NCBI GenBank assembly: GCA_964545125.1
Contig: CAZJEP010000005.1
Location: forward strand, 1,447-65,446
Reading direction: 5' to 3'
Length of the DNA stretch: 64,000 bases
From: an uncultured Gammaproteobacteria bacterium
GTDB lineage: Bacteria > Patescibacteriota > Patescibacteriia > Patescibacteriales > Patescibacteriaceae
A program made the position numbers and the translations under genes. Positions 1-64,000 of this stretch are shown here, one piece after another. The notes beneath the pieces are model-generated. The model was not told the origin of the DNA. It ran no database searches and saw nothing but the letters and a program-made list of their open reading frames with translations. Numbering within the stretch: position 1 is the first letter of the stretch; every line of letters begins with the position of its first letter.

Positions 1-258
1 GCGTCCGGCCACAATATCCTGACAGGCCAAACAATGATCGCAAGGCTCAGCTTCTCCGACTGGTCTTTCCAAACAATTCAATGATTTAGCCAAAACTCTG
101 GCTAGAGTGGTTTTGCCCACAGCTCGCGGACCGCAAAACAAATAAGCGTGCGCCAATTGGCCACTTTTTAATTCATGTTCTAAAGTCAATTTGATGTGAT
201 TTTGTCCGACGACTTGAGCAAATTTTTGCGGACGATATTTGCGATATAAGGTAGCCAT
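1..258 (-). CDS. dnaX: DNA polymerase III subunit gamma/tau, N-terminal fragment running off the window
   Basis: Reverse-complement translation from the ATG at 258-256 reads MATLYRKYRPQKFAQVVGQNHIKLTLEHELKSGQLAHAYLFCGPRAVGKTTLARVLAKSLNC...CDHCLAC. This shows the clamp-loader Walker A and a Cys zinc module. It is absent from the ORF track because it is truncated. Confidence 0.85.
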   Translation of the reverse strand, partial: MATLYRKYRPQKFAQVVGQNHIKLTLEHELKSGQLAHAYLFCGPRAVGKTTLARVLAKSLNCLERPVGEAEPCDHCLACQDIVAGR

Positions 259-466
259 ACATAATAGTTATAAAGTCAAAAGTTAAAAGTTTATAAAGTT
301 AATAGCCAATAAAAATAATCTATATTTAAAACTTTTATCTCTTGTATTGTAAGCGACTTAAACAAAGAAAGCAAGTTAAAAATAAAAGCCCATAAAGCCA
401 ACTATTTGTAAAGATATTAAACAAAAAAACCTTACAAACTTTGTAAACTTTATGAACTTTATAAAC

Positions 467-1249
467 TCAATGTCTAACAACGTTTTCCACGGCGGCCCAA
501 CGAGATATCCCGACCTTAGGAATCAGAATAACCACCTCATCGCCGATTTCCCCCTTGTAGTAGGTAATACTGGCCGGTAAAACCCGCCAGCGACGATCTT
601 CGGCCATCACATAATATTCGCCGTTATCCCCTTCATCTAAAGTGCCTACCAGACGGCGACGCTCTATCGGATTAATTTGTTTATAGATAAAAGTTCCGGA
701 ATCGGTAATAATCAACTTTAAAGAATCCCCTTCCACCAAACGAGACTTGGAGGCATAATTAACCGGCACCACATAAGTCTTGCCGTCAGGACCCACCATT
801 TTTTCTCCGTCAAACAGACCCTCAATAACATTACCTTTTGGCTCGCTGTAATCTCGGGCAGAAGCGACCGCCGCTCCCTCCCCAGCTCCAACTTCCATCG
901 ACAAAAGTTCTTTTTTAACCTCCTCCGTTTGGCCGGCTTTAATTCTAACTTCGTCCTCGTCTACCATGGATAAAAGTTCTACCAGCTGCCCGGCGCTGTC
1001 ACGCAAACTCTGAGCAATTTTTTTTATCATTACCACTTTATTTTTAGACAGAGTTAGGCTATCACCAGAAGCCACAGAAGCCTCTTTGGTTGAAGTCTCG
1101 GAGGTGTTGGGGGTTGGTTGATCCAATTTTTCTAAATCCTCAAGCTGGCCCAAAGCAACGACGTCGGTTCTGGGATCATGGGCGACCAAAGCATCAAGGC
1201 GCGCCTGTTCTTTTAAATCTTCTCCTAAATTTTTTTTTTCGTCGGTCAT
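467..1249 (-). CDS. hypothetical protein with an acidic N-terminal half and a beta-rich C-terminal domain
   Basis: 260-aa ORF with coding-like composition. I recognise no family motif. Confidence 0.5.
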   Translation of the reverse strand: MTDEKKNLGEDLKEQARLDALVAHDPRTDVVALGQLEDLEKLDQPTPNTSETSTKEASVASGDSLTLSKNKVVMIKKIAQSLRDSAGQLVELLSMVDEDEVRIKAGQTEEVKKELLSMEVGAGEGAAVASARDYSEPKGNVIEGLFDGEKMVGPDGKTYVVPVNYASKSRLVEGDSLKLIITDSGTFIYKQINPIERRRLVGTLDEGDNGEYYVMAEDRRWRVLPASITYYKGEIGDEVVILIPKVGISRWAAVENVVRH

Positions 1250-1322
1250 AATTTTGTTTTTATTTATAAAGTTTTAATGTTTCGATTATAACACCAAACT
1301 TTTCTCTAAACAAGTTCTGTGC

Positions 1323-1328
1323 TATAAT
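1323..1328 (+). promoter_or_regulatory. candidate extended -10 box (TGcTATAAT) 9 nt upstream of the corA-like ATG, implying a near-leaderless mRNA
   Basis: tgctataat at 1320-1328 and ATG at 1338. There is no SD-like purine tract in between. Confidence 0.4.
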
Positions 1329-1337
1329 GATAATACT

Positions 1338-2297
1338 ATGTCGTATAGGAGGGTCAGTAAAAAAATAGAAGTCTTAACTATTGACAACCCCACCACTAAA
1401 AACAAAATTGAGTGGTATAATGTTGTCAATGCCGGGAAAAACGAATTGGAATACATTCGGCGTCGTTATGGTTTTAACATGGAGCATATTCAAGCGGCTA
1501 CCGCTACCAGTTTTTCCCAACGCCCCATGGTCATGGAAGGAAGCAAATATGTTTTTTTAATTTTACATTTTCCTGTCTTTAACAACAAAAAAATCAAAGC
1601 GGCTGAAGTGGATTTTTTTATTGGCCATGGCTTTATTATTACTCTTCACAACAACAATCTCCCCACTTTGACCAACTTTTTCAATTTATGTAAGAAAGAT
1701 TCCGCCTCGCTGGATGCTTATTACAAAGATTCCTCAGCTATTCTTTTGGCGGAAATTTTAGACCGCCTCATCAAGGCCTGTTATCCTATTTTAGACCGCA
1801 ATCTTTTGGAAATCGAAGAAGTGGAAAGCATTATTTTCTCCAATGAACAAAAAAGAGCCGTCGCTATTATTTTAAAATTACGGCACAACATCATCAATAT
1901 CAGAAGAATTTTTCAAAACCATAAAAATATTTTACAAAAATTAATGGGTTTGAGAAGTTCCATTGTTCCCAGCGTAGAAATAAAAAAACATTACACTGAT
2001 TTAGTAGAGCACTCTAAACGTATTTGGGAGTCTCTCGACAACCAGAAAGAAATGATTGAGGCTCTTAACAACACCAACTCTTCGCTTCTTAACGACCGTA
2101 TGACCGACATTATGAAAACCTTGACTATTATTTCGGTCATCGTCTTTCCTCTAACTCTTCTGGCCACCATCTTCAGCATGAAAACAAACAACATGCCCCT
2201 GGTTGATAACCCTTATGGTTTTTGGATAATTCTGGGCTTAATGTTTGTTTTAAGTTTAGGAATGCTGGCTTGGTTTAAGGGCAAAAAATGGTTATAA
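1338..2297 (+). CDS. CorA-family divalent cation transporter with a non-canonical pore motif
   Basis: Length, two C-terminal TM helices and the ending FKGKKWL match CorA. The position of the canonical YGMNF..MP signature reads FSMKTNNMP. Confidence 0.75.
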   Translation: MSYRRVSKKIEVLTIDNPTTKNKIEWYNVVNAGKNELEYIRRRYGFNMEHIQAATATSFSQRPMVMEGSKYVFLILHFPVFNNKKIKAAEVDFFIGHGFIITLHNNNLPTLTNFFNLCKKDSASLDAYYKDSSAILLAEILDRLIKACYPILDRNLLEIEEVESIIFSNEQKRAVAIILKLRHNIINIRRIFQNHKNILQKLMGLRSSIVPSVEIKKHYTDLVEHSKRIWESLDNQKEMIEALNNTNSSLLNDRMTDIMKTLTIISVIVFPLTLLATIFSMKTNNMPLVDNPYGFWIILGLMFVLSLGMLAWFKGKKWL

Positions 2298-2321
2298 ACC
2301 GCAATAAAAAATTATTAAAAT

Positions 2322-2353
2322 AATCCGCCTTTCGGGCGGATTTTATATTTTTT
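2322..2353. terminator. bidirectional intrinsic terminator between convergent corA-like and dus genes
   Basis: aatccgcc-tttcg-ggcggatt stem-loop followed by a T-run. Confidence 0.7.
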
Positions 2354-2364
2354 CAAAAACCCTT

Positions 2365-3330
2365 TTAAAATTTAACTGTACTTAAAATCTTTTTTAAATC
2401 ATCCAGATTATTAATTTTTACCATGGCTTGTCTGAATTTTTTAATGCCAGGAAGGCCGGCGCTGTACCAACACAAATGTTTTCTAAATTCTTGAAAATTG
2501 CCGTTATTTTTTTGCACCAACTTAGCATGCTGTAAAATAATTTTTTTAATCTTGAGATTTGATATTTTTTTATTTTTTAGTTCGGCAAAAATCCAAGGGC
2601 GACCCAAAACGCCTCGCCCGATACCCAAGCCGTCGGCCTGACTAGCTATTAATAACCTTTGACCCGAAACCGCATCAACGACTCCTCCGTTGGCAATAAT
2701 TACCCCTTTAAAATATTGTCTAGCCTGCTTAATTATTTTGCCGTCTACGGGTCCGCTAAAACCTTGCCCCAAAGTTCGACCATGAATCATCAAGGCGGCA
2801 ACCGGTAGATCGGCTATCTTTTTTAAAAAGTCTAAAATACTAATCTCTCCGACTCGCGCGCGCGTTTTAATGGACACCGGCAAATTAGTATTACGCAAAA
2901 CCGCCTCTATAATTTGGTGGGATTTGTCCAGATCCTTAAATAAAGCGCAACCTGCCCCCTGTTTTAAAACTTTGGCCACCGGACAACCGAAATTAATATC
3001 TAGCCCCTGCGGTAAGCGATAATTTTTGACGCCCAATTTTCTGACCGCTTTAAGATCAGTCAATAATTTAACGGCTTTGGCAAAATGCTCAGGATTACTA
3101 CCAAAAAGCTGAACAACATAAGGCGCTTCCGACTTAACGCTAGCGAGCATCCGCAAAGTCTTTTTGGGAGAATAAACCAAAGCCGTGACACTGGCCATTT
3201 CACTAACCACCACGTCAGCGCCAAAATTTTTACATATTTGTCTAAACGGCGAATCAGTAATACCCGCCATCGGAGCCAAAACTAAGATTGGCTGACCAGT
3301 TGCTTTTAATTTTTCCCAAAAATTATTCAT
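2365..3330 (-). CDS. dus: tRNA-dihydrouridine synthase
   Basis: LAPMAGITDSPFRQICKNFGADVVVSEM and a TIM-barrel Dus-like layout with a conserved Cys (FGCP). Confidence 0.85.
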   Translation of the reverse strand: MNNFWEKLKATGQPILVLAPMAGITDSPFRQICKNFGADVVVSEMASVTALVYSPKKTLRMLASVKSEAPYVVQLFGSNPEHFAKAVKLLTDLKAVRKLGVKNYRLPQGLDINFGCPVAKVLKQGAGCALFKDLDKSHQIIEAVLRNTNLPVSIKTRARVGEISILDFLKKIADLPVAALMIHGRTLGQGFSGPVDGKIIKQARQYFKGVIIANGGVVDAVSGQRLLIASQADGLGIGRGVLGRPWIFAELKNKKISNLKIKKIILQHAKLVQKNNGNFQEFRKHLCWYSAGLPGIKKFRQAMVKINNLDDLKKILSTVKF

Positions 3331-3336
3331 GTCGAT

Positions 3337-3363
3337 AAAAACCTAGGTTAACCTAGGTTTTTT
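3337..3363 (-). terminator. perfect palindrome hairpin downstream of cysS
   Basis: aaaaacctaggttaacctaggttttt. A T-run follows on the minus strand. Confidence 0.6.
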
Positions 3364-3376
3364 AATTTTTAAATCA

Positions 3377-4780
3377 TTACTTTTTACTAACTCTTAGACC
3401 ATCCTGGCCATCTTCAACACTGTAACCGAGCTTTTCAATTTTCTGGCGAAGGCGGTCTGACTCGTCCCAATTCTTGGCCTCACGGGCTTTCGTTCGCTCA
3501 ACTAGCAAATCCTGAATCTCTTGAGGCAAGACTTGCATAGTTAAAGATTCTTTAAAATTTAACCCCAAGATTTGATCAAAATCCAAAACCGTGGCTAATT
3601 TTTCCTCGCTATTCAAAGCCGCTTTCAAAACCTCTTGCACCACAGCCAAGGCTTGAGGCATATTCAAATCATCATTCACCGCCTCCAAAAATTTCTCTTT
3701 GAACTCTTTCTTTATGTTATCTATTCGAAATTCAAAATTCGAAATTCGAAATTCTTTCACTTGGTTATATAAGTGTTCCAAACCTCTTTGCGCATTTTCC
3801 AAAATATCCTGGCTGTATTCCATGGGCTTACGATAATGAGTCTGTAAACAGGCAAAACGGAAAACCAAAGGATTGATGTTTTTGACTATCACTTTATCCA
3901 GAGTCAAAAAATTATCAGCGCTTTTGGCCATTTTCTTTCCGCCAGCAATATTCAAAAACTCTCCGTGTATCCAATAATTAAAAAACTTCTGACCTGTCGC
4001 CCCTTCACTTTGCGCTATTTCGTTGGTGTGGTGAACATTAATGTGATCAATGCCTCCGCAATGAATATCCAACTTATCTTGCAAATATTTCAAACTCATG
4101 GCTGAACACTCTAAGTGCCAACCAGGAAAACCTACGCCCCAAGGACTCTCCCACTCCATTTGTCTAGATGCCTGTCCTGAGCTGGCCGAAGGAGAAAACT
4201 TCCACAAAGCAAAATCAGTCGGGTTCTTTTTCTCCTCGTTGACGGCCACGCGTGCCCCTTCTTTTAATTCTTCTAACTTAAGGTGACTCAACTTATTGTA
4301 ATCAGGAAACTTGGAGACATCGAAATAAACACCATCGCTGGTTTGGTAAGTAAAGCCCTTGGCCTCCAACTGTTTGATCAAAGCAATTTGCTCAGCCAGA
4401 TGGTCGGTCGCTTTACACCAAACATTTGGCTCAATAATATTCAAAGCTTTAAGGTCTTTTTTGAAAGCCTCGGTATAAAATTCAGCGATTTCCCAAGCGC
4501 TTTTGCCTTCGCGCTTAGCGCCAACTTCCAATTTATCTTCGCCTTCATCACCGTCATCAGTCAAATGACCGACATCAGTAATATTCATGATATGTTTAAC
4601 CGCGTAGCCGTTATAAAGCAAGGTTCTTTTCAAAATATCCTCAAAAACATAAGTGCGCAAATTGCCCAAATGGGCATAGTTATAAACGGTCGGCCCACAG
4701 GTATACAAACCCACTGTCTGACCGATAGGCTTGAACTCCTCCTTAGCTCTGGACAAGGTATTGTATAAAAAAATAGACAT
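3377..4780 (-). CDS. cysS: cysteine--tRNA ligase
   Basis: CGPTVYNYAHLGNLRTY (HIGH region), GFPGWHLECSAM and KMAKS (KMSKS). Confidence 0.95.
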   Translation of the reverse strand: MSIFLYNTLSRAKEEFKPIGQTVGLYTCGPTVYNYAHLGNLRTYVFEDILKRTLLYNGYAVKHIMNITDVGHLTDDGDEGEDKLEVGAKREGKSAWEIAEFYTEAFKKDLKALNIIEPNVWCKATDHLAEQIALIKQLEAKGFTYQTSDGVYFDVSKFPDYNKLSHLKLEELKEGARVAVNEEKKNPTDFALWKFSPSASSGQASRQMEWESPWGVGFPGWHLECSAMSLKYLQDKLDIHCGGIDHINVHHTNEIAQSEGATGQKFFNYWIHGEFLNIAGGKKMAKSADNFLTLDKVIVKNINPLVFRFACLQTHYRKPMEYSQDILENAQRGLEHLYNQVKEFRISNFEFRIDNIKKEFKEKFLEAVNDDLNMPQALAVVQEVLKAALNSEEKLATVLDFDQILGLNFKESLTMQVLPQEIQDLLVERTKAREAKNWDESDRLRQKIEKLGYSVEDGQDGLRVSKK

Positions 4781-4854
4781 ACTGGCTTAATTTAAAATTT
4801 TAAATTTTAAGTTTTAAATTATCTTTATCCTATCAAAATGACCCCTTTTTGGCA

Positions 4855-4878
4855 AGAAAAAAAGCCCCAAAAGGGCTT
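4855..4878 (-). terminator. intrinsic terminator abutting the tRNA-Thr 3' end
   Basis: Minus strand reads AAGCCC-TTTTG-GGGCTT followed by TTTTTTC. Confidence 0.6.
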
Positions 4879-4953
4879 GGAGCCATCCGTCGGATTCGAA
4901 CCGACGACCTACGGTTTACAAAACCGTTGCTCTACCAACTGAGCTAGGATGGC
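4878..4953 (-). tRNA. tRNA-Thr(UGU), CCA encoded
   Basis: Hand-folded cloverleaf of 76 nt. Acceptor GCCATCC/GGATGGC, anticodon loop TTTGTAA, T-loop TTCGAAT. Confidence 0.9.
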
Positions 4954-5021
4954 TAGATTAGTTTAAAGTTTAAAGTTAAAAGTTTAAAAAGCCACAAACT
5001 TCTCATCCAGTCCAAAATTAT

Positions 5022-5051
5022 ACAAAAATCAAATAAGCAGAAAGCTTATTT
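5022..5051 (-). terminator. hairpin plus T-run downstream of tRNA-Lys
   Basis: Minus strand reads AAATAAGC-TTTCT-GCTTATTT then GATTTTTGT. Confidence 0.5.
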
Positions 5052-5059
5052 TATTTTTG

Positions 5060-5132
5060 TGCGTCGTACTGGATTCGAACCAGTGACCATCAGCTTAAAA
5101 GGCTGCTGCTCTACCAACTGAGCTAACGACGC
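5060..5132 (-). tRNA. tRNA-Lys(UUU), no encoded CCA
   Basis: Hand-folded, 73 nt. Acceptor GCGTCGT/ACGACGC, anticodon loop CTTTTAA. Confidence 0.9.
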
Positions 5133-5268
5133 AAAATATTTTTTGCCCCTTCTCTTTATTTTATTTTCTACTTTAAACAACAAAAAATAGCTTCTACAAG
5201 CTAAGCTGTATGATAATATAACAAACTATTAATAAAAAATCAACAAGTAAAAATCCCCTTTTTATTAG

Positions 5269-6204
5269 CTAAATTGCTAAGGCTTCAAAGATAACTTCCA
5301 CCAACATCCAGGCCAAGAAAATAATAATAATACCAATAATCGCCCACACCAAAATATTTCTTCCCTTTTTAACCTTGGCATCATTGCCGGCCGCTGTCAT
5401 CCAAGTAAAACCTCCAAAAATAATCATAATCAAGAAGATGGAACCAATAATAGCTAAAATAGCTTTGATCACCCGGCCAATCACCTCAGATACATTAACT
5501 GTCTGCAAAGGATTGGTCATGTTGCCATAATCAAAAACTACTTGAGTGGAAACTATGGGCGGTTGATTGCCCCCGCCTGTGCTCCCTGGTTGCTGGGGTT
5601 GTTGTTGAACAACATTTTTGCCGCAACAACATTTGGCGGTGCTAGCATTGGGTTTCTCGCTGTCACGACACCACGTAGGGTCAACGGCCACCACTAAGCC
5701 AACATCAGAACAATTGGCCGCAGTCTGCCAGACACAATGATTTTGGTCGGCGGCGCAAATTTTGGCTTTAACTTTATCATCATTGGTGGTAGCAAAAGCT
5801 GTAGTGGCCGGCAAGAGCCCTTGTCTAAATTCGCATTTGATGGTTCCAGAAAGATTAGAACCTTGTTTGGCGGCACACCGACTGCTTGTAGTGAAGGTTC
5901 CAAAATATTTAGTAGTCCCTGTATTAAAACTAAACAAACCTTTATCAAACTCGCCACAAATACAACAACCAGTAGCCTCGCCTATTTGGCCACAACAACA
6001 ATCCGTATCACCCGTCTTTTTTAGTTGTGGCAAACAAAAACTTTCATCGCTTTTTTTCCAATTAACATCACCGCCACAAGCAGACTGTTCGCCATATTTA
6101 TCAGTGGTGGGCGCCGGAAACCATTGGCAATTTGCCAAAACTACAGCTGGCAGAACCAAAGTAAAAAACGACAACCAAAAAATTTTTGAAAATTTATTAA
6201 GCAT
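5269..6204 (-). CDS. secreted Cys-rich ectodomain fused to a C-terminal VirB2/TrbC-like T4SS pilin two-TM hairpin
   Basis: Signal peptide MLNKFSKIFWLSFFTLVLPAVVLA, about 200 aa with many Cys, then a Q/P/G linker. The C-terminus VIGRVIKAILAIIGSIFLIMIIFGGFTWMTAAGNDAKVKKGRNILVWAIIGIIIIFLAWMLV parallels the neighbouring short pilin. Start trimmed from the track's GTG at 6225 to the ATG at 6204. Confidence 0.6.
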   Translation of the reverse strand: MLNKFSKIFWLSFFTLVLPAVVLANCQWFPAPTTDKYGEQSACGGDVNWKKSDESFCLPQLKKTGDTDCCCGQIGEATGCCICGEFDKGLFSFNTGTTKYFGTFTTSSRCAAKQGSNLSGTIKCEFRQGLLPATTAFATTNDDKVKAKICAADQNHCVWQTAANCSDVGLVVAVDPTWCRDSEKPNASTAKCCCGKNVVQQQPQQPGSTGGGNQPPIVSTQVVFDYGNMTNPLQTVNVSEVIGRVIKAILAIIGSIFLIMIIFGGFTWMTAAGNDAKVKKGRNILVWAIIGIIIIFLAWMLVEVIFEALAI

Positions 6205-6217
6205 ATTTTTATGGGGT

Positions 6218-6613
6218 TTATACACCCAAAGCTTGGAACATAAAAGCTACCAGCATCCAAGATAAGAAAATAATAATCAAAGCAACCGTGGCCCACAGCA
6301 AAACGTTTTTGCCCTGCGCCACTCTACTTTCGTTGCCGGCGGCCGTCATCCAGACAAAGCCACCATAGACAAAAATTAACAGCGCGATGGCTCCGATGAT
6401 AACCAACAAAGCATTAATAACCTTGCCGATAACTTTTGGCAAATCGATAATCGTCCAGCCTTGCGGACCAAGAGGATTGGGCAGGGTCTGGGGGCCAGAC
6501 GCAACCACCGTAGAAACTTGAGGCGGACTATTGGTCGCGCTAACAGTTTTAACTAAAAAAATAGCGCCAAAAAATAAGGCTAAAACAACAAAAATCAACC
6601 ATGATTTTTTCAT
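6218..6613 (-). CDS. VirB2/TrbC-like type IV secretion pilin (short canonical form)
   Basis: 131 aa with a signal peptide, a short mature N-terminus, then VIGKVINALLVIIGAIALLIFVYGGFVWMTAAGNESRVAQGKNVLLWATVALIIIFLSWMLV. This is two TM helices around a short charged loop, the pilin architecture annotated in CPR genomes (from memory). Confidence 0.65.
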   Translation of the reverse strand: MKKSWLIFVVLALFFGAIFLVKTVSATNSPPQVSTVVASGPQTLPNPLGPQGWTIIDLPKVIGKVINALLVIIGAIALLIFVYGGFVWMTAAGNESRVAQGKNVLLWATVALIIIFLSWMLVAFMFQALGV

Positions 6614-6687
6614 AAAATTGCTTTTCTTTTATTGTATCAAAAAAGGGATATTCAATCAATTGATTAAATATCCCCATAAGTTTAGTC

Positions 6688-7437
6688 TTAGCTTTTTGTT
6701 GCTACTTTGTCGATTTTCTTCGGACCAAGCAACTTATCTAAGAATTTGTTCCACTTGTCTAAAAATTTGTCCCAAGCGCTGATGTCGTTCGGCTGGTTTT
6801 TATTGTTGGTTTTTGCAGGATCCTTTTTAGTGAAAAAAATTTCAACTATTCCCCAAAGAACAAGAACAAAACCTAGCAACCCCAAAATCATCAAGATAAC
6901 GCGGAAAACTATCAGAAAAAAATTGCCAATAATTTGACCGAAGCCAGCGATTGGTTTGACCAAGGCTTTAATCGGGTCTATGCCGTTACTGGTTTTCTGC
7001 AAAAGAAAAATTTTGGTTTTTCCGGAAAGCCCTCTGGTAGTAAAAGTAAAAGGTGCTTTCACTTCTCCGACATCGACTATTTCGTTGTTCTCGACAATGA
7101 TTTCCTGTGGCACTGAAAAATTATTCATATACCCAAAACTGTTGGAACCGACGATTTTAATTTTGGCGTCGCTAGGAATAGTTTGGGTGTAGGTTTGGTT
7201 GGGATCAAGAAGGGCGGCTTCCATTATGGTGTAACCTTCTGTTTTCAAATTGCTGATGACATCTTCAACGGTCAAACTTTTCCGAATAGGTTTGGTGTTT
7301 GCTTGATTTTTTTGGGGCATCAACGCCAAAGCCATAATAATAAGTCCGGCGCCAATAATGATTAAAGTTAAAGAATGGGCATCAACCTTAAAATCAAATT
7401 TGGCTAATCTTGTTCTAATAGCTGTGATTATTTTCAC
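6688..7437 (-). CDS. hypothetical bitopic or double-anchored membrane protein
   Basis: N-terminal and C-terminal hydrophobic segments. No family motif recognised. Confidence 0.5.
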   Translation of the reverse strand: MKIITAIRTRLAKFDFKVDAHSLTLIIIGAGLIIMALALMPQKNQANTKPIRKSLTVEDVISNLKTEGYTIMEAALLDPNQTYTQTIPSDAKIKIVGSNSFGYMNNFSVPQEIIVENNEIVDVGEVKAPFTFTTRGLSGKTKIFLLQKTSNGIDPIKALVKPIAGFGQIIGNFFLIVFRVILMILGLLGFVLVLWGIVEIFFTKKDPAKTNNKNQPNDISAWDKFLDKWNKFLDKLLGPKKIDKVATKS

Positions 7438-7555
7438 TGTAGACTCCTGTAATTTATAATTAATATGTAATTTTCAAGGTTCGATTATTTTTATATTATA
7501 TCATATATAAAGAAATTTGTCAATACTTAACCGGGCTAATTCTAAACAATAACTA

Positions 7556-7585
7556 CAAAAAATGGCTTATTCTAGCCATTTTTAT
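7556..7585 (-). terminator. hairpin downstream of recG
   Basis: aaaaatggct-tattct-agccattttt. Confidence 0.55.
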
Positions 7586-7621
7586 TAAGGACGCAAAAAA
7601 TTAATATCTCGTAAATCGTTC

Positions 7622-9778
7622 TTATTCCAAATGAACATTGTTGTCATTCTCCCCTATTTTAGCTTTAAGTAATTTAAAGTCAGCCAAATCCGGGCTGATG
7701 TCCAGTATTTTTAAACTGGCGGCGCGAGCTTGATTCATGAGAGAAAAATCAAACAAACTGGCCAGCTTTAATTCAGGAAAACCTTTTTGTACCGTGCCAT
7801 AGACTTCGCCTGGTCCGCGAAACTTTAAGTCGGCCTTGGCCAAATCAAAACCATTATCAAATTTAAGCATGGCTTCCAGTCTTTCTTTGGCCTTGTCACT
7901 TGTTTCTTGGGCTAAAAGCAAACAAAAAGATTGTTTGGCGCTACGCCCTACTCGCCCGCGATACTGGTGAAGCGAGGCCAAACCAAAGCGATCAGCCGAC
8001 TCAATCATCATCACCGTGGCATTGGGCACATCAACTCCGACCTCCACAACAGCCGTGGCTACTAAAATATTTATTTTGTTATTTACAAAATCGCTCATCA
8101 CTTGTTCTTTGTCTTTGGTTTTTAGCTTGCCGTGAACCAAACCCAAACTCAAATCACTAAACACCTCGTTCTTTAATTTGTCATATTCAGCCTTGGCCGA
8201 TTTGGCGTCAGATAAATCCCCTTCTTCGATTAAAGGACAAACCACAAAAGCTTGGTGACCTTTAGCGACTTCCTGGCGAATTAAATCGTAAGCTTGCTCT
8301 CGTTCGGTTTCTTTAAAAATTTTGGTCATTACCGGCAGACGCCCCTCCGGCATCGTTTTGATTATGGACAAAGACAAGTCATCATACAAAGCTAAGGCCA
8401 AGGAACGCGGAATCGGAGTAGCTGTCATAGACAAAAGATGCGGAGCAAAATCAGCGCCTCCAGTCTTGTTAATTAAAGCCTGTCGTTGGTTAACCCCGAA
8501 ACGATGTTGCTCGTCAACCACTAGCAAAGCCAATTTTTTTCCACCCGAGGAAAATTCATCTTCGACAGAAAAGTTGACTGTTTCTTGAAGCAAAGAGTGA
8601 GTCCCGATGATTATATCGGCCTTAGCGACAATATCATTGGCGGTGATTTTTTTGACCTTAGTCGTCTTTGTTAAGTTGTTTTCATGATTTTTGCTTTGTG
8701 TTTCCTGGCTTGCCGATGGGCGGGTTAAATTTTGAATAAGCTTTTTTTCGGTTCGGGTTAACAACCCAAGAGAAATATCGCTCTTGGCCAATAATTTGGT
8801 TAAAGTATTAAAATGTTGTTTGGCTAAAATTTCTGTGGGCACCAACATGACCGACTGAAAACCATTGCCAACCACATTAAGCATAGCCAGGAGTGCTACT
8901 ATGGTTTTGCCACTGCCAACATCACCTTCCAAGAGTCGAGTCATGGGCAGAGGTTTACCCAAGTCCCGAATAATTTGCCAAGCTGATTTTTTTTGATCAA
9001 CGGTTAAAGCAAAGGGCAAATCAGCCACGAAGTCACGAGTTAATTTTTCTTGGAAGGTAATGGCCGGAGCGGTTAACCGTTTGAGTTGTCGCCGAATAGA
9101 TTGTGATCTCAGTTGCAAAAAAAACAATTCATCAAAAGCCAAACGTTTTTTGGCGTCGTCAATCTCGGCCCTATTTTTTGGAAAATGAATTTGACAAATA
9201 GCTGACGATAAATCAATCAAACCATAATCTTTTTTTATTGAAGGTGGCAAATAATCTGGTAAAGTTTTAGCTAAACCAATAACTTGACCAACCAAAAACC
9301 TTAATTGCTTTTGAGTGAGATTGGCGGTTAAATTATAATTAGGTACCAAGCCTTGGGTATGAATAACCGACGAACTAATTTTTTCATAAACCGGAGACAG
9401 CATTAAGGGCGAACCATATTCTTCCTCCACTTTGCCCGACATGGACACTTTATCCCCTACTTTTAAATTACGGACCAAAAACGGCTGGTTAAACCAAATC
9501 GCTCGCACTGTGCCACTATCATCCATAATTAAAGCCTCGGTGATGGCCAAACGACGACGCCAACTGCGCTTATTACTAATCATAGCAATTTCGCCAACAA
9601 TATTAACTCTGCTCATTGGTGCTAAATCGCCAATGGGAACAGTTTGACTAAAATCGTCATAACGAAACGGCCAATAAAACAACAAATCTTCCACTGTCAA
9701 AATACCCAAAGATTTAAGTTTGTTGACGGTGGCTAGGCCGACACGATTAATTTGAGTTATTGGCGTTTGGAGCTCCAT
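7622..9778 (-). CDS. recG: ATP-dependent DNA helicase RecG
   Basis: Wedge/OB N-terminus, GDVGSGKT (motif I), DEQHRFG (motif II) and QLRGRVGR-like YRGRVGRS. Confidence 0.9.
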   Translation of the reverse strand: MELQTPITQINRVGLATVNKLKSLGILTVEDLLFYWPFRYDDFSQTVPIGDLAPMSRVNIVGEIAMISNKRSWRRRLAITEALIMDDSGTVRAIWFNQPFLVRNLKVGDKVSMSGKVEEEYGSPLMLSPVYEKISSSVIHTQGLVPNYNLTANLTQKQLRFLVGQVIGLAKTLPDYLPPSIKKDYGLIDLSSAICQIHFPKNRAEIDDAKKRLAFDELFFLQLRSQSIRRQLKRLTAPAITFQEKLTRDFVADLPFALTVDQKKSAWQIIRDLGKPLPMTRLLEGDVGSGKTIVALLAMLNVVGNGFQSVMLVPTEILAKQHFNTLTKLLAKSDISLGLLTRTEKKLIQNLTRPSASQETQSKNHENNLTKTTKVKKITANDIVAKADIIIGTHSLLQETVNFSVEDEFSSGGKKLALLVVDEQHRFGVNQRQALINKTGGADFAPHLLSMTATPIPRSLALALYDDLSLSIIKTMPEGRLPVMTKIFKETEREQAYDLIRQEVAKGHQAFVVCPLIEEGDLSDAKSAKAEYDKLKNEVFSDLSLGLVHGKLKTKDKEQVMSDFVNNKINILVATAVVEVGVDVPNATVMMIESADRFGLASLHQYRGRVGRSAKQSFCLLLAQETSDKAKERLEAMLKFDNGFDLAKADLKFRGPGEVYGTVQKGFPELKLASLFDFSLMNQARAASLKILDISPDLADFKLLKAKIGENDNNVHLE

Positions 9779-9868
9779 GCTTATAATTTAGCTTATCCAA
9801 GAAACTTTGACAAACAAAAAGAGAGCTCTTGTCAAAAAAACAATCGCTCTCTTTTTTAAGACAAACTA

Positions 9869-10312
9869 TTATTTGTTTGTTTGGTGATGATCGCAAATAC
9901 CATCATTATTAGCATCAACAAAACCCGGTTTTTGACTTTGACCTCGGTGTCCGCCGCTCCTCATACCGCAACTGTCACTTTGACAACCCGCCTTGCCTCC
10001 ACCTAAACCTAGTTCTTGTCTAATTGCCCTAGCTTCGGCAACTTTGCCTGCTTGCTCCAATTTCCAGGCTTCAACAAATTTACTGAAATTTTGCTGATTA
10101 ATCATCTGAGAAACTCGACCGCGACCGGCCATCAACTCTTGCCAACCCGCATAATCACCTTTATTCATAACCTCAATCATTTTAGCTTGACGTTCAGAAT
10201 TGTAATTTGGCCCCTTTTTAGTGTTGTCGCCTTGATAGGCCCAAGCCGTGCCCACCAAACTTAAACCAACAACTAAACTAGCCAAACCCCCATAAAGAAA
10301 TTTTTTGTTCAT
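9869..10312 (-). CDS. secreted hypothetical protein with a Gly/Cys/His-rich C-terminus
   Basis: Signal peptide ending AWA, and a C-terminal GFVDANNDGICDHH motif. Confidence 0.5.
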   Translation of the reverse strand: MNKKFLYGGLASLVVGLSLVGTAWAYQGDNTKKGPNYNSERQAKMIEVMNKGDYAGWQELMAGRGRVSQMINQQNFSKFVEAWKLEQAGKVAEARAIRQELGLGGGKAGCQSDSCGMRSGGHRGQSQKPGFVDANNDGICDHHQTNK

Positions 10313-10403
10313 GGTTTTATTGTTAATTATTACTTAGCAAAATACTTGTCATTAACTAATACGCCTCAGTTGTTAATTATCTTTCACTTGCTTTATAGCA
10401 ACC

Positions 10404-10748
10404 CTATTTAATATGCAACAAGCACTCACAAGGTTTTTGTTTTAAAATAACTTTTTGTTCCTTGATGGTATTAATAAAAACCCGCTGACTACCAGAACCC
10501 GTGGCTAATTTTTTATCAAGCGGGGTGTAATGTTGGTATCCGCGACGAGCAAACTCTTTTACCAAATCTTCGTGGCGCAAATAAAGCGCTCTATTTTTAC
10601 CTAACCAACGCAAAGTTTCTGGGTGACGGGAATATCCACCTTTCCCCTGATGTTTAGTTAGAATATTCCAGAGTCCATGAAGTTCACGATGCTCAGCCAA
10701 CAAATGCTTCCGGCACAAATGTCTTGGATGTATATCCCAAACCCGCAT
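10404..10748 (-). CDS. pyrimidine dimer DNA glycosylase family protein (T4 endonuclease V-like)
   Basis: MRVWDIHPRHLCRKHLLAEHRELHGLW resembles the L..QHL.AEYREL N-terminal motif of the family. Confidence 0.6.
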   Translation of the reverse strand: MRVWDIHPRHLCRKHLLAEHRELHGLWNILTKHQGKGGYSRHPETLRWLGKNRALYLRHEDLVKEFARRGYQHYTPLDKKLATGSGSQRVFINTIKEQKVILKQKPCECLLHIK

Positions 10749-10752
10749 AAAC

Positions 10753-11148
10753 CTATCTGTTCAAATAAGTAATAGTCAACTGCAAGATAGTTGCAAACAT
10801 TACCCAAAGCAAATACGGAACCTGGATATAAGTAATCCAACGAGCGTGAGGATAAACAGCTACCATAGCCCAGATGAGCGTACCAAGGACAAGTAAAATA
10901 TCTATGGCCGCCAAAAAATTATTTTTAAGTCCGAATTGCAAAGGCGTAAAAGCGAAGTTAAAAATTAAATTTAGAACAAAGGGCAAGGCAACTATTAAGG
11001 CAGCTTCCTTTTTATAAGCCAACCAAAAGACCCGACTAAAGGAAACTGCGATCAAAACATAAAGAAAGCTCCAGACCGGCCCAAAAAGCCAGCTGGGTGG
11101 CGACCACGAAGGTTTGATTAATTGTGAATACCAATTGTAAGCTTGCAT
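10753..11148 (-). CDS. tspO: TspO/MBR tryptophan-rich sensory protein, short form
   Basis: LIKPSWSPPSWLFGPVWSFLYVLIA plus further TM helices. Confidence 0.75.
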   Translation of the reverse strand: MQAYNWYSQLIKPSWSPPSWLFGPVWSFLYVLIAVSFSRVFWLAYKKEAALIVALPFVLNLIFNFAFTPLQFGLKNNFLAAIDILLVLGTLIWAMVAVYPHARWITYIQVPYLLWVMFATILQLTITYLNR

Positions 11149-11152
11149 GTTT

Positions 11153-11386
11153 TTATATTAAATGCTTACTTATAAAAGCTCTGCCAGATCCTGACTTTAA
11201 ATATTTTTCAAACAAAAAAGCTTTATACTTATCATTAATTGCAAAATAAAAATCCAGTTGGACGGGCAGGCCTTTTGTCGTTGCCGGAACATATCCTTTT
11301 TGATGCCTGGCAAGTCTTTCTTTAAGGTTGTCAGTGCAACCAACATAAAAGCCATCTTTACATTTTAAGCTATACACATAATACAT
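11153..11386 (-). CDS. GIY-YIG nuclease domain protein
   Basis: MYYVYSLKCKDGFYVGCTDNLKERLARHQKG. Start trimmed from a GTG in the track to the ATG at 11386. Confidence 0.75.
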   Translation of the reverse strand: MYYVYSLKCKDGFYVGCTDNLKERLARHQKGYVPATTKGLPVQLDFYFAINDKYKAFLFEKYLKSGSGRAFISKHLI

Positions 11387-11404
11387 AGCTTTAAAGGCGG
11401 ACTG

Positions 11405-11490
11405 CGTCACGCCGAAGCTAAGGCGAAGCCCACCTGCGCCCTAAAGGGCTTCGGCGTGGCGAAGGCGGAGAGGGTGGGACTTAGTTGGAA
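11405..11490. repeat. GC-rich structured element with an 11-bp inverted repeat
   Basis: cacgccgaagc (11408-11418) pairs with gcttcggcgtg (11448-11458). Alternative internal pairings exist (gaagccc/gggcttc). The GC content is far above the surrounding DNA. Confidence 0.5.
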
Positions 11491-11500
11491 CGGTTTTATC

Positions 11501-11773
11501 TTAAAAAAGTTTGGAGTGAGAACCGATTCTTAATAATATAATAATCACCTCTGCTTTTTTTATTTCATAAACCAGCAAGACATCAGACTTTAAGTGGCAT
11601 TCAAAAAAATTATTAAAATCTCCAATTAGACGATGGTTGTTATATTTTGCATGTAAAGCCTTTCCCGAAGCTAAAATATTCAAAACTTTTTCCAACTCAA
11701 TTATCACCTCGTTGTCATGTCGGTAATATTTTAAATCTTTTTTGAACCGCTTTGAATATTTTAAAATATACAT
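11501..11773 (-). CDS. yafQ: type II toxin, YafQ/RelE family mRNA interferase
   Basis: C-terminus ECHLKSDVLLVYEIKKAEVIIILLRIGSHSKLF matches the YafQ family ending (..GSHS.LF). It lies 3 nt downstream of the antitoxin gene. Confidence 0.8.
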   Translation of the reverse strand: MYILKYSKRFKKDLKYYRHDNEVIIELEKVLNILASGKALHAKYNNHRLIGDFNNFFECHLKSDVLLVYEIKKAEVIIILLRIGSHSKLF

Positions 11774-11776
11774 AAA

Positions 11777-12061
11777 TTAAACCCTTAGAGCATCTTTTAT
11801 CAGAGAGGCTCCATCACGAAAAGACTTCTTACTCCCCATCCCTTCCAAAGAGGCTTCGCGCAAAATAGTGGCATTGGCCAAAGTCATACCATTTTCATCT
11901 CTTAGCTCGCAAGGAAAATTTTTAGCATTGATAGCTTGGCGAAAAAATAATTTAACTGCTGAACTCATATCTAAACCCAAACTATCAAACACCTTCTTGG
12001 CCTCATTCTTGGTTTTGGCGTCAATGCGAATTTGAATTTGTTCGTTATTTTTTGTATTCAT
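11777..12061 (-). CDS. dinJ: type II antitoxin, DinJ/RelB family
   Basis: IQIRIDAKTKNEAKKVFDSLGLDMSSAVKLFFRQAI ribbon-helix-helix signature. Confidence 0.8.
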   Translation of the reverse strand: MNTKNNEQIQIRIDAKTKNEAKKVFDSLGLDMSSAVKLFFRQAINAKNFPCELRDENGMTLANATILREASLEGMGSKKSFRDGASLIKDALRV

Positions 12062-12134
12062 ATTTTCTTAGTTATTTTAATATAAACACATTGTATGGCA
12101 ATTTAAATAAATTGTCAATACATACTTTTTTGTG

Positions 12135-12221
12135 CGGAGAGGGAGGGATTCGAACCCTCGAACAGCTTTCACTGTTAACACCTTAGCAGGGTGCCCCATT
12201 CGACCACTCTGGCACCTCTCC
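12135..12221 (-). tRNA. tRNA-Ser(GCU), long variable arm
   Basis: Hand-folded, 87 nt. Acceptor GGAGAGG/CCTCTCC, anticodon loop CTGCTAA. Confidence 0.9.
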
Positions 12222-12334
12222 TTTTTGTATGGCGGATAATAAAAATCAAAAGGCTTCTTTTAAAAATTAAACCTTTATGATATAATAAAATATATAAGAA
12301 AATAGAACAATTGTCAATCCAATTGTTGCTTTAT

Positions 12335-12853
12335 ATGGCAAAAAGAGAAAGCCAAGAAATTAAATACGACGAAATAATTAGTTGGACCATTCCCGAATAC
12401 GAGAAACATGATCGTAGTTTTCGTTGGTACGTGATAACGGGAATAATTATGGCTATTTTGGCTGGGTTTTCCCTGTTTACTCCAAACTGGCTTTTTGACA
12501 CGCCAAACTATTTATTTTTGATAATCATTCTTTTATCTGGCGTAACCATGATTTTGTTGAACGCCATGGCAGGAAATATTGAATTTGTGATAACAACCGA
12601 AGGTTTTATTATTGGTGATCGTTTTTATGATTTTGACAATTTTAAAAATTTTTGCGTTTTATACAAACCTAGAGAGAATCTAAAAGTTCTGTATTTGGAA
12701 TTTAGGGGTATCTTTAGGCCTCGTTTAACTGTTCCCTTGCAAGACGTCAACCCCCTTGAGGTTCGTGACATTTTGTTGGATTATTTAACGGAAGACCTAG
12801 AGAGAACCGACGAATCCAATATGGATTTTTTGTCTCGCATTTTTAAGATTTAA
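12335..12853 (+). CDS. hypothetical membrane protein
   Basis: ORF with two central TM helices. Start trimmed from a TTG in the track to the ATG at 12335. Confidence 0.5.
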   Translation: MAKRESQEIKYDEIISWTIPEYEKHDRSFRWYVITGIIMAILAGFSLFTPNWLFDTPNYLFLIIILLSGVTMILLNAMAGNIEFVITTEGFIIGDRFYDFDNFKNFCVLYKPRENLKVLYLEFRGIFRPRLTVPLQDVNPLEVRDILLDYLTEDLERTDESNMDFLSRIFKI

Positions 12854-12914
12854 AATTTGGGCTCAGCCATGATTTTTTGCGCCTTGACTTTAATAGAAAA
12901 ATATTTTATAGTAG

Positions 12915-12937
12915 AAAAATCCCGCAAGGGATTTTTT
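12915..12937 (+). terminator. intrinsic terminator
   Basis: aaaaatccc-gcaa-gggattttt plus a T-run. Confidence 0.6.
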
Positions 12938-12941
12938 AAAA

Positions 12942-12993
12942 GCGCTCGTCGTTTCAGCCAAAGGCTGACCAGCCTCTGGCTAGCAACGGATAG
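12942..12993 (+). pseudogene. tRNA-Arg 5' fragment (first 21-22 nt) interrupted in the D-loop by a 30-nt double-hairpin element
   Basis: gcgctcgtcgtt + [30 nt] + caacgga, compared with gcactcgtcgttcaacgga at 13041-13059. No anticodon or T arm follows. Confidence 0.4.
12954..12984. repeat. GC-rich double-hairpin mini-element, copy 1
   Basis: tcagcc-aaa-ggctga then ccagcc-tct-ggctag. It shares 24 of 31 positions with 37206-37236 inside leuS. Confidence 0.7.
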
Positions 12994-13040
12994 TTTGGAA
13001 ATTTATTGGTGATTATTAAATTGATAATTTAAACAAATAC

Positions 13041-13112
13041 GCACTCGTCGTTCAACGGACAGGACATCAGCTTGCGGAGCTGGTAATATAGGTTCGATTC
13101 CTATCGAGTGCA
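13041..13112 (+). tRNA. tRNA-Arg(GCG)
   Basis: Hand-folded, 72 nt. Acceptor GCACTCG/CGAGTGC, D stem GTTC/GGAC, anticodon stem TCAGC/GCTGG, loop TTGCGGA, T arm ATAGG-TTCGATT-CCTAT. Confidence 0.8.
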
Positions 13113-13155
13113 CAAATAAAAAAAACAGCTCAGGCTAATTTTTTAATCGAAAACA

Positions 13156-13242
13156 GGAGAGATGGCAGAGTGGTCTAATGCGACAGTCTTGAAAACTGTT
13201 GTTGGTGAGAGCCAACCCTGGGTTCGAATCCCAGTCTCTCCG
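13156..13242 (+). tRNA. tRNA-Ser(UGA), long variable arm
   Basis: Hand-folded, 87 nt. Acceptor GGAGAGA/TCTCTCC, anticodon loop CTTGAAA. Confidence 0.9.
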
Positions 13243-13255
13243 CATATAAAAATAT

Positions 13256-13702
13256 ATGAAAAAAATTACGCTTCATAAACAGTGGCTGATTAAAGCGCCT
13301 GTCGAAGACGTCTTTGAGATAATAACAGATTTCGAGAAATTTCCGGAGCATTTCCCAAAGGTTGCCAAAGCAATCCGGGTAAAAAAACGCCAAGGAAATT
13401 ATCTGGAAATAGAGGCTATTGTCGGGTCGTTCGGTAAAAATTTTCCGGTGCAAATGAAAACACAAATCCTCCCAGGAAAAGGATTTATTTCGGACAACGA
13501 AAGCCCTAACTTTGGAACCTCTGGACACGAAGAGTTGTTGCTTTCCAAATCAAGTCAGGGAACCCTGATCGATTATACTTATCAGGTTTCAATTCATAAG
13601 GCTTGGCTAGGTGTAGTGGCCACACCGCTTATCCGCTGGTATTCCATGAAATACTGGGAAAAGGCGGTTATAAACAAATTAAGAAAGATGCTCGAAAAGT
13701 AG
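13256..13702 (+). CDS. SRPBCC (START/cyclase-dehydrase-like) family protein
   Basis: LIKAPVEDVFEIITDFEKFPEHFPKV N-terminal signature, size about 148 aa. Confidence 0.7.
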   Translation: MKKITLHKQWLIKAPVEDVFEIITDFEKFPEHFPKVAKAIRVKKRQGNYLEIEAIVGSFGKNFPVQMKTQILPGKGFISDNESPNFGTSGHEELLLSKSSQGTLIDYTYQVSIHKAWLGVVATPLIRWYSMKYWEKAVINKLRKMLEK

Positions 13703-13752
13703 CAACACAACATTAAATTTTAAAAAATTAACCAAACCAAGATAAAGCTAAT

Positions 13753-13778
13753 AAAAATCGCCCCAAAAGCGATTTTTT
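13753..13778 (+). terminator. intrinsic terminator, followed by a TATAAT box at 13781-13786
   Basis: aaaaatcgc-cccaaaa-gcgattttt plus a T-run. Confidence 0.6.
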
Positions 13779-13880
13779 GATATAATGATATTAAATTACG
13801 AATACTCCTTATGGGAAACAAAGCGGCTCCAAAAAAAACAACCAAAAAATATATCTACAAATAATAACCTCCCTAAATAT

Positions 13881-14045
13881 ATGAACAAATATATTAAGAT
13901 AATATTTTCTATTCTGGCGGTATTATTCGGATTATTTTTAATCATATTCGGCGGATATGATGACAGCCCCGGAGCTCAAGGACTTGGCCTTATATTAATA
14001 ATTGCTACCGTCATTATTATGATAAGAAATAAGAATAAAAAATAA
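13881..14045 (+). CDS. small two-TM membrane protein
   Basis: MNKYIKIIFSILAVLFGLFLIIFGG...LGLILIIATVIIMI. The track's start at 13785 overlaps the -10 box, so I trimmed it. Confidence 0.4.
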   Translation: MNKYIKIIFSILAVLFGLFLIIFGGYDDSPGAQGLGLILIIATVIIMIRNKNKK

Positions 14046-14051
14046 TCCACT

Positions 14052-14627
14052 ATGAATTTTAAAATCTTATTCAAAAACAAAGCAATAATAATTGCCATTA
14101 TAAGTTTTACCTTGGGGGCATTAATCTATAATTATTCCATGGTTTTTTTCCAAGAAGACAATCCTTGGCCACAAATAAAAGGGATAATCCAGTTAAATTT
14201 TGGTAATAAAGATCTTGTAAAACTTGACGATGGAGGAAATAAGTATATTACAAAAAGTGACAATCCGGAGATAATTAAGTCTTTCATGAAAAACAGAAAT
14301 TACGATTTTACGGAACAGATGGGATCGAATTATCTTTTTAAATCAGATGTCGGAGCAAGCGCCGTTGCTACTCATAGATATTACAGTCGATATTATTCTT
14401 TATGGAGTATTGCTGAAAATTTAATTACCAAAGACACTTCATTGGCTGACGAATTAAAAAAATGTCTGCCTAAAAGCGACATAGCAAGTCATCAAAGATG
14501 CAGCGAGTTGCTGGCCATGATTAAAAATTTTGCTGATTGTGTTAATGCCGGTTTTTCTGTTATAAAATCCGATCCTCCACAATGTGTTACGCTAGATGGC
14601 CGAAACTTTACGGATAAAACCAATTAG
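14052..14627 (+). CDS. hypothetical membrane-anchored protein
   Basis: N-terminal TM helix. No family motif recognised. Confidence 0.45.
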   Translation: MNFKILFKNKAIIIAIISFTLGALIYNYSMVFFQEDNPWPQIKGIIQLNFGNKDLVKLDDGGNKYITKSDNPEIIKSFMKNRNYDFTEQMGSNYLFKSDVGASAVATHRYYSRYYSLWSIAENLITKDTSLADELKKCLPKSDIASHQRCSELLAMIKNFADCVNAGFSVIKSDPPQCVTLDGRNFTDKTN

Positions 14628-14655
14628 GCTAATTAAAGTATTTTTTAGTCTCTCT

Positions 14656-15399
14656 TTATCCATGAGCAATAGTTAGGGCGTAGATTTTACTGGCGCCGGC
14701 CACTTTAAGGGCTCGGGCGCATTCGTTCAAGGTGGCGCCGGTGGTAGCCACATCATCAATTAATAAGACGGCTTGACCTGTTAGACTCTCCCCTTGCCAA
14801 ACAAAAGCTTTGAGTAAATTATAACGTCTGGCTTGAGCCGACAATTCGGCTTGTGGCTTAGTGTGTTTAACCCTAACCAAACTTTTTGGTTCAAAATGCC
14901 AATCGAGCTTATTGGCAATAATTTTAGCCAGCAACTCGGCTTGATTAAAACCGCGCCAACGATAACGACGACGGCTCAAAGGAACAGCTACCACCACTAA
15001 TTTTTTCTGTCTAGCCCAATAATTTAATAATTTTAAAATTCTCTGGTTGTCGGTGGCGCGCAAAAAATCCACTAATAAGCCGGCCAAAATCTCGCCAGCT
15101 TCTCGCGAAAAATTATATTTGCACAATTTAATTAGCTGTTTAATAGCTTCGTCGCGATAACTAAAGGCGGAAAAAAAATTATCAATAAATAAATTATGGC
15201 CAGGACAAACCTGACCATTTTTATCGGCTCCGCAAATCAAACAAGTTTGCGCTGGTAGCCAATTTAAGCGACTTCGACATTTATCACACAACCATCCCCC
15301 CTCTCTCGAGCAAACCACACACTCACGGGGAAAGAGGAAATCAATTAAAAACAAAACAAGCCGATTGGCTTGTTTTAAAATTTTCTTAATAATAACCAT
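14656..15399 (-). CDS. comFC: ComF family protein (ComFC-type phosphoribosyltransferase with an N-terminal Cys zinc finger)
   Basis: CVVC...CDKC and CLIC Cys pairs, plus a C-terminal PRTase motif VLLIDDVATTGATL. The track starts at a TTG at 15444, and I prefer the ATG at 15399. Confidence 0.8.
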   Translation of the reverse strand: MVIIKKILKQANRLVLFLIDFLFPRECVVCSREGGWLCDKCRSRLNWLPAQTCLICGADKNGQVCPGHNLFIDNFFSAFSYRDEAIKQLIKLCKYNFSREAGEILAGLLVDFLRATDNQRILKLLNYWARQKKLVVVAVPLSRRRYRWRGFNQAELLAKIIANKLDWHFEPKSLVRVKHTKPQAELSAQARRYNLLKAFVWQGESLTGQAVLLIDDVATTGATLNECARALKVAGASKIYALTIAHG

Positions 15400-15421
15400 A
15401 ACCAAAAAATAACAGAGGTGC

Positions 15422-16030
15422 CTACTGCCAAACGATACTATCAACTTGCCAACGTTTACCGGCTTTTACCATCTCCACCTTAATTTCCGGATTGCTAATT
15501 TTAGGCGCCGCATCCCCCGTTTGATCAGTGCGTCTAGCGCCAACCATAACTGTAGCCGTGCCGGATGCCTTATCTAAAGATAAAATTTTAACCGAAACTA
15601 CTTGGGTGCGAACACTGTGAGGAATTTTATAATCAGTTTGACTGCCAAGAATCTTGTCAATTTGGTTGTCAACCCAAGTCTGCATTTTGGCGGTAATAAA
15701 TAATTTCAAATCAGAAAATTGCTCCGCGCCTTCCTGGTTGGAATAAGTGCCGAAGCGTTGTACAAAAATTTTAGCCACTTGGCCGGCGTCTTGTTGAACT
15801 ATTTCGTCGGTAGTAGAGGGTTGAATCTGGTTAGGCGTGTTGGTAGAGGTTTCTTTTGTCTGGGGAGTGTTGGTAATTAAGGTCGCTGTCGGAATTTTAA
15901 CCACCGGCTCTACATTTTGGGAATCATTACTTTTATTAAAATTATAAAATATTAAATAATAAACCAATAAACCAACGGCTAAAGCGCAAACAACGATCAA
16001 AGATAATAAGGCTAAGTTTCTTTTATTCAT
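15422..16030 (-). CDS. bitopic membrane protein, possibly a VirB8/PrgL-like T4SS component
   Basis: One N-terminal TM helix, a Thr/Gln-rich linker, then an alpha+beta-looking domain of about 130 aa. It lies immediately downstream of the VirB4 gene. The function is inferred from topology and context only. Confidence 0.35.
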   Translation of the reverse strand: MNKRNLALLSLIVVCALAVGLLVYYLIFYNFNKSNDSQNVEPVVKIPTATLITNTPQTKETSTNTPNQIQPSTTDEIVQQDAGQVAKIFVQRFGTYSNQEGAEQFSDLKLFITAKMQTWVDNQIDKILGSQTDYKIPHSVRTQVVSVKILSLDKASGTATVMVGARRTDQTGDAAPKISNPEIKVEMVKAGKRWQVDSIVWQ

Positions 16031-16229
16031 ATGTTTAATATAAATGCGAATCCACGAATTAAATCGCGAATACCTCGAAATAAATTTACTTTGTTAAACA
16101 TCATTCCCGTCTTTTGATGGAAAATTTAACGTGGTGAATACGCCCCTGACCCATCTCTTGAGGGGAATTTGCATATTCGTAACCTTTTGTAGTATTCGAA
16201 TGCTCTTTCATAGTTTCGGATTAAGGCTA

Positions 16230-18161
16230 TTATGCAAAGTTTAGTTGTTTTTTATCTTGACGTTCATTGATGGTGGCCATTTCGGCGGCAAATTCTTTTT
16301 TGGCTTCTTCAATTTCCAAAAGTTGGCGCGGATCGGAAGTGATTAGTTGGTCTTCGGTATAAGAAGCCACTACTTTAATAGCGGCATGTTTATTGCCGGC
16401 AAAAAAGATACCTTCACCCAAGCCACACTCCAACAATAAATATTTTTCTCCTTCGGTCAGCAAAAAAGTTTTTTCCACCAAATCAATAGCGGCCTTAGAT
16501 TGTTTTAAAAGCATTTGCAAGGCAGAGTTATTAACAATGGCTTGACCATAAGGGGAACGCAAAAAGTCGTTGACGTCTTGAGTAATATTAGTTACCCCCA
16601 AATAATATTTACGGCAACGCTTAACCAAAGCAAAAATAAATTTAGCGCTGTCTTCGTGTTGCATCAACCACCAAGCTTCGTCAATCACCAAAATTCTCTT
16701 TTTAATCTTACTACGAACCACGTTCCAAATATAATTAACTACCATATAGATGGCCATCGGTCGTAACTCGTCCTCTAAATCGCGTACCGAGAAAGCCACT
16801 AACTGATTATCCATCTCTACGTTGGTCGGACTGTTAAACAAACCAGCAAAAGTTCCCTGCGTATATTTTCTTAAACGCATAGACAAACTAGCTCCGCCCT
16901 CCATACCTTCTAAAATTTCTTGCAAATCACTCATAATCGGCGGTTCCACTTTGCTTAAATCGCAGTCCGGTGTAATGTCTTTTTTGGCGTAAGTTTCTAG
17001 TAGCGCCCTGTCCATAACCGAATCTTCGTCATAAGTCATGGCACCAATCATAATTTTAATCAAACCCTTAACTGTAATAACGGCGCTGCGAATAATATCT
17101 TCAGTCTTGGTTTGCTCACCTACGGCCCGCGGTAAATCAAAGGGGTTGATTTTGCTTTTAGAGGCTAAAGAAATGTTGATGTAGGTGCCACCGACCGCTT
17201 CAGATAAATGCTTATATTCGTATTCGGGATCGATAATAATTACCTCACAACCAATCATCAAACTACGCAACACTTCTAATTTGACGGCATAACTTTTGCC
17301 GGCGCCGGAGGTGGCAAAAACCACCGAATTAGCATTTTGCAAACTAAACCGATCAAACAAAATCAAACTGTTGTTGTGACGATTAATACCATACAAGATG
17401 CCCTCATCAGAAGTCAGCTCACTAGACACAAAAGGGAAAGACGAAGCTATCGGTGAAGAATTCATATTAAAGGCTACAACCAATTCATCGCGATTTAAGG
17501 GTAAGGTAGAATTAAAACCTTGTTCGGCCTGATAATAAACCCGCTTGGAATAAATCAAACGAGAACCAAAAATATCTTCTACGGTATCAGTTAATTTATC
17601 TAACTCCTCCAAGGCGTCGGCATACAAAGTAACATACAAACAAAATTGAAAAAACTTTTCCGTGCCCTGAGTCAAAGCATCGCGCAAATATTCAATGTCG
17701 CGCAGGGCAGTTTCTCTGATGGGGTCGCGCGCCGCTCCTTTTTCGGCGTCCGAGGCGATTTGCGCCTCAAGATTTCCTGCTTTATTTTTCAATTGCTTTA
17801 AGACTAAAGAAGTTTTAACCGGATAAAAATACATGGCAATATCAAAAGTGGAGTTAAGGTTGATAATCGGAGAAAACCACCCTACGCTGATATAACGAGG
17901 ATAAGTTATAACAAAAACTGTGCGCAAAAACTTTGGCCCAAGTTTAATATGATTAGGAGTAACTTCAAAACTGCTAGGCGCAATTAAATCTTTAATAGAA
18001 ATAATGCCCCGTCGATAAGTCTTTTCTTCCAAAACCAATCGTTCGGTGAGCTGCGCCTCTTTTTCCAATTTTTCCAGGTCGGGTTTTTCTAAAACAAAAC
18101 TCGGCCGTTTAACTTCCGGCTGGTCGGATAATTTTTGATTTTCTTTGTTCAAATCAACCAT
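16230..18161 (-). CDS. virB4: VirB4/TrbE-family type IV secretion ATPase
   Basis: Walker A FATSGAGKSY, Walker B RILVIDEAWWLM, and an N-terminal domain with the ..YPRYISVGWF.. pattern typical of VirB4/TraE proteins. Confidence 0.85.
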   Translation of the reverse strand: MVDLNKENQKLSDQPEVKRPSFVLEKPDLEKLEKEAQLTERLVLEEKTYRRGIISIKDLIAPSSFEVTPNHIKLGPKFLRTVFVITYPRYISVGWFSPIINLNSTFDIAMYFYPVKTSLVLKQLKNKAGNLEAQIASDAEKGAARDPIRETALRDIEYLRDALTQGTEKFFQFCLYVTLYADALEELDKLTDTVEDIFGSRLIYSKRVYYQAEQGFNSTLPLNRDELVVAFNMNSSPIASSFPFVSSELTSDEGILYGINRHNNSLILFDRFSLQNANSVVFATSGAGKSYAVKLEVLRSLMIGCEVIIIDPEYEYKHLSEAVGGTYINISLASKSKINPFDLPRAVGEQTKTEDIIRSAVITVKGLIKIMIGAMTYDEDSVMDRALLETYAKKDITPDCDLSKVEPPIMSDLQEILEGMEGGASLSMRLRKYTQGTFAGLFNSPTNVEMDNQLVAFSVRDLEDELRPMAIYMVVNYIWNVVRSKIKKRILVIDEAWWLMQHEDSAKFIFALVKRCRKYYLGVTNITQDVNDFLRSPYGQAIVNNSALQMLLKQSKAAIDLVEKTFLLTEGEKYLLLECGLGEGIFFAGNKHAAIKVVASYTEDQLITSDPRQLLEIEEAKKEFAAEMATINERQDKKQLNFA

Positions 18162-18200
18162 AATAAAATTAATAATGTAATAACGAAAATTAGCTTTTAC

Positions 18201-18872
18201 TTATTGAGAAACCCGCATGGTATTAACATCTTTTAGGGGTTGGTTGGGAGAAGCTTCAGGGTTATAGATGTTATATAACATTTCTATCAAGGCCTGGGTG
18301 TCCAGCTCCACGACATTTAAACCAATAGAAGCTAAACCGCCCACCACGCTATCTACCCGACGATCCAATTCTTTTTTTAAACGATCAAATTTATCTTGTT
18401 TCATTTTAAGAATTGAAGAGGGACTAAAAATCTCCCCCACCCTAGCTATGAAACTTTTTTTGTCATCAGACATCGGGTTATAAGAAATGATTACATAAAA
18501 CCTTTTATTCATAATCTTGCCCAAGGACACCAATTCGGCCACATAGTCGATATATTCGGCGGTTTGCGCTTTGAGTAATTCGTTAGTCTGAGCTTTCTCT
18601 TTGTCTCGCAGATCATTAAGATAATTTTCAATATTTAATTCTCGAGAATGAATGACCAATTGTAAAGGAAAGCTCAAATTATTCAAAAAACTAACATAAG
18701 CAGCAATAATAGCGTTTTGTTCGTCTTCGTTTTTTAGGGCAAAGTTAATACTAGAAACCATCACAATGGAACGCAAAGTTCCATCATCCATAATAATAGT
18801 ATTATCTCTGATCTCGCTTAAGTTGAGATATTTTTGCGTAGAAGGGATAGAGCTTCTTTTTGAAGGGATCAT
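18201..18872 (-). CDS. T4SS-associated orphan protein without ATPase motifs
   Basis: 223 aa, upstream of virB4. The segment LNLSEIRDNTIIMDDGTLRSIVMVSSINFALKNEDEQNAIIAAYVSFLNNLSFPLQLVI resembles, from memory, the extreme N-terminus of Gram-positive VirB4-like proteins. Confidence 0.35.
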   Translation of the reverse strand: MIPSKRSSIPSTQKYLNLSEIRDNTIIMDDGTLRSIVMVSSINFALKNEDEQNAIIAAYVSFLNNLSFPLQLVIHSRELNIENYLNDLRDKEKAQTNELLKAQTAEYIDYVAELVSLGKIMNKRFYVIISYNPMSDDKKSFIARVGEIFSPSSILKMKQDKFDRLKKELDRRVDSVVGGLASIGLNVVELDTQALIEMLYNIYNPEASPNQPLKDVNTMRVSQ

Positions 18873-18935
18873 AAATAATAAAATAAAATCAAAAGTTAAA
18901 AGTCAAACGGCAAAATTTCAAGTTAAAAATAAAAA

Positions 18936-19326
18936 TTATTTCAATTTATTTTTGAGTTTTATAACTCCAGCTCCTATCATTTTTGCTAATTCTTCCGCTT
19001 CTGTTAATAACTCATTTGTTTTGCGCTCATTCGTTAGCTTAGCATCTCTCAACAAACCCAACCAGTATTTTGTTTCGTTAGCGCTTTTTAATGATATTTC
19101 AAAAAATTTTTTATACTCCAAGCGACTACTGGAAGCTCTTGCTTCAACTATATTAGCGCCAATAGAAGTCGCTGATCTTATTAGAAATCGCTGATCTTAT
19201 TAATTGATCAGAAATAACTTTGGCGCTATTTTTCTTTGGCAAATCATCGAGCAAAGAAATAATTTTTAAACTAAAATAATAGCACCTATACTTAAGTTCA
19301 TTTTTGTCTCTTTTCTCTTCTGGCAC
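18936..19326 (-). pseudogene. four-helix-bundle protein (23S rRNA intervening-sequence protein family) disrupted by a frameshift
   Basis: The downstream part (track ORF 18936-19121) reads EYKKFFEISLKSANETKYWLGLLRD. Removing one 19-bp repeat unit restores ...ISDQLIRSATSIGANIVEARASSSRLEYKKFF..., an ORF of about 111 aa from the GTG at 19326. Confidence 0.75.
19163..19200. repeat. 19-bp tandem duplication (2 units, 1 mismatch) causing the frameshift
   Basis: tagaagtcgctgatcttat (19163-19181) and tagaaatcgctgatcttat (19182-19200). Confidence 0.9.
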
Positions 19327-19383
19327 ACTTTTAATCTTTTATTTTAATTTTTGCCCCTTGAACTTTGAATTTTGATTTAATTG

Positions 19384-19854
19384 TTAGCCCAGCAAATCAT
19401 TAATATTTTTTTCTCGGGTAATACTAATATTGGCGTTTGAATCATCTTCTCCAGAATAATAACCCTTGGTGTCGGCCACTAAGGCTAAGCGGCTTAAGCG
19501 CGAAGAAGAAACTTCTGGTCGAACTAATTCATCCTCCTTGTAGACCGGAACCAAATCCGTAATTTCCGCATCATCAAGCTTGTTCCAAACCCGTAAATTT
19601 TTTCGTTTGAAAGTCTGCAATAGGTTTAATAAAAAATAATGAAAAGGTGCGCCGTTAATTTTAATAAAAGCAAAAGTAAAACCAACCATTACGATAATTA
19701 TAGAAGAAAATAGAAACAAAGAAAAGTCAAAAATTCTATAAGCCAAGAAAACCAAACCAAAATCAACCAGCATGATAATAAATTGGCGCACCGACAAGGG
19801 GCCAATTATTTTGTCTTCCACATCAATAAATTGCGGGACGGTGAATTGCTGCAC
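19384..19854 (-). CDS. PrgI/VirB3-like small two-TM T4SS protein
   Basis: The N-terminus VPQFIDVEDKIIGPLSVRQFIIMLV followed by two TM helices is the PrgI-family pattern. GTG start. Confidence 0.55.
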   Translation of the reverse strand: MQQFTVPQFIDVEDKIIGPLSVRQFIIMLVDFGLVFLAYRIFDFSLFLFSSIIIVMVGFTFAFIKINGAPFHYFLLNLLQTFKRKNLRVWNKLDDAEITDLVPVYKEDELVRPEVSSSRLSRLALVADTKGYYSGEDDSNANISITREKNINDLLG

Positions 19855-19860
19855 AAAATT

Positions 19861-19895
19861 AGGTCTTAGGTCTTAGGTATTAGGTATTAGGGTTT
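19861..19895. repeat. 7-bp tandem repeat (AGGTCTT x2, AGGTATT x2, AGGGTTT)
   Basis: aggtcttaggtcttaggtattaggtattagggttt begins 7 nt upstream of the PrgI-like start codon. Confidence 0.85.
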
Positions 19896-19934
19896 AAAAT
19901 TATTATCTATTCCCCACAACCTTTAACCGACAAC

Positions 19935-21227
19935 CTAATGTATTAATTTATTTATCTCCCGATTAAAGCCCAAAATAGCTTCAAATTCTTCTTTAGTTAA
20001 ATAATCCGGGTTGTCTTTTAGTTTTTTGGCCAAAATATTATCCACACTCTTGCCGGCGTTAATCGCCTCTTGGTAAGCTTCAATATACATACGATTAGTC
20101 GGACTAGCTTTCCAACCTTGGACACCGGCAAATTTTTTGCCATAGTCTTCCTGACCCAGAACTTCTATCTTTTTTTTGATAACTTCCGTGGCTCTGACCG
20201 GATCACTGCTTAAATTACGAAAATTCCTAATGGTCATATACTTTAACTCGTCTACCGGAGTGTAAATCTTGGGATTGGTTTTTATGTCCTCCATTTTTAT
20301 TTTACCGTTTTCGGTGCGCGGTCGATTATCTTTAATAATTTCTCCCTCGACTACGCTCGGGACAGGGCCCTCGATAACTGCTGGTTCAGACTCTTTTTTT
20401 AAATATTCCTCTGTCTCGTTTTTCTGGTTTCCCTTGCCCTGAGCCTGCCGAACGGGTTCGACTGCGTTTCCCTCGACTTCGCTCTGGACAGGCAGGGTAA
20501 GCGGGACAGGCCCCTCGACTACGCTCGGGACAGGCGGTTCTAGGGAGACTGGCGCTGGTTTTTCTTGGTTCTGCCTGGCTTTAATGGCGGCGACCAAATC
20601 ATATTCTACATCGCGAGCAATAGGTGTTTTAACAGCTTCGCCAGACATCCAAGAATTGGGTTGTTTGACGGGCGAAACAATAGGTTCATCTTTGGCTAAA
20701 TTTAAAATGCTTTGCGCCGAATTGATATCAAAACCCAGTCCGCCTAACCCCACTTCTTTTATTAACGATTCTTTGGTGTTGATTTTGTCCCTAATACCCC
20801 GCAAATAGGTGTTCAAAATTTTTCTAAACCTTTCTTCCAGTTCTCGCGAGGCAAAATTAATATTGGCTTTAGCAATAACTTCGGAAATTTTTTTGTCTAG
20901 ATCGGTTAAATGTTTGGCTGACTCATCCAAAACGGTTTGCGACAAATAATCGGTGACAATTTCATTAGCTTGGATGGAAAAAACGCGAAAATTGAGCTCA
21001 TTAGCCAAACTTTGAGCCTGATTAATCGACAAAGAAAATTCTTGACTAATCGTAGTCGCCAAATTATGGCTGGAAATTTCCCCCACCAAAACCCTAATAA
21101 CCAAAGCGCCCAAAACAACCTGATATTTTTTTTCCAACTCCTTAATAGACGCTAACAGTAACGGAGAAGAAAATCTCTGCTTGGTGGCTAGTGGTAATTG
21201 ATTGTATTTTTCTAAATAGCTAAGCAT
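19935..21227 (-). CDS. hypothetical protein with an internal PVPSVVEG repeat region
   Basis: 430-aa ORF. No family recognised. Confidence 0.55.
   Translation of the reverse strand: MLSYLEKYNQLPLATKQRFSSPLLLASIKELEKKYQVVLGALVIRVLVGEISSHNLATTISQEFSLSINQAQSLANELNFRVFSIQANEIVTDYLSQTVLDESAKHLTDLDKKISEVIAKANINFASRELEERFRKILNTYLRGIRDKINTKESLIKEVGLGGLGFDINSAQSILNLAKDEPIVSPVKQPNSWMSGEAVKTPIARDVEYDLVAAIKARQNQEKPAPVSLEPPVPSVVEGPVPLTLPVQSEVEGNAVEPVRQAQGKGNQKNETEEYLKKESEPAVIEGPVPSVVEGEIIKDNRPRTENGKIKMEDIKTNPKIYTPVDELKYMTIRNFRNLSSDPVRATEVIKKKIEVLGQEDYGKKFAGVQGWKASPTNRMYIEAYQEAINAGKSVDNILAKKLKDNPDYLTKEEFEAILGFNREINKLIH
20344..20534. repeat. three copies of a GC-rich 23-mer inside the CDS
   Basis: ccctcgactacgctcgggacagg at 20344-20366 and 20512-20534, and the variant ccctcgacttcgctctggacagg at 20470-20492. 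Confidence 0.85.
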
Positions 21228-21263
21228 AAATTTAAATTACCATTGTGCTTTGGGTCTTATAAT

Positions 21264-22424
21264 TTATCTTTTCAGTTTATCCAGCTCTTCCTCTAGCGCC
21301 AATCTTTCCAAACTGCCCTCGGGATAGCGAGCCAACAGAGTCTGGGTTTCGGTAATCTGTTGCGCTTTCAGCTTGGCTTGCGCTTCTTCCTGATGATTAA
21401 CAGCGGTCGTTTTGGGAAAAATCTTCGGCTTAGTGACTGGAATAACCGGAGCGAATCTGGTTGAATTAGTTTCCTGAGCGCCAACATTTCGACCAAGCGG
21501 TTCTTCAGGAATAGCCACCGGAAAAATCATCCAATGCCTGGGATCGGAACTGGGCAAATTTTCCGGAAAAAATTTCAAGTTGCAATAAACCTGCAAAAGA
21601 TTGCTGAGCAGTTTCTTCTCGTCAAAATCCAAAAATTTGGCGTTGGGAGAATTGGTAACAAAATCAGACAAAGCCACCGCGTCAAACATACCACTACCCT
21701 TTTGCGTTATAAAATAAGACAACCAATTAGCCACCGTGGGGTCGACTTGTCGGCCATCCAAAACCAGGCGCTGACTGGTCAAAGTTTCCTGATTGTTAAG
21801 CAACAAATTAGCTAACTCACCCTGAATCTCCTCGCGAACGTTAAAAATTAAATGAAAAATAAAATCATTGATTTCCGACAAAACTTCGTTATCATTTGAG
21901 CTCAACATTTCCACCAAATTGTTAGCAAAAAATTCTTTAATTTTTTTCTCTCGCTCTTCCCAGTCAACATCTTCATCGTCTTCCGGTTCATCGACAAACT
22001 CCGGCGGTTCAGCCAACTGCTGGGCTACCCATTCGGCTTCCAGAGGAATGGCTCGCTGTTGGATTTCAGCATAACTTTGATATTTAGCCGAATCCCCTCC
22101 CCAAGAACTGATCAGACCGGAAATATCAACGCCCAACCAATCCGCCACCACCAACAAACGGGTGCCGGCAATATCGCAAGCCAGTTGGCGGGCCACCAAA
22201 TCGCTAAAACCAAAAAAGTTTTTGATGGTTTCCACCAAATTAGTCGCCGGAATTTCCTTTAAAAACAGCTGGGCGATTAAATCATAATAAATTCGCAACT
22301 GAGGCAGATTAAACTTATATTTATTGGCAATCAAAACATTGAGCTCGTCAGCTTTAAAAGAATCCAAATAGGCGTAAACTTCCGGGGGCAAATTTTTAGC
22401 CTTGGCTTTAAGGTTATCGTTCAT
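21264..22424 (-). CDS. hypothetical acidic protein
   Basis: 386-aa ORF whose start lies 3 nt from the stop of the upstream gene. Confidence 0.55.
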   Translation of the reverse strand: MNDNLKAKAKNLPPEVYAYLDSFKADELNVLIANKYKFNLPQLRIYYDLIAQLFLKEIPATNLVETIKNFFGFSDLVARQLACDIAGTRLLVVADWLGVDISGLISSWGGDSAKYQSYAEIQQRAIPLEAEWVAQQLAEPPEFVDEPEDDEDVDWEEREKKIKEFFANNLVEMLSSNDNEVLSEINDFIFHLIFNVREEIQGELANLLLNNQETLTSQRLVLDGRQVDPTVANWLSYFITQKGSGMFDAVALSDFVTNSPNAKFLDFDEKKLLSNLLQVYCNLKFFPENLPSSDPRHWMIFPVAIPEEPLGRNVGAQETNSTRFAPVIPVTKPKIFPKTTAVNHQEEAQAKLKAQQITETQTLLARYPEGSLERLALEEELDKLKR

Positions 22425-22427
22425 ATT

Positions 22428-25226
22428 TTAAATTATCTTTTCCAATTTAAGATAGGTTTCTATGGCGTCTTTATTAAGCGGTCCGGCGCCCTGCTCTTTT
22501 TGCGCCAAATTTCTCAAACCATTTAAAGTTTCTTTGCTTAAATCATTGGCTTGACCAAGTTTGCCAGAACCGGAAACTCCGGCCTCCCTCAAAACGTTTT
22601 TGATCATTTCGTTGTCTCTAGCTTTTGACAAATCGGCATCAAGGTCATTGTAAATATTTATTATTTTGGGTGATTCCGGATCAAAATTTTTGGTCTTTTC
22701 TACGGCAATCATTCTGGCTAAGTCAGGATTATTGCCACTTCTTTCCAGAGTTTTCAACCGGTCGGCGCTGGTGCTCTCAGCGATAACTTTAAGAGCTTCC
22801 GGACTAAGCTTATCGGAATTGATATTTCCTAGTTGCTTGGCCGAGGCCTTGGTGGCGTATTTCTCCAGATCGGCCACGTCAAGTTTTCCGTCAAGACCAG
22901 TAAAAGCTTTGGTGGCATCACCATTTAAATCCAAATTCAGACTGTCGGCCCGCAAATAAGTTAAATTTCCTTGGGCCTTCTTAATTTCGTCGGTATAATG
23001 ATCAATAACCTGCTGATTAGCCTCATCAGGATGATCTTGTTGAGCAACTTTAGCCAAATCAAGCTGATTTTTGGCATTAAGTAATTTTTCTTCTTCTCGA
23101 TGTGCCAACTCTCCCAAAGCCTCTGATAACTGTCCAGCTTGTTTAGGGTCACCATCTTTGTCTTTTTTGCTAAGAGCACTACTCCAACGTTCTTTTTTCA
23201 AAGCCTCTCTAAAGGCTTCGGTAAAATTAGCCAAATTCCTTCTATCCGCCTCAACCCCGACCTGCCCTCGAAGATTAGTTTGGGAATTAAGGTCAAAAGT
23301 GGAAAGATTTTGCTTGTCAAAATCTATCTTGTTTTTTTCAATCAGCTTCTTGAGGGCGGCTTTTTGATCAGCATTGGTCAAGTCAAACAGCAGTTCGGCT
23401 TGTTTTTCTTGGGTGGCACTTCGTAAGGCTTTGAGTTGGGCAGGGTTATTGGCAAAAAGTTCTTGCGCCTTATTAAAGGATTCTTTAGCGGTGGTTGACT
23501 CTAAATTTTTAAATTCACCTTTAGCGGCCAAAGCGGCATAGATACCTTTTAATTTACTTTTATCAGTGGTGCCACCAAGCAAGGAATGAAGCTCTTCGCT
23601 GCTCATATTCTTGTAAGGCGACATTAATTCTTCATATTCCTTGTTGGCCCGTTCTGTTTGAGCCACATCCTTGGCTGTGCCGAATTTACTGGCGTGCATA
23701 GCTTGGGCAAATTTATAACCAAAGCTACCAGGTACATAAGCTTTCAATTTAGACACAGCGCCAGTGTCACTAACCATGGTTCCGTCGTTCCTATTTTTAT
23801 CATATTTATACATAACATCGCCTTCTTTGTGGGCTCCGGTAACGGTCGCGGCCAAGCGTTGTTGAGTGACTGCTCGATTAAATTTGTTTTTGGTTAGTTT
23901 ATTAAAATTATCTTTCAAACCCTGTTTGGTCATTAAATTATTATACACAGCGCCGGCGCCCCTAGTGACAAACCCGGGTCTATCTCCGTATTCTCTGCCA
24001 AAAGCTTTAACTAAATTTCGCGAAGCTCTGTAGTCAACGGCCTTAGCCAAACCCAAACCGCCTCGTCCAACAGCTTTGGTGCCTTTCCAAGCGGCTCGAC
24101 CCGTGGCTTTGGTGGCTCCGACGGCCCCCCGCTTGGCTAAACCAAGACTCTTTCTCTTGGCCCAACCTGCTCCGCTTTGTAAGCGAGCCATGGCCGTGCC
24201 AGCCGTAGCGCCAGCCACCCCGCCAAAAGACTTGGCCACTATCAAACCGCCAAGCAACAAACCAATAGAAACAGCGAAACGCATTAAATGTTCGGTGGTG
24301 CCGACATCAGTGAGACCGACACGTGGACCGCCACTGGGAGTATTAAAACCGACGCCGTTAAGCAAACTGGAAGCGCTATTAAATTGACCCAAAGTAGCCA
24401 AAGACAACCAGATAAAAAAAGCTAAAATCGGACCGACAATTAAATTATTGGAAAACTGTTTCCACCAATTAGTGGTAACACCTCTAGTTAGGGGCGCCAC
24501 CGACCCCAAATAAGACAAGGGCGAAAGAATGATAAGAATCCACAGCATAACAACCCGATAAACCAAGGTTATCAACAAGGCAAACATCACCACCAGCATC
24601 ACAATAACATAAAGAAGGGCCACAATATAAGAAGCTACAACCCCCCAAAAATCATAACTACCCTGTTGCTGTCGGAGATTTTCCCAATCGGTGGCACTCA
24701 TAGAAAACAATTTATCCATACCCAGCAAAAAAACGAAATTATTGCCACCAACACCCTTAAAACCATTAACAAAAGTCAACATAATCACCTGAACAAAATC
24801 AATCAACACCCCGCAAATCATTTTGGAAAAATTAATAAGAATAGCAAAAATAATCACCCGCTTCAAAAGCTGTTTAATGCTATAATCTCGAATATGAAGA
24901 ATGGTGGCAAAAGCGATAATCAGCAAAATCAAAATAAAAAACATGTTGGACAAATCTCTGACAATTCCCCAACCCAAGACCACCGCCGGCATAGTAATAA
25001 AGCCGTTGTATTGAGCTACTTCGACCAAAACATTGATAACAATCAAAATTAATTGCCCAAGAGCCAAAATCAAAGCTACAATAATACTACCGATAACACT
25101 CAAAACGGCGTCAGTTATGTCGGAGGCTAGCGCAAAATGAGCCGGCACAACAAAAATTACCAACAGCATCAAAGCTAGGGCCAGGAATTTTTTGGGTTTA
25201 AAAAATTTAGCTACGCGTCTTAACAT
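22428..25226 (-). CDS. polytopic VirB6/TrbL-like membrane protein with a long Gly/Ala/Lys-rich and helical C-terminal extension
   Basis: At least 8 hydrophobic helices in the first 380 aa or so. These are followed by GGVAGATAGTAMARLQSGAGWAKRKSLGLAKRGAVGATKATGRAAWKGTKAVGRGG and then about 520 aa of K/E/A/L-rich sequence. Start trimmed to the ATG at 25226 (MLRRVAKFF). Confidence 0.5.
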   Translation of the reverse strand: MLRRVAKFFKPKKFLALALMLLVIFVVPAHFALASDITDAVLSVIGSIIVALILALGQLILIVINVLVEVAQYNGFITMPAVVLGWGIVRDLSNMFFILILLIIAFATILHIRDYSIKQLLKRVIIFAILINFSKMICGVLIDFVQVIMLTFVNGFKGVGGNNFVFLLGMDKLFSMSATDWENLRQQQGSYDFWGVVASYIVALLYVIVMLVVMFALLITLVYRVVMLWILIILSPLSYLGSVAPLTRGVTTNWWKQFSNNLIVGPILAFFIWLSLATLGQFNSASSLLNGVGFNTPSGGPRVGLTDVGTTEHLMRFAVSIGLLLGGLIVAKSFGGVAGATAGTAMARLQSGAGWAKRKSLGLAKRGAVGATKATGRAAWKGTKAVGRGGLGLAKAVDYRASRNLVKAFGREYGDRPGFVTRGAGAVYNNLMTKQGLKDNFNKLTKNKFNRAVTQQRLAATVTGAHKEGDVMYKYDKNRNDGTMVSDTGAVSKLKAYVPGSFGYKFAQAMHASKFGTAKDVAQTERANKEYEELMSPYKNMSSEELHSLLGGTTDKSKLKGIYAALAAKGEFKNLESTTAKESFNKAQELFANNPAQLKALRSATQEKQAELLFDLTNADQKAALKKLIEKNKIDFDKQNLSTFDLNSQTNLRGQVGVEADRRNLANFTEAFREALKKERWSSALSKKDKDGDPKQAGQLSEALGELAHREEEKLLNAKNQLDLAKVAQQDHPDEANQQVIDHYTDEIKKAQGNLTYLRADSLNLDLNGDATKAFTGLDGKLDVADLEKYATKASAKQLGNINSDKLSPEALKVIAESTSADRLKTLERSGNNPDLARMIAVEKTKNFDPESPKIINIYNDLDADLSKARDNEMIKNVLREAGVSGSGKLGQANDLSKETLNGLRNLAQKEQGAGPLNKDAIETYLKLEKII

Positions 25227-25228
25227 AT

Positions 25229-25876
25229 TTAAGGAAACAAAAGGGCCAAGATGTAACCAAGAAAACTTAGGGGGTCGACAATGGCCCAAACCAGCAAAAC
25301 AACCAAAACAGCAACCGCCAAGATAATAAACAGGGCCAGCAAATCCAATAAAATTAGTAACATAGCCTCAAAAATACCAATATTATCACCAAAAGTTTTT
25401 AGAGTTTTCTTGGCTTCTTTGTTGCCGGAAATAGCCACATTCAAACCGGGAAGATTTCTGGACCACTCATGACCCAACTTAGAAAAAAATTCACTGCCAG
25501 CCACCAAACGCATAAAAACATGAAGGTTGATATAAAGCAAAGTTAAACCCCAACTAGGAATTAAGTTCAACCAAGACTGTGCTAACAAACGGTCGGTGCC
25601 AAACCTAACAGGGGTTCCCAGAGCATTAACAGCGACCATCTCAGTTGTAGCCAGACTAACAGACATATTTTGTCGGGCCTGATGTCTAAGCGAACCCATG
25701 GCAGACTGTTTATCGTTACCTCGGTCTTTGGTAATGATTTTGTTTGTTTGTGCAGGCCTCTTGTTGCCAACAATCTTAATATTATTTTCAGATACATTTA
25801 AACTACGGCTAGCTCGCGCTTCCTGTCGTTGTCTCCTTAAATCATTGGCCAATTCCTGATCTGAATTTCCGACCAT
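25229..25876 (-). CDS. hypothetical membrane protein, first gene after the terminator
   Basis: Basic N-terminus and C-terminal TM helices. The track's start at 25978 lies inside the terminator hairpin, so I trimmed it to the ATG at 25876. Confidence 0.5.
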   Translation of the reverse strand: MVGNSDQELANDLRRQRQEARASRSLNVSENNIKIVGNKRPAQTNKIITKDRGNDKQSAMGSLRHQARQNMSVSLATTEMVAVNALGTPVRFGTDRLLAQSWLNLIPSWGLTLLYINLHVFMRLVAGSEFFSKLGHEWSRNLPGLNVAISGNKEAKKTLKTFGDNIGIFEAMLLILLDLLALFIILAVAVLVVLLVWAIVDPLSFLGYILALLFP

Positions 25877-25964
25877 AAAAAACTCTTTCTTTAATTTAAT
25901 TATATCACTATTTACCGGACCAAGCAAAGAGGAGAAAACGCGCAACGGCCAATATATAACCCGC

Positions 25965-26007
25965 AATAAAAAGGTCAAGCCCCGGCAATTAAGCTTGCCG
26001 GGGCTTG
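25965..26007 (-). terminator. strong intrinsic terminator downstream of the giant gene
   Basis: 13-bp stem caagccccggcaa / ttgccggggcttg with a 6-nt loop, followed on the minus strand by TTTTTATT. Confidence 0.75.
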
Positions 26008-26035
26008 CGAATAATTTAGGGAAATTTGAACCTGC

Positions 26036-29000
26036 TTATTGAAGATTTTTCCAGACAACCAAGGGATGATCCAAGAAGGGGTGGTTTTCTGGGCCAGCGT
26101 TAGGATTGCTATTTGGAGTAAAGGTGTTGGTGGCTCCCCAATTATCGGTCAAAATAATCTTGGGAATAATTTCACAACAATCAATGGCGGGGTTGTTGGC
26201 AATCTCTGATGGCAAACCCTGACAATTATTATGACTGCAATTACCACCGCCGTTTTTTATTTCGTCATAGCTCAAGAAATAATAAACCTGATGGCTATTG
26301 GTAATATCCGGACGCTCAAACATATTAACATTTCTGACCAAGGTAACATCATGATTGTTTTTCTGGTAACCCCAATTAATAACATATTTTTTCAAGGGCA
26401 ACTGATCCTTGTCTATCTTGCTGGCAAAATTGATAACCACCCAACCGGAATCGTTAAGGACATATTTGTCTCCTGACAGCAAGCTGTCGTTAAGTTTAAC
26501 CCGAGGCACAGTCGGACTGACCAAACAATAGTCATTATTGGAGCCATTATATTCCGGTCTGGTGTTATTGTCGCAATTTTTCAAAGCAAAATCAACTTGA
26601 CCGTTACCAATACCACAGCCACTGGCAGAATTTCGGTCATAAGACTGACCATTCCACTTATAGCAAGGGCTTTCATTGTCAACTTTAGTGAACAAACGCT
26701 TAACCGCCTCCACGGCTCGTTTTTTACTCGCCGTCTTATCTGAACTGGTATCTCTAATATCAGAGGCTAGGCGATAAAAATTGGTGTGGTTGAAACATTC
26801 AAACAAACAACCAACTGAAGCACTATCTCCGCAAACACGAGCATCAAGACAATAATCGGTGGCCCAACCAGTAAATTTACTGGTGGCATTATCTTTTGAT
26901 AGTTCACATTTCGTTTGATTATGACGATTACCCCTAGGATAAGATGGGTCATAGCAAACATAAGCATTAAGTGGTGGCATCAAATCATTGGTGGCCCAAA
27001 CTCTATAACCATTCTGATTGGTGGTTGTAATATATTCATATTTGTTGTTTCCCTGAAAGTCACGCCCACCAGGACCACGAGGAGTGCTACATTTTCGATC
27101 TTTGGCTGACCAGGTGCCACATTTATTATTCTCACAAGTAGCGCCATCTTCCCAAATCACAGCCAACCCCACAAAACAATCATCATAAACGCCCAAGTCT
27201 CTGGAGACATCTCGGTCTGTTTTACTGCAATCATTACAGTCGCTAACTTCTATCGGCAGTGGCTCCTGCTTTTGGCTATCCAAATTACCCGGACAATAAG
27301 CTCGACGCTCGCTACCTGTAACATTTTTATCTAGACCGGCTTGGCTAATGCCATAATAAGGTACAAAAGGCATTATTTTGCCTCTAATATTGCCAGCGCT
27401 CAATCTGTCGAACAAGGGCGGTTTAAGCGAAGAATAGGCGCCATAATAGCCACTGCCAGCCTGTTGGTTCAAAACAAGATCCGTGGCCTTGCCTCCGGCA
27501 TTAACCCCAAAATCAGCGTAAAAATAGGAAGAGGTTGGCGTTAGGTTATTGCTATCTTTGAAATTAGTTAATAAATTCGCCGGGATGCTGTAAACACTAT
27601 CCTGGGCAATACGGGAATACCAATAACTTTCTTTGTCCACTTTAATAAAAGTCTGACACTGAAATTCTGGCTGAGTCTTATTGGAACTGTTACAACCATC
27701 ATAAGCGTCCACACAATAATACAAGTCTTTGGGAATATTCAAAGCCACGCCCTCTTCGTATTCTTCGCTTTCCACTTTGTCAATCGGATACCACAAGAGA
27801 CAAGTACCCGAATTTTTCGGATCATATTCCAAACAATAGCCGGTCCAACCTTTCTTGCGCAAACCGCTGTCATCAAAATAATCGCAGGACATAGCATTGC
27901 CCTCTGGGTATAAACGACAGTCGCTATGCAAATATTGTTTGATTTTGTTAGCACTACCGTCATCTTTGATATTGAGACCGGGTTCCAATCTGACATCGTC
28001 AAAATAAACCAAGCCAGCGGTAGGCTTAATCCCAATGGTAATTCTGGTGTCGCGCTCCAGACCCGAAGGCAAGTTTCTTTGATAAGCGTTAGAAATGGAG
28101 AATTTTCCGGTTAAACGAACCCAACGACCAGCCACACTAGTGGAAGCCAGAACGGCCGCCGGGATAGAGGCGCCATCGGCATCGGTGGCATTGCACAAAT
28201 TAGCAGTAGTATCGTTAATGGATTCAAAAGGACACTCGTAATCAGGATCATAACCTCTTTGCCTTAAATTTCTACCCACGGTCAGCTCCACCTTGGCGCC
28301 ATAACGCAAGAAAACATAAGCGGAGACAATATATTGGCGATTGCCCGCATTGGTAACTTCTTTGACCACAAACTCGTTGGTTTTGCCCACAGCCCGACCA
28401 TCAGGAATAATCTTATAACTGCCAAAACCTAGTTCTTTTTCTATAACCTTGGCATCGCTGACGATAGGGGCCCTGGTAGTAGCGGTGCGGAAATCCACAA
28501 AATCGGTTTGCCAAGCATTTTCAAAACTGCCATCAAATTTAACTTTAGCATCACCTTCTTGTTTCATGGTAGCCAAATTATACAAATCGGCATTCCAATA
28601 ATTACCCTCGTAACCAACCTTGGAGTAACCGGTCAAGTTGGAAATATCCAGGGCGGCTGAGCCGGAAATATAAGTTTGGTTGGTGGCCGGATCCTTGGAA
28701 ACAAAATGAATACATTCTCCGGATTCGTTCATTTGGTCGCACAAACCGCGTTCGTAGCAAATCTTGTCCCCGGCTTTGGCCGGATTTTCCGTGTAGCTCT
28801 TACAACCCAGCCAAGCGGAACATTGTCGATCAGGATCAACCTTCAACAAAGCGTTGGCATTATTTTCATTGTCATTGCTGGCGTTTTGCGGGGCCTGTTC
28901 CGAACCGTCGCGGTTTACTCCGCTGGCATTAACATCCCAAACTAAAGGACTGTATTTACCGCCGTTAAAGGCGCGTTCATTAAACAACACCTGACCCTTA

Positions 29001-32000
29001 TCCGGATTAACCGTATTGGGCTTGTCTTGGTTAAGACTGGTCTTGAGACGATAATTAACTAAAGCCTCCCTGATTTGCGCTCCAGCGGGCGGAGTAATAG
29101 TACAATCAGCGGGCTGATTATCCAGCAAAACACTGTTGTCAGCAAAAAAGGCCCCATCAATATAAAATTCTTCACTTTGTTTAACCGTCTTGACCTGATC
29201 GGTGGCCGTAATGATATTATCCTCACCCAAACGATGTAAACGAACTCGTCGCTGATTGCCAGGCGCATTGGGCTGATTGAGATTGACTGCCTTGGTGCAA
29301 GAAATAGTTATTTCGTTGGTAATGTTTTTTAAAACATACAAGGTGTCAAGTTTTAATTTAACTTTGCCGCTGACGACACCGGTCAGAAGATCATAATTAA
29401 CTTTGGATTCCGGATCAATATATTCCGTGCAACTGTTTTGATTGTCCGGACACAAGCCGGCATTGCCAAGCGTCTTACCGGTAGCGTCTTTCACAGCCAT
29501 ACCCACCGGCTGGACCTTGGCTTCACGCACTCCCAAACCGATAGTCTTGTCATAATCTAGCGGATCGCACCGTTCGTCATTGTCAATTAGCTGGCATTTG
29601 GTGCCGACCGAACAATCGGACTGGTTGTCGCAAGAAAATTTGCTGGCGCAATACTGATCGGCGCCGATGGTGACGCAATACTTGCCGTTACCGCAGACTT
29701 TACCGGTCTGAGCGTCAACCGGACAACCCTTGTCGGCGCTAACGCAATGACTGGTTTTTATTTTGTACCAAGCCGGCTCGCTGGCGCTAGACGGTTGTCG
29801 ATATTCGCAAGTGCGCAAACCAGGATCTTTAAAATAAGCTTCGCCTCCGCCTTCTAAACCCCAAGCCTCGCAACCGACCTGATCCTTGGAACACATGGTA
29901 TCTTTGTAATTATTGGGGTCGTTCAACAAATAAACATCCTTATAAGCCTCAGCCAAATCGTCGTATTGTCCTAAACGCGAACAGCCTTTGTCGGCCACCC
30001 GACATTCTTTGGTCTTTTCATAAACCACATAAGCAAAATTATCGGCTGGCACAACAATATTATTAAATCTTTCTTCGCCGTAAAAACTGGAATTATGAGT
30101 ATCAATCATTAATTCGCAACCAACCGCGCTATCTTGGCACAATTTATCAAAACCCTTGAGATTATGAGTTTTATCGGAGCGATCTTTGTACTGTTCACAA
30201 CCCAACATATACAGAGGAGCTGGATTACCAAATAAATCTTGGTTGCAAGAATCTGGGGTCGTCCAAGAATTTCTAATCAAATAATAAGTGTCGGACATTT
30301 CTAAAATCTTAATGTTGTCCAAACGCAAGTCAGCCCCCTGTCCGCCCAAAGTGAATTTTATTTTAGACGAAACGACGTCTTGTTCACCGGGGATGGTTAA
30401 ATCAAATTTATAATTTTTCCAATCGGCTGTGATATCAATATTATCGGCAAAAGCCTGATTAAAACCCGAGTCGCTTTCTATGGCAATCCTGGAAATATTG
30501 ACGTTGTCCGACTTCTTCTTGGCCGTAAAGCTTAAAACATATCTCTTGCCAATTTTTAAATTACTGGTAATGCTTCTTTCAATTTGAGATCCACCCGGTT
30601 TTAAAGAATGCCCGCCCACGGTTAAAGAATCCGAGACCATTTCCACTGGCGGTTTCGGGCCCCAACCGCTTAAGCTGCCCTCAAAAGTATCATAAAATAA
30701 AATTTTAATTTGATTGCCAAAATCACCCTCGTATTCACTACAACCAACCTCGCTAGCGCTACAAGTTTGACTCTTGGTGGGATCGGCCAAATAAACGCAA
30801 GCTTGGTGATCGTCCATCCAGACTCCGCCGTTAAGACAAACAATACAATTTAGTTTGTCGGCGTCCCAATGTCCCAGCTTAGCCTCGCAAGTGGCCTGGT
30901 CAGTAATAGAAACATCAATATTATTATTAACCAAACGATAAGGGTGGCACTCCTTGGAATAAGTGATAGTGGAGGCCATTAAGTGATAAGAAACATTGCC
31001 ATCACGGCCATAGAATTGACGACAATCGGAATTATACAACGGGTGGTCATAGGGTAAAGAATAAAGGGTTTCGTTACAGGCGTCGCCATCGTTGTTGTCG
31101 GCGGTATTGGTGTCGTCGATAGTGGCCGGCTGGCTAATGCCACTAGTTTTGTCCGGATTGGCCAACAACTGATAAACCACCAACTGATAACCAGACTCGT
31201 CCGAACCCTCCCAAGTATAAAACTCAGCATAAACATCATCCGGTTGGCCACAACGGCGGAACTTGGCAAAATACTGATTTTCTTCTCCGCCCGAGGGAAC
31301 TTTGTCCAAATTAACAAACAAAGAACAACCCACGGCATTGGCCTGACAAGTTTTGGCTGTCTTGGGAATAAAATATTCATCACGCGCCGAATAAAAATTA
31401 TTAGCTTTTTGAATAAAAGTGTCATAACCGACGCACTCGTTGGGGCAATAGTCTTTAGGCTTGACCTGGGCCGCCGTTTGATCTTTGGTGTTAACTTCGG
31501 TGTACAACTCGCAACCCACTTCATCGGCTTGGCACTTGCGAGCAAACTCGGAACACTTAGCCGGAGCATCTACTTTAAAGTTGAAATCTTTGTTTTTGTC
31601 TTGATAGCAAGCATCTTCCAAATAATTCGGCAAAAGTTTTTCGTACAGCAGGTTATCTAAACGGTAAGCGGAATATTGACCGCCACTACCCATTTCAAAC
31701 TTCATGTTGTCCACAAAAAATTCGGTGTCTGGACTAATGCCGGAAATTTTCCAGAAATCCATTTTGGCGGCATTGTCGTTGAGTAAGGTCAAAACCATAT
31801 TCTGCCATTCACCAGTGGCTGAAGAATAAATAACCTGGGCGTTGGCCGGATCGGCGCTGTTGCCCATGGTCATCTCCACACTGCCACTAACCACATAAAC
31901 GAAAGCCGACAGCGTATAGATACGATCAAAGTCAAAGGCAAATCCTCCGGGCAACAAACTTTTGTCGTCTGGACCGTAATAAACTCCACGTCTGCCCGCC

Positions 32001-34573
32001 GGCACTTTCAAACTCAAGCCTCCCTGATAAATTTGGTTGCCGGGAGTATTATTGACCAAATCTCCGGAAGCAGACCAACGAGCATCATCAGATGCTTCTA
32101 GTCCCCCATCGGCCAATAAATTAACACCGTTATCATCTTTGACTCTGATAAATTCATGACAACCTTCTTGTTTGTAAGCGCAAGCTCCGGTTTTGCGATT
32201 CAAATAAATATTTTGATTATTGAACCAATTAACCGTGTTGTCGGCCCCATTGTAAGTTCCATTATAAGAATATTCCTTGCAACCAATAGCTGATTGCTGA
32301 CAGCCGTAATCCAAAGTATTGGTTAGATAAGAAACTTTCTGTCCTTTGGGATTTTTGAAAGATTGACAAGTGCTAAACAAAGGATCGCAAGCCTCGTCTT
32401 GCCTGTTTTTATTAAAAATCCAAGAACGTTTTTCCTCGGCGCAATAGCCTCTAAACAAACAAGCGCCGTTGCGACCCTCTTTCAAACAGCCTTGTTCGTC
32501 GGCGCAATAATTATCGTTGCGGTTGACTAAAAGTTTTTGTTCATTGTAAGTGCAAGTAGCCTGGCAAGAAAAATTTCTCAATTCCTTTTCTTTGCCAGGA
32601 ATCATCAATTTGTCTCTGGCCCCCAATTCAGCCTCGGTGCAACAATCATCGTTGGTTTCGCAGGCGTCCAGTTTGCCGTCAACAATCATCCTGGTAGATC
32701 CGTTATCAGCCGAACAATACTTCAAGCCAGTTGTCATCAAGTCGGGATCTTTGACTAATTGCGGACCATAACCTTGGCGCGCGCAATAATATTCCGGCAC
32801 TTTCAAGACCCAGTTGGGATCAACCAAACCGCGACACCAAGGAGCGTCATAACCCCTAAAATTGTCATTAGTATTATAACAAGCCAATAAATCATTAAGA
32901 GTTATTCCCTCCGGCTTATCGGCAAAATCATTGGTTAAATATTTTTTCTGAATGGCTTGAGCGGCCACTTCCCATCCCACCGGTAAAATGCGATATTTTC
33001 TTAAAATAATCAGGGAACGATAAGGATAACCTTGGTTATAAGGAATTTTGTCTTCACCGTTTTTATCAAAACCAAAGGGCCAATTACCAGGCAGTTGGCC
33101 GGATCTGACCGCTTCGGCTACCGTCATTTTGTTTTCAATGGCCGTAGAAAATTCGTTGCCAATAACGCAGTCGGTGGGGCCGGGTCGATCCGGATTGGTA
33201 CAAGCGGTTAATTGTGCCAAGATATCTATTTTGCCACCAGCCGAAAATGTCGGTTCGGTTAATTTGCTGAGTCGGTTTTCAATGGCTTGCCGGCCGACCT
33301 GCTGACCAGTCCAATAACTCAAACTGCCACCTTGACTGCCCAAGTTGCTCATCAAGTTGGTCCAAGAACTGATAGCCCACTGATTTAAGAAAATATTGGC
33401 GGCATCCACCAAAATATCCCCGGTAATTTTGCCCAAATTATCCCACACCGCCTGATCGGCCAATTTCTTTCTCTCCTCGGCGCCATTGGGCGCTCCTTTA
33501 AGCAAACCGGCAAAATTAACATCATCTTTATAGCCATTCTTGGACGGCAAAGAAATTTGGTCGTTAATAACTTGCTTATTGCGATATTCAATTAAATTGC
33601 TGTTCAACAGAAAAGCGGCCCCCAAATCACTGCCGGTCGGATGAAAATTATCCGCCACATTTTCCAAAAAATCTTCACTGGCTAAACTTTTTTGACGCTC
33701 CCATTCGTTAACCCAGTTTTTTTTCATTTGGCTAAAACTACAATGAGTCTGCGAACCGTAATACTGGCTTAGACCCAAACCCAAACTAATCATCAAGGAA
33801 ACATTTAGGCTGGGGTTACAAATATTAAGTCTGGCTAAAGGACTATTAGCACCATTAAACATAGGCGCTCGACGAGCCTGCTCTACCGCGCCACCAGCAT
33901 TTTGCGAACAAGCATTATAAGTGGCCAAACAAGCGTTTAAACAAGCTGTGCTGGGTGGTCCTGATTGACTACAATTACTATCGCACCTTCCTTTGGCATC
34001 ACTACACAAACTCAAACCAGCGCTGACATCACCGCTACTATTCAAACAAACATTATAAGCGTCTTCACAGGCCTTGGTTTGCTCTGGAGTATAGGGGCCA
34101 GTGCCCAGCCGAGCATAACATTCCATTTTTTGCTTATCACAAATAACCTTGCTCTCCTTTTTAATATCTTCGGCAGCGATGTCGGAAATAATCGAATTGG
34201 CAAAACTTTCGATAAAATCACCGGCCGCTTGATCGGCAATATCCTCCCAATGATCTCCCCATTTTTTTTCAATGTATAGTTTTTCTTGTCCTTTGGCGCC
34301 GATGGCCAAATATTTAGCCGCGTCTACGGCCAAATCATTGATATATTTACGCAAAAGGTTTTGAAATAAAATAGTGGCCACCTTATTGCGAACATATTCC
34401 CAGGCAGTCTTAATCCAGTTGGCAGTGGCCGGAATATCCGCTACCACCGTCGTGGTATCCGCCACCCCCAAAATTGCCTCGGCTTGAGGCGCCAACAACA
34501 AATTAGACAATAAAATTAAACTAAAAAAAATTAAAGCAATTTTGAGTTTATGTTGCTTGGTGGTTTTAAACAT
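26036..34573 (-). CDS. giant (2845 aa) secreted cysteine-rich surface protein with three CBM/jelly-roll-like modules
   Basis: Uninterrupted 8.5 kb ORF with a signal peptide ...LLLAPQAEA. It has at least 9 copies of a C-x(4,5)-GC-x-x-aromatic motif, for example CQADEVGCELYTE and CSASEVGCSEYEG. Three modules end FFVDNMKFE, LRLDNIKILE and VYFDDVRLE. Confidence 0.85.
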   Translation of the reverse strand: MFKTTKQHKLKIALIFFSLILLSNLLLAPQAEAILGVADTTTVVADIPATANWIKTAWEYVRNKVATILFQNLLRKYINDLAVDAAKYLAIGAKGQEKLYIEKKWGDHWEDIADQAAGDFIESFANSIISDIAAEDIKKESKVICDKQKMECYARLGTGPYTPEQTKACEDAYNVCLNSSGDVSAGLSLCSDAKGRCDSNCSQSGPPSTACLNACLATYNACSQNAGGAVEQARRAPMFNGANSPLARLNICNPSLNVSLMISLGLGLSQYYGSQTHCSFSQMKKNWVNEWERQKSLASEDFLENVADNFHPTGSDLGAAFLLNSNLIEYRNKQVINDQISLPSKNGYKDDVNFAGLLKGAPNGAEERKKLADQAVWDNLGKITGDILVDAANIFLNQWAISSWTNLMSNLGSQGGSLSYWTGQQVGRQAIENRLSKLTEPTFSAGGKIDILAQLTACTNPDRPGPTDCVIGNEFSTAIENKMTVAEAVRSGQLPGNWPFGFDKNGEDKIPYNQGYPYRSLIILRKYRILPVGWEVAAQAIQKKYLTNDFADKPEGITLNDLLACYNTNDNFRGYDAPWCRGLVDPNWVLKVPEYYCARQGYGPQLVKDPDLMTTGLKYCSADNGSTRMIVDGKLDACETNDDCCTEAELGARDKLMIPGKEKELRNFSCQATCTYNEQKLLVNRNDNYCADEQGCLKEGRNGACLFRGYCAEEKRSWIFNKNRQDEACDPLFSTCQSFKNPKGQKVSYLTNTLDYGCQQSAIGCKEYSYNGTYNGADNTVNWFNNQNIYLNRKTGACAYKQEGCHEFIRVKDDNGVNLLADGGLEASDDARWSASGDLVNNTPGNQIYQGGLSLKVPAGRRGVYYGPDDKSLLPGGFAFDFDRIYTLSAFVYVVSGSVEMTMGNSADPANAQVIYSSATGEWQNMVLTLLNDNAAKMDFWKISGISPDTEFFVDNMKFEMGSGGQYSAYRLDNLLYEKLLPNYLEDACYQDKNKDFNFKVDAPAKCSEFARKCQADEVGCELYTEVNTKDQTAAQVKPKDYCPNECVGYDTFIQKANNFYSARDEYFIPKTAKTCQANAVGCSLFVNLDKVPSGGEENQYFAKFRRCGQPDDVYAEFYTWEGSDESGYQLVVYQLLANPDKTSGISQPATIDDTNTADNNDGDACNETLYSLPYDHPLYNSDCRQFYGRDGNVSYHLMASTITYSKECHPYRLVNNNIDVSITDQATCEAKLGHWDADKLNCIVCLNGGVWMDDHQACVYLADPTKSQTCSASEVGCSEYEGDFGNQIKILFYDTFEGSLSGWGPKPPVEMVSDSLTVGGHSLKPGGSQIERSITSNLKIGKRYVLSFTAKKKSDNVNISRIAIESDSGFNQAFADNIDITADWKNYKFDLTIPGEQDVVSSKIKFTLGGQGADLRLDNIKILEMSDTYYLIRNSWTTPDSCNQDLFGNPAPLYMLGCEQYKDRSDKTHNLKGFDKLCQDSAVGCELMIDTHNSSFYGEERFNNIVVPADNFAYVVYEKTKECRVADKGCSRLGQYDDLAEAYKDVYLLNDPNNYKDTMCSKDQVGCEAWGLEGGGEAYFKDPGLRTCEYRQPSSASEPAWYKIKTSHCVSADKGCPVDAQTGKVCGNGKYCVTIGADQYCASKFSCDNQSDCSVGTKCQLIDNDERCDPLDYDKTIGLGVREAKVQPVGMAVKDATGKTLGNAGLCPDNQNSCTEYIDPESKVNYDLLTGVVSGKVKLKLDTLYVLKNITNEITISCTKAVNLNQPNAPGNQRRVRLHRLGEDNIITATDQVKTVKQSEEFYIDGAFFADNSVLLDNQPADCTITPPAGAQIREALVNYRLKTSLNQDKPNTVNPDKGQVLFNERAFNGGKYSPLVWDVNASGVNRDGSEQAPQNASNDNENNANALLKVDPDRQCSAWLGCKSYTENPAKAGDKICYERGLCDQMNESGECIHFVSKDPATNQTYISGSAALDISNLTGYSKVGYEGNYWNADLYNLATMKQEGDAKVKFDGSFENAWQTDFVDFRTATTRAPIVSDAKVIEKELGFGSYKIIPDGRAVGKTNEFVVKEVTNAGNRQYIVSAYVFLRYGAKVELTVGRNLRQRGYDPDYECPFESINDTTANLCNATDADGASIPAAVLASTSVAGRWVRLTGKFSISNAYQRNLPSGLERDTRITIGIKPTAGLVYFDDVRLEPGLNIKDDGSANKIKQYLHSDCRLYPEGNAMSCDYFDDSGLRKKGWTGYCLEYDPKNSGTCLLWYPIDKVESEEYEEGVALNIPKDLYYCVDAYDGCNSSNKTQPEFQCQTFIKVDKESYWYSRIAQDSVYSIPANLLTNFKDSNNLTPTSSYFYADFGVNAGGKATDLVLNQQAGSGYYGAYSSLKPPLFDRLSAGNIRGKIMPFVPYYGISQAGLDKNVTGSERRAYCPGNLDSQKQEPLPIEVSDCNDCSKTDRDVSRDLGVYDDCFVGLAVIWEDGATCENNKCGTWSAKDRKCSTPRGPGGRDFQGNNKYEYITTTNQNGYRVWATNDLMPPLNAYVCYDPSYPRGNRHNQTKCELSKDNATSKFTGWATDYCLDARVCGDSASVGCLFECFNHTNFYRLASDIRDTSSDKTASKKRAVEAVKRLFTKVDNESPCYKWNGQSYDRNSASGCGIGNGQVDFALKNCDNNTRPEYNGSNNDYCLVSPTVPRVKLNDSLLSGDKYVLNDSGWVVINFASKIDKDQLPLKKYVINWGYQKNNHDVTLVRNVNMFERPDITNSHQVYYFLSYDEIKNGGGNCSHNNCQGLPSEIANNPAIDCCEIIPKIILTDNWGATNTFTPNSNPNAGPENHPFLDHPLVVWKNLQ

Positions 34574-34574
34574 A

Positions 34575-35312
34575 TTATTTATTAATCATAGAATGATACA
34601 TTTCTAATAATTGTTCGTCACTTATTTTACCTAAAGCATCTTTGTCTTCCTGTTTAGTAGCGGCCGAAATTAACTGGGAGCGCAAATATTGGGGATCGGG
34701 ATTGTCGCCAAAAGCCTGTTGTAAAGAACCGGCGCTGGCCGAATCAAGGGGCTGGATGGTAACAGGGGTGGTAACAGCTGAACCGTTAGTAGTGGCGCCA
34801 GAGCTATTAAATAAATCAACCGTCGTAGTAACGCCTGAACTAAGCTGTTCACTGCCGATAATCAAACCATCGGCGCTGCATTGTTTGCCTTCAGGACAAT
34901 TAGGGTTAGTGCTATTTTTAATTTCTTGCTGATCCGAAATACCGTCGCCGTCAGTATCCACCAAAAAAGGCGAAGTAAGATAAACGGTTAATTCTTGAAC
35001 ATCGGTCAAACCATCACCGTCCGTATCTTTGTTGTCGGAAGTAGCTAGTGGCGCTTGGTTGGCATTGTCGGCAGCCACTTTATTTTCAAAACTGGTCTTA
35101 CTCATACCTCCGTAAAAAGGGTAAGTAATATTTTTATTCAGCTCTCTGAACCAAAAAATTATGACAAGCAAGGTAAAACAAGACAAAACAGCCACACCAA
35201 TTTTTTGTTCTTTGGTTAGCCGTAAAGAGTGATTGAGATCCACCTGTTTGGGAGAACCTGCCTGTCCGGCGGGCAGGGATTGTAAATCACCAAAATTTGG
35301 CACTTGCGCCAT
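34575..35312 (-). CDS. membrane-anchored protein with thrombospondin type-3-like Ca-binding repeats
   Basis: One TM helix, then DNKDTDGDGLTDVQE and VDTDGDGISDQQE repeats. Its stop lies 1 nt from the giant gene's ATG. Confidence 0.6.
   Translation of the reverse strand: MAQVPNFGDLQSLPAGQAGSPKQVDLNHSLRLTKEQKIGVAVLSCFTLLVIIFWFRELNKNITYPFYGGMSKTSFENKVAADNANQAPLATSDNKDTDGDGLTDVQELTVYLTSPFLVDTDGDGISDQQEIKNSTNPNCPEGKQCSADGLIIGSEQLSSGVTTTVDLFNSSGATTNGSAVTTPVTIQPLDSASAGSLQQAFGDNPDPQYLRSQLISAATKQEDKDALGKISDEQLLEMYHSMINK
35257..35277. repeat. CCTGCC-N9-GGCAGG hairpin element, in frame in the CDS (encodes LPAGQAG)
   Basis: cctgcctgtccggcgggcagg. Confidence 0.8.
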
Positions 35313-35347
35313 ATGAAAAAATTACTCGTTGTTTAAGAGTAATTTTA

Positions 35348-36226
35348 TTATACCATAAATTGTTTAGCCAAGCCAAGCAGTTTTACCCAATCGGCCAAGG
35401 ACAAGTCTTCGGCGCGAGTGAGCGGATTCAATTCGGCCCTGACAAGCAAGTCTTGAGTCTCGGTAGCGGTTATTTTTAAACCATTGGCCAAATTATTTTT
35501 GAGCATTTTTCGTTTGGAGCTAAAACCAATTCTAGCTAAACGAAAAAATTTTTTTTCATCAACTTGAAACTTATGATTTAAAACTTGCAATTTGATAATG
35601 GCGCTATCCACAGCCGGCACCGGCCAAAAATCGTTTCTGCTAACCGGAGCGATAATTTTAGCTTCGACAAAAAATTGTACCGATAAAGCCAACAAGCTCA
35701 TCTCTCCGGGACCAGCCACGAGGCGCTGGGCCACTTCTTTTTGCAACATCAAAGTTAGCGAGGTCGGCTTAAAATTCCCGGACAAAAATTTGCGTAAAAA
35801 AATCGAAGTAATGTTATAAGGCAAGTTGGCCACGATCTTATATGAACCTTTAATTCCTGCCTCGCCGGCCTGCCTACCGGCAAGACAGGTAGGCAGGTTG
35901 AATTTTGAATTTTGAAAATCCAAAATGTTAGCTTGGACGACTTGAACATTTTTAATCCCCTGACTTTGCAACCTGGTCGGCAAAATGGTGGCTAACTTTT
36001 GATCCAGCTCCACAGCCAAAACCGACTTAACTCGCTCGGCTAATAAAAAAGTTAAGAAACCAAGTCCTGGCCCGACCTCCAACACCGTGTCGTTTTTGTT
36101 TAAGTCAGCTGTTTTAACAATCTGTTCGTAAACCGTTTCGTTGATTAAAAAATTCTGCCCGCGCGATCGCGTGGGCTTGATGTGATAAAGACTACATAAT
36201 TCCCTGGTTTCCTGTAACAAATCCAT
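35348..36226 (-). CDS. rsmA: 16S rRNA (adenine1518/1519-N6)-dimethyltransferase
   Basis: RSRGQNFLINETV, VLEVGPGLGFLT and IVANLPYNITS. Start trimmed to the ATG at 36226. Confidence 0.9.
   Translation of the reverse strand: MDLLQETRELCSLYHIKPTRSRGQNFLINETVYEQIVKTADLNKNDTVLEVGPGLGFLTFLLAERVKSVLAVELDQKLATILPTRLQSQGIKNVQVVQANILDFQNSKFNLPTCLAGRQAGEAGIKGSYKIVANLPYNITSIFLRKFLSGNFKPTSLTLMLQKEVAQRLVAGPGEMSLLALSVQFFVEAKIIAPVSRNDFWPVPAVDSAIIKLQVLNHKFQVDEKKFFRLARIGFSSKRKMLKNNLANGLKITATETQDLLVRAELNPLTRAEDLSLADWVKLLGLAKQFMV
35851..35897. repeat. compound CCTGCC/GGCAGG hairpin element in frame inside rsmA (encodes LPTCLAGRQAGEAG)
   Basis: cctgcctcgccggcctgcctaccggcaagacaggtaggcagg. The 9-bp arms are cctgcctac (35869-35877) and gtaggcagg (35889-35897). 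Confidence 0.8.
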
Positions 36227-36298
36227 GAGATTAAAATATAATCCACAAACAACAAACAACAAAAACTAAAGGTAACTTGTTATTTGTTATTTGTTATT

Positions 36299-38932
36299 TT
36301 ATTCAACTACTATATTCACCAGCTTCCCTTTAACAAAAATGACTTTGGTGGGAGTTTTCCCGTCCAGCCATTTGATAATTTTTTCAGCTTTCAAGGCCAA
36401 TTCTTTAGCTTCCGCTTCGCCAATATCAGCGCTAACTTTAATGGTTGCCCGCAATTTACCGTTAATTTGAACTACTAAATTGATTGACTCATCTTTGGCC
36501 CGTTTAGGGTCAAATTTGGGCCAAGGCTGCTTGAAAATAGAGTCTTGGCCGGTTTGTCCTTGCCAAAGCTCTTCGGCCAAATGCGGGGCAAAGGGGGCTA
36601 AAATGATTAAAAATTTTTTCCAGTCTTCCGCTTCAATAACCTCGCTCTCAGTCATTTTATTAACTAAAATCATCAAGGAACTGATGGCCGTGTTGAATTT
36701 AAAAGCTTCGATATCCTCCCCCACCTTGCGAATAGTTTTATGTAGTAATCTTTTAAAATCCGTGCTCTCCTTATTCTGGCTCTGGCTATTTTTGATTTGT
36801 AATTTTGAATTAATTTTATAGATTCTGTCCAAAAATTTCCGAGCGCCGGACAAACTGTCAGGGTTCCAAGCAATAGACTCGCCAAAAGGACCCATAAACA
36901 TTTCATAAACTCGCAAAGTATCCGCGCCACGAGCAGTTACAATGTCGTCCGGATTAATAACGTTATTCCAACGCTTACTCATCTTGCGATTATCTTCGGC
37001 TAAAATCAAACCGACATGACGCAACTTGGCAAAGGGTTCGTCCACACTCACCGCCCCAAGATCGAACAAAAATTTGTGCCAAAAACGCGCGTAAATCAAA
37101 TGGCGAGTGGCATGCTCCGCTCCGCCCACATAACAATCCACCGGCAACCACTGAGCAAAAGCTTCCTTATAATCTGTCATCGCGAGCGAGGTCGATTGAA
37201 AATTGTCAGCCAAAGGTTGATCAGCCTTGGGCTGAGAAATTCCTGACATAATATAAGCCAAATAATACCAGCTTGAACCGGCCCATTGTGGCATGGTGTT
37301 AGTTTCGCGTCGCGCTGGACCGCCACAGCGCGGACAGACGGTCTCCACCCAGTCGGTAATATTGGCCAAGGGCGACTCCCCAGTGCCTGACGGTTCGTAA
37401 CTGTCTATCTCAGGCAACTTAACCGGCAAATTGTTATCAACAAACCAACCTGGATTTAACTCTTCTCCCCTATTGCTAACTTTCAACTTTTTACTTTTAA
37501 CTTGTGACTGGCAATTTTCGCAGAAAATTAGCGGAATGGGTTCTCCCCAGTATCTTTGACGCGAAAACACCCAATCTTTTAATTTATACTGGACTTTTTT
37601 AGTGCCGATTTTTTTATCTTCCAGCCAGGCGATAATTTTGTCCTTAGCCTCCAGAGTGGTCAAGCCATTTAAAAAATCAGAGTTGATAACCAAGCCCTCT
37701 CCGCAATACACTTGATTAATTTCTAATTTCGAATTTTGAATTTCCTTATCATTGCTAACAACTACCTGTTTAACCGGCAATTTATATTTAGTCGCAAATT
37801 CATAATCTCTACTGTCGTGTCCTGGTACCGCCATAATCGCGCCCGTGCCATAGCCGGCCAAAACATAATCGGCCACATAAATCGGAATTTCTTCCCCGTT
37901 GGCGGGATTAATCGCTTTAATCCCCTTAAGCTCGACGCCCGTCTTGTCCTTATTTAAATCAGTCCGCTCCAAATCAGACTTATTTTTAGTTTTATTGATG
38001 TAATCCTCAACTTCTTTATAATTCTTAATTCTTAATTCTTCATTCTTAATTATTTCATGTTCCGGCGCTAAAACTAAGTAAGTCGCCCCAAAAATTGTAT
38101 CCGGACGCGTGGTAAACACTTCTATTTCGGTTAGCTTCTTTACCTCGACAGGAATGACAGAATTTTTTGCGATTTGGGATTTGGGATTTTTTTGCCTGCC
38201 TGCCGGCGAGGCAGGGAGATTGGCCTTTATGATCTGGAATTTAATACTGGCTCCTTCGGATCTGCCAATCCAATTTCTCTGCATTTCTTTGATTGGCTCT
38301 TCCCAATCATTTAATTTGTCTAAATCATCGAGCAATCTGTCGGCATAGTCGGTAATTTTAATCACCCACTGGCGTAAAGGTTTTTTTTCTACTGGCGTAT
38401 GGCAACGCTCGCAACGACCATCTTCCACGTCTTCGTTGGCTAAGCCGGTCAAGCAAGTCGGACACCAATTGATTGGTTCATATGACTCATAAACCAAACC
38501 GCGTTCAAACATTTTGCTAAAAACCCACTGAGTCCATTTATAGTATTCGGGATCAGTCGTGTTTATTTCTCGCGACCAATCATAACTCAACCCCAAAAGA
38601 TTTAACTGGCGTTTATAATTAATAATGTTTTTGTCGGTAGCCAGGCGTGGATGGACATGGTTAGCCAGAGCATAGTTTTCGGCTGGCAAGCCAAAAGCGT
38701 CCCAACCCATCGGATGCAAAACATTAAACCCCTGCAACTTTTTATAACGAGCTACCACATCAGTGGCGATATAACCTCGCGGATGTCCGACGTGTAGCCC
38801 GGTACCCGAAGGATAAGGAAACATGTCCAAAATATAATATTTGGGCTTTTTGCCGTTGTTTTCGGTTTTATACAAAGCGTCTTTGGCCCATTTCTCCTGC
38901 CACTTGGTTTCGATTTCTTGATGGTTATACAT
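36299..38932 (-). CDS. leuS: leucine--tRNA ligase
   Basis: PYPSGTGLHVGHPRGY (HIGH), KMSKR, the TTRPDT editing-domain motif and the VQINGKLR C-terminus. Confidence 0.95.
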   Translation of the reverse strand: MYNHQEIETKWQEKWAKDALYKTENNGKKPKYYILDMFPYPSGTGLHVGHPRGYIATDVVARYKKLQGFNVLHPMGWDAFGLPAENYALANHVHPRLATDKNIINYKRQLNLLGLSYDWSREINTTDPEYYKWTQWVFSKMFERGLVYESYEPINWCPTCLTGLANEDVEDGRCERCHTPVEKKPLRQWVIKITDYADRLLDDLDKLNDWEEPIKEMQRNWIGRSEGASIKFQIIKANLPASPAGRQKNPKSQIAKNSVIPVEVKKLTEIEVFTTRPDTIFGATYLVLAPEHEIIKNEELRIKNYKEVEDYINKTKNKSDLERTDLNKDKTGVELKGIKAINPANGEEIPIYVADYVLAGYGTGAIMAVPGHDSRDYEFATKYKLPVKQVVVSNDKEIQNSKLEINQVYCGEGLVINSDFLNGLTTLEAKDKIIAWLEDKKIGTKKVQYKLKDWVFSRQRYWGEPIPLIFCENCQSQVKSKKLKVSNRGEELNPGWFVDNNLPVKLPEIDSYEPSGTGESPLANITDWVETVCPRCGGPARRETNTMPQWAGSSWYYLAYIMSGISQPKADQPLADNFQSTSLAMTDYKEAFAQWLPVDCYVGGAEHATRHLIYARFWHKFLFDLGAVSVDEPFAKLRHVGLILAEDNRKMSKRWNNVINPDDIVTARGADTLRVYEMFMGPFGESIAWNPDSLSGARKFLDRIYKINSKLQIKNSQSQNKESTDFKRLLHKTIRKVGEDIEAFKFNTAISSLMILVNKMTESEVIEAEDWKKFLIILAPFAPHLAEELWQGQTGQDSIFKQPWPKFDPKRAKDESINLVVQINGKLRATIKVSADIGEAEAKELALKAEKIIKWLDGKTPTKVIFVKGKLVNIVVE
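37206..37236. repeat. GC-rich double-hairpin mini-element, copy 2, in frame in leuS (encodes SQPKADQPLA)
   Basis: tcagcc-aaa-ggttga then tcagcc-ttg-ggctga. Related to 12954-12984. Confidence 0.7.
38195..38215. repeat. CCTGCC-N9-GGCAGG hairpin element in frame in leuS (encodes PASPAGRQ)
   Basis: cctgcctgccggcgaggcagg, preceded by the tandem gatttgggatttggg. Confidence 0.8.
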
Positions 38933-38940
38933 ATTAATAG

Positions 38941-39714
38941 TTAAATATCAATTTCCAGCCCGACCGGACAATGATCAGAACCTTTAACTTTGTCTAAGAT
39001 AAAGGCTTTTTTAAGATATTTTTTAAGTTTAGCCGATACTAGAAAATAGTCAATTCTCCAGCCAACATTGTTAGCTCGGGCATTAGCTCGATAGCTCCAC
39101 CAGGAATATTGGACTTTTTTAGGATAAAATTCGCGCCAAGTGTCCACCAAGCCAGAAGCCATAAATTTATCAGCCCAAATCCGCTCCTGATAAGAAAATC
39201 CCGGACTGTTAAGATTGGCTTGTGGCCGAGCCAAATCGATTTCTTGGTGCGCCACATTAAAATCGCCACCGATAATGACCGGCTTAACTTTTTCCAATTT
39301 TTTAATCTGATTCAAAATGGCCGAGTTAAATCTTTCTTTAAAATGCAAGCGCGCCAATTCCGGCTGGGCATTGGGAAAATAAGCGTTGAGCAAAAAAAAT
39401 TTATCCAACTCCAGAATTTGCACTCGTCCTTCGTCATCAAATTCAGCCAGACCTAATCCGCTCTTAACCGACAAAATAGGCAAGCCATTTTTAACCAAAA
39501 GAGCTGTGCCACTATAGCCTTTGCGCTTGGCCGGAAACCAATACTCGTCAAAACCCTGAAAATCAAATTTTGTTTCTTCGCGCTTGGCGTCATCTAATTT
39601 AATTTCTTGCAAACCAAGAATGTCCGGCTTGGCCAAACGAAGCCAATCTTCAAAGCCGTTGCGAACCACCGCTCTAATGCCATTAACATTCCAAGAAATA
39701 AGTCTCAAGTTCAT
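38941..39714 (-). CDS. xth: exodeoxyribonuclease III
   Basis: MNLRLISWNVNGIRA and the C-terminal GSDHCPV. Start trimmed to the ATG at 39714. Confidence 0.9.
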   Translation of the reverse strand: MNLRLISWNVNGIRAVVRNGFEDWLRLAKPDILGLQEIKLDDAKREETKFDFQGFDEYWFPAKRKGYSGTALLVKNGLPILSVKSGLGLAEFDDEGRVQILELDKFFLLNAYFPNAQPELARLHFKERFNSAILNQIKKLEKVKPVIIGGDFNVAHQEIDLARPQANLNSPGFSYQERIWADKFMASGLVDTWREFYPKKVQYSWWSYRANARANNVGWRIDYFLVSAKLKKYLKKAFILDKVKGSDHCPVGLEIDI

Positions 39715-39876
39715 AAAGTTAAAAATCGTGAAGTTAAAAGTTGCCAAGCCGAAAACCCAACAACTTTCAATTTAAAAATATTTCAAGCATCTTAAATTTG
39801 GATTGCCAGATAAATAATGATATACTGTTAGATGAATAATACACAATTATTATACTTTAATTATTACGCTTAAGCA

Positions 39877-40602
39877 ATGAATAATTATAACCAACCGACC
39901 CCTACTCTTAACCCCGCACAAAAGAAAAAAACCTGGATATTGATTGCGGTTATTTTGGGTCTCTTTGTTGTTCTGTCTTTATCTATGACCAAATTTGTCG
40001 GCAACAAAGTTGGTCAATTTTACAATTCGGAACAAGCCCGCACCTCCGCCGAAGCCACCGACAATCTGTATAACTCCGAGAAGCAACTTCGTTATGAGGG
40101 CTTGGATAATGTTTGGAATGTTTTTGGTAGCGCTAAACCAAAAATAACTATTGTCGAATTTGGAGATTTTACTTGTCATTACTGCAAAAACAATTATCCC
40201 GTCATCAGGGCCGTGACTATGCGCCACCAAGATACGGTGCAGTTAATTTTTCGCGATCGCACGCCCGACCAGCGCTCTCTCGGTTTGTCGCTAGTAGCGC
40301 AATGCGCCGGTGAACAAGGAAAATTTTGGGTCATGCACGATAAACTGTATCAAAACCAAAGCGATACTTTGGGCAACGACTTTGCGCAACTGCTGACTTT
40401 AGGGCAAAGCATTAATTTGGACGAAACCACTTTTCGTGATTGTTTAATCAAACAAAAATATTTAAGCAAAATCAAAAAAAACATGCAAAGCAGTTTGGAT
40501 TTGGGCATCAAGGGCACCCCGACTTTTTTCATTAACGGCAAAGAATACGTGGGAGAATTATCCGAAAGTCAACTAGAAGAAATAATTAAAGAATTAGAAT
40601 AA
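39877..40602 (+). CDS. membrane-anchored DsbA-family thiol:disulfide oxidoreductase
   Basis: N-terminal TM helix and a thioredoxin fold with FGDFTCHYCK (CxxC). Confidence 0.75.
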   Translation: MNNYNQPTPTLNPAQKKKTWILIAVILGLFVVLSLSMTKFVGNKVGQFYNSEQARTSAEATDNLYNSEKQLRYEGLDNVWNVFGSAKPKITIVEFGDFTCHYCKNNYPVIRAVTMRHQDTVQLIFRDRTPDQRSLGLSLVAQCAGEQGKFWVMHDKLYQNQSDTLGNDFAQLLTLGQSINLDETTFRDCLIKQKYLSKIKKNMQSSLDLGIKGTPTFFINGKEYVGELSESQLEEIIKELE

Positions 40603-40604
40603 TT

Positions 40605-41144
40605 ATGATTGAGATAAGAATCCATGGTTTAGGTGGACAAGGTGTCGTGACAATGTCAGAAATCTTGGCCTTGGCTTGTTACGAATCCGGCCGAGAAGTC
40701 CAAGTTTTTCCCTGGTTTGGTCCGGAACGCACTGGCGCGCCGGTTACCGGCTTTATTCGCCTAGACGACAAACCAATTCGCCTGCGCTCGCAAATTTACC
40801 AACCGGATATTATTATCGTTACCGATACCAGGCTTTTAAGCAAAATAAAAGTAGCCGAAGGAGCTAAACCAACAACTCGTTTGCTGATAGCCACACCTCA
40901 ATCCTGCTCCGAAACAGTCAAAACCATCAAATTAAAAAACGACCAAATAATTTGTTATAATGTCGAGTCGGTTACTACTGATAAACGTCTGGCCAACAGC
41001 GCTATTTTGGGTTTTGCGGCTAAAACTCTGAATTTAGCCAGTTTGGCTAATTGCCTAAAAGCCGTTAAAATAAAATTAAAATACAAAGACGTCCAAATCA
41101 TAAAGGCCAATCTTGAGGCTGTTACCAAGGGTTATGCCAGTTAA
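40605..41144 (+). CDS. porG: pyruvate/2-oxoacid:ferredoxin oxidoreductase gamma subunit
   Basis: IRIHGLGGQGVVTMSEILA...FPWFGPERTGAPV. Confidence 0.8.
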   Translation: MIEIRIHGLGGQGVVTMSEILALACYESGREVQVFPWFGPERTGAPVTGFIRLDDKPIRLRSQIYQPDIIIVTDTRLLSKIKVAEGAKPTTRLLIATPQSCSETVKTIKLKNDQIICYNVESVTTDKRLANSAILGFAAKTLNLASLANCLKAVKIKLKYKDVQIIKANLEAVTKGYAS

Positions 41145-42300
41145 TAAATACGCTAAACAATTATTAAATACTTCCGAGGCAATCGCTTTGACAATCAGCC
41201 GTATCGGTGTGGGCGTAGTCAGTGCCTATCCAATTACTCCTCAAACCAAAATCGTAGAAGGCTTAGCTAAAGCTCAAAACGCTAGAACCAATAAATATGA
41301 ATTTATCCGCGCGGAAAGCGAGTATGCCGCTGCCTCTATTGCTTTGGGCGCCAGCGCCGGTGGAGCCCGGGCTTATACCGCCACCAGCTCGCAAGGATTA
41401 TTGTTCATGCTCGAGGTACTTTATAACATCGGAGGGCTTGGTTTGCCGGTAGTCATGACATGCGCTAATCGGGCCATCAGCGCTCCTTTAAATATTTGGA
41501 ATGATCACCAAGATGCTTTTGCTATGCGTGATGCCGGTTGGCTGATGTTTTTTGCGGAAAGCGCCGAAGAAGCCAGTGCTCAACACATTTTAGCCTATAA
41601 GTTGGCGGAAAAATTACATTTGCCGGTCGCTGTTAATGTGGATGGTTTTATTTTGACTCATACTAGCGAACCAACTTTTGTTCCGACTCGCGAACAAATT
41701 AAAAAATTTTTGCCGGCCTTCAAACCTCAAACCAACAATGTTTTAGACGTTAAGCATCCGGTTAGTATCGGCCAGTTGGTTCTACCCCAAGATTATCAAG
41801 CCTTCCGCCAAAAATTAAACGAAACGCTGAATAACAGCGCCAAAGTTATCAACCAAGAGCAGGCGCTTTATCAAAAAATGTTCTGCCACCAAGCCAGTCA
41901 TGATTTAAATAACGGCCTTATTGAATATTATGGTCCGAGGTCAGCTAAAATTATTGTGGTGGCCATGGGTTCGGTAGCCGGCACCATCAAAACCGCTCTA
42001 GATGAATACAACCAACGCAAATTAAATCTAAAAAAAGCCGCCCTACTAAGAATAAAAACTTTCCGCCCTTGGCCAACCAAAGCTGTCCAAAAACTAACCC
42101 AGGGAAAAAAAATTATTGTTGTAAACAAAGGCCTAAGTCCTGGTTCTTTGCCTCCCCTATCCCTGGAGGTAGCGGCTAGCGTTTCGGGTAAAATGGACAT
42201 ACTTCATGCGGTGGCTGGTTTAGGAGGAAGAGACATTACAGTTGAGCATATTTTACGTTTAATAAAAAACAAAAATAAACAAAAGTTCTTGTTTGTTTAG
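41134..42300 (+). CDS. porA: pyruvate/2-oxoacid:ferredoxin oxidoreductase alpha subunit
   Basis: GVVSAYPITPQT motif, about 390 aa. Start trimmed to the ATG at 41134, overlapping porG by 11 nt. Confidence 0.8.
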   Translation: MPVNKYAKQLLNTSEAIALTISRIGVGVVSAYPITPQTKIVEGLAKAQNARTNKYEFIRAESEYAAASIALGASAGGARAYTATSSQGLLFMLEVLYNIGGLGLPVVMTCANRAISAPLNIWNDHQDAFAMRDAGWLMFFAESAEEASAQHILAYKLAEKLHLPVAVNVDGFILTHTSEPTFVPTREQIKKFLPAFKPQTNNVLDVKHPVSIGQLVLPQDYQAFRQKLNETLNNSAKVINQEQALYQKMFCHQASHDLNNGLIEYYGPRSAKIIVVAMGSVAGTIKTALDEYNQRKLNLKKAALLRIKTFRPWPTKAVQKLTQGKKIIVVNKGLSPGSLPPLSLEVAASVSGKMDILHAVAGLGGRDITVEHILRLIKNKNKQKFLFV

Positions 42301-42428
42301 TAATTTAAAAGACAAAAATCAAAGGGCAAAATTATGAAGTCCCGATATTCATCGAAACAATAATTGATTAATTTTAATTTTTGAATTGTAATTTTTCATT
42401 TTGATATTTACATTTTGATTTTACTATT

Positions 42429-43262
42429 ATGTCTAAAATCTTCCTAATTCCCACCGGCATTTTTCTATCGTCTTTGGTCGTGTTTAATGTCGCTCAAGCT
42501 GCCAATGACCTTTATTTCACCCCGCAGATTTCCATTCCGGGTAGCGACTTCCAATCGCAACAACAAATTTTGATAAAAAACGACACCAGTTTAATTTGCG
42601 ACTATATTATTGCTGTTTACAAATACGCCATTGCTATCGTGGGCGTCTTGGCAGTGGTCTCAATAGCTATCGGTGGAACGATCTGGATTCTGTCGTCCGG
42701 TAGCAGCAGTATGGTCGGCACCGCCAAAGACTGGATTTTCTCCGGACTCATCGGTTTAATTTTGGCTTTAGGTTCTTTTATGTTGTTGGCTACCATTAAC
42801 AAAGATCTGGTTACCTGCCAAATCTCAAGCGTTCAAGACATAGCCAAAATCAACCAAACCCCTCAACCAACAACCACTGGAAACAACCCTAACAACACCC
42901 CCAACAACAACAATCCCATTAAAGACACTAGCAAAGATTTTGCTAAATACTTTGGCTGTTGCACCTTGTCAAGCGGTTCTTCGCAAACGCTTACCGAAAA
43001 AACGTGTACCGAAAATGGCGGAAGTTGGCAAGCTGATAGTTTCGTTGAAAATAACAAGTGCGTCAAAGGAGCAAATTGTTGCGTGGGAGACGACATGAAT
43101 CATTGGTCTCTTTTCGGCAAGCCGACTTTTAATATTATGATACCCACCAACGCCACCAGCGACAAAGACTGCAAACAACCAGCCAGTTTTTCAGCAAAAA
43201 TTAATTACTGGGACTTGGTAAAAAGTCCTTGCTCGTCCATTGTCGCTAGCGTAACCCCCTAA
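42429..43262 (+). CDS. VirB2-like pilin hairpin with a Cys-rich C-terminal extension
   Basis: Signal peptide, then YKYAIAIVGVLAVVSIAIGGTIWILSSGSSSMVGTAKDWIFSGLIGLILALGSFMLLATIN (two TM helices). An N/P/T-rich linker and a domain of about 110 aa with 9 Cys follow. Confidence 0.55.
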   Translation: MSKIFLIPTGIFLSSLVVFNVAQAANDLYFTPQISIPGSDFQSQQQILIKNDTSLICDYIIAVYKYAIAIVGVLAVVSIAIGGTIWILSSGSSSMVGTAKDWIFSGLIGLILALGSFMLLATINKDLVTCQISSVQDIAKINQTPQPTTTGNNPNNTPNNNNPIKDTSKDFAKYFGCCTLSSGSSQTLTEKTCTENGGSWQADSFVENNKCVKGANCCVGDDMNHWSLFGKPTFNIMIPTNATSDKDCKQPASFSAKINYWDLVKSPCSSIVASVTP

Positions 43263-43284
43263 CCTTAAAAACTGTTATTGACCC

Positions 43285-44028
43285 ATGCTGACAAAAATAA
43301 AAAAAATATTATACAAAAAAGTTAAGCCCGTTGTCGGTTACTCGATTTTGGGAGTTATGTTATTTTTAACCGCTTTGCTTGGTTATGATGCCTACAATTC
43401 CGACTTGCTTTTTTTTAATCCCAACCCCGTCACCGAACCAACGGTTTATCCTCTAAGTCCCAAAGAATATAAACAGGCCTTGCTGGAACAAAAACCGATT
43501 GAAACCTTAAGCATGGGAACGCATAACGGCAAACCTAATTTCAAAGACAACATCAAAAAATACGACGGTCTTTTTAAAGAGGCGGCCAAAAAATACAAAG
43601 TTGATTGCACCTTAATAAAAGCTACTATGTTGGCTGAATCACGAGGTAACGCCAAAATCAGAAGCGGAGTCGGCGCGGTTGGCTTAATGCAATTAATGCC
43701 GGCCACGGCGCGCGCTATGGGCTATGGTGGCAATCTTACCGATCCGCGCGTCAACATCATGGCCGGAACCAAATATATGGCGCACTTAAAAGAACGCGGT
43801 TGTCACGAAAAACCGGCCAACGAAGTTTGCGACGTTAAAAAAGACGTTAAATATCGTCTAGCCGCCTATAACGGTGGGCCAAAATGCAATCAACCGGGCA
43901 ACGGCAAGTGTTCCCGACAAACCGCCTGGGAGTGTATTTATTACGATGCCTACGGCCAAACCAGACACTATGTCAATAGAGTTAAGGCTAATTACGAAGA
44001 ACTAAAAAATAAGGGTTGGGGATGCTGA
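43285..44028 (+). CDS. lytic transglycosylase (SLT domain, VirB1-like)
   Basis: LIKATMLAESRGNAKIRSGVGAVGLMQLMPATARAMGY, with an N-terminal TM anchor. Confidence 0.8.
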   Translation: MLTKIKKILYKKVKPVVGYSILGVMLFLTALLGYDAYNSDLLFFNPNPVTEPTVYPLSPKEYKQALLEQKPIETLSMGTHNGKPNFKDNIKKYDGLFKEAAKKYKVDCTLIKATMLAESRGNAKIRSGVGAVGLMQLMPATARAMGYGGNLTDPRVNIMAGTKYMAHLKERGCHEKPANEVCDVKKDVKYRLAAYNGGPKCNQPGNGKCSRQTAWECIYYDAYGQTRHYVNRVKANYEELKNKGWGC

Positions 44029-44138
44029 AAAAGTTCTAAATTTTAAGTTTAAAATTTCAAGTGAAACAACTTTACCCAAAAAACTTAAAACTTAAGCCTT
44101 GAAACTTGAAACTTAAGACACACCTTATCCATAACTAA

Positions 44139-44747
44139 ATGAAAAAAATATTGCTGGCTATCTTAATAATTTCCGTGGCTATTTTGTTGCTTTTCTGGCC
44201 TCTCTCTGGTTGGCAAGGGCCTAAAATAAAATTATTTGCGAAATTATTAACCAAATCCATTGAAAACGTGCGTGAAGATTATGCCAAAAAATCTTGCACC
44301 GAATTTAACAAACAAGAATTGAAACAAGGATATTTTGATGCTCTTGTTACCGGCTATTGCAAACCCAGTCCGGAAAATTTCACCAATCGCGCCGATTTTC
44401 TGTGCGCCGTCGGACTTAATTGTTCCTGCCCCAACGGACGAGATGAAACGGCCGGCTGCGCCCTAGAAGGATCCTTGACTTGGTCTCCCTGTAAAGAATT
44501 TGATAATAAAACTATTCCCTATTGCCATCAGACGGCCACTGGCGCCGAGCCAAAACCTGGCGATGTGGCCGCGGACTGGAATTGTTTTGCTAAAAATTCT
44601 ACCATTAACATTAATAATCAAAATTACCATGTAACCGACAAGGGTTCAGCTATTACCGGGAGGCGCGCCGATATTTGGTTTGCTAATTGTCAAGACGCCT
44701 TTAAAGTAATGGGGATATATAAGGTGGCTATACCAAATAAATTTTAA
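44139..44747 (+). CDS. 3D-domain (MltA/RlpA-like double-psi beta-barrel) cell-wall protein
   Basis: VTGYC...TATGAEPKPGDVAADWN...YHVTDKGSAITGRRADIWF. Confidence 0.6.
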   Translation: MKKILLAILIISVAILLLFWPLSGWQGPKIKLFAKLLTKSIENVREDYAKKSCTEFNKQELKQGYFDALVTGYCKPSPENFTNRADFLCAVGLNCSCPNGRDETAGCALEGSLTWSPCKEFDNKTIPYCHQTATGAEPKPGDVAADWNCFAKNSTININNQNYHVTDKGSAITGRRADIWFANCQDAFKVMGIYKVAIPNKF

Positions 44748-44758
44748 ATTAAAATACC

Positions 44759-46414
44759 ATGTTACTAAATAACATTAAAAAAATATATTTACCGACCTTA
44801 ATCTTTTTACTCTTGACCCCTAGCTTAGTTTTGGCAGCCGACAACGATATTATCTGCCCCGAAGCTCAGGCCACAGAGGTTCTGGTTTATTTTCATGGCC
44901 TCACCCACAACGACCACTCCATTTATGTCAACAGCTTAAACACCTTTAAGTCAGAATTAGCAAAAATAAAAAATCAACGACCAGGCGTGGCCGGCATCCA
45001 TGTCAACAACGAAGCCAACGGAGGCAACTGGAAAGGGGTCAAGGTTAACGTCAGCGCTCTGGTTGACCAAGTCAAGAATAAATGTGGCGTTCAGGCTGGC
45101 GCTAATTTTTACACCACTATCGCCGGCCATAGCGCCGGTGGCTATGCCGTTATTAACAACGCCAATTCAGCCAGCAAAATTATTATTTTAGACGGTATGT
45201 ATTGGCCGGCCGATCCCCTGTTTGACAAGTGTTCCAAGATTAGCGTCATCGGAGGATCCGTGGCCGGTAATGGCGGGACCAAAGACCAAACAACTAGATT
45301 AATAAATAAATGCTATGGAACCAGTGGCTTTAATTCCATAGCCAACAGCGACGGTAAAATCAGCCATGACGGCACTCGCGCCTATTTATCCTCTTTCTAC
45401 CTAAATTCTTCCGGAGTTGTCAGTGTGTCCTCGCCTAATACTAGTCAAAATCAAAATAAAACAAATTCAACATTTAATGTTTCTTTGCCGATGATTAAAA
45501 ACCCCTTCGACAGTTTGCAGGTAATGATTCCGGGCATGCCCAGATTTTCGGACGCTGTTATTAGCGGTTCTGGCAACAATATGAAAATTACCATCAACTG
45601 GATAGGCGAATACATCATGGGAATTTATAATTACGCTATCGGCGTTATCGGTATTTTTTCGGTGGTGGCCATTGCCATTGGCGGCACCATGTGGATTTTG
45701 TCTTTTGGCAATCCGGGTCAAATCATTATCGCCAAGGAATGGATTCTTGGCGCCATTTTGGGCTTGGTATTGGCCCTGGGGTCATATATCCTGCTCAACA
45801 CTATCAATGACGATCTAATTCAAATGAAACCAATAGAATTGGCTTATATTCAAAGAATTGAAGATCCGGGCGATAATGGTTCTGGCGGCGATTACTACCA
45901 TGTCGGTCCTAACCAGGTCGGTCAACCTTACAGCGGTCAAGATCCGAATAATCCTTGTCCGGCCAGCACTCTCCCTGATTTAACGCAATATTATGCTTAC
46001 AAAGCTAACCCTCCTCTTATTTATAGTCAGGATCCTAATAAACGAAGACAGGCGGGATATTGTGATTGCTCCTCGTTCTCTCAACACCTGGCTATTTGTT
46101 CCAGAGCCAATGCTATTGCCGGCGAAGGTCGCACCATAAATTTATTTAAAGATGTCAGTAACAATCGCGAAGAAATCATGGACTGCGACAATCCTCCTAA
46201 AATGTCTCCAGGAGACATTTTTGGCTACTACAGCGATAGCAAAGAAAGAGGCCACGTCTTAACTTACATTGGCAATGGCCAATACATCGAATGTGGCGGT
46301 GAATTCAAAGGCAACACACAAACCCGGGGAGCTATTAAAATTGGCCCCTTTAGAGAAAGATGTTTATCATACAAAAAAAACAATAACATTAAACTCTTCT
46401 TTATTAGTCGATAA
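44759..46414 (+). CDS. tri-partite protein: alpha/beta-hydrolase-like domain, pilin-type two-TM hairpin, and NlpC/P60-like cysteine peptidase
   Basis: N-terminal part has VLVYFHGL and TIAGHSAGGYA (GxSxG). The middle has YNYAIGVIGIFSVVAIAIGGTMWILSFGNPGQIIIAKEWILGAILGLVLALGSYILLNTIN. The C-terminal part has GYCDCSSFSQHL and GHVLTYIGNGQYIECGG. Confidence 0.6.
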   Translation: MLLNNIKKIYLPTLIFLLLTPSLVLAADNDIICPEAQATEVLVYFHGLTHNDHSIYVNSLNTFKSELAKIKNQRPGVAGIHVNNEANGGNWKGVKVNVSALVDQVKNKCGVQAGANFYTTIAGHSAGGYAVINNANSASKIIILDGMYWPADPLFDKCSKISVIGGSVAGNGGTKDQTTRLINKCYGTSGFNSIANSDGKISHDGTRAYLSSFYLNSSGVVSVSSPNTSQNQNKTNSTFNVSLPMIKNPFDSLQVMIPGMPRFSDAVISGSGNNMKITINWIGEYIMGIYNYAIGVIGIFSVVAIAIGGTMWILSFGNPGQIIIAKEWILGAILGLVLALGSYILLNTINDDLIQMKPIELAYIQRIEDPGDNGSGGDYYHVGPNQVGQPYSGQDPNNPCPASTLPDLTQYYAYKANPPLIYSQDPNKRRQAGYCDCSSFSQHLAICSRANAIAGEGRTINLFKDVSNNREEIMDCDNPPKMSPGDIFGYYSDSKERGHVLTYIGNGQYIECGGEFKGNTQTRGAIKIGPFRERCLSYKKNNNIKLFFISR

Positions 46415-46424
46415 AAAGCTAGAT

Positions 46425-47294
46425 ATGACAAAAAATCTTAATTTATTAAGCAATGAACATAGCGCTTGCGCGGGTTGCGGGCAAATTATCGCCTCGCGCG
46501 TGGTGGTTAATACTTTAGGACCAAACACCGTGGTTATTAATGCGACGGGCTGTCTGGAAGTTACCACCTCGCAATATCCTAGTTCGGCCTGGAAACTTCC
46601 CTGGATTCATTCTTTGTTTGCCAATCCAGCTCCTTTGGCCTCCGGGGTTTTGGCGGCTTTGCGACAGCAAAAAAAATCAGCCAAAATCTTAGTTCAGGCC
46701 GGCGATGGCTCCACTTTTGATATCGGCTTTGGCGCGGTTAGCGGCATGTGGGATCGAGGCGATGATATTATTTATGTTTGTTATGACAATGAGATTTACG
46801 CCAACACCGGCATGCAGGCTTCGGCCGCCACACCCTATGGCAGTCGCACTTCCACTACTCCTTATGGCAAACTCTTAGACGGACACAAAAAAAATATGGT
46901 AGAAATCGCCTTATCACACGGTTTGAAATATGTGGCGCAAACTACCGCTGGTTTTATTGACGACTTGAAAGATAAGGTCATTAAAGCCAGCCTTACCAAA
47001 GGTCCGAGTTATATTCAAATCCTCTCCCCTTGTATCCCTGGCTGGTCGGTGGCCATCGCCGAATCGATTAAAGTGGCCCAATTAGCCGCGTTGACCGGTC
47101 TTTACCCTGGTTTGGAATACGTCAACGGCGAATTAACCAAAGTTATTAAGGTCACCAAACCACAAATTAAAGTTTGGGAATACTTGCAATATCAATCACG
47201 CTTTCGCCATTTAGCTAAAACCAAAGAAGGACAAGCTATTTTAGCAGAACTACAAGCCCTGGCTGATAGTAATATCAAAAAATATGGATTATAG
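46425..47294 (+). CDS. porB: pyruvate/2-oxoacid:ferredoxin oxidoreductase beta (TPP-binding) subunit
   Basis: CAGCGQIIASR, TGCLEV and GDGSTFDIGFGAVSG. Start trimmed to the ATG at 46425, 10 nt after the preceding stop. Confidence 0.8.
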   Translation: MTKNLNLLSNEHSACAGCGQIIASRVVVNTLGPNTVVINATGCLEVTTSQYPSSAWKLPWIHSLFANPAPLASGVLAALRQQKKSAKILVQAGDGSTFDIGFGAVSGMWDRGDDIIYVCYDNEIYANTGMQASAATPYGSRTSTTPYGKLLDGHKKNMVEIALSHGLKYVAQTTAGFIDDLKDKVIKASLTKGPSYIQILSPCIPGWSVAIAESIKVAQLAALTGLYPGLEYVNGELTKVIKVTKPQIKVWEYLQYQSRFRHLAKTKEGQAILAELQALADSNIKKYGL

Positions 47295-47347
47295 GTAATA
47301 GGTAGTAAGTTTTTGGTTATAGAAATTAAAAATTACGTCTTAAAAAT

Positions 47348-47378
47348 AAAAAACTTTGGAACATTATCCAAAGTTTTT
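47348..47378. terminator. bidirectional terminator between convergent genes
   Basis: aaaaactttgga-acatta-tccaaagttttt. Confidence 0.7.
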
Positions 47379-47404
47379 TAACGATCTATTACCTAATACC
47401 TCGC

Positions 47405-48907
47405 TTATAATTTGATACACTTATTGGCCACACAATCTGGTTGGTTAGAATCAAGGCAATCTCCGCACAACAGGGTTCCGCCACAACCGTCAGCCAAGCG
47501 CCCACATTCAGCTTGACTAGACTGACAATCGGCTGGATTGCAAACCTTGATCGTACCCTTGGTTGAACCGACATTGCCATAAATATCACTAACAGTAATT
47601 TCTAAATCAAAAAATTCGTAGGCTCTACCCGGAGACAAATCAATGCTCTTGGCCACCAAAGCTTTTTGATTGTCAAAATTTTTAATATCTTCCAATTTTA
47701 AACCAGGTTTACTGTTGTCAGACCAGCGCCAGCCACGCCTATACCAATCGTTCCAATCAGCGGTAATTCTTAGGCTACTCCAATCAATCGGGTAGTCGCT
47801 ATTAACCGCCAAATAATCCCTAAACGAACCTTCCCTGGCGTTAAGCGTCCCTAAAATAATATTAATCGTACTAGGATTAGGTAGTTTAATAGGATTGCCC
47901 AAACAATTAAGATCTTCGGGTATACCGGCATATTTGGTTTCAAAATTGGCGCAAAACAAATAAACATTTGTTTTGGGGTCCCAAGAATAAGCAAAAGCCA
48001 AAGAACCTTCAGGGAAATAATCCGGGTAAATAAAACTGGAAGCATATTTTTTATCGACTTCGTTCCAGCAAGTAACGCTGTCAAAGCTGGCTGGACAGTT
48101 TTGCAACCTATTGACCGGATCCTGAGGCAGCTTATAACCTAAAGTCTTACCCAGGGTTTCATTCCAGCTCGGCCAAACGGAAATGGATTTATTGGGCAAA
48201 TAAGAACCGGAAGGCAATCCAGGATACTTTTTGTTTTTTCCATTATAAACTTCAAAAGCTATTTTAGCTTCTCTCATATCAGCCATTCTCTTAACATCAC
48301 GCACCAACTTAGCCTTGACACTATCGCAGTATTGACCATAAGAACATTCGTCCGACAAAAGACATTTCTTAACACAAAAAAAGTTACCACTACCGTCGTC
48401 TTCGCAAGAATTGTCTATAAACTTTCCAGTACAACCCTTGGCCATGTCACAAGATTCGGTGCTTTTTGGCTGGCAAATTCCCGGACCGGTTTTATCCACC
48501 AAATCGGCGTTAAACTTCCAATACTGCAATAATTGTCCAAAAATGTCCCTGGTTTCGTCAGTGGCTTGTTGATTAAAGGAAATAATATAAATATTGGTAT
48601 ACAGCATATCAGGCGACCAGTTGGGAGTTTGAGCTGGCACCACATTAGCGGCATTAACATATACCGTGCGACCGTCGCGCACCGCTTCATAGCCGTTGAC
48701 AATCAACGACTGAGGGGCGCCCTTAATATCCACATTGTCGTAATACCAGGCCAAAGGAGATTCGTGATCAGGATTGGGCATCACCCGGACGGCAATCGCG
48801 TCAGGCGAAGAATCCGTCGCCGCATTAATCGACCAAAACGATAAAAATAAACCTAAACAAAAAAATAGGGTTAATAAATTTAATTTGTTGCTAATACTAG
48901 AAAGCAT
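47405..48907 (-). CDS. secreted hypothetical protein with Cys-rich central and C-terminal segments
   Basis: Signal peptide, and a C-terminal CNPADCQSSQAECGRLADGCGGTLLCGDCLDSNQPDCVANKC. Confidence 0.5.
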   Translation of the reverse strand: MLSSISNKLNLLTLFFCLGLFLSFWSINAATDSSPDAIAVRVMPNPDHESPLAWYYDNVDIKGAPQSLIVNGYEAVRDGRTVYVNAANVVPAQTPNWSPDMLYTNIYIISFNQQATDETRDIFGQLLQYWKFNADLVDKTGPGICQPKSTESCDMAKGCTGKFIDNSCEDDGSGNFFCVKKCLLSDECSYGQYCDSVKAKLVRDVKRMADMREAKIAFEVYNGKNKKYPGLPSGSYLPNKSISVWPSWNETLGKTLGYKLPQDPVNRLQNCPASFDSVTCWNEVDKKYASSFIYPDYFPEGSLAFAYSWDPKTNVYLFCANFETKYAGIPEDLNCLGNPIKLPNPSTINIILGTLNAREGSFRDYLAVNSDYPIDWSSLRITADWNDWYRRGWRWSDNSKPGLKLEDIKNFDNQKALVAKSIDLSPGRAYEFFDLEITVSDIYGNVGSTKGTIKVCNPADCQSSQAECGRLADGCGGTLLCGDCLDSNQPDCVANKCIKL

Positions 48908-48929
48908 ACCACTTTATAAACTTTATAAA

Positions 48930-49799
48930 CTAATTTTGGCATTCTCCGCACCATACTGTCCCCCGTCCTACCAGCTTGCTCTTATGAAGAATCTGCCCGC
49001 ATTTAAAACATTTCTTTCCGCCTCGTCCGTAGACTTTTAATTTTTTTAAAAAATTACCCGAACCTCCCCGGGCATCGCGATAATCGCTAAAAGAAGTTCC
49101 GCGATGAGTTATAGATAATTTTAGCACTTTAGTTATCGCTTTGGCCAAGGCCGACCATTCCGCTTCCTTAAGACTAGCCACTGTTCGCTGTGGCAAAATC
49201 TTAGCTAACCACAAAGACTCATCCGCATAAATATTGCCAATGCCCGCCACCTTGCTTTGATCCAACAAGGCCGCTTTTATTTTAGCCTTACTCCGACCAG
49301 CTAAAGCCGTTTGCAGTTTTTGACCATTAAAATTTTTAGCCAAAGGTTCCGGGCCCAAACGATCTGAAATTGCGGCCAAGGCCCTGGCTGACAGCAACTT
49401 AATATAACCGAATTTACGAACATCATTAAAAAATAACTCACTGCCATCGGCTAATCTAAAAATAACTCTAGTAAACTTATTGGGCAACTCCTCTCCTACT
49501 CCCACTATCGGATGACCACCCACCACTAATTTGTTTTTCTTATTGCTTGCCGTTTGGCTGGCGGAGCGCCAAATCAATTGTCCGGTCATTTTCAAATGTA
49601 TCACTAAATGCTGTTCGGGTATTAAATCAATAATGATTTGTTTGCCCCGTCGCCACACGCGCTTAATTTTTTTACCCCTGACCGAAGCTGACGTCAACTT
49701 AATTTTTTTATTTAAAACTTTAACCTCCTTGATGATTTTATTCGGCAGATATTTGTTCAAATCACGAACAATCGTTTCTACCTCTGGCAATTCCGGCAT
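48930..49799 (-). CDS. mutM: formamidopyrimidine-DNA glycosylase
   Basis: MPELPEVETI N-terminus and a C-terminal CxxC...CxxC zinc finger. Confidence 0.9.
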   Translation of the reverse strand: MPELPEVETIVRDLNKYLPNKIIKEVKVLNKKIKLTSASVRGKKIKRVWRRGKQIIIDLIPEQHLVIHLKMTGQLIWRSASQTASNKKNKLVVGGHPIVGVGEELPNKFTRVIFRLADGSELFFNDVRKFGYIKLLSARALAAISDRLGPEPLAKNFNGQKLQTALAGRSKAKIKAALLDQSKVAGIGNIYADESLWLAKILPQRTVASLKEAEWSALAKAITKVLKLSITHRGTSFSDYRDARGGSGNFLKKLKVYGRGGKKCFKCGQILHKSKLVGRGTVWCGECQN

Positions 49800-49804
49800 A
49801 ATTA

Positions 49805-50830
49805 TTATTTTTTCTTACTAGACAATTTGCTGTACAGTTTAGCTAATTTTGGCAAATCGTGTTTAGTCAACAGGCCATTTTGCGCGCCCTGTTGACTTAA
49901 AACTGAGGCGGCATTGTGAGCTGCTAAAAATAAGGCCTGCTTAATATTTTTGTATAAAATCAACCCGGTAACAAAACTAGCAGCAAAAGCGTCGCCCAAA
50001 CCAGTGGTATCCTCTTTTTTCTTGGGCTTGACAACTGCTTGAAAATAAACTTCTTGGCCGTCATAAGCATAAGCGCCATGTTCACCGTCGGTAACAACAA
50101 TAATTTCCGGTCCCCACTCATGAATGGCTTTGAGCAAATTTTCCACACTGGAAAAAAAATCATAGGATTTGCTAGCCAAACGATTGTGACTCATAACCAA
50201 CTGAATCGCCTCGTCTTTATTCATGGTTAAAACTTTGGTTTTTTTGAAATATTTGGCCAAAACTCGATGACCGGCCAGGAGCTGTAATTCTCCCGGATTC
50301 CAAAAAACTTTGGTGCCGTCAACAATGGAAAATATTTTATCCAAAGACGAACGCCAATTACCGGACAAACTGGTGATAAACAGCCAGGGCGCGCGTTTCA
50401 AGGATTTTTGATCTTTAGCGCTGATGGCCATAAAAGAATTAGCCGCTCGATGAGAAAAGGCTACGTGATCCTTGCTGGCGCCGATGACAATAAAAGAAAA
50501 GCCGGAAATTTCGTTAGGGATTCGCTTCATCAAACGAACATCAACTCGGCGTTTTTTTAAATTGGCCACAATTTTTTTGCCTCGTTCATCATTGCCGTAA
50601 GTAATCATACCAGCGGTTTTTAAACCTAGCGAAGCAAAACAAACCGCCGTATTGGCAGCCCCTCCTCCGAAAGTCATGGCTACTTTCTTAATATCAATTT
50701 TGGTGCCATAATCAAAAGCCAAGAGCTGATTACCGGCCGGATTTAATTTGTTTTCTAAAAGTTGATAATCATCAACATAGAAATTAATATCCTCAGTGGC
50801 TCCACCTATGGTAATAACGTCATATTTCAT
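49805..50830 (-). CDS. PfkB-family carbohydrate kinase
   Basis: GGGAANTA and DTTGLGDAFAASFVTG motifs. Confidence 0.75.
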   Translation of the reverse strand: MKYDVITIGGATEDINFYVDDYQLLENKLNPAGNQLLAFDYGTKIDIKKVAMTFGGGAANTAVCFASLGLKTAGMITYGNDERGKKIVANLKKRRVDVRLMKRIPNEISGFSFIVIGASKDHVAFSHRAANSFMAISAKDQKSLKRAPWLFITSLSGNWRSSLDKIFSIVDGTKVFWNPGELQLLAGHRVLAKYFKKTKVLTMNKDEAIQLVMSHNRLASKSYDFFSSVENLLKAIHEWGPEIIVVTDGEHGAYAYDGQEVYFQAVVKPKKKEDTTGLGDAFAASFVTGLILYKNIKQALFLAAHNAASVLSQQGAQNGLLTKHDLPKLAKLYSKLSSKKK

Positions 50831-50904
50831 AAAAACCGTTTTCTTTTATGGCTTTATTATATCACAAGATTTATGAATAACAAAAATCCGGGGAAAGTCT
50901 TAGC

Positions 50905-50950
50905 TAGTAACCTGCCCGTCTGTCCGCGGTCGCGGGACGCGACCAGGGGT
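50905..50950. repeat. intergenic GC-rich element related to the CCTGCC hairpin family
   Basis: cctgcccgtctgtccgcgg resembles cctgcctgtccggcgg at 35257. It contains the hairpin ggtcgcg-gga-cgcgacc (50928-50944). Confidence 0.5.
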
Positions 50951-51047
50951 AATGGGTAATAGAAAATGTCTAGTTTATGATTTTATAAAAAATGAGCCAT
51001 CTGTATTATTACAAAAATGGCCCAATGAATAACCTGGTCCCTGTTAC

Positions 51048-51971
51048 CTAGTCCACTAAATCTTTAGGATTAACCTGAAAAACTCCAACTAAATTTTTGC
51101 TCAACAAATAAAGATTGGGGCTGACCGCGTTTTTGACAAAAAAATTACCGCCGGGTTTTTTGTTGACCATTTCCTCGTTGCCGATAATTAAAATATTCCT
51201 AATCCCCTCACCGGTCGCTTCTACGGTCCAAATTTTTTTATCTAGACCGGTATCCTTGGCTTTTTGTTCCGGTATGGAGGTGGCCGACAAGTCTCCCAGC
51301 AAGGAAACTATTCTGGCTACCTTGTCTTGATTTAATTTAAGTTTAGGATTGCCGGTTAGTTGCCAGTCGGAATTTTCTTTTTTTAGAGTTAGGATGTTTT
51401 TGCCTTGGGTTATTTTAATCTGCTTAATTTTATCGCTACCGCTATTAAAAATATTAAAATCCCGCCACTCGGCATAATCAAAAACGCTCAATAAATCACC
51501 GGCGACTTCAAAGCTAGCCTCGGTATCAGACCTGGAAACATAAGTATGACCAGACTGACTCAAACCGATATAAAAATCTAATAGTTGGTTGTCTTTGCTC
51601 AATAATTGCACCTTGAGGCCACTGCCATCAGTTTTAAGTTCGGCTTTACTGTCGCGATTGTTGCTAACCAGCGACATCTTGGAAATGGTTGCCCTTTGCC
51701 AAGCTTGATTAAAATTATCAACCAGAGCTTCGTTTACATACCACTGGCCATCGGTGACGACACGCCAGCGTTCCCCGTCTCGGCTTAAAGTTGTCGTCTG
51801 GCCGTTTTTTTTAATAACTATTTTGTCCACTTCCGCTAAATTGACTTTAGCCAACCAATTAACCTGCTGATCAGTAATATTCTTTTTGGGCAACCAAAAA
51901 TACTGGTAGCCGGCGCCCACACCAACTAAGACCACAAGAATTATCAACAGTATTAAATTTTTTTTGTTCAT
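51048..51971 (-). CDS. DUF4340-like protein, last gene of the GldFG-type ABC operon
   Basis: N-terminal TM helix, repeated beta-rich modules and operon context. The family call is from memory. Confidence 0.45.
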   Translation of the reverse strand: MNKKNLILLIILVVLVGVGAGYQYFWLPKKNITDQQVNWLAKVNLAEVDKIVIKKNGQTTTLSRDGERWRVVTDGQWYVNEALVDNFNQAWQRATISKMSLVSNNRDSKAELKTDGSGLKVQLLSKDNQLLDFYIGLSQSGHTYVSRSDTEASFEVAGDLLSVFDYAEWRDFNIFNSGSDKIKQIKITQGKNILTLKKENSDWQLTGNPKLKLNQDKVARIVSLLGDLSATSIPEQKAKDTGLDKKIWTVEATGEGIRNILIIGNEEMVNKKPGGNFFVKNAVSPNLYLLSKNLVGVFQVNPKDLVD

Positions 51972-52001
51972 AGGGAGATAATTTCAAATTTAAAATTTAA
52001 A

Positions 52002-53513
52002 CTATATTTCTATCGTTTTGGTTTTCTTTCTCAACCAATAACGCGTCAAACCGAAGACCAAAACAACCACGGTTACTCCAAAAACATTAAGATAACGCAA
52101 CCAATCTTTGCGCGCCTGCGATGTTTCGCTGAGCGTCCGGCTAGCTAAACGCTTGGAACGAATGCTAGCCAAATCGCCATCTAAACCGGCGCCGTCAAAA
52201 ATATTTTGCAAAAAAACCAAATTAACCCCACTACCATTAAGATAGTTGTCTTGCATAAAATCACCATCGCCGACCACAAAAATTCTTCCTTGAGCGGTTG
52301 TTTTATCTCCATAAGCGCTCTTGATTTTACCGCTGATGGAGACGGCTAAATTATATCGCTGACTGCTCTTGGGCAAATCAAATTGTCGGTTGGGTTGCAA
52401 GTTCCAATCTTTGTTTTCTGTTATCGCCTGCTGGCTAGATTTAGCTAAATAGCTAATCTTGGCGCTGGCATCAATTTTGGTTTGATCCACGTCCAAGCTT
52501 GAAGCCCAGGGTAGAACCACCCCTTCCAACCCCGCCACCAAAGGATTATTTTGATCAAAATTATTATTAGTAATGCGAGGCCAATAAGGATAAGGCAAGG
52601 CAAAACTGATGATACCCTGACTAAAAGACACCACCCCGGCCGAAGCATCTAAAACCAAATCCTGGTTAACCTTGATACCATACTTAGCCAAAAAATCCAA
52701 AACATTAATTTTATTGGCGGTGGCCCGCATATTTTGGTCGGCATTAACTCCGTCTACCAAAAAAATAACCGAATTGCCGTTCATTAAAAATTCATCTATT
52801 TTTTTCAACTCGCCCTCGGCAAAATTTTCTTTAGGCGCCGCAATGACCAAGGTTTTAATGTCGTCCGCTATTTTGTTATTAAGATTAATAGAACGCACAT
52901 CGTAAGTTTTGGCCAACTCTTGGCCGGCCTGCAACATTTGTCCGCTTAATTCAACGCTACCGTGACCAGACACAAAACCAATCGCCGGTAAAGGGCTGGT
53001 TAATTTTTTAAGACGAGAACTTAAATCATACTCAAAATTAGCGGTATCCTGAACCACCGGCATAACTTCACTCTTGCCGTGATAGCTAATAACCAACCCC
53101 ATGTAACCCGCCACTACTTCTAATTTATCTTGACCGTAATTGTTAAATTGTAATTTGGGAATGCCGACCGCCTCCGCTTCCTGTCCGTCGCCCGGATCAA
53201 GATATTCCACTTTAAAATTAGAAGAATAACCATGATAATCGGACAAAATATCCATCAATTCTTGACGCACCGGAATAAATTGACTAGGTAAATCTTTAGA
53301 AAAATAAACTTTGACATTAACCACGTCCGGCAAATTTTTAACTATTTTTTTGGTGGCCGGAGAAATTGAATATAAACCGCCGGCGGTTAAATCTTGGCGT
53401 AAGAAAAAATGATAAGACAACCAATTAACCGCAATCAAAATGCCAACCACCAAACAAACAGCGATAAGCAGATCGCGCAGATTGGTAAATTGTTTGTTTA
53501 AGTTTATTTTCAT
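52002..53513 (-). CDS. GldG-like ABC-transport auxiliary protein
   Basis: N- and C-terminal TM anchors and a large extracytoplasmic domain, downstream of an ABC-2 permease. Confidence 0.55.
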   Translation of the reverse strand: MKINLNKQFTNLRDLLIAVCLVVGILIAVNWLSYHFFLRQDLTAGGLYSISPATKKIVKNLPDVVNVKVYFSKDLPSQFIPVRQELMDILSDYHGYSSNFKVEYLDPGDGQEAEAVGIPKLQFNNYGQDKLEVVAGYMGLVISYHGKSEVMPVVQDTANFEYDLSSRLKKLTSPLPAIGFVSGHGSVELSGQMLQAGQELAKTYDVRSINLNNKIADDIKTLVIAAPKENFAEGELKKIDEFLMNGNSVIFLVDGVNADQNMRATANKINVLDFLAKYGIKVNQDLVLDASAGVVSFSQGIISFALPYPYWPRITNNNFDQNNPLVAGLEGVVLPWASSLDVDQTKIDASAKISYLAKSSQQAITENKDWNLQPNRQFDLPKSSQRYNLAVSISGKIKSAYGDKTTAQGRIFVVGDGDFMQDNYLNGSGVNLVFLQNIFDGAGLDGDLASIRSKRLASRTLSETSQARKDWLRYLNVFGVTVVVLVFGLTRYWLRKKTKTIEI

Positions 53514-53535
53514 AATAAGTCAGCAAGAATAAATT

Positions 53536-54273
53536 TTATCGCCATTTGCGAGCTTCCAAAGATTTGGCATTAAGCCACAAAAACAAACCAATTAAACTGC
53601 CATAATAAATAAAGTCACGACTATCCATAACGCCACGAGCCATACTGGAAAAACGCTGGCCCAATCCAATAAACTGAATCGGCCCGACCAAAAACTTGGG
53701 CAAGCTGACTACTACAAAATTTTCTCCAATAATAAACCAAACAAAACAAACAACCAAGGCCATAATAAAAGCGATGATTTGATTGCGTGTCAAACTGGAA
53801 ACAAACACCCCGATAGCCAAATAAGCTCCGCCCAAAAGGACCGCTCCCAGATAACTGCCGATAACCGGCCCCCAATCCAAAGAACCCAAATTAGCCACGG
53901 TCAAAGGCAAGCTGAAAGTCAAGACTAAAGTAATCATTAAAAATACAAGGGCGCTAAAAAATTTAGCTAAGACCGCTTGCCAATTAGTAATCGGTAAGGT
54001 TAACAAAAATTCTTCCGTGCCCATTTTTTTTTCTTCCGCCCACAGACGCATCGTCAAGGCCGGCGCCAAAAACATAAACAACCATGGCAAAAGATTAAAA
54101 TAAGAACGGAGACTGGCTTGATCCAGCAAAAAGAAAGCTTTAAAAAACAACCAGTTGCCCACAATTAAAAAAGCGCCAATAAAAATATAAGCGATGGGAG
54201 AATTAAAATAAGACAGTAATTCTTTTCTGAAAATAGTGTAAATACTGCGGATGTAGTGGGGATCTCGTTTCAT
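53536..54273 (-). CDS. ABC-2 type transporter permease (GldF-like)
   Basis: Six hydrophobic helices, directly after the ATPase gene. Confidence 0.7.
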   Translation of the reverse strand: MKRDPHYIRSIYTIFRKELLSYFNSPIAYIFIGAFLIVGNWLFFKAFFLLDQASLRSYFNLLPWLFMFLAPALTMRLWAEEKKMGTEEFLLTLPITNWQAVLAKFFSALVFLMITLVLTFSLPLTVANLGSLDWGPVIGSYLGAVLLGGAYLAIGVFVSSLTRNQIIAFIMALVVCFVWFIIGENFVVVSLPKFLVGPIQFIGLGQRFSSMARGVMDSRDFIYYGSLIGLFLWLNAKSLEARKWR

Positions 54274-54274
54274 A

Positions 54275-55207
54275 TTATTGCTTGGTCAATTCTCTAAAAA
54301 TATCTTCCAAATTAACTTCCCTGGTTTTAAATTCCAAAATCGGCCAACCGTGTTTCATTAATACCAAACTAACCGCCTCGCGAATATCTCTGCCGGCCTC
54401 AACTTGTAAATTGTAAACGTTTAAATTATCAGTGGCTTCCGCTTGACTGTCCAAGCCCTTGACGCCATCGAGGTTTTTTAAAATTTCGGTAACTTGAGCT
54501 CGTGGTCCCTTAATATGCAAATGAATATCTTGACCGCCAGTCATTTTGGCCATTAATTCTTGAGGCTGGCCCTCAGCCACGATTTTTCCTTTGTTAATAA
54601 TAATCACTCGGTCGCAGGTAGCTTCCGCCTCGGCTAAAATATGAGTGGAAAACAAAACGGTTTTTTCTTGGCCGATAGTTTTGATGAGTTCTCTGATTTC
54701 TACAATTTGATTAGGATCCAAACCAGTAGTCGGTTCGTCTAAAATTAAAATGTCGGGGTCGTGCATAATCGCTTGCGCCAAACCAACACGCTGGCGAAAG
54801 CCTTTGGAAAGTTCGTCAATATTTTTACCGATAACTTTTTGCAAACCGCATTTTTCCGCCACTTCTCTAAGGCGCGGTAAAATTTTATCTGCTTCCAAAT
54901 CACGCATCTCGGCCACAAATTTCAAATATTCATAAACTCTCATGTCATCATACAGAGGAACGGTCTCCGGCAAGTAACCAATCTGACGGCGAGTTTGTAA
55001 AGAATTTTTTACCGTATCCAAACCATCCACCAGAACTTGGCCTTGGTTGGGATCATAAAATCCGGTGATAACTTTCATGGTGGTGGTTTTGCCGGCGCCA
55101 TTAGGGCCCAAAAAACCCAAAACTTCGCCCTTAGCCACTTTGAAACTAAGACCGTCAACGGCGCGCGTGGCGCCAAAAGTTTTCACCAAATTGGTAATTT
55201 CTATCAT
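54275..55207 (-). CDS. ABC transporter ATP-binding protein
   Basis: GPNGAGKTT (Walker A), LSKGFRQRVGLA (signature) and ILILDEPTTGLD (Walker B). Start trimmed to the ATG at 55207. Confidence 0.9.
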   Translation of the reverse strand: MIEITNLVKTFGATRAVDGLSFKVAKGEVLGFLGPNGAGKTTTMKVITGFYDPNQGQVLVDGLDTVKNSLQTRRQIGYLPETVPLYDDMRVYEYLKFVAEMRDLEADKILPRLREVAEKCGLQKVIGKNIDELSKGFRQRVGLAQAIMHDPDILILDEPTTGLDPNQIVEIRELIKTIGQEKTVLFSTHILAEAEATCDRVIIINKGKIVAEGQPQELMAKMTGGQDIHLHIKGPRAQVTEILKNLDGVKGLDSQAEATDNLNVYNLQVEAGRDIREAVSLVLMKHGWPILEFKTREVNLEDIFRELTKQ

Positions 55208-55360
55208 AAAATTTAATGTCGGCCTTGGATACAACAAGAAACACCCCGAAAAGTGTCCCCTAGACTCTCTTTAAATAAAGAAGTTTTTTATTAATCGCTC
55301 TTTAATAATAACAAAAAAGGCTTAAAATCGTCAAGGAAACATTTTAGAGAGACTCCGAGG

Positions 55361-56482
55361 TTACTGGGTAAATTCATCCAAAACCACTATTTTGTTAAAA
55401 ATATCCTGACCTCGCTTAATGCGCAAACCGATTCTGTTGCCGGGCTGGAAACGCTGAACCGCCGACAACAAAGTATTACTGTCGTTAATTTTAATTTTAT
55501 TTATTTCCAAAATAATATCCCCTTCCTGGAGACCGGCTTTATCGGCCGGAGAACCCGGAACGATGGCTGGCTGGCCCATATCATCTTTAGCGATTAAAGC
55601 TCCAACATTGCTGGTGGCTTGTTTAGCTTCGGCCACATAGGCATCCAACATTACATAACGCACACCTAAACGAGCCCGAATAATTCGTCCAGTTTTGCGC
55701 ACACTCTCAATCACGCTACGAGCGTCATCAATTGGAATAGCAAAACCCAAACCGGTACCACCTTTATCCACGGCTACACTCACACCGACAACTTTGCCCT
55801 CCAAGTTAATCAAGGGACCACCAGAATTACCCTCGTTGATTTCCGCGTCGGTTTGCAGGACATTATCCAAAAGTTCCACTCCGCCATTTGGATTGGTAGC
55901 CGTCAAACTTCGTCCGATACCGCTGACAATTCCCTTGGTCACACTGTTTTCATAACGTCCTAAAGAATTTCCAATAGCCAACACGGTCAAACCAATCGGC
56001 TGATTACCGCTTCCGGCCATTTCTAAATAAGGCAGGTTTTTATCGTCAATTTTCAAAACGGCTAAATCGTGAATCGGGTCGTTGCCGATCAGCTTGGCAT
56101 CATAAGATTTTTTATTGTTGAGCACGACTTTATATCTGACTGTTTCCGGCTTACCGGCAGTGGAAATATGTTTGTTGGTTAAAATCAAACCGTCGGCAGA
56201 AATCAAAAAACCGCTACCGTTGCCCTTAGTCATTTCTTTTTGTTCAACATCGGTCGTGGTCGTAGAACCGAGATTAACATTGACTACGTTTTCTTTGTCA
56301 TAAACTACAATACTCACGACGGCCGGCAAGGCCCTTTTAATGGCGCGCACCGTGGCTTCCTGTTCGTCTAGTTTTAAGTTATCGGCCGTCACTGCCCTGG
56401 GCGAAAATTTATAACCCAAAGCTAAGCCAAAAAATAGACAAATCGCGCTGAGCAAAACTACACCGGTAAATTTCTTTTTCAT
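55361..56482 (-). CDS. htrA: HtrA/DegP-family serine protease with a PDZ domain
   Basis: HDLAVLKI, GNSGGPLINLEGKVVGV and a C-terminal PDZ-like segment. Confidence 0.9.
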   Translation of the reverse strand: MKKKFTGVVLLSAICLFFGLALGYKFSPRAVTADNLKLDEQEATVRAIKRALPAVVSIVVYDKENVVNVNLGSTTTTDVEQKEMTKGNGSGFLISADGLILTNKHISTAGKPETVRYKVVLNNKKSYDAKLIGNDPIHDLAVLKIDDKNLPYLEMAGSGNQPIGLTVLAIGNSLGRYENSVTKGIVSGIGRSLTATNPNGGVELLDNVLQTDAEINEGNSGGPLINLEGKVVGVSVAVDKGGTGLGFAIPIDDARSVIESVRKTGRIIRARLGVRYVMLDAYVAEAKQATSNVGALIAKDDMGQPAIVPGSPADKAGLQEGDIILEINKIKINDSNTLLSAVQRFQPGNRIGLRIKRGQDIFNKIVVLDEFTQ

Positions 56483-56615
56483 ATACTTTTCTTTTTTAAT
56501 AAAATCAATGAAATTTTACCACAAAAAACAAAGTTTTTCAAGCCTAAAAACGGAAAATATTTCATTTCTTTTTAGTTTTTACGCCCATTTTAACTTTTTT
56601 CTTTCATCTTTCTTA

Positions 56616-56647
56616 TAACAAAACCGCCCCAACAAAGGTTGAGACGG
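56616..56647 (-). terminator. intrinsic terminator downstream of the cupin gene
   Basis: Minus strand reads CCGTCTCAAC-CTTT-GTTGGGGCGG followed by TTTTGTTAT. Confidence 0.55.
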
Positions 56648-56662
56648 CCAAGTTATAAAAAA

Positions 56663-57061
56663 TTATTCTGTGGTAGTACCGTTGAATTCGGCTTCGTTGG
56701 CCATCGCCTCTTCTTTAGTGGCGCGCACAATACCGTCCTGATGGTGAGCCGGAGAATAAATGGTATATAGTTTCAAGGCTTCGGTTTCGGACAGGTTAAT
56801 AATATTATGCTCGGCGCCAGCCGGCACAACAATGACCGAACCGTCTTTGATGTCATATTCGTTACCATCAATAATAGCCTTACCCACGCCCGATTCAAAG
56901 CGAAAAAATTGGTCATTATCCGGATGAACCTCCGAACCAATATCCTCTTTCGGTTTTAAGCTCATCAGCACCAACTGGCTATGCTTGCCAGTATACAACA
57001 CTTTACGAAAATTTTCATTGGCCAAAGTGTCTTGTTCAATGTTGGCATTAAATCCTTTCAT
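56663..57061 (-). CDS. cupin domain protein
   Basis: GSEVHPDNDQFFRFESG and VIVVPAGAEHNIIN. Confidence 0.7.
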   Translation of the reverse strand: MKGFNANIEQDTLANENFRKVLYTGKHSQLVLMSLKPKEDIGSEVHPDNDQFFRFESGVGKAIIDGNEYDIKDGSVIVVPAGAEHNIINLSETEALKLYTIYSPAHHQDGIVRATKEEAMANEAEFNGTTTE

Positions 57062-57070
57062 ATATTCTCG

Positions 57071-57125
57071 CCCAGTGAAATACAGCCTTGCTGTAATCCC
57101 GCAGGAGCGGGATTATTTCACGGGG
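57071..57125. repeat. nested GC-rich hairpin element in the divergent intergenic region
   Basis: Inner hairpin taatcccgc-agga-gcgggatta. Outer arms cccagtgaaat / atttcacgggg. Confidence 0.5.
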
Positions 57126-57255
57126 TAAATTAATAATAATATTTCAGTATAACAAAGAATTGATTTTTATACAAAGAATAAAGAACATTAAACCTATTAC
57201 CTATTCCACTCTTTACAAATTATAAAATCTGTGCTTTAATTATACTTTATTAAAC

Positions 57256-57276
57256 CCCTGAAATTTCGTTTCAGGG
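57256..57276 (+). promoter_or_regulatory. hairpin in the putative 5' leader of the DEAD-box helicase gene
   Basis: ccctgaaa-tttcg-tttcaggg. Confidence 0.3.
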
Positions 57277-57370
57277 CAGAACTCGAACTTAGCCTTTGTC
57301 ATTAATTTGCAACTGCTTTAGATCTCGGGTTGCAAACAAGGAACTACCCCAAGAGGCCTTCCTCAAAATT

Positions 57371-58645
57371 ATGACAAATGTCACTCAAGCAGTGGTAGGC
57401 TTTGATCATCTCGGTGTGGAGCCAAAAATGTTGGCTATGCTGGACAAGAAGCAATTCGTTGTCCCCACCCCCATCCAAGTTAAATCCCTGCCTCTCACCT
57501 GCCAAGGCAAGGATATTGTGGGTATTGCCCAAACCGGTACTGGCAAAACCTTGGCTTTTGGTATCCCCTTAATTCAAAGACTGGCTCAAACTACCGGTCA
57601 GGCTTTAATCATCTTGCCGACCCGCGAACTAGCCATTCAAGTTCAAGCCGACCTAAAAGATCTGGCTCGGGGCTATGGTTTGCGCACCGCCCTTTTAATC
57701 GGCGGTGAACCCATGGGCAAACAAATTTTTGCTTTACGCAATAACGCTAAAATTATTATCGCTACCCCGGGACGCTTAATCAATCACCAGGAAAGACGCA
57801 CCGTCAATTTAAACACCATTAAAATTTTGGTTTTAGACGAAGCCGACATGATGTTTGATATGGGCTTTGAACCGCAAATCAGAAAAATTTTAAAAACTTT
57901 GCCGGAGCAAAAACAAACCATGTTGTTCTCCGCCACCATGCCACCGGAAGTGGTGACCATTATCACCAAATATATGACCATGCCGGTGCGCATTGAAGTG
58001 GCTCCGGCTGGCACGCCGGCTGCCAATGTTAACCAAGAAATTGTCGTCTTGAAAGCCGAAGACAAACGCAGTCAACTAGAAAAAACTTTAAAAGACTACC
58101 CTGGCTCAGTGTTGATTTTCGCCCGCACCAAACACGGCGTCAGGGATTTATGCAAATATCTCAAAGCTCTCGGCCACAATAGCGCCGAGATTCATTCCAA
58201 TCGTTCCCTGGCGCAACGTCGTGAATCTTTGGACGGTTTCAAAGCCGGAAAATTCAGAATTCTGGTGGCCACCGATATTGCCGCCCGCGGTTTAGACGTC
58301 AAGGGCATTGAGTTAGTTTTGAATTATGACTTGCCGGAAAATATTGAAGACTATGTTCATCGCATCGGTCGTACCGGTCGCGCCGGTCTAAGTGGCAAAG
58401 CTATTTCCTTTATTACCGCTTCACAAACCAAAAGCATCGGCAAAATTGAAAAACTGACCAACAAAAGTATTCCCTTGACCAAACTGGTAGATTTTGAAAT
58501 TACGCCGGTTAGATCAGGGGCTTCCCGTTTTAGTCGTCAGCGTTCACGTGGCGGTCGCCCCAATCGGTTTGGCCATTCCCGACGCTCAGGATCCCCTTTT
58601 GCTAGTCACCAAGCCAGTCACAGCCGATCCAGATATTCCAGATAA
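57371..58645 (+). CDS. DEAD-box ATP-dependent RNA helicase with an Arg/Ser-rich C-terminal tail
   Basis: AQTGTGKT, VLDEADMM, SAT and HRIGRTGRAG. Start trimmed from a TTG in the track to the ATG at 57371. Confidence 0.9.
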   Translation: MTNVTQAVVGFDHLGVEPKMLAMLDKKQFVVPTPIQVKSLPLTCQGKDIVGIAQTGTGKTLAFGIPLIQRLAQTTGQALIILPTRELAIQVQADLKDLARGYGLRTALLIGGEPMGKQIFALRNNAKIIIATPGRLINHQERRTVNLNTIKILVLDEADMMFDMGFEPQIRKILKTLPEQKQTMLFSATMPPEVVTIITKYMTMPVRIEVAPAGTPAANVNQEIVVLKAEDKRSQLEKTLKDYPGSVLIFARTKHGVRDLCKYLKALGHNSAEIHSNRSLAQRRESLDGFKAGKFRILVATDIAARGLDVKGIELVLNYDLPENIEDYVHRIGRTGRAGLSGKAISFITASQTKSIGKIEKLTNKSIPLTKLVDFEITPVRSGASRFSRQRSRGGRPNRFGHSRRSGSPFASHQASHSRSRYSR

Positions 58646-58670
58646 ATTTTTTGTTAAAAAAATAATAATT

Positions 58671-58699
58671 TTGACTTTATGGTCATTTTGTTGTAACAT
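58671..58699 (+). promoter_or_regulatory. candidate sigma70-type promoter for tRNA-Gln
   Basis: TTGACT, a 17-nt spacer, then TAACAT. Confidence 0.4.
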
Positions 58700-58786
58700 T
58701 TTTTTGTATATTAGCAACGAACAACGGTTGCTGATATCTTTATTTTCCCGCCTTCGTTCTGAGTACAGAACTTCGGCGCGGTACGA

Positions 58787-58857
58787 TCGGGGATCGTCTA
58801 AGGGTAGGACAGCGGCCTTTGAAGCCGTGAATCGGGGTTCGAATCCCTGTCCCCGAG
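58787..58857 (+). tRNA. tRNA-Gln(UUG)
   Basis: Hand-folded, 71 nt. Acceptor TCGGGGA/TCCCCGA (U1-A72), anticodon loop CTTTGAA, T arm CGGGG-TTCGAAT-CCCTG. Confidence 0.85.
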
Positions 58858-58875
58858 CCGCGTAAAATAAAACGA

Positions 58876-58917
58876 AAACCCCGTGGTAGCTTCGCTACTT
58901 TACGGGGTTTTTGTTTT
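58876..58917 (+). terminator. intrinsic terminator after tRNA-Gln
   Basis: aaaccccgt...acggggttt extended hairpin followed by TTGTTTT. Confidence 0.75.
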
Positions 58918-59035
58918 CACACGCGGCGCAGCCAAGTGTAGGTTTTACGTGGCCCCGCGGGACGAGCAAACGAGATAAACTTCGAGGTCTTTTAAATCTG
59001 TGTTATACTTTATAAATAATATCTAGCAACAAGGT

Positions 59036-59962
59036 ATGGTTTTAAATTTTTTTCTCTTAATAATTTCTTTAGTTTTGGTTGTCAAAAGCGCTGATTTGGC
59101 TATTCGTTATTCAACCAAGTTGGCGGAAAGTTTAAATTTGTCAAAATATATCGTCGGCTTTTTAATCGTCGCTGTTATTTCTGTTCTGCCAGAAACCTTC
59201 ATTGCCATAACTTCCGCTGTTGAAAATAATCCATCTTTAGGTTTAGGCGTTTTGTTTGGCTCTAATATTGCCGATCTAACCCTTGTCTTTGCTCTAGTGG
59301 TCTTGATTGCTGGTCATGACTTAAAAATTAAAAGCAAAATAATAAAAAACAGAGGTTTATATATCACCGCTTTATCGGCGCCAATTATTTTCGGACTGAA
59401 CGGCTATTATTCAAGGGTCGAGGGTCTGGCCTTAATTAATATCGGTTGTTTGTTTTATTATCTCGTTTTAAGAAAAAATACTTACAAAATAAAAATTGAG
59501 AAGGAAAAATTCGAAATAAAAAATTTATTATTTTTACTTGCCAGCATGGCCGGACTGCTGCTTGGCGCTAATTTGACAGTCAATTACGGAACAAAACTAG
59601 CCTTATCTTTGCATGCCAGCTCAGTAATTATTGGGATGTTCTTTATCGGTCTGGGGGCAATTATTCCTGAACTATTTTTTTCCATTAAAGCTGCCAAAGG
59701 CCACCAAGACAACTTAGCCATGGGAGACATCCTGGGAACAGTTATTGCTGACAGTACCATTGTTGTCGGCGCCATGGCCTTGATTAAGCCATTTAGTTTT
59801 AATCCTCGAATTATTTATATTTCCGGTTTGGGCATGATTTTAGCCTCATTTTTGCTTTTTCACTTTATGAAATCAGACAAGGCTCTAACCAAAAAAGAAG
59901 TTTTTCGGTTGTTGCTTTTTTATGCAATATTTATTCTAGCTGAAATGCTTATTAACTTTTAA
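59036..59962 (+). CDS. Ca2+/cation antiporter (CaCA, YrbG-like) family membrane protein
   Basis: Two internal alpha-repeat regions (VLPETF...GSNIADLTLV and IIPELF...GDILGTVIADSTIVVG) and about 10 TM helices. Confidence 0.7.
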   Translation: MVLNFFLLIISLVLVVKSADLAIRYSTKLAESLNLSKYIVGFLIVAVISVLPETFIAITSAVENNPSLGLGVLFGSNIADLTLVFALVVLIAGHDLKIKSKIIKNRGLYITALSAPIIFGLNGYYSRVEGLALINIGCLFYYLVLRKNTYKIKIEKEKFEIKNLLFLLASMAGLLLGANLTVNYGTKLALSLHASSVIIGMFFIGLGAIIPELFFSIKAAKGHQDNLAMGDILGTVIADSTIVVGAMALIKPFSFNPRIIYISGLGMILASFLLFHFMKSDKALTKKEVFRLLLFYAIFILAEMLINF

Positions 59963-60848
59963 ATTTACAGCCAGGATAACGGCCAAGATGAGACAAAACG
60001 TCTTTTGAATATTCGGAATAATTGACAAAATAATCAATCTGAGAATAAAGGTATTCCAAGGGATCACCACAATCAAGGTAATGGCCGTCAGAAATTATTT
60101 TAGCCAACAAGCCGATGTCTTCTTTCATTTTCTTAAGAATATCAGTCAGCCATAATTCGCCATTTTTGCCAAACTTGGTTTTATCTAAGGCCTTAAAAAC
60201 TTCCGGTGGCAAAACATAGGCCCCGTGAGTGGCAAAAACTGACGGCTCTTTGCCTAGGGCCGGTTTTTCTATTATTCTAACAATTTCCTTGATTTCTTTT
60301 TCACCGCGCAAGTCCTTTAATTCAGCCATACCGTATCTGTGTCTTTTGCTGGCGTCCTTAATTTCTACGGCCGAAATTACCGGTTGTTGATATTTTTCAA
60401 AAGCCTCTAAACATTGCTGAATTCTTGGTTTTTTCTTAGAAAAAATTACTTCATCCGACCAAACAAAAACAAACGGTTCATGTTCCACCAAGTGCCTAGC
60501 TGCAGCCAAAGCGCCACCATTGCCATAGGGGGGTTTAGTATAAACAAAACTAAACTCGGCCAAATTGGTAATTTTTTTTAAATTAGCCACCTGGGGTTTT
60601 TTCCCTATCTTCAAATAATAATCCTCTAGAACTTCATTAGCCGAAAAAAAGCTTTCAATAGATTGTTTGTGATGAGAAACCACAAAAATAATATTTTCAA
60701 TACCCGAAGCAACCGCCTCTTCAACTACGTGCAAAATAATCGGCTTGTTGCCAAGCGGAAACATTTCCTTGGGTACGCTTTTTGAGCTAGGCAGAAAACG
60801 CGTGCCCCAACCCCCGGCCGGAATAAGAGCTGTTTTTATTTTATTCAT
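59952..60848 (-). CDS. galU: UTP--glucose-1-phosphate uridylyltransferase
   Basis: ALIPAGGWGTRFLPSSKSVPKEMFPL. Confidence 0.9.
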   Translation of the reverse strand: MNKIKTALIPAGGWGTRFLPSSKSVPKEMFPLGNKPIILHVVEEAVASGIENIIFVVSHHKQSIESFFSANEVLEDYYLKIGKKPQVANLKKITNLAEFSFVYTKPPYGNGGALAAARHLVEHEPFVFVWSDEVIFSKKKPRIQQCLEAFEKYQQPVISAVEIKDASKRHRYGMAELKDLRGEKEIKEIVRIIEKPALGKEPSVFATHGAYVLPPEVFKALDKTKFGKNGELWLTDILKKMKEDIGLLAKIISDGHYLDCGDPLEYLYSQIDYFVNYSEYSKDVLSHLGRYPGCKFKS

Positions 60849-60852
60849 AAAA

Positions 60853-61041
60853 TTAAATTAAACCCTTCATGGTTTCAACTATTTTAGCGTGCCTGACCTC
60901 GTCAGCGGCAATTTTTTTTAAAATATTTTGGTCGGCTGGATTGTCAATAAACTTTAACAACCCCATAACCTCTTTTTTCATGCCTATTTCAACTTGGTAA
61001 AGCTGATTAAAATAAGCTAAGTAATCTTTTTTATTAAACAT
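60853..61041 (-). CDS. small helical protein, possibly half of a ferritin-like domain
   Basis: 62 aa, with AADEVRHAKIVE containing an ExxH motif. Confidence 0.35.
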   Translation of the reverse strand: MFNKKDYLAYFNQLYQVEIGMKKEVMGLLKFIDNPADQNILKKIAADEVRHAKIVETMKGLI

Positions 61042-61300
61042 ATTTTTTAAATGACTTTAAATAATTTTTCTCCAGTTTTTTTAACATTTTAATATGATAC
61101 TTTGATTCGCTTTCCAAAATTTTTAAATAACGGATAATTTTCTTTTGTTTTTCGTTGGGCAAACCTGACCAAAATAAAGTTTGTTCTATGTGACTAACAT
61201 ACAACGGCATGGCCAATTCTTCTTTAATTATGGCCTCCTTAATTTTTTGTAAAACCGCAGTGGGATCTAAAGGCTGTTTGTTTTTTTTCATATTAAGCAA
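61034..61300 (-). CDS. small helical protein
   Basis: 88 aa. It overlaps both neighbouring genes by 8 nt, which suggests translational coupling. Confidence 0.35.
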   Translation of the reverse strand: MLNMKKNKQPLDPTAVLQKIKEAIIKEELAMPLYVSHIEQTLFWSGLPNEKQKKIIRYLKILESESKYHIKMLKKLEKNYLKSFKKYV

Positions 61301-62831
61301 ACTTTAAAATGTCATTTTTGATAATCTTTGGTTTTTTGTTCAAAATAAAAATATTCATAAGCAACAACGAATGATACAGACACCAAAACATATTAATACC
61401 AACGGCATAGTAATTTTCCGAAAGACGGAAAAAACCATTAATAACGGCCAGCAGATTAATGGTCAACATTAATGTCCAGGGCCATAGCTGAGCAAAAGAT
61501 AGTTGGCCGGTTTTGCCTTTATCGGTTACTTGGAAAGTAACCCTTTTACCAAATAGGGCTCCGAGGGTTGAACTCATTAGAATTGGGTAGCTCAAAGAAC
61601 CCATAATAACGCCATAAAAAACATCTCTAAGCCGGTAATTTCTTTTTTTCATTGTGGCATAAAAAGTGGTTAATGTCATTATATAATAAGGAACAAAGGT
61701 TCCCAAATACAGATAAGGGCTAGCAAAATAGGACGGAACATTAAACAATAAATATAAAGTCGGGCAAATCATTAAAATAAAAAAGGACCAACCGGCAAAG
61801 TAATAGGTGGCCGATAAAAAATATTCCCAAGTCTGATTAGCTGTTAATTTTAATTCCTTTTTAAAAAATGAGATGAAAATTTGTCGCAATACGCCGACCG
61901 ACCCAGCCGACCAACGAAATTGTTGTTTTAAATAAGCCGGCAAGGTTTCGGGAGCCATGCCAAAAACTCGCACATGATTATAATAGATAGAACGATAACC
62001 AAGCGAATGTATTTTTACCGACGTGGCAAAATCTTCCGTAACTGAATTACCGTCAAAACCGCCAACCTCTTTCAAGGCCTTGGTTCTCATCAAAAAATTG
62101 GTACCACAACAAAACATGGCCTGAGCCGCGCTTTTTGATTCACAAACGCTTTCATAAAAAATAGACTGCTGAAGCGACGCTCCCCGAGCAATCGGACTAA
62201 CGTTCATGTTTGAATACAATTGAGGCGATTGAACAAAAGCAATTTTTTCCGAATACTCGGCCAAGCTGACAAGCTCTAACAAAAATTCCGGCAAAGAATT
62301 TTGGTCAGCGTCAAAAACCGAAAGATATTTACTAGATATTCTTGGCAAATAACTGTTAATAATTTCCGCCTTGCTTTTAGGTTTTACTAACGGTTTAAAA
62401 TATTCTATATCGTATTTTTTAACTAATTTTTTATTAGCTACTAAATATTCATCATCTGACCCATCTAAGAAGACTATTTTTTTGTTATAATAATTTAAAG
62501 ACACCAGCGAGATAAAAGTTAGCTCCAAGATGTCTAGTGGTTCATTTCTGGCGGCCACCAAAATAGTAACGGCCGGTAAATTGTTTTTCGATAATTTCAC
62601 CCGTCGGTGATAATTAATGCCGGCTTTTTCCAACCGAATAGCTCCGGTTATAAAGCCCAGTGAGTGCAAAATAGAATGGCTTTCGGCAAAAAGCAACAAA
62701 ACAGCAAAAATTAAATTAAAAGTGTTATAACCATTGGAAAAAAAGATAAACAACCTAACAACAAAATAGGCAACTAAAAACAGGCAAGAAATCCAAGCTA
62801 CCAATAAAAAATTTTTTTGATTTTTTTTCAT
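61293..62831 (-). CDS. processive family-2 glycosyltransferase (cellulose/chitin-synthase-like)
   Basis: VTILVAARNE, FDADQ, TEDFATS and QQFRWSAGS (QxxRW), flanked by TM helices. Confidence 0.85.
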   Translation of the reverse strand: MKKNQKNFLLVAWISCLFLVAYFVVRLFIFFSNGYNTFNLIFAVLLLFAESHSILHSLGFITGAIRLEKAGINYHRRVKLSKNNLPAVTILVAARNEPLDILELTFISLVSLNYYNKKIVFLDGSDDEYLVANKKLVKKYDIEYFKPLVKPKSKAEIINSYLPRISSKYLSVFDADQNSLPEFLLELVSLAEYSEKIAFVQSPQLYSNMNVSPIARGASLQQSIFYESVCESKSAAQAMFCCGTNFLMRTKALKEVGGFDGNSVTEDFATSVKIHSLGYRSIYYNHVRVFGMAPETLPAYLKQQFRWSAGSVGVLRQIFISFFKKELKLTANQTWEYFLSATYYFAGWSFFILMICPTLYLLFNVPSYFASPYLYLGTFVPYYIMTLTTFYATMKKRNYRLRDVFYGVIMGSLSYPILMSSTLGALFGKRVTFQVTDKGKTGQLSFAQLWPWTLMLTINLLAVINGFFRLSENYYAVGINMFWCLYHSLLLMNIFILNKKPKIIKNDILKFA

Positions 62832-63026
62832 GTCTTAATTTGATGATGTTTGTTTATTATAACATATTTAAAATCAAAATAACTACCGCCGAAACTTGGT
62901 GGCAAATAATTAAGTTGTTTTTTTGTCAGCTTGCACCGAACATGTTTTCATTATATCATACAGAGACAGAGTCCTTCCGGCGCTTAATCTTAGAAATTAA
63001 GACTAATAAAAATCTTAAACAAAATT

Positions 63027-63110
63027 ATGCTTATCATTATAATAGCCCTAGTCATTGTCGCCCTGTTTGGCTTTTTTTGGTTCATCTCAGAAAAAACCGA
63101 CAAAAAATAA
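63027..63110 (+). CDS. possible 27-aa hydrophobic micropeptide
   Basis: MLIIIIALVIVALFGFFWFISEKTDKK, ending 7 nt before the MFS gene start. Weak support. Confidence 0.2.
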   Translation: MLIIIIALVIVALFGFFWFISEKTDKK

Positions 63111-63117
63111 AAAACTT

Positions 63118-64000
63118 ATGAAAAAAATGTTTTCCAGTGTTCATCCTGATGTCGTTAAATTGGGCGTTGTTAGTTTTTTTACCGACCTTAGTTCCGAAGC
63201 CATCTTTTCCGTCTTTTCCGTCTTTTTTACCGTCATTGTTGGCGCCTCGGCTTCTCTCTTGGGCTTAATAGAAGGCTTGGCAGACTTTGCCGCCTCTTCT
63301 TTGGATTATTTTGCTGGTTGGCTGTCCGACAAATCAGGTCAAAGAAAACCCTTGGCTTTAACCGGTTACGGTTTTTCCACTTTGGCTAAATTAATGCTCC
63401 TGGTCGGCAGTTCGGTGGCCACCCTCGCCTCTTTTAGAATTATTGAACGTCTGGGCAAAAGTTTTCGTGGCGCCCCTCGAGATGCCTGGCTAGCTGACGT
63501 GGCCAAAGCAAACAACCGCGGTTATGCTTTTGGTCTGCACAAAGCCATGGACAAAGCCGGAGCCGTCATTGGTCCGCTACTCGCCTATGTTTTGCTTCTT
63601 AGATTCGGCCAAGGCCTCGGCACCTTTCAGCTTATTTTTGTTCTAGCTATTGTCGGCGCGGTTATCTCGGTCATAATTTTATCCTTAATGAAAGATCGTC
63701 CGGGAACACCGCACACCAGAGAAAATATTTTTAAAGCTTGGGGTGTTTTGAGCGCCAGCTTCAAAACTTATCTAATTCCGGCCGGCATTTTTTCTTTGGC
63801 TTACTTTAGTTTTGGTTTTCTTTTGTTGCGAGCCTACTCTCTCGGTTTTGCTATCAAAGATGTGGTTTTGTTGTATGCCTTGTTCAATATCTCTTTTGTG
63901 GTCGTATCTATTCCTGTGGGCAAGCTGGGCGATTTGATTGGGCGAAAGTATATCGTGATCTTAGGCTATTTGCTTTATATTATCATGTCCTTGGGTTTTG
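63118..64000 (+). CDS. MFS transporter, N-terminal part running off the window
   Basis: Open frame to the window end with multiple TM helices and the GWLSDKSGQRKP loop motif between TM2 and TM3. Confidence 0.75.
   Translation, partial: MKKMFSSVHPDVVKLGVVSFFTDLSSEAIFSVFSVFFTVIVGASASLLGLIEGLADFAASSLDYFAGWLSDKSGQRKPLALTGYGFSTLAKLMLLVGSSVATLASFRIIERLGKSFRGAPRDAWLADVAKANNRGYAFGLHKAMDKAGAVIGPLLAYVLLLRFGQGLGTFQLIFVLAIVGAVISVIILSLMKDRPGTPHTRENIFKAWGVLSASFKTYLIPAGIFSLAYFSFGFLLLRAYSLGFAIKDVVLLYALFNISFVVVSIPVGKLGDLIGRKYIVILGYLLYIIMSLGF

What the first reader, a model, noticed from the sequence alone, without database searches (positions are those of the whole stretch)
35257..38215. CCTGCC-N9-GGCAGG hairpin elements sitting in frame inside rsmA, leuS and a surface-protein gene
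Three copies of a 21-nt GC-rich hairpin occur within about 3 kb. They are cctgcctgtccggcgggcagg (35257-35277), a compound copy in rsmA (35851-35897) and cctgcctgccggcgaggcagg in leuS (38195-38215). A related half-element lies in intergenic DNA at 50911-50929. Each is translated in the host frame as (L)PAGQAG, LPTCLAGRQAGEAG and PASPAGRQ. In leuS and rsmA they fall in segments that look like extra loops compared with the canonical enzymes as I remember them. The unit length of 21 nt is a multiple of three, and the GC content contrasts sharply with the host genes. This suggests a tiny mobile or recombinogenic palindromic element that survives inside essential genes only when inserted in frame.
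Basis: partly seen in the sequence, partly recalled or inferred. Interest (0 to 1): 0.6.

Follow-up and report, generated by a model that had tools for sequence, protein, structure and literature searches.

The report
Tiny 21-base hairpin repeat inside genes
Three essential or conserved genes of this candidate-phyla-radiation bacterium each carry a secondarily inserted 21-base GC-rich hairpin. The same few 20/21-base sequences turn up at unrelated sites in bacteria of about ten phyla, and inside genes mainly the 21-base, frame-keeping form is found, where it adds seven floppy amino acids to a surface loop.

Summary
CCTGCC-N9-GGCAGG occurs at 35257-35277 and 38195-38215, against 0 expected, and as a 42-nt compound at 35856-35897. 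All are read in frame in a TSP3-repeat membrane protein, RsmA and LeuRS. The "half element" at 50911 is not supported.

The compound is one 21-nt unit nested inside another. Orthologues lack the inserts: one TSP3 orthologue lacks exactly 21 nt. AlphaFold puts the encoded peptides in disordered loops.

The leuS 21-mer is found exactly in at least 120 stretches from Patescibacteria, Bacteroidota, Omnitrophota, Planctomycetota, Elusimicrobiota and others, about 1 expected, always with unrelated flanks. The family has a 7-bp stem CCTGCCT/AGGCAGG and a loop RCCGGCN. It inserts without target duplication, after a purine. It sits 13-38 times more often than control positions inside heptanucleotide tandem arrays, and also inside other palindromes.

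The 21-nt forms lie in long ORFs in 52% of cases and the perfect 20-nt palindrome in 18% (p=2e-8).

Best reading: an ultra-small, non-autonomous, copy-and-paste palindromic element resembling cyanobacterial SDRs, Rickettsia RPEs and REPs. The enzyme that moves it is unknown. I found no published description.

The parts
35257..35277 (-). Unit 1, CCTGCCTGTCCGGCGGGCAGG (+ strand). It is read in frame as LPAGQAG, codons 13-19 of the 245-aa TSP3-repeat membrane protein.
   Evidence: Exact motif match. Translation. The N-terminus is conserved in orthologues, so the hairpin is truly coding. L419 lacks exactly these 21 nt, and L420 has the variant CCTGCCTACCGGACAGGCAGG at the same site.
35856..35868 (-). 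Left part of the outer rsmA unit (CCTGCCTCGCCGG). Together with 35890-35897 it rebuilds the reverse complement of the leuS unit with 1 mismatch. With the cut moved one base the match is 21/21.
   Evidence: Sequence read directly. On the coding strand the outer unit reads L-P...A-G-E-A-G, the commonest intragenic frame.
35869..35889 (-). Inner rsmA unit, CCTGCCTACCGGCAAGACAGG, 21 nt, nested inside the outer unit. It adds TCLAGRQ.
   Evidence: Motif match with 1 mismatch. It differs by 1 nt from the variant CCTGCCTACCGGCAAGGCAGG, which occurs in 15 other genome stretches and in tandem in L094.
35890..35897 (-). Right part of the outer rsmA unit (TAGGCAGG).
   Evidence: AlphaFold gives pLDDT below 50 for RsmA residues 120-133, which cover most of the encoded 14 aa, in a loop between strands 106-110 and 142-146.
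38195..38215 (-). Unit in leuS, CCTGCCTGCCGGCGAGGCAGG, read as PASPAGR. This exact 21-mer is the one found across phyla.
   Evidence: It lies in an insertion (LeuRS residues about 239-266) that most orthologues lack. The insertion is unaligned to T. thermophilus LeuRS and has pLDDT below 50.
35898..35916 (.). Heptanucleotide tandem array (TTGAATT x2.7) abutting the rsmA compound unit. The array continues in phase on the other side (AATTAAA).
   Evidence: TRF. Joined flanks read directly. The general association is shown.
38166..38189 (.). Heptanucleotide tandem array (TTTGGGA x3.4) five bases from the leuS unit. It encodes KNPKSQIAK and is part of the same LeuRS insertion.
   Evidence: TRF and translation. 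The same heptamer flanks the same 21-mer in L169.
34575..35312 (-). Host gene 1: a 245-aa protein with an N-terminal membrane helix and bacterial TSP3 repeats.
   Evidence: ORF. Pfam PF18884. Orthologue alignment A3.
35348..36262 (-). Host gene 2: rsmA/ksgA, the 16S rRNA dimethyladenosine transferase. The true start is probably the ATG at 36226.
   Evidence: ORF. PDB matches to KsgA/RsmA. Orthologues start at MDLL and residues 1-12 have pLDDT below 50.
36299..38932 (-). Host gene 3: leuS, leucyl-tRNA synthetase, 877 aa.
   Evidence: ORF. Homologues. PDB LeuRS matches.

Best explanation
The three loci hold four copies of an ultra-short, GC-rich palindromic dispersed repeat of 20 or 21 nt. It has a 7-bp stem CCTGCCT/AGGCAGG around a 7-nt loop R-CCGGC-N, and it is the perfect 20-nt palindrome (CCTG)2CC.GG(CAGG)2 plus one extra loop base. 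It behaves as a selfish, non-autonomous, copy-and-paste DNA element.

Shown: copies were added secondarily to genes that lack them in relatives. The unit has sharp 21-nt borders and unrelated flanks. It inserts with no target-site duplication, usually after a purine and often at G^G. It can insert into itself (rsmA) or stand in tandem. It is strongly over-represented inside heptanucleotide tandem arrays and inside other palindromic repeats. The same few sequence variants occur in many phyla.

Shown statistically: a selection filter decides what remains in genes. The unit is stop-free in all six frames. The 21-nt form is kept in ORFs about three times more often than the 20-nt form. Frames that give small, flexible residues (LPAGEAG, PASPAGR) dominate. 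Copies end up in permissive, disordered surface loops: the strand linker into the LeuRS editing domain, the RsmA loop before the NLPY motif, and the cytoplasmic tail of the TSP3 protein.

Inferred, not shown: the unit is copied as single-stranded DNA folded into the hairpin, by a trans-acting enzyme encoded elsewhere, with chemistry like REP/RAYT or IS200/IS605 HUH enzymes. It would enter DNA that is transiently single-stranded or structured at replication forks, which would explain its preference for tandem arrays and palindromes. A 21-bp double-stranded circle is physically implausible. The hairpin probably has no host function and simply adds 7 or 14 neutral residues.
For: Motif excess in the window.

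Nested structure: the 42-nt rsmA copy is one 21-nt unit interrupted by exactly 21 nt of a second variant.

Presence or absence in orthologues:
- The LeuRS insert is absent from the 69%-identical P0002 and from most of the 47 aligned orthologues.
- P0018 carries the identical 21-mer at a different LeuRS site, inside a TCGTTAG array, and its 79%-identical relative P0022 lacks those 7 aa.
- The RsmA loop is hypervariable. Four of 120 orthologues carry family units there, in different frames.
- The TSP3 orthologue in L419 lacks exactly 21 nt. L420 and L422 (83% identical) differ by presence or absence.

Spread: the exact 21-mer occurs in at least 120 genome stretches with unrelated flanks, mostly in genomes of 30-50% G+C.

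Structural constraint: position 8 is only G or A, and position 15 is almost always A, pairing with T7.

Insertion site: no target-site duplication, and a purine at -1 in 89% of copies. Period-7 continuity across the junction is 19%, 8% and 6.5% in the three sets, against 0.5% in controls. Removing the unit restores intact flavobacterial or CPR palindromes.

Frame filter: 52% and 51% of 21-mers lie in ORFs against 18% of 20-mers, p=1.6e-8. Frame usage is non-uniform, p=2.7e-6.

Disordered loops in AlphaFold models.

The hairpin is 19/21 identical between the window and L420, while by my reading of alignment A4 the flanks are only about 55-60% identical.
Against: - No transposition event, enzyme or intermediate was seen.
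- No transposase, RAYT/HUH enzyme or reverse transcriptase is encoded in the 64-kb window.
- The only reads available for this organism are low-depth contigs and show no polymorphism.
- The nearest genomes are only 65-70% identical, so gain cannot be told from loss at each site.
- The 'empty' L419 site still reads CCTGCCCGCGCAGG, a mini-palindrome. This is compatible with precise loss or with local growth rather than insertion.
- Identity across phyla is hard to explain by ordinary transposition, and the unit is rare in viral contigs, with 3 hits.
- There is no strand bias relative to GC skew, 60:65. IS200/IS605-type elements, which target the lagging strand, usually show such a bias.
- Copy density is low or zero in many CPR genomes: 1 hit in 750 kb of control loci.
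Confidence: 0.78

Rival explanations
1. The units are generated locally rather than being mobile. A short (CCTG)n/(CAGG)n tract or proto-palindrome is extended in place by fold-back or template-switch replication and slippage, the same instability that makes the neighbouring heptamer arrays. In this view the hairpins in different genomes are convergent products of a mutational bias.
For: The arms are (CCTG)2.5 and (CAGG)2.5, and the core is a perfect 20-nt palindrome plus one base. Units are tightly associated with tandem arrays, roughly at their centre. The 'empty' orthologous site in L419 still carries CCTGCCCGCGCAGG. No mobilising enzyme was found.
Against: The loop (RCCGGCN) as well as the stem is identical in more than 100 unrelated sites and about ten phyla, with 18 or more fixed positions. 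Borders are sharp inside unrelated heptamers and inside unrelated palindromes. One variant is nested in another. The bare hexamer CCTGCC is not enriched in the window.
Confidence: 0.1
2. The hairpins are host-selected functional structures. In the mRNA they could act as translational pause sites at domain borders, RNase or RNA-binding-protein sites, or attenuators. In the DNA they could act as protein-binding or supercoiling elements, as proposed for REPs.
For: Stem complementarity is conserved, and the hairpin is better conserved than its flanks between the window and L420. The LeuRS copy sits at a domain junction. REPs have been proposed to act as RNA elements (PMC3733652).
Against: Positions are not conserved among orthologues. 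Both orientations and all six frames occur. About half the copies are intergenic, with no common context and no Rfam family. No U-run follows the hairpin on either strand. Copies occur in tandem, nested and inside other repeats.
Confidence: 0.07
3. The peptide is what selection keeps: a short Pro/Ala/Gly-rich linker motif recruited repeatedly. The DNA hairpin would then be a by-product of its codons.
For: Two of the six frames (LPAGEAG, PASPAGR) dominate inside ORFs.
Against: The same DNA is read in different frames in the three window genes. Synonymous positions are invariant across phyla. Half the copies are non-coding. The encoded segments are predicted to be disordered and are absent from close orthologues.
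Confidence: 0.02
4. The hairpins are an assembly or sequencing artefact.
For: Most hits come from metagenome-assembled genomes.
Against: Independent Logan contigs of a public run reproduce the window sequence without differences. Units occur in cultured isolates such as Arenibacter, Zunongwangia, Aequorivita, Winogradskyella and Flagellimonas. Reading frames are preserved. The units are not adaptor-like.
Confidence: 0.01

Closest known systems
Small dispersed repeats (SDR1-8) of Nostoc punctiforme and relatives (Elhai et al. 2008, Genome Res 18:1484). The paper is not held here and is cited from memory and through PMC3116915 and PMC2884548.
   Same: Very small size (21-27 nt) and hairpin potential. 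As I recall the paper, also occurrence inside heptameric tandem repeats and inside other repeats, nesting, insertion without target duplication, mobility inferred from orthologous filled and empty sites, and an unknown mobilising enzyme. All of these features were found here.
   Different: The hosts differ: Patescibacteria, Bacteroidota, Omnitrophota, Planctomycetota and others, with no cyanobacterium among about 360 stretches. I could not compare the sequence with the SDR families. Here the same units are shared across phyla, and a 20-nt versus 21-nt frame filter in genes is demonstrated.
Rickettsia palindromic elements (RPE; Ogata et al. 2000 and 2002, cited from my own knowledge and via PMC3733652)
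   Same: Palindromic selfish repeats inserted in frame in conserved protein genes. They add peptide segments that are tolerated at the protein surface.
   Different: RPEs are about 100-150 bp, are confined to Rickettsia, and have no sequence similarity to this unit. The unit here is 21 nt (7 aa) and is spread over many phyla.
REP/REPIN elements mobilised by RAYT transposases, including intragenic GTAG/CGTC-tagged REPs (PMC3733652, PMC3116915)
   Same: GC-rich imperfect palindromes of 20-40 nt in many copies. Some lie inside ORFs, including tRNA synthetase genes. They are thought to be moved in trans as single-stranded hairpins.
   Different: No GTAG or CGTC tag. Units are not arranged as inverted doublets. 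No RAYT gene was found in the window. REP families are species- or genus-specific and mainly extragenic, whereas these units are identical across phyla and half are intragenic.
GC clusters and double-hairpin elements of fungal mitochondrial DNA (from my own knowledge)
   Same: Short GC-rich palindromes spreading in an AT-rich genome. They are sometimes found in frame inside protein genes, and their mechanism is unknown.
   Different: They occur in organelle genomes, are longer (30-80 nt), and are unrelated in sequence.

Membership tests
Cyanobacterial SDR elements (Elhai 2008) | Dispersed repeat of about 21-27 nt with sharp borders and unrelated flanks | tested here: met
   20/21-nt units with unrelated flanks in more than 300 stretches.
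Cyanobacterial SDR elements (Elhai 2008) | Preferential location inside heptameric tandem repeats and other repeats, with nesting | tested here: met
   Period-7 continuity in 6.5-19% of copies against 0.5% of controls. Units lie inside GTCATTGCGAGC- and TACGCTTTCGCGAAAGCGTA-type palindromes. A nested unit occurs in rsmA.
Cyanobacterial SDR elements (Elhai 2008) | Filled and empty orthologous sites, with no target-site duplication | tested here: met
   A 21-nt gap in L419. No TSD in 121 copies.
Cyanobacterial SDR elements (Elhai 2008) | Sequence identity to one of SDR1-8, and a cyanobacterial host | not testable with these tools
   The paper and its sequences are not held. No cyanobacterial record appears among the listed hits.
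REP/REPIN-RAYT | Conserved GTAG or CGTC tetranucleotide at one foot of the hairpin | tested here: not met
   The unit starts with CCTG and ends with CAGG. The flanks are variable apart from a purine at -1.
REP/REPIN-RAYT | RAYT (Y1 HUH transposase) gene in the genome, flanked by the repeats | tested here: inconclusive
   No Y1_Tnp or other transposase among 50 window ORFs. The rest of the genome was not available.
REP/REPIN-RAYT | Mostly extragenic, often as inverted doublets at fixed spacing | tested here: not met
   About 52% lie in long ORFs. Arrangements are single, tandem-direct or nested.
Rickettsia palindromic elements | Palindromic element of 100-150 bp, in frame in ORFs, in the Rickettsia lineage | tested here: not met
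   In-frame location in ORFs is met. Length is 21 nt and the host is a CPR bacterium.
MITE | Terminal inverted repeats of a parent IS, a target-site duplication, and 70-300 bp length | tested here: not met
   No TSD, length 21 nt, and no parent IS in the window.
Intrinsic terminator or known structured RNA | GC hairpin followed by a U-run, or a match to an Rfam family | tested here: not met
   No T-run follows on either strand. There is no Rfam match, even at E<=10.

The most novel reading that the evidence does not exclude
A previously undescribed class of pan-bacterial 'nano-transposon'. A 20/21-nt DNA hairpin with a near-invariant sequence would be maintained and moved by an unknown, widely distributed trans-acting machinery in at least ten phyla. 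It would enter structured DNA without a footprint. It would be a general source of 7-aa loop insertions in core proteins of Patescibacteria and Bacteroidota. It may also be mechanistically linked to the birth or turnover of heptanucleotide tandem arrays.
Probability: 0.35. Interest if true: 0.85.

Novelty: new variant of a known kind. Interest (0 to 1): 0.66.

Why it matters
If these units are mobile, they are among the smallest mobile DNAs known, and the same sequence is shared by very distant bacteria. That implies either an unrecognised, widespread mobilising activity or an unusual route of horizontal spread.

They also show how essential enzymes of streamlined CPR genomes acquire loop insertions: 21-nt hairpins that are stop-free in all frames, together with heptamer arrays, passed through a reading-frame and surface-loop filter. 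This helps explain the many lineage-specific inserts in CPR proteins.

There are practical consequences too. The repeats create spurious shared k-mers between unrelated genomes, seen as loose ends. They also create low-complexity peptides such as PASPAGR and LPAGEAG that can mislead binning, alignment and homology searches.

The 20-nt versus 21-nt contrast gives a clean natural experiment on selection against frameshifts.

Tried and rejected
- Exact look-up of the window's LeuRS in the gene-position index found nothing on record.
- Public reads: the organism is present only as low-depth Logan contigs from a wastewater metagenome, so there is no information on polymorphism or RNA.
- A metagenome scan for filled or empty alleles of the leuS site (flank-N{0,30}-flank) returned 11 chance matches and none was related.
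- Rfam found no family for the hairpins in the window (E<=10) or for 18 loci with intergenic copies.
- Target-site duplication of 2-7 bp was not found beyond what heptamer arrays produce. Inverted-repeat extension of the flanks was also not found as a general feature.
- Orientation relative to GC skew showed no bias, 60:65. Orientation relative to the coding strand showed none either, 33:37.
- A viral vector is unlikely, with only 3 hits in IMG/VR.
- Pfam on all 50 window ORFs found no transposase, HUH enzyme or reverse transcriptase.
- Literature searches on the DNA sequence, on the encoded peptides, and on palindromes or heptamers in CPR and Flavobacteria found no description. The Elhai 2008 paper could not be opened.
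- The 50911 'half element' was rejected as a family member.
- A serine-recombinase or double-stranded-circle mechanism was considered because of the G^G target, and rejected because a 21-bp circle is implausible and the two junctions are not equivalent.
- My regex hits containing '*' are false positives and were ignored.


Full report
**1. What is in the window**

The window has about 41% G+C. The LeuRS, RsmA and neighbouring proteins identify it as a bacterium of the candidate phyla radiation (Patescibacteria). The best LeuRS relatives are Parcubacteria and Falkowbacteria MAGs at 58-69% identity. The sequence itself is reproduced by contigs of a wastewater metagenome run.

The motif CCTGCC-N9-GGCAGG occurs exactly at 35257-35277 and 38195-38215. 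None was found in 100 dinucleotide shuffles. A 42-nt compound lies at 35856-35897. All three lie in minus-strand genes:
- a 245-aa membrane protein with bacterial TSP3 repeats (34575-35312);
- rsmA (35348-36262);
- leuS (36299-38932).

They are read in frame as LPAGQAG, LPTCLAGRQAGEAG and PASPAGRQ. The units are 81% G+C. As single-stranded DNA they fold at -6 to -9 kcal/mol for single units and about -12 to -13 kcal/mol for the compound.

The hexamer CCTGCC alone is not enriched, at 23 found against 22 expected. The proposed half-element at 50911 has no second arm and only weak similarity. I do not count it.

**2. Anatomy of the units**

The rsmA compound is one unit inside another. CCTGCCTCGCCGG + [CCTGCCTACCGGCAAGACAGG] + TAGGCAGG is the reverse complement of the leuS unit, interrupted by exactly 21 nt of a second variant. 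On the coding strand this reads L-P-[TCLAGRQ]-A-G-E-A-G.

Two of the three loci abut heptanucleotide tandem arrays: TTGAATT next to rsmA and TTTGGGA next to leuS. In rsmA the array continues in phase once the 42 nt are removed.

**3. The inserts are secondary and sit in loops**

*LeuRS.* The window protein has 877 aa, against about 800-830 in relatives. The segment around residues 239-266 holds the hairpin and the heptamer array. It is absent from the closest homologue (P0002, 69% identity) and from most of the 47 orthologues aligned with it. HMMER cannot align residues 235-259 to T. thermophilus LeuRS, which places the segment at the strand linker that enters the CP1 editing domain. AlphaFold2 gives pLDDT below 50 and no secondary structure for residues 239-266, between strands 224-236 and 269-274.

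*RsmA.* The insert lies in the loop between '..ILDF' and 'YKIVANLPYN'. The closest orthologues (64-68% identity) have a short loop there. B. subtilis KsgA has a shorter loop. Residues 120-133 have pLDDT below 50.

*TSP3 protein.* The N-terminus is conserved among orthologues, so the hairpin is truly coding. P0242 (L419) lacks exactly 7 aa, or 21 nt. P0243 (L420) carries the variant CCTGCCTACCGGACAGGCAGG at the same site. Its 83%-identical relative P0244 (L422) lacks it.

Between the window and L420 the hairpin is 19/21 identical. By my reading of alignment A4, the flanking coding DNA is only about 55-60% identical.

**4. The same unit occurs elsewhere**

My estimate of the chance expectation is about 0.3-1.

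The hits come from many CPR lineages: Falkow-, Yanofsky-, Roizman-, Curtiss-, Magasanik-, Campbell-, Gottesman-, Levy- and Peribacteria, WWE3 and Saccharibacteria. They also come from Bacteroidota, including cultured Arenibacter, Zunongwangia and Aequorivita, and from Omnitrophota, Elusimicrobiota, Ignavibacteriota, Planctomycetota and Acidobacteriota. Most host loci have 30-50% G+C. Flanks are unrelated between loci, so the unit has sharp 21-nt borders.

A degenerate scan shows a small set of variants:

| Loop variant | Stretches |
|---|---|
| ..TGCCGGCAAGG.. | 58 |
| ..TGCCGGCGAGG.. | about 27 |
| ..TACCGGCAAGG.. | 15 |
| ..TGCCGGCCAGG.. | 10 |

Position 8 is only G or A. Position 15 is nearly always A, pairing with T7. 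The structure is therefore a 7-bp stem with a 7-nt loop RCCGGCN. The perfect 20-nt palindrome CCTGCCTGCCGGCAGGCAGG is equally common. Only 3 hits occur in 2.9 million viral contigs.

Another CPR leuS (P0018, locus L204) carries the identical 21-mer at a different site, inside a TCGTTAG array. Its 79%-identical relative P0022 lacks those 7 aa. Four of 120 RsmA orthologues carry family units in the same loop, in different frames.

**5. Insertion signature**

- There is no target-site duplication.
- The base before the unit is a purine in 89% of 121 copies (G 70, A 38, T 11, C 2). The base after it is often G.
- In 19% of copies of the GCGA variant, 8% of the other 21-mers and 6.5% of the 20-mers, the flanks form a heptamer tandem array that runs through the junction in phase. 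The figure for random positions is 0.5%.
- Such arrays have about four units, with the hairpin near the middle and mostly at G^G.
- Other copies sit inside unrelated palindromic repeat families, such as GTCATTGCGAGCGA|AGCGAAGCAATC in CPR and TACGCTTTCGCGAAAGCGTA in flavobacteria, at two offsets. Removing the unit restores the intact host repeat.
- Units also occur in tandem at 21-nt spacing inside a 620-codon ORF (L094).
- Orientation shows no bias relative to GC skew (60:65) or to the coding strand (33:37).

**6. The reading-frame filter**

The unit has no stop codon in any of its six frames.

| Set | In an open stretch of at least 150 codons, with at least 20 on each side |
|---|---|
| 21-mers (194) | 100 (52%) |
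| 20-mers (103) | 19 (18%) |
| Simulated random 21-nt insertion, same loci | 80% |

The difference between 21-mers and 20-mers gives Fisher p=1.6e-8. Insertions in genes are therefore selected against in general, and frame-breaking ones much more so.

Among 70 intragenic copies the frames are far from uniform: LPAGEAG 23, PASPAGR 23, CLAGRQ 8, LPRRQAG 6, CLPARQ 6 and PACRRGR 4 (chi-square p=2.7e-6). The window's copies use the favoured frames.

**7. Interpretation**

The data fit a selfish, non-autonomous, copy-and-paste palindromic element, filtered by selection to in-frame positions in permissive loops.

The mechanism of movement is not shown. I infer a single-stranded hairpin intermediate handled by a trans-acting enzyme, entering structured or single-stranded DNA at replication forks. 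The reasons are that the unit is too short for a double-stranded circle, that it leaves no duplication, and that it prefers arrays and palindromes.

Several facts weigh against a classical IS200/IS605-like route. There is no strand bias. The target is a single purine rather than a tetranucleotide. No HUH gene lies in the window.

Identity across phyla requires a constrained sequence recognised by conserved machinery, or frequent horizontal transfer, or both.

Local de novo growth from (CCTG)n tracts is the main rival. The palindromic arms and the mini-palindrome left at the 'empty' L419 site support it. The invariant loop, the sharp borders inside unrelated repeats, and the nesting argue against it.

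The other readings fit poorly. For a functional RNA or DNA structure. For a selected peptide. For an artefact.

**8. Relation to known systems**

In behaviour the closest match is the small dispersed repeats of Nostoc (Elhai et al. 2008). I cite these from memory and through PMC3116915 and PMC2884548, because the paper could not be opened. They also resemble Rickettsia palindromic elements and the intragenic REPs catalogued in PMC3733652, which notes REPs within tRNA synthetase genes.

The unit fails the defining features of REP/RAYT elements: it has no GTAG or CGTC tag, forms no doublets, and is not extragenic. It fails those of RPEs by length and lineage. It fails those of MITEs, having no TIR and no TSD.

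Full-text searches for the DNA sequence, for its peptides and for related key words found no description. I therefore rate it a new variant of a known kind. The unusual points are the sequence shared across phyla, the link to heptamer arrays, and the demonstrable 20-nt versus 21-nt frame filter.

**9. Limits**

- Scans were capped at 120 rows, so total counts and the full taxonomic range are unknown.
- Taxon labels of some third-party MAGs are unreliable. CPR-like loci are labelled 'Gammaproteobacteria'.
- ORF status was inferred from open stretches, not from annotation.
- No close strain pair was available for the window organism.
- No RNA or protein data exist.

Noticed in passing
window 261-301, 3723-3754, 4789-4820, 4960-4988, 14022-14045, 18885-18915, 19858-19891, 35898-35916, 36245-36299, 37477-37503, 37718-37744, 38019-38051, 38166-38189, 44080-44116, 51980-52001: There are sixteen period-7 (heptanucleotide) tandem arrays of 3-5 units. 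By coordinates, ten lie in the roughly 11% of the window that is intergenic, and six lie in genes (CysRS, RsmA and four in LeuRS). They encode peptides such as IIKNEELRIKNY, EIQNSKLEIN and KNPKSQIAK. At the same LeuRS site, orthologues carry arrays built from different heptamers, with both repeat copies changed together (IKNYELRIKNY, ISNFQFSISNW, ITNYESQITNY, IGNWQSAIGNW). This looks like rapid turnover or concerted evolution of the arrays.
   Followed up: partly
window 37206-37235 (leuS): A second, unrelated 30-nt hairpin, TCAGCCAAAGG-N8-CCTTGGGCTGA, is read in frame as SQPKADQPLA. It lies in another LeuRS insertion (residues about 562-588, pLDDT below 50). L008 and L013 have LPAGQ- and PSAGGQ-type peptides at the same place.
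   Followed up: partly
LeuRS and RsmA orthologues P0002, P0013, P0016, P0017, P0047, P0061, P0069, P0081, P0091-P0093, P0113, P0122, P0134, P0138; locus L420 70-1074: Other palindromic repeat families are also inserted in frame in the same loops of CPR LeuRS and RsmA. They translate as VIPAKAGIQ..RFRGNDK, HPERSDSEVKD..SFADAQDD, VIASEAKQS..IASS..PRNDE and SRHSREGGNP..WMPASAGMT. L420 RsmA carries a roughly 39-aa insert of this kind that its close relatives L422 and L419 lack.
   Followed up: partly
window 36226-36262: The listed TTG start of rsmA (36262) is probably too far upstream. Orthologues begin at MDLL.., corresponding to the ATG at 36226, and residues 1-12 have pLDDT below 50. The extension overlaps an ACAAACA heptamer array.
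   Followed up: partly
window 36245-36299 and 261-467: Heptamer arrays occur as inverted pairs that could form long imperfect hairpins between genes. ACAAACA x2.7 faces TTGTTAT x3.3 between leuS and rsmA. ATAAAGTT x5 at 261-301 faces AAACTTTAT x4.6 at 427-467.
   Followed up: no
window 26036-34573 and neighbours; P0022 and L422 loci: Gene order is conserved across related CPR genomes: DsbA-like thioredoxin, Exo_endo_phos nuclease, LeuRS, RsmA, TSP3 protein, then a giant protein of 2600-2850 aa with no strong Pfam match. Some relatives add a PDDEXK_3 gene, or a 23S-IVP/bAvd-like gene between rsmA and the TSP3 gene.
   Followed up: no
window 5269-6613, 16230-19854, 44759-46414: There is a type IV secretion-like gene set: a TraG/VirB4-type P-loop ATPase, a TraC-like protein, PrgI and several T4SS pilin-domain proteins. 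The window also encodes several DNA repair enzymes: RecG, pyrimidine-dimer glycosylase, Fpg and an Xth-like nuclease.
   Followed up: no
LeuRS homologues P0005, P0019-P0021, P0032, P0041, P0055, P0068, P0071 and others: Many CPR LeuRS proteins are 920-1260 aa long and carry extra NUDIX (PF00293) or alpha/beta-hydrolase domains (PF12697, PF06821) within or fused to the synthetase.
   Followed up: no
L088, L132, L142 (Flavobacteriaceae): Three flavobacterial genomes carry the identical 21-mer at the same position in the N-terminal tail of a small membrane protein family (..KPASPAGRY(L/F/I)..YAIGE..), while the flanking DNA has diverged. This could be conserved inheritance or a repeated hit at one site.
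   Followed up: partly

What the first reader, a model, noticed from the sequence alone, without database searches (positions are those of the whole stretch)
39877..47294. 2-oxoacid:ferredoxin oxidoreductase operon split by the pilin/hydrolase cassette and headed by a DsbA-like gene
The gene order on one strand is dsbA-like (stop at 40602), porG (start at 40605), porA (overlapping porG by 11 nt), a 128-nt gap, four cassette genes, and porB starting 10 nt after the last cassette stop. The gamma, alpha and beta subunits of one enzyme are normally contiguous, so 4.1 kb of surface-protein genes between alpha and beta is unusual. I see no terminator hairpin between porA and the cassette or before porB, so all nine genes may be co-transcribed. 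No delta (ferredoxin-like) subunit gene is visible. The DsbA-like oxidoreductase at the head fits the window's very Cys-rich secretome (5269-6204, 26036-34573, 42429-43262, 44139-44747, 47405-48907).
Basis: partly seen in the sequence, partly recalled or inferred. Interest (0 to 1): 0.6.

Follow-up and report, generated by a model that had tools for sequence, protein, structure and literature searches.

The report
Pilin genes embedded in POR operon
In this tiny-genome (Patescibacteria) bacterium the genes for a pyruvate-oxidising enzyme are interrupted by surface pilin and cell-wall-hydrolase genes, but the interruption is an old layout shared by the whole related lineage, not a recent insertion.

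Summary
Nine same-strand genes run dsbA-like, porG, porA, pil1, SLT, 3D, pil2, porB. No terminator lies inside, and a strong hairpin follows porB. No porD or ferredoxin motif occurs in the 64 kb.

The "insertion" reading does not hold. There are no target-site duplications, mobility genes or GC anomaly. In 20 Patescibacteria loci that carry porA and porB on one contig, one or two VirB2-like pilin genes (Pfam PF18895) always lie between them. About 11 contig-truncated loci agree. All 111 non-Patescibacteria loci in the PorA tree have porA and porB contiguous. A dsbA-like gene precedes porG only in the Patescibacteria clade.

The inferred ancestral order is dsbA-porG-porD-porA-pil1-porB-pil2. 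The window's lineage lost porD, gained SLT and 3D, and now has pil2 upstream of porB. A metagenome relative with 86% PorB identity shares this derived layout.

PorB is intact, with its four Cys ligands and TPP motif (2e-78 to PDB 9bt4_C).

Best reading: one mixed operon encoding a delta-less gamma-alpha-beta POR together with a DsbA and Cys-rich pilin/peptidoglycan-hydrolase envelope module, linked by history and co-transcription. A biochemical link is not shown. No RNA data exist. Interest is modest.

The parts
39877..40602 (+). DsbA/BdbD-like membrane-anchored thiol-disulfide oxidoreductase. It has an N-terminal TM helix after a KKK stretch, and the active site is CHYC.
   Evidence: Thioredoxin_4 4.3e-23 and DSBA 2.2e-13. 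Orthologues precede porG in every Patescibacteria locus where the upstream region is visible, and in no non-Patescibacteria locus. The CxxC motif is kept in 20 of 23 relatives.
40605..41144 (+). porG, the gamma subunit of a 2-oxoacid:ferredoxin oxidoreductase
   Evidence: PF01558 1.6e-31; TIGR02175 145.6 bits against a cut-off of 81.1
41134..42300 (+). porA, the alpha subunit. It overlaps porG by 11 nt, which leaves no room for porD.
   Evidence: POR_N 8.7e-64, PFOR_II 3.5e-21, PorA_Arch 3e-106. The start matches the L159 orthologue. Relatives have an 87-88 aa porD between porG and porA.
42301..42428 (.). AT-rich gap of 128 nt between porA and pil1. It has no terminator and no significant fold. 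An internal promoter cannot be excluded.
   Evidence: z -1.09. The gap is similar in size in L159 (143 nt), but only the last ~10 nt before the ATG are conserved.
42429..43262 (+). pil1: signal peptide, VirB2-like T4SS_pilin two-helix domain, and a Cys-rich C-terminal domain. It is the orthologue of the gene that sits between porA and porB throughout the clade.
   Evidence: PF18895 alone scores 18.6 bits, below the 26.6 cut-off. The profile of 18 family members matches a bona fide PF18895 domain at 97.6% probability, E 2.9e-12. All 18 members hit PF18895. Synteny is shown.
43285..44028 (+). Membrane-anchored SLT-family lytic transglycosylase (VirB1-like)
   Evidence: PF01464 2.7e-21. It is 74% identical in L159 and absent from the more distant relatives.
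44029..44138 (.). AT-rich gap of 110 nt between the SLT and 3D genes, with short AT-rich inverted repeats and no significant fold
   Evidence: repeats I2 and I4; z -0.97
44139..44747 (+). Membrane-anchored, Cys-rich (5% Cys) 3D-domain protein, similar to YuiC/MltA-type lytic transglycosylases
   Evidence: PF06725 1.1e-4, just below the cut-off. YuiC structures score E 0.04. It is 80% identical in L159.
44759..46414 (+). pil2: signal peptide, an unassigned N-terminal domain with a GHSAGG serine-hydrolase-like motif, a T4SS_pilin domain, and a weak NlpC/P60-like C-terminal domain
   Evidence: PF18895 6e-4. NlpC/P60 scores E 0.01 in Pfam and 0.55 against PDB 6biq. The orthologue in L083 lies after porB and aligns to residues 20-440 (E 5e-50). 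The L159 and L083 versions end in Peptidase_C39_2 instead.
46425..47294 (+). porB, the beta subunit (TPP and proximal [4Fe-4S]). It is intact and starts 10 nt after the pil2 stop.
   Evidence: NF008819 2.3e-86. 2e-78 to PDB 9bt4_C, with CxxC, C, C and the GDG...N motif aligned.
47347..47380 (.). Bidirectional intrinsic-terminator hairpin between the convergent porB and the Cys-rich 500-aa gene. It is nested in a longer inverted repeat (47292-47396).
   Evidence: -33.3 kcal/mol; z -6.33; 0 of 200 shuffles fold as well

Best explanation
The region is one nine-gene, same-strand unit of a Patescibacteria genome. The nearest named relatives are Candidatus Falkowbacteria. The unit interleaves two unrelated modules.

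Module 1 is a cytoplasmic pyruvate/2-oxoacid:ferredoxin oxidoreductase built from gamma, alpha and beta subunits only. The delta subunit with its two [4Fe-4S] clusters has been lost. Electrons would therefore pass from the single cluster of PorB straight to a free ferredoxin, as in naturally delta-less enzymes of this superfamily.

Module 2 is an envelope set. It comprises a membrane-anchored DsbA/BdbD-like disulfide oxidoreductase, two VirB2-like pilin-domain proteins with Cys-rich or peptidoglycan-hydrolase ectodomains, an SLT lytic transglycosylase and a 3D-domain lytic transglycosylase. The DsbA-like enzyme most likely forms the disulfides of these exported Cys-rich proteins.

The interleaving is ancestral to the whole Patescibacteria POR clade. 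The inferred ancestral order is dsbA-porG-porD-porA-pil1-porB-pil2. The window's lineage lost porD, added the SLT and 3D genes, and now has pil2 upstream of porB. porB is expressed by read-through, probably with translational coupling, from the pilin genes.

The linkage is best explained by historical contingency together with shared transcription in a small genome that has few promoters. A biochemical link between POR and the pilins is not needed to explain it.

Shown: gene identities, gene order, conservation of the order, loss of porD, intact PorB, and the placement of terminators.
Inferred: co-transcription, DsbA acting on the pilins, direct reduction of ferredoxin, and the absence of functional coupling.
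For: Gene identities.

Synteny:
- 18 genome loci plus 2 metagenome loci with porA and porB on one contig all carry 1-2 PF18895 genes between them. Pilin-to-porB gaps are at most about 55 nt.
- About 11 contig-truncated loci show porA-pilin or pilin-porB.
- In the PorA NJ tree the 32 Patescibacteria sequences form one clade. All 111 others are contiguous and lack dsbA.
- Five loci have the segment xth-dsbA-porG-porD inverted. The three whose contigs extend downstream (L081, L089 with porB; L077 ends early) keep porA-pilin-porB where visible (L081, L089); the other contigs end at porA.
- porD is present in most relatives. It is absent in one subclade containing the window, L076, L159, L099, L104, L106, L111 and L139.
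- The pil2 orthologue lies after porB in L083.
- L159 (PorB 86%) has the window's exact nine-gene order.

Transcription and assembly: no internal terminator and a strong one after porB. No TSDs. No GC anomaly. The assembly is confirmed by independent contigs.

DsbA: CxxC is conserved in 20 of 23 relatives.
Against: - No transcript data exist for this organism, so co-transcription is inferred only.
- The 128-nt and 110-nt AT-rich gaps are conserved in size in L159 and could hold internal promoters.
- Three relatives have CPxS instead of CxxC in the DsbA-like protein.
- porB stands alone, without a pilin directly upstream, in some Patescibacteria contigs (L003, L006, L008, L009). The linkage is therefore not obligatory.
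- Only 64 kb of the genome is visible, so a porD or a second por locus elsewhere cannot be excluded.
- Persistence of porA-pilin-porB through other rearrangements could also reflect selection for co-expression.
Confidence: 0.7

Rival explanations
1. Recent insertion. The 4.1-kb pilin/hydrolase cassette is a mobile or horizontally acquired island that landed between porA and porB in this genome.
For: The four genes are unrelated to POR, and porA and porB are contiguous in all 111 non-Patescibacteria loci. SLT and 3D homologues are missing from the more distant relatives.
Against: - No direct repeats flank the cassette.
- There is no integrase or transposase.
- GC is 0.39-0.45, the same as the flanks.
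- pil1 orthologues occupy the same site across the whole clade.
- The full four-gene set is already present in L159, where housekeeping genes are only 68-86% identical.
Confidence: 0.03
2. Selected functional coupling. DsbA, POR and the pilin/hydrolase proteins are kept in one operon because they must be co-expressed. One possibility is that host-contact and cell-wall-breaching proteins are switched on together with catabolism of host-derived pyruvate. Another is a redox link between the extracytoplasmic disulfide system and ferredoxin metabolism in organisms that lack quinones.
For: dsbA and a pilin gene were both added to por genes only in this clade. They persist through about 50% protein divergence. 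In the inverted loci whose downstream region is visible (L081, L089), porA-pilin-porB stays intact. The operon is tightly packed.
Against: - The functionally unrelated neighbours leuS and xth are conserved next to the block about as well, so synteny alone is weak evidence.
- porB is detached in several lineages.
- In L090 and L097 other small genes occupy the porA-porB site.
- POR is cytoplasmic, while the pilins and DsbA are extracytoplasmic, and no electron path between them is visible.
- No literature support was found.
Confidence: 0.15
3. Several transcription units. Internal promoters in the 128-nt and 110-nt AT-rich gaps, or in the 3' end of pil2, drive pil1-SLT, 3D-pil2 and porB separately, so the split has no consequence for expression.
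For: Both larger gaps are conserved in size in L159. A promoter-like TTGATA-18-TATTAT lies at 42401-42430. An AT-rich TTTATTA...TAA stretch just upstream of the porB ATG is shared by the close relatives. porB has its own upstream region in L008.
Against: - Promoter-like hits are at shuffle frequency (24 found, 21.8 expected).
- The best one overlaps the pil1 start codon.
- No terminator separates the genes.
- The 10-nt, 11-nt and 22-nt gaps leave no room for promoters outside coding sequence.
Confidence: 0.25
4. porB here is a decaying remnant or a paralogue, and the functional enzyme is encoded elsewhere.
For: Only 64 kb of the genome can be inspected, and porD is missing.
Against: - The ORF is full length.
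- All four Cys ligands and the TPP GDG...N motif align to PDB 9bt4_C (E 2e-78).
- PorB is the best-conserved gene of the block against L159 (86%).
- porG, porA and porB are all intact, and PorA groups with the other Patescibacteria sequences.
Confidence: 0.02

Closest known systems
Four-subunit (gamma-delta-alpha-beta, PorCDAB/PorGDAB) pyruvate:ferredoxin oxidoreductases of archaea and anaerobic bacteria; the nearest solved structure is PDB 9bt4
   Same: The gamma, alpha and beta subunits have the same domains, Cys ligands and TPP motif. The gene order is gamma then alpha then beta. PorB scores 2e-78 to 9bt4_C.
   Different: The delta subunit is absent. The alpha and beta genes are separated by 4.1 kb of envelope genes. 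A dsbA-like gene sits at the head. Scores fall below the NCBIfam equivalog cut-offs (PorA 356 against 550; PorB 290 against 405), so substrate specificity is not assigned.
Naturally delta-less, single-cluster 2-oxoacid:ferredoxin oxidoreductases (Sulfurisphaera tokodaii OFOR, PDB 5b46; Magnetococcus OGOR, PDB 6n2n)
   Same: Only the PorB-type proximal [4Fe-4S] cluster is encoded, which implies direct electron transfer to ferredoxin. That these enzymes work this way is taken from my own knowledge.
   Different: They belong to a different subfamily (5b46_B at 2e-14 and 6n2n_B at 5e-10). In those enzymes gamma is fused to alpha. Here gamma is a separate gene, and the loss of delta is recent within a delta-containing clade.
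VirB2-like (PF18895/PF04956) pilin genes and arrays of Patescibacteria (Microb Genom 2025, PMC12102498)
   Same: The Pfam domain is the same. There are tandem, rapidly diverging paralogues. A VirB4-like ATPase and another PF18895 gene lie in the same window.
   Different: These copies are embedded in a metabolic operon about 24 kb from virB4. They carry large Cys-rich, M15/VanY, C39-like or NlpC/P60-like ectodomains. The paper does not mention any por linkage.
BdbD/DsbA-type thiol-disulfide oxidoreductases of monoderm bacteria, which stabilise exported pilin-like proteins (for example ComGC in Bacillus subtilis; from my own knowledge)
   Same: A membrane-anchored Thioredoxin_4/DSBA fold with a CxxC motif, encoded next to Cys-rich pilin-like substrates.
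   Different: No BdbC, DsbB or VKOR partner is seen in the window. The gene is co-operonic with a cytoplasmic oxidoreductase. Some orthologues have CPxS.

Membership tests
2-oxoacid:ferredoxin oxidoreductase, POR/VOR four-subunit type | Gamma subunit (PF01558 / TIGR02175) | tested here: met
   145.6 bits against a cut-off of 81.1; PF01558 1.6e-31
2-oxoacid:ferredoxin oxidoreductase, POR/VOR four-subunit type | Alpha subunit with POR_N and PFOR_II domains | tested here: met
   8.7e-64 and 3.5e-21
2-oxoacid:ferredoxin oxidoreductase, POR/VOR four-subunit type | Beta subunit with the TPP-binding GDG...N motif and four Cys ligands for the proximal [4Fe-4S] cluster | tested here: met
   The alignment to PDB 9bt4_C (E 2e-78) keeps CxxC, C, C and GDG...YDNE.Y.NTG
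2-oxoacid:ferredoxin oxidoreductase, POR/VOR four-subunit type | Delta subunit with two [4Fe-4S] motifs, encoded between gamma and alpha | tested here: not met
   porG and porA overlap by 11 nt. tblastn with the PorD of relatives and a motif scan of all six frames find nothing in 64 kb. The rest of the genome was not visible.
2-oxoacid:ferredoxin oxidoreductase, POR/VOR four-subunit type | Pyruvate as substrate (equivalog-level assignment) | tested here: inconclusive
   The best models are PorA_Arch and PorB, but both fall below the equivalog cut-offs (356 against 550; 290 against 405). Enzymology is needed.
VirB2-like T4SS pilin (Pfam PF18895) | Match to the family profile over the two-helix domain | tested here: met
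   pil1 and pil2 alone are sub-threshold (18.6 and 20.2 bits against 26.6). All 18 family members hit PF18895, best 3.5e-10. The family profile matches a bona fide domain (window 5269-6225) at 97.6% probability, E 2.9e-12.
VirB2-like T4SS pilin (Pfam PF18895) | Genomic association with a T4SS (VirB4 and others), and assembly into a pilus | tested here: inconclusive
   A VirB4-like ATPase lies at 16230-18161, about 24 kb away and not adjacent. Pilus formation cannot be tested here.
DsbA/BdbD thiol-disulfide oxidoreductase | Thioredoxin fold with a CxxC motif, exported or membrane-anchored | tested here: met
   Thioredoxin_4 82.7 bits against 23.2; a CHYC motif; an N-terminal TM helix after a KKK stretch. 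Whether it acts as an oxidase or a reductase was not tested.
Mobile element / genomic island insertion | Target-site duplication or terminal repeats at the borders | tested here: not met
   No repeat pairs 42301-42428 with 46415-46424
Mobile element / genomic island insertion | Mobility genes, a compositional anomaly, or presence/absence polymorphism among relatives | tested here: not met
   No integrase or transposase. GC equals the flanks. The site is occupied in every relative with both borders visible.

The most novel reading that the evidence does not exclude
The dsbA-por-pilin operon is a selected co-expression unit specific to this Patescibacteria clade. It would tie oxidation of host-derived pyruvate by a streamlined, delta-less POR to the deployment of disulfide-stabilised VirB2-like surface proteins and peptidoglycan hydrolases used at the host contact site. 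The pilin gene would then be kept between porA and porB because the stoichiometry or timing of the two modules matters.
Probability: 0.12. Interest if true: 0.6.

Novelty: new variant of a known kind. Interest (0 to 1): 0.35.

Why it matters
Both gene families are well known. Three points appear to be unreported in the searchable literature.

- Clade-wide embedding: a whole Patescibacteria clade carries a VirB2-like pilin gene inside its por gene cluster, headed by a DsbA-like gene.
- Delta loss: one subclade has shed the delta subunit. This gives a natural three-gene POR with a single iron-sulfur cluster.
- Module swapping: the pilin genes at this site exchange ectodomains (Cys-rich, M15/VanY, C39-like, NlpC/P60-like).

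The layout offers a simple genomic marker for this lineage. It warns annotation pipelines that a "missing porB" or "incomplete POR" call in such genomes may only reflect the split. It also gives a tractable pair of proteins, the DsbA-like enzyme and a Cys-rich pilin ectodomain, for studying oxidative protein folding in organisms without quinones.

The finding does not open a long-standing question, and the linkage may have no functional meaning.

Tried and rejected
- Target-site duplications and terminal repeats: only AT-rich chance matches were found.
- Rfam scan of 39600-47500 at E up to 1: no match.
- Folding of the two larger gaps: no better than shuffles.
- RNA-seq: only two DNA metagenome runs hold the sequence, and no RNA run was found. 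Co-transcription could therefore not be tested.
- Metagenome scan with pil2: no relative found. The second scan, with PorB, gave L156-L159.
- Single-sequence AlphaFold model of pil2: mean pLDDT 44. It was not used for a fold search.
- PDB sequence searches for pil2 and the 3D protein: only weak hits (NlpC/P60 at E 0.55; YuiC at E 0.04).
- N-terminal domain of pil2 and of its L083 orthologue: no Pfam assignment. The alpha/beta-hydrolase idea rests only on the GHSAGG motif.
- Promoter scan: hits are at shuffle frequency, and the best one overlaps the pil1 ATG.
- Literature searches (PF18895; Patescibacteria with POR and pilin; Patescibacteria with DsbA; CPR with porA and porB): nothing on this arrangement.
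- Pseudogene or paralogue hypothesis for porB: rejected.

Full report
**1. Observation**

- dsbA-like 39877-40602: Thioredoxin_4 4e-23, DSBA 2e-13.
- porG 40605-41144: TIGR02175 145.6 bits against a cut-off of 81.1.
- porA, ATG at 41134 to 42300: POR_N 9e-64 and PFOR_II 4e-21, with an 11-nt overlap with porG.
- A 128-nt AT-rich gap.
- pil1 42429-43262, SLT 43285-44028 (PF01464 3e-21), 3D-domain gene 44139-44747, pil2 44759-46414.
- porB, ATG at 46425 to 47294: PorB NF008819 2e-86, starting 10 nt after the pil2 stop.

The + strand terminator-like hits are all intragenic and at background frequency. The two larger gaps do not fold better than shuffles. The region after porB does, with z -6.3, and it contains a perfect bidirectional hairpin at 47347-47380.

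No porD homologue and no ferredoxin-type Cys motif exists in any frame of the 64-kb window.

Independent Logan contigs from two metagenome runs cross both the porA/pil1 and the pil2/porB junctions at 100% identity. The order is therefore not an assembly artefact.

**2. What the organism is**

The nearest PorB and PorA sequences come from Patescibacteria MAGs. Where these are named, they are Candidatus Falkowbacteria. The window also carries a VirB4-like ATPase (16230-18161) and a strong PF18895 pilin (5269-6225), both typical of this group (PMC12102498).

**3. Comparative evidence**

PorB-centred and PorA-centred locus searches in one-genome-per-species contigs returned L001-L155. These were mapped with the window's proteins plus PorD and pilin queries.

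In the PorA neighbour-joining tree, 32 Patescibacteria sequences form one clade. The results within and outside that clade are as follows.

- Eighteen genome loci with porA and porB on one contig have one or two ORFs of 199-825 aa tightly packed between them.
- Eighteen sequences (16 of these intervening ORFs plus the window's pil1 and pil2) were scanned, and all 18 hit Pfam T4SS_pilin.
- The family profile matches a bona fide PF18895 domain at 97.6% probability, E 2.9e-12.
- Two further metagenome loci, L159 and L229, show the same arrangement.
- About eleven contig-truncated loci show porA-pilin or pilin-porB.
- All 111 sequences outside the clade (Omnitrophota, Planctomycetes-labelled, Nitrospirota, Deltaproteobacteria, archaea) have porA and porB 20-250 nt apart and no dsbA.

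The common Patescibacteria block is leuS(-) xth(-) | dsbA porG porD porA pilin porB pilin. It is often followed by rnhA(-) and recJ(-).

Five loci carry a clean inversion of the segment xth-dsbA-porG-porD. In the two whose contigs reach porB (L081, L089) the porA-pilin-porB order is kept.

There are exceptions.

- In L090 and L097 another small gene occupies the porA-porB site.
- In L091 porA is followed by folD.
- In L003, L006, L008 and L009 porB stands alone.

**4. History of the window's version**

porD is an 87-88 aa protein with two CxxCxxCxxxCP motifs. It lies between porG and porA in most relatives. It is missing in one subclade that contains the window, L076, L159, L099, L104, L106, L111 and L139. 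In those of these loci that were inspected (L076, L099, L159), porG and porA overlap. This points to a single loss.

The gene after porA in relatives is most similar to pil1. The gene after porB is most similar to pil2. In L083 that post-porB gene aligns to pil2 residues 20-440 (E 5e-50). It shares the N-terminal GHSAGG domain and ends in a C39-like peptidase.

SLT and 3D homologues are absent from all distant loci. They are present, at 74% and 80% identity, in L159, which has the window's exact nine-gene order with PorB at 86%.

The window's lineage therefore shows three changes relative to the inferred ancestor:

- porD was lost.
- The SLT and 3D genes were added.
- pil2 now lies upstream of porB.

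Against L159, the pilin proteins are the fastest-evolving genes of the block. They reach 58-61% identity over the pilin domain only, and their ectodomains cannot be aligned. PorB is the slowest.

At this site the pilin domain is fused to several kinds of ectodomain: Cys-rich, M15/VanY, Peptidase_C39_2 or NlpC/P60-like.

**5. Not a mobile insertion**

- No direct repeats flank the cassette.
- No mobility genes are present.
- GC matches the flanks.
- No empty site exists among the relatives.

**6. Integrity of POR**

PorB aligns end to end with the beta subunit of the solved four-subunit PFOR (PDB 9bt4_C, E 2e-78). The CxxC, C and C ligands and the GDG...YDNE.Y.NTG TPP motif are all in place.

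With delta missing, only one [4Fe-4S] cluster is encoded. Delta-less single-cluster relatives of this superfamily exist: 5b46 and 6n2n appear as more distant hits, and their chemistry is taken from my own knowledge. A gamma-alpha-beta enzyme that reduces ferredoxin directly is therefore plausible, but it is untested.

**7. Mechanism proposed**

The unit is probably transcribed from the xth/dsbA divergent region through to the hairpin after porB. porB would be translated by coupling to the preceding pilin gene.

The DsbA-like protein has an N-terminal membrane anchor and a CHYC motif. CxxC is kept in 20 of 23 relatives. It most likely oxidises the Cys-rich ectodomains of pil1 (3.6% Cys), the 3D protein (5%), SLT and pil2.

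The SLT, 3D and NlpC/P60-like domains indicate peptidoglycan remodelling. The target could be the cell's own wall, for pilus passage, or a host's wall.

No biochemical link between POR and this envelope set is visible. The neighbours leuS and xth are about as well conserved, and porB is detached in some lineages. Both points argue that the linkage reflects history and shared transcription, not functional coupling. I put selected coupling at about 0.12-0.15.

**8. Limits**

- No RNA data exist.
- Internal promoters in the 128-nt and 110-nt gaps cannot be excluded. Those gaps are conserved in size in L159.
- Only 64 kb of the genome is visible.
- The pil2 N-terminal domain is unassigned. The AlphaFold single-sequence model is unusable, with mean pLDDT 44.
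- The tree is a simple NJ tree of PorA, not a species tree.

**9. Verdict**

The interpretation as an unusual insertion is replaced by a clade-wide, ancient mixed operon with lineage-specific elaboration and loss of delta. No report of this arrangement was found.

It is a new variant of known kinds. It is of moderate interest to Patescibacteria and POR specialists and of low general surprise.

Noticed in passing
L103:9410-11440 (also L112, L113, L123, L134): In several Omnitrophota and Planctomycetes-labelled MAGs, PorB is a 676-aa ORF carrying an intein of about 360 aa. The intein starts with CLS, ends with VVHN followed by T, and has a homing-endonuclease-like middle. It is inserted exactly in the TPP-binding motif NEAYMN|TG.
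   Followed up: partly
L002:7889-9438: Two tandem pilin genes between porA and porB share a nearly identical N-terminal stretch of about 150 aa (signal peptide plus pilin domain). Their Cys-rich C-terminal domains are unrelated. This suggests recent duplication with ectodomain replacement, or gene conversion of the 5' halves.
   Followed up: no
window 16230-18161 (-) and 5269-6225 (-): A VirB4-like ATPase (TraG P-loop 4e-27, AAA_10) and a further Cys-rich protein with a strong C-terminal PF18895 pilin domain (1.4e-11). The window therefore also holds core T4SS genes about 24 kb from the por block.
   Followed up: partly
window 26036-34573 (-): A giant 2845-aa ORF whose only Pfam hit is a CBM_4_9 carbohydrate-binding domain (5e-12). 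The neighbouring 245-aa ORF (34575-35312) has a bacterial TSP3 repeat. Both are probably surface proteins.
   Followed up: no
window 47292-47396: Nested inverted repeats lie between the convergent porB and the Cys-rich 500-aa gene. An outer GGTAATAGGTAG/CTATTACC stem encloses two hairpins (-33.3 kcal/mol, z -6.3). This is more elaborate than a simple terminator.
   Followed up: partly
L002, L076, L087 (dsbA-like genes): Three orthologues of the DsbA-like protein have CPFS or CPYS in place of CxxC, so they are single-cysteine variants. The others have CPYC, CSHC, CPFC and similar motifs.
   Followed up: partly
L002:9386-9936; L006:9656-9901; L009:936-1208; L097:11292-11681; L007:1923-2300: Small toxin-antitoxin-like or four-helix-bundle ORFs repeatedly sit immediately upstream of porB in different Patescibacteria. 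The site before porB appears to be a hot spot for small insertions.
   Followed up: no
window 44043-44116; L076:5860-6050; L159:8180-8310: The AT-rich gaps inside the operon contain short tandem or inverted GAAACTT / GAAATT / GAAGTTT-type repeats in the window and in relatives. These could be regulator sites or simply low-complexity sequence.
   Followed up: no

Follow-up and report, generated by a model that had tools for sequence, protein, structure and literature searches.

The 64-kb window (the whole stretch of DNA that we analysed) derives from an ABY1-type Patescibacterium, an ultra-small bacterium, and carries four co-directional plus-strand open reading frames (A, B, C and D, 42429-46414) in which pilin-like modules are found together with peptidoglycan-cleaving enzymes. 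The question raised by this locus is whether such a cassette provides wall cutting for a T4SS-like machine encoded elsewhere in the window, as proposed in the first-pass annotation. The four consecutive genes listed there were matched exactly in their coordinates by the open reading frame list of the window:

42429-43262, plus strand: gene A, 277 aa, with signal peptide, predicted VirB2-like two-helix hairpin and orphan C-terminal domain with 9 Cys
43285-44028, plus strand: gene B, 247 aa, N-terminally anchored SLT (GH23-type) lytic transglycosylase with 7 Cys and a C-terminal KGWGC
44139-44747, plus strand: gene C, 202 aa, N-terminally anchored 3D-domain (MltA/YuiC-like) protein with 10 Cys
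44759-46414, plus strand: gene D, 551 aa, tripartite, with signal peptide, alpha/beta-hydrolase, pilin hairpin and NlpC/P60
44846-45403, plus strand: alpha/beta-hydrolase of D (about residues 30-215)
45479-45853, plus strand: pilin hairpin module of D (residues 241-365)
45896-46411, plus strand: NlpC/P60-type cysteine peptidase of D (about residues 380-551)

These genes are not the free-standing unit that had been envisaged: they are situated between porA and porB, behind dsbA, and represent the variable middle of an operon with conserved order (dsbA-porG-porA-[A-B-C-D]-porB), the other members of which are:

39877-40602, plus strand: dsbA, membrane-anchored DsbA-like thioredoxin, first gene of the operon (Pfam Thioredoxin_4 82.7 bits, DSBA 50.9 bits)
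40605-42300, plus strand: porG (40605-41144) and porA (41113-42300), 2-oxoacid:ferredoxin oxidoreductase subunits 5' of the cassette (Pfam POR, POR_N, PFOR_II)
46425-47294, plus strand: porB, TPP-binding beta subunit (Pfam TPP_enzyme_C; open reading frame reading)

The operon, in its full version or in a reduced dsbA-pilin-pilin form, was present in 47 species-level genomes; dsbA was located immediately 5' of the pilin or por genes in 34-36 of the 47 related loci, and porG/porA were placed as in the window in L002-L007, in L010 and in many of L013-L048. As homologues were recovered at E-values of 1e-50 to 1e-99 and the same gene order recurred in dozens of genomes, the cassette lies far beyond chance. 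The likely ATG of porB is found 11 nt past the stop codon of D (PorB being 68-86% identical in relatives), and no plus-strand terminator-like site was detected in any intergenic gap from dsbA through porB (three such sites lie inside porG, D and porB). For this reason A-D seem to share a transcript with the genes of a metabolic enzyme, an association that is unexpected of a T4SS accessory module.

All four products possess an N-terminal signal peptide or signal anchor (as judged by hydropathy and AXA sites) together with 7-11 cysteines, and the four domain assignments made beforehand hold, with catalytic residues present on alignment. Gene B is well above the cut-off of the SLT model (PF01464, 75.8 bits vs 21.3), and its catalytic E118 sits within an 'LAES' motif, in which E118-S119 (invariant in 6 orthologues) aligns with the T-E-S of 9b45 and the Q-E-S of MltF. 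It is 61-73% identical across orthologues, and shares 48% identity with the SLT head of a pilin-SLT fusion (P0012). Gene C (57-80% identical across orthologues) is borderline for the 3D domain (PF06725, 22.8 bits vs 23.8), matches the SpsC model (E 6.5e-5) and YuiC (4wlk, E 0.037), and aligns D146, D167 and D178 (invariant in 5-6 orthologues) with the aspartates of the latter structure. On these alignments, B and C are predicted to be membrane-tethered lytic transglycosylases with different folds.

The tripartite D falls below cut-off for both PF18895 (20.2 bits vs 26.6) and NlpC/P60 (PF00877, 14.5 bits vs 23), while its AF2 model (pLDDT 80) contains three folded parts, with hairpin helices at 281-314 and 319-349. 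The N-terminal part is matched by Foldseek to alpha/beta serine hydrolases, namely esterases, thioesterases and lipases (E 1e-4 to 1e-3, TM(target) up to 0.65), and carries an S125-D145-H203 triad (GHS125AGG, D145, H203 and H46-G47 conserved in 6 homologues). In the C-terminal part the putative peptidase residues C437-H499-E511 (DC437S, GH499V, E511) are conserved in the homologue alignment; furthermore, the NlpC/P60 profile matches ten relatives (best E 4.5e-7), and an orthologue (P0005) bears the NCBI source name 'NlpC/P60 family protein'. A comparison of related loci recovered this C-terminal domain from L001, L002 and L011 and no others, and the esterase from L011 alone; for the hairpin, identity with relatives is 55-70%. 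Since SLT and 3D are two folds of one lytic-transglycosylase reaction, the three peptidoglycan chemistries previously attributed to the cassette reduce to two of proven type (glycan cleavage and cysteine peptidase/amidase), the third being a putative esterase.

Part of these similarities points towards phages: the best solved-structure match of B is the lytic transglycosylase domain of a phage tape-measure protein, and the C-terminal part of D, papain-like in fold, has a phage endolysin as its top Foldseek match (8tw1, E 1.2e-4, 139 columns). Together with the interruption of an operon, and with the small PDDEXK_3 and 23S_rRNA_IVP genes inserted at the locus in one relative, they could indicate that a mobile element or a prophage lysis module once entered the por operon and left the cassette as its remnant. 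We regard this origin as very improbable and largely refuted, given that the GC content of the cassette matches that of its surroundings, that no direct or inverted repeats flank it, that no integrase or phage structural genes were found near it, and that dozens of species have kept the arrangement by vertical descent, with flanking proteins that share only 50-60% identity with those of the window. The chromosomal neighbours of the locus are housekeeping genes (leuS, ksgA, por, fpg and pfkB).

In gene A, signal peptide cleavage is placed after AQA24, and a sub-threshold T4SS_pilin match (PF18895, residues 62-114, 18.6 bits, cut-off 26.6) overlaps two hydrophobic helices (about 53-88 and 93-123 in the AF2 model; pLDDT 77-88 for the hairpin and 25-36 for the tail). 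Residues 1-130 are conserved in 16 orthologues (C57 and C130 near-invariant), and the tail (residues 129-277; 9 Cys past the second helix, C130-C268) found no match in any related locus. In A-type proteins of syntenic loci PF18895 is matched by 23 of 27 and an enzyme domain is present in only 1/27; the head of A is Cys-rich and non-enzymatic. Both the A and D hairpins align with the two above-threshold pilins of the window:

5269-6613, minus strand: two canonical T4SS_pilin genes, 318 aa (with C-terminal pilin module) and 131 aa (PF18895 44.7 and 44.2 bits)

As in the VirB2/TrbC-like pilins of Patescibacteria (PF18895), A and D combine a signal peptide with two hydrophobic, Gly/Ala-rich helices and a short loop with a conserved Ala-Lys, and share with them a GG..W..(S/A)GN motif. 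They differ in length: PF18895 describes small proteins that end soon after helix 2 (canonical members have about 100-185 aa, and those of the window stop 5-6 residues past it), whereas a further 149 residues follow in A and about 186 in D, with a conserved INxDL-type motif as the passage to heads that measure 150-190 aa. Moreover, D carries an additional enzyme (about 190 aa) on the N-terminal side of its hairpin, unlike canonical pilins, and the genes of A and D stand outside any pilin array beside virB4 (for such arrays in Patescibacteria see PMC12102498 and Wang et al. 2023). The PF18895 profile is nevertheless matched (E<=1e-3) by 45/50 D-type proteins at syntenic loci and by 109 of the 125 nearest cluster representatives; a few hairpin relatives also match TrbC/VirB2 (PF04956), and the D-type hairpin family comprises 13,023 clusters, many members of which carry wall hydrolases. 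A hairpin profile search of PDB sequences returned no solved T4SS pilin, only spurious matches, and in the Foldseek search with the A model the A. pernix conjugation pilin 8dfu ranked second with a non-significant E of 1.2, beside ATP-synthase subunit c. Based on profiles and alignments, we consider the hairpin unit of A and D to be VirB2-like, with a predicted N-out/C-out topology that would leave the appended domain outside the cell.

A second property of these proteins is the exchange of their heads. In the closest relatives, in which identities reach 86% for PorB, 79% for PorA, 80% for C, 73% for B and 63% for the D hairpin, the heads of A and D found no match; their hairpins are 59-63% identical in close relatives, and the ectodomains are replaced. 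Close relatives present five enzyme families (NlpC/P60, SLT, VanY, M15_4 and C39-like) at the D position, and 50 syntenic D-type proteins together contain 11 Pfam wall-hydrolase families (a count that leaves out PF18895, TrbC and DUF2165). As judged from these comparisons, the heads are swapped from one close relative to another, with hairpins and flanking genes remaining conserved. No description of pilin-hydrolase fusions was found in the literature searched.

In modular type IV pilins (for example the bimodular PilB/PilC of Streptococcus sanguinis) a functional module is grafted on a pilin and displayed by the filament, the modules being adhesive and not wall-lytic; those pilins have a class III signal peptide, whereas A and D carry a VirB2-like hairpin and belong to an unrelated class. 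Another parallel in architecture is provided by polymorphic toxin and effector loci (Rhs, CdiA-CT, LXG; T6SS Tae/Tge, Xanthomonas T4SS X-Tfe), in which a conserved N-terminal carrier is followed by unrelated C-terminal heads, many of which target peptidoglycan. The A/D-type loci likewise combine a conserved carrier with a variable C-terminal enzymatic head, but the carrier is an integral-membrane hairpin and adjacent immunity genes are missing (porB begins 11 nt past D, and is also the next gene in relatives). The swapping of heads at orthologous loci, the phage-type lysins among them (Phage_lysozyme, Amidase_5) and the esterase/lipase-fold domain of D would fit surface effectors that act on a host or competitor independently of a T4SS, evolve in the manner of polymorphic toxins, and use the hairpin as a carrier of interchangeable wall- and possibly lipid-degrading heads, displayed at the contact zone, that breach the host envelope for nutrients; Patescibacteria have indeed been proposed to turn lytic transglycosylases and phospholipases on the host envelope (PMC11665869). 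We nonetheless hold T4SS-independent effectors to be distinctly unlikely, as no swapped head has a cognate immunity gene beside it, a tethered head would need to span the own wall and S-layer on a linker of about 20-50 residues before it meets a host, the delivery route is only hypothetical, and B and C do not vary. Targeting of the host wall, as suggested at first, is consistent with head swapping in D, which neutral interchange of hole-making enzymes explains equally.

The proposed partner machine is encoded on the opposite strand:

15422-25978, minus strand: T4SS-like cluster (Pfam), comprising a 202-aa gene, VirB4, TrsD/TraC-like, PrgI and four unassigned genes
16230-18161, minus strand: VirB4
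18201-18872, minus strand: TrsD/TraC-like
19384-19854, minus strand: PrgI

In agreement with the original observation, Pfam found no wall hydrolase in this 15-26 kb virB4 cluster. The cassette lies 24 kb from virB4 with housekeeping genes between, and in none of the 47 related loci was virB4, PrgI or another gene of the cluster located within 10 kb. On a larger scale, the cassette and the same T4SS-like cluster are syntenic on one 120-kb contig of a close relative, and two different gene arrangements both keep the locus in the broader vicinity of virB4, recG, radA and comF: in distant relatives dsbA, pilin-VanY, radA and recG are followed by comFC and the 202-aa gene that adjoins virB4 in the window. 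In ABY1, comF, recG and radA are found beside T4SS genes, and most pilin-bearing Patescibacteria have no detectable VirB1 near virB4 (PMC12102498), which a hydrolase fused to pilin-like proteins would explain. Furthermore, in S. epibionticum the T4SS locus that experiments showed to be essential harbors separate lysozyme-like, cysteine-proteinase and M15B-like genes beside virB4, together with small PF18895 pilins, and these enzyme families are the ones fused to pilin hairpins in the lineage of the cassette. Co-occurrence of cassette and virB4 is uninformative, since virB4 is present in 2,417 of 3,035 Patescibacteria assemblies. The VirB1/PrgK-type role assigned to the cassette is favored by the hydrolase-free cluster, the wider synteny and the S. 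epibionticum families, and disfavored by the lack of T4SS genes nearby; on these genomic data, the link appears plausible but unproven, and the initial interpretation is supported in part. The resemblance is to the hydrolases of monoderm conjugation (VirB1, PrgK, TraG of pIP501, TcpG and CD419 type), in which a membrane-tethered SLT is combined with a papain-like cysteine peptidase (CHAP or NlpC/P60) in MPF-FATA-like T4SS; the cassette divides these activities among three genes in the dsbA-por operon, and the single N-terminal helix anchor of those enzymes is replaced by a pilin hairpin with an enzyme domain that is exchanged between close relatives.

The same distance from virB4 would suit housekeeping autolysins, in which the hairpin is a mere two-helix anchor recruited from an abundant pilin family and the enzymes remodel the own wall (growth, septum splitting, turnover) with no part for a T4SS. 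The locus is chromosomal, deeply conserved and set among housekeeping genes, purifying selection on B and C is strong and has preserved every catalytic residue, immunity genes are lacking, and a set of lytic transglycosylase, endopeptidase and carboxypeptidase resembles a normal autolysin repertoire. Dedicated housekeeping would, however, not be expected to have its chemistry replaced at one position between genomes with PorB 68-86% identical, and the non-enzymatic, hypervariable and Cys-rich heads of A-type proteins, the specifically pilin-type anchor and the T4SS-flanking genes nearby in two arrangements speak against it; we therefore view an autolysin role as rather unlikely.

Taken together, we give a probability of roughly 50% to the reading that A-D constitute a wall-cutting set for the VirB4 machine, built on pilin hairpins and housed within the dsbA-por operon. 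Under this proposal, the DsbA at the head of the operon would oxidatively fold the ectodomains, and the cassette would provide the VirB1/PrgK-type wall cutting absent from the virB4 cluster 24 kb away. The VirB4/TrsD/PrgI machine may grip the hairpin as a handle and extract A and D from the membrane, so that both enter the pilus of canonical small pilins, or cap its end, as minor subunits, and cutting would be concentrated where the filament crosses the own wall and, probably, that of the host. Against it stand the heads of 150-230 residues, which a pilus could hardly accommodate if each subunit bore one, the scores of A and D below the PF18895 cut-off, the non-significant Foldseek match, the lack of a solved T4SS pilin among the hairpin profile matches, and the absence both of T4SS genes within 10 kb in the 47 loci and of an immunity gene. 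Pilus incorporation, VirB4 dependence and the wall that is cut are put forward as proposals from sequence, according to which pilin-anchored cutters may be how these cells breach their own wall or that of their host.

Genes A, B, C and D (42429-46414) were recovered as ORFs exactly where the first-pass annotation had placed them, and domain searches and structure models agreed with the anatomy it described (a pilin hairpin with a Cys-rich tail, an SLT lytic transglycosylase, a 3D-domain protein and a tripartite esterase/pilin/NlpC-P60 protein). The cassette is not a stand-alone four-gene unit: the genes are embedded between porA and porB, with porG and dsbA upstream:

39877-40602, plus strand, dsbA (membrane-anchored DsbA-like thioredoxin), upstream of porG
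40605-42300, plus strand, porG and porA (porA 41113-42300; 2-oxoacid:ferredoxin oxidoreductase subunits), upstream of the cassette
42429-43262, plus strand, gene A (ORF reading)
43285-44028, plus strand, gene B (ORF reading)
44139-44747, plus strand, gene C (ORF reading)
44759-46414, plus strand, gene D (ORF reading)
46425-47294, plus strand, porB (likely start 46425), 11 nt past the stop of D

All four products have a hydrophobic signal peptide or signal anchor at the N-terminus, and each has 7-11 cysteines. In A, an AXA-type signal peptide is followed by two hydrophobic helices (T4SS_pilin PF18895, 18.6 bits, sub-threshold) and a tail of 149 residues with nine cysteines; the tail has a pLDDT of 25-36 in the AF2 model, of which only the hairpin part is usable, and Foldseek with this model gave no significant match. 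B is an SLT lytic transglycosylase (Pfam, 75.8 bits) whose E118 sits in the E-S catalytic motif and was aligned with MltF and a phage tape-measure LT domain, while the 3D-domain match of C is borderline (22.8 vs a cut-off of 23.8 bits) and its aspartates D146, D167 and D178 all align with B. subtilis YuiC. The AF2 model of D (mean pLDDT 80) comprises three folded parts: an N-terminal domain (residues about 30-215) matched by Foldseek to alpha/beta serine hydrolases (esterases, thioesterases, lipases), a helical hairpin (residues 281-349) and a C-terminal domain (residues about 380-551) matched to a phage endolysin. Kept across the homologue alignment are H46-G47, G-H-S125-A-G, D145 and H203 in the N-terminal domain, and the NlpC/P60-type D-C437-S, G-H499-V and E511 in the C-terminal one. 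A word-indexed search with the N-terminal 235 residues of D found no match, and homologues of this domain surfaced only through the exhaustive hairpin search described below. The catalytic residues of the hydrolase domains, proposed in the first-pass annotation as a check, are intact in alignments with homologues; of its 'three chemistries' the domain calls stand, but SLT and 3D should not be counted separately, since both folds catalyse one reaction. On sequence grounds, all four products are exported and disulfide-rich, and the enzymes keep their catalytic residues; the A and D hairpins are of the pilin type, with an N-out/C-out topology by sequence that puts every attached domain outside the membrane.

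The por set is interrupted by a same-strand four-gene cassette, and this interruption is kept across many species, pilin and hydrolase genes being found between por subunit genes in at least 20. A promoter/terminator scan listed no plus-strand terminator-like site in the intergenic gaps from dsbA to porB (the three plus-strand sites listed lie inside porG, D and porB) and placed the first strong hairpin after porB; as its output did not exceed shuffled expectation, it serves only as weak support for co-transcription.

The gene order of the window recurs on contigs with a homologue of A or D: minus-strand genes for leuS and an exo/endo-phosphatase come before dsbA, then dsbA-porG-porA-[pilinA-SLT-3D-pilinX]-porB on the plus strand, and, again on the minus strand, a 500-aa protein, fpg and pfkB. 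The 500-aa protein (window 47405-48907, convergent to porB) is Cys-rich, has a signal peptide and no Pfam match, and is kept in all close relatives at 43-64% identity. Scanning one genome per species with the closer homologue alignment A5 (A2 being too diverse) yielded 47 loci, including records named Patescibacteria group, Falkowbacteria, Parcubacteria and Komeilibacteria. In nearly all of them dsbA comes first and two pilin-like genes come after it, either together with por genes or on their own; a few have porB ahead of the second pilin gene, and in some relatives the por genes are absent from the locus. The most constant partner is dsbA, found in 34-36 of the 47 loci; many of the others are short contigs. 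Small PDDEXK_3 and 23S_rRNA_IVP/bAvd-like genes, absent from the window, occur within the cassette of one relative (L010, 4862-5278 and 8993-9382) and within the virB4 cluster of another (L008, 6519-6908 and 9577-9924), and look like small selfish insertions tolerating these operons. In distant relatives a PD40/beta-propeller protein stands ahead of dsbA (L045, 7879-9072; L052, 6864-8135) with radA (sms) behind the pilin-VanY gene, giving the block dsbA, pilin-hydrolase, radA, recG.

Within this conserved frame the hairpins are kept and the heads (the domains attached to them) are exchanged. Identities to the window in the closest relatives (L004-L007) are 86% for PorB, 79% for PorA, 80% for C, 73% for B, 75% for DsbA, and 59% and 63% for the hairpin parts of A and D, respectively. 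The tail of A is matched in none of the related loci, the C-terminal head of D only in L001, L002 and L011, and its esterase only in L011. At the position of D the head is NlpC/P60 in the window, L001, L002 and L011, SLT in L003, P0007 and P0013, VanY in L009, Peptidase_M15_4 in L010 and P0009, and a C39-like cysteine peptidase in L004-L007 and P0014, the exchange point lying right after a conserved ...LLNTINxDLV..P motif near D residue 365. PF18895 is matched by 45 of 50 D-type proteins from syntenic loci, and the heads of these 50 comprise SLT, VanY, NlpC/P60, M15, SLT_3, 3D, C39_2, M15_4, M15_3, Phage_lysozyme and Amidase_5. The A-type proteins (23/27 matching PF18895) almost never bear an enzyme and have variable, Cys-rich heads. 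C57 (42597-42599) and C130 (42816-42818) of A are near-invariant in the close orthologue set and lie on either side of the hairpin, on the extracellular side, which makes them a candidate disulfide clamp; such a bond may join both hairpin ends, in loose analogy to the head-to-tail cyclisation of TrbC/VirB2. In D-type relatives a Cys pair is often found ahead of helix 1 instead. B and C show no such variation. The SLT head of the pilin-SLT fusions ends in KGWGC, as B does, and is by alignment an old paralogue of B: it shares about 48% identity with all B orthologues, its own neighbour included, and a recent intra-locus duplication was rejected on this account. Judged from these comparisons, the cassette genes are linked to dsbA, and the heads of A and D have been swapped between relatives. 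That the cassette is a mobile-element remnant appears highly improbable, given that its GC content is that of its surroundings and that 39-49 kb contains neither insertion-element ends nor duplicated target sites. The same repeat search found no template/variable repeat pairs of a diversity-generating retroelement; mobile-element and retroelement origins of the variability were both rejected on these results.

The hairpin family extends far beyond this locus. An exhaustive search with the 125-residue hairpin module of D against 1.84 billion cluster representatives (50% identity clusters) gave 13,023 matches at E<=1e-3 and 2,773 at E<=1e-10. PF18895 was matched by 109 of the best 125 of these 13,023, and the same 125 carried numerous wall-hydrolase domains (one protein may count in several families): SLT 14, NlpC/P60 10, VanY 9, 3D 8, M15 6, M23 4, C39_2 4, SLT_3 4, M15_4 3, M15_3 3, SLT_2 2, Glucosaminidase 1 and Lysozyme-like 1. 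The esterase-hairpin-hydrolase layout recurs with other heads in P0045, P0084, P0098, P0178, P0185 and P0018. We found no description of pilin-hydrolase fusions (PF18895; Patescibacteria pilin/peptidoglycan; VirB2 with hydrolase) in the literature searched, which may not cover every account, and the only precedent for grafting a module onto a pilin comes, to our knowledge, from the unrelated type IV pilins.

Between 15 and 26 kb lies a T4SS cluster of the Patescibacteria type, flanked by ComFC and RecG and comprising VirB4, a TrsD/TraC-like gene, PrgI and unassigned genes; Pfam finds no hydrolase in it, as had been noted from the sequence. The features concerned are:

5269-6225, minus strand, canonical T4SS_pilin gene, above threshold (44.7 bits)
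6218-6613, minus strand, canonical T4SS_pilin gene, above threshold (44.2 bits)
6688-7437, 249-aa ORF adjoining these pilin genes, no Pfam match
14656-15444, ComFC, together with a 202-aa gene immediately downstream of the VirB4 genes
16230-18161, minus strand, 643-aa VirB4 ATPase
18201-18872, minus strand, 223-aa TraC/TrsD-like N-terminal homologue
26036-34573, minus strand, 2,845-aa ORF with a CBM_4_9 carbohydrate-binding domain, abutting the cluster
34575-35312, minus strand, bacterial TSP3-repeat protein

The division of the VirB4 function between the ATPase and a separate TraC/TrsD-like homologue is reported for most Patescibacteria, and the cluster with ComFC, RecG and pilins follows the ABY1 pattern (PMC12102498). 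The canonical pilin genes adjoin recG, and the 318-aa product has a domain of about 240 aa N-terminal to its pilin module. The CBM_4_9 and TSP3-repeat proteins, possibly a giant surface adhesin pair, hold the same position in L006, L008, L015, L030 and L042.

Whether the cassette serves this T4SS, as a VirB1/PrgK-type function would, was weighed from both sides. The hairpins of A and D score below the PF18895 threshold, their profile retrieved only spurious matches among PDB sequences (designed 'Pizza' propeller proteins), and none of the 47 loci, viewed out to 10-kb flanks, has a T4SS gene within 10 kb (in the window virB4 is 24 kb away). Housekeeping autolysins on a recycled anchor, independent of the T4SS, are an alternative that we regard as possible but rather unlikely. 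In favour of a link, both hairpins can be aligned with the bona fide pilins of the window, the chief difference being an extension past helix 2, and belong by homology to the PF18895 superfamily, departing from its canonical members in size and in this C-terminal extension. Furthermore, a widely kept synteny (giant CBM protein, TSP3 protein, ksgA, leuS, exo/endo-phosphatase, dsbA) continues directly into the virB4 cluster in the window and L006/L008; one 120-kb contig of a relative contains both locus and cluster in the window's relative order; and in a more distant group dsbA, pilin-VanY, radA and recG precede comFC and the 202-aa gene, in the window the direct neighbour of virB4, radA/recG/comF-type genes being reported beside T4SS genes in ABY1 (PMC12102498). 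In S. epibionticum, the one species tested, in which the T4SS is essential for epibiotic growth, the PF18895 pilins are small, and virB4 is flanked by an M15B-like peptidase and by a protein that combines two lysozyme-like domains with a cysteine-proteinase domain, the enzyme families that are fused to hairpins at this locus. As virB4 is present in 2,417 of 3,035 Patescibacteria assemblies (~80%), its co-occurrence with the cassette cannot discriminate. A 2025 phylum-wide survey found most pilin-bearing genomes to be without a VirB1-type hydrolase near virB4, and VirB1 homologues to be poorly associated with virB4 outside Paceibacteria, from which it inferred that VirB1 is perhaps dispensable for pilus biogenesis (PMC12102498); hydrolases fused to pilin-like proteins offer a simpler reading. 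The cassette would work like VirB1/PrgK-type hydrolases, but it lies apart from the T4SS genes, whereas those are defined by their location.

Taken together, we favour, at roughly even odds (about 0.5), an explanation in which the heads would be folded by DsbA, B and C would open the cell's own sacculus, and the VirB4 machine would extract the A and D hairpins in the same way as pilins and build them in as minor subunits among small canonical ones, so that an enzyme head and a Cys-rich (possibly binding) head would be positioned where the filament crosses walls. Which wall is meant divides the evidence: the swapped heads, and those of phage-lysin type, point to a foreign, variable target, such as the host wall suggested at first pass, while the missing immunity genes and the shortness of the tether speak for the cell's own wall, or at any rate call for no foreign one. 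The locus evolves like polymorphic effector loci, but without their immunity genes; that the products are surface-displayed, host-attacking effectors working independently of the T4SS is improbable. More tentatively, and with a rather low probability, the VirB2-like hairpin might itself be an export and delivery module, dislocated by VirB4 and polymerised, carrying interchangeable wall-lytic (possibly lipolytic) heads along or at the tip of the pilus to the host envelope; the conserved INxDL motif past helix 2 could be a processing site freeing the head.

The locus provides a concrete, testable answer to the missing VirB1-type hydrolase near virB4, in that hydrolases of ABY1-type lineages are joined to pilin-like hairpins within an operon headed by dsbA, and sister species have different wall chemistries at the same locus position. 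Action of the heads on the cell's own wall would show by what means a monoderm can push a pilus under construction through its sacculus; action on host walls would open a way to study host range and the entry of ultra-small epibionts into their hosts. Were the hairpin a delivery module, pilus assembly itself would serve Patescibacteria as the route for delivering effectors, and the dsbA-pilin locus would be a polymorphic warhead locus, evolving to match the wall types of hosts.
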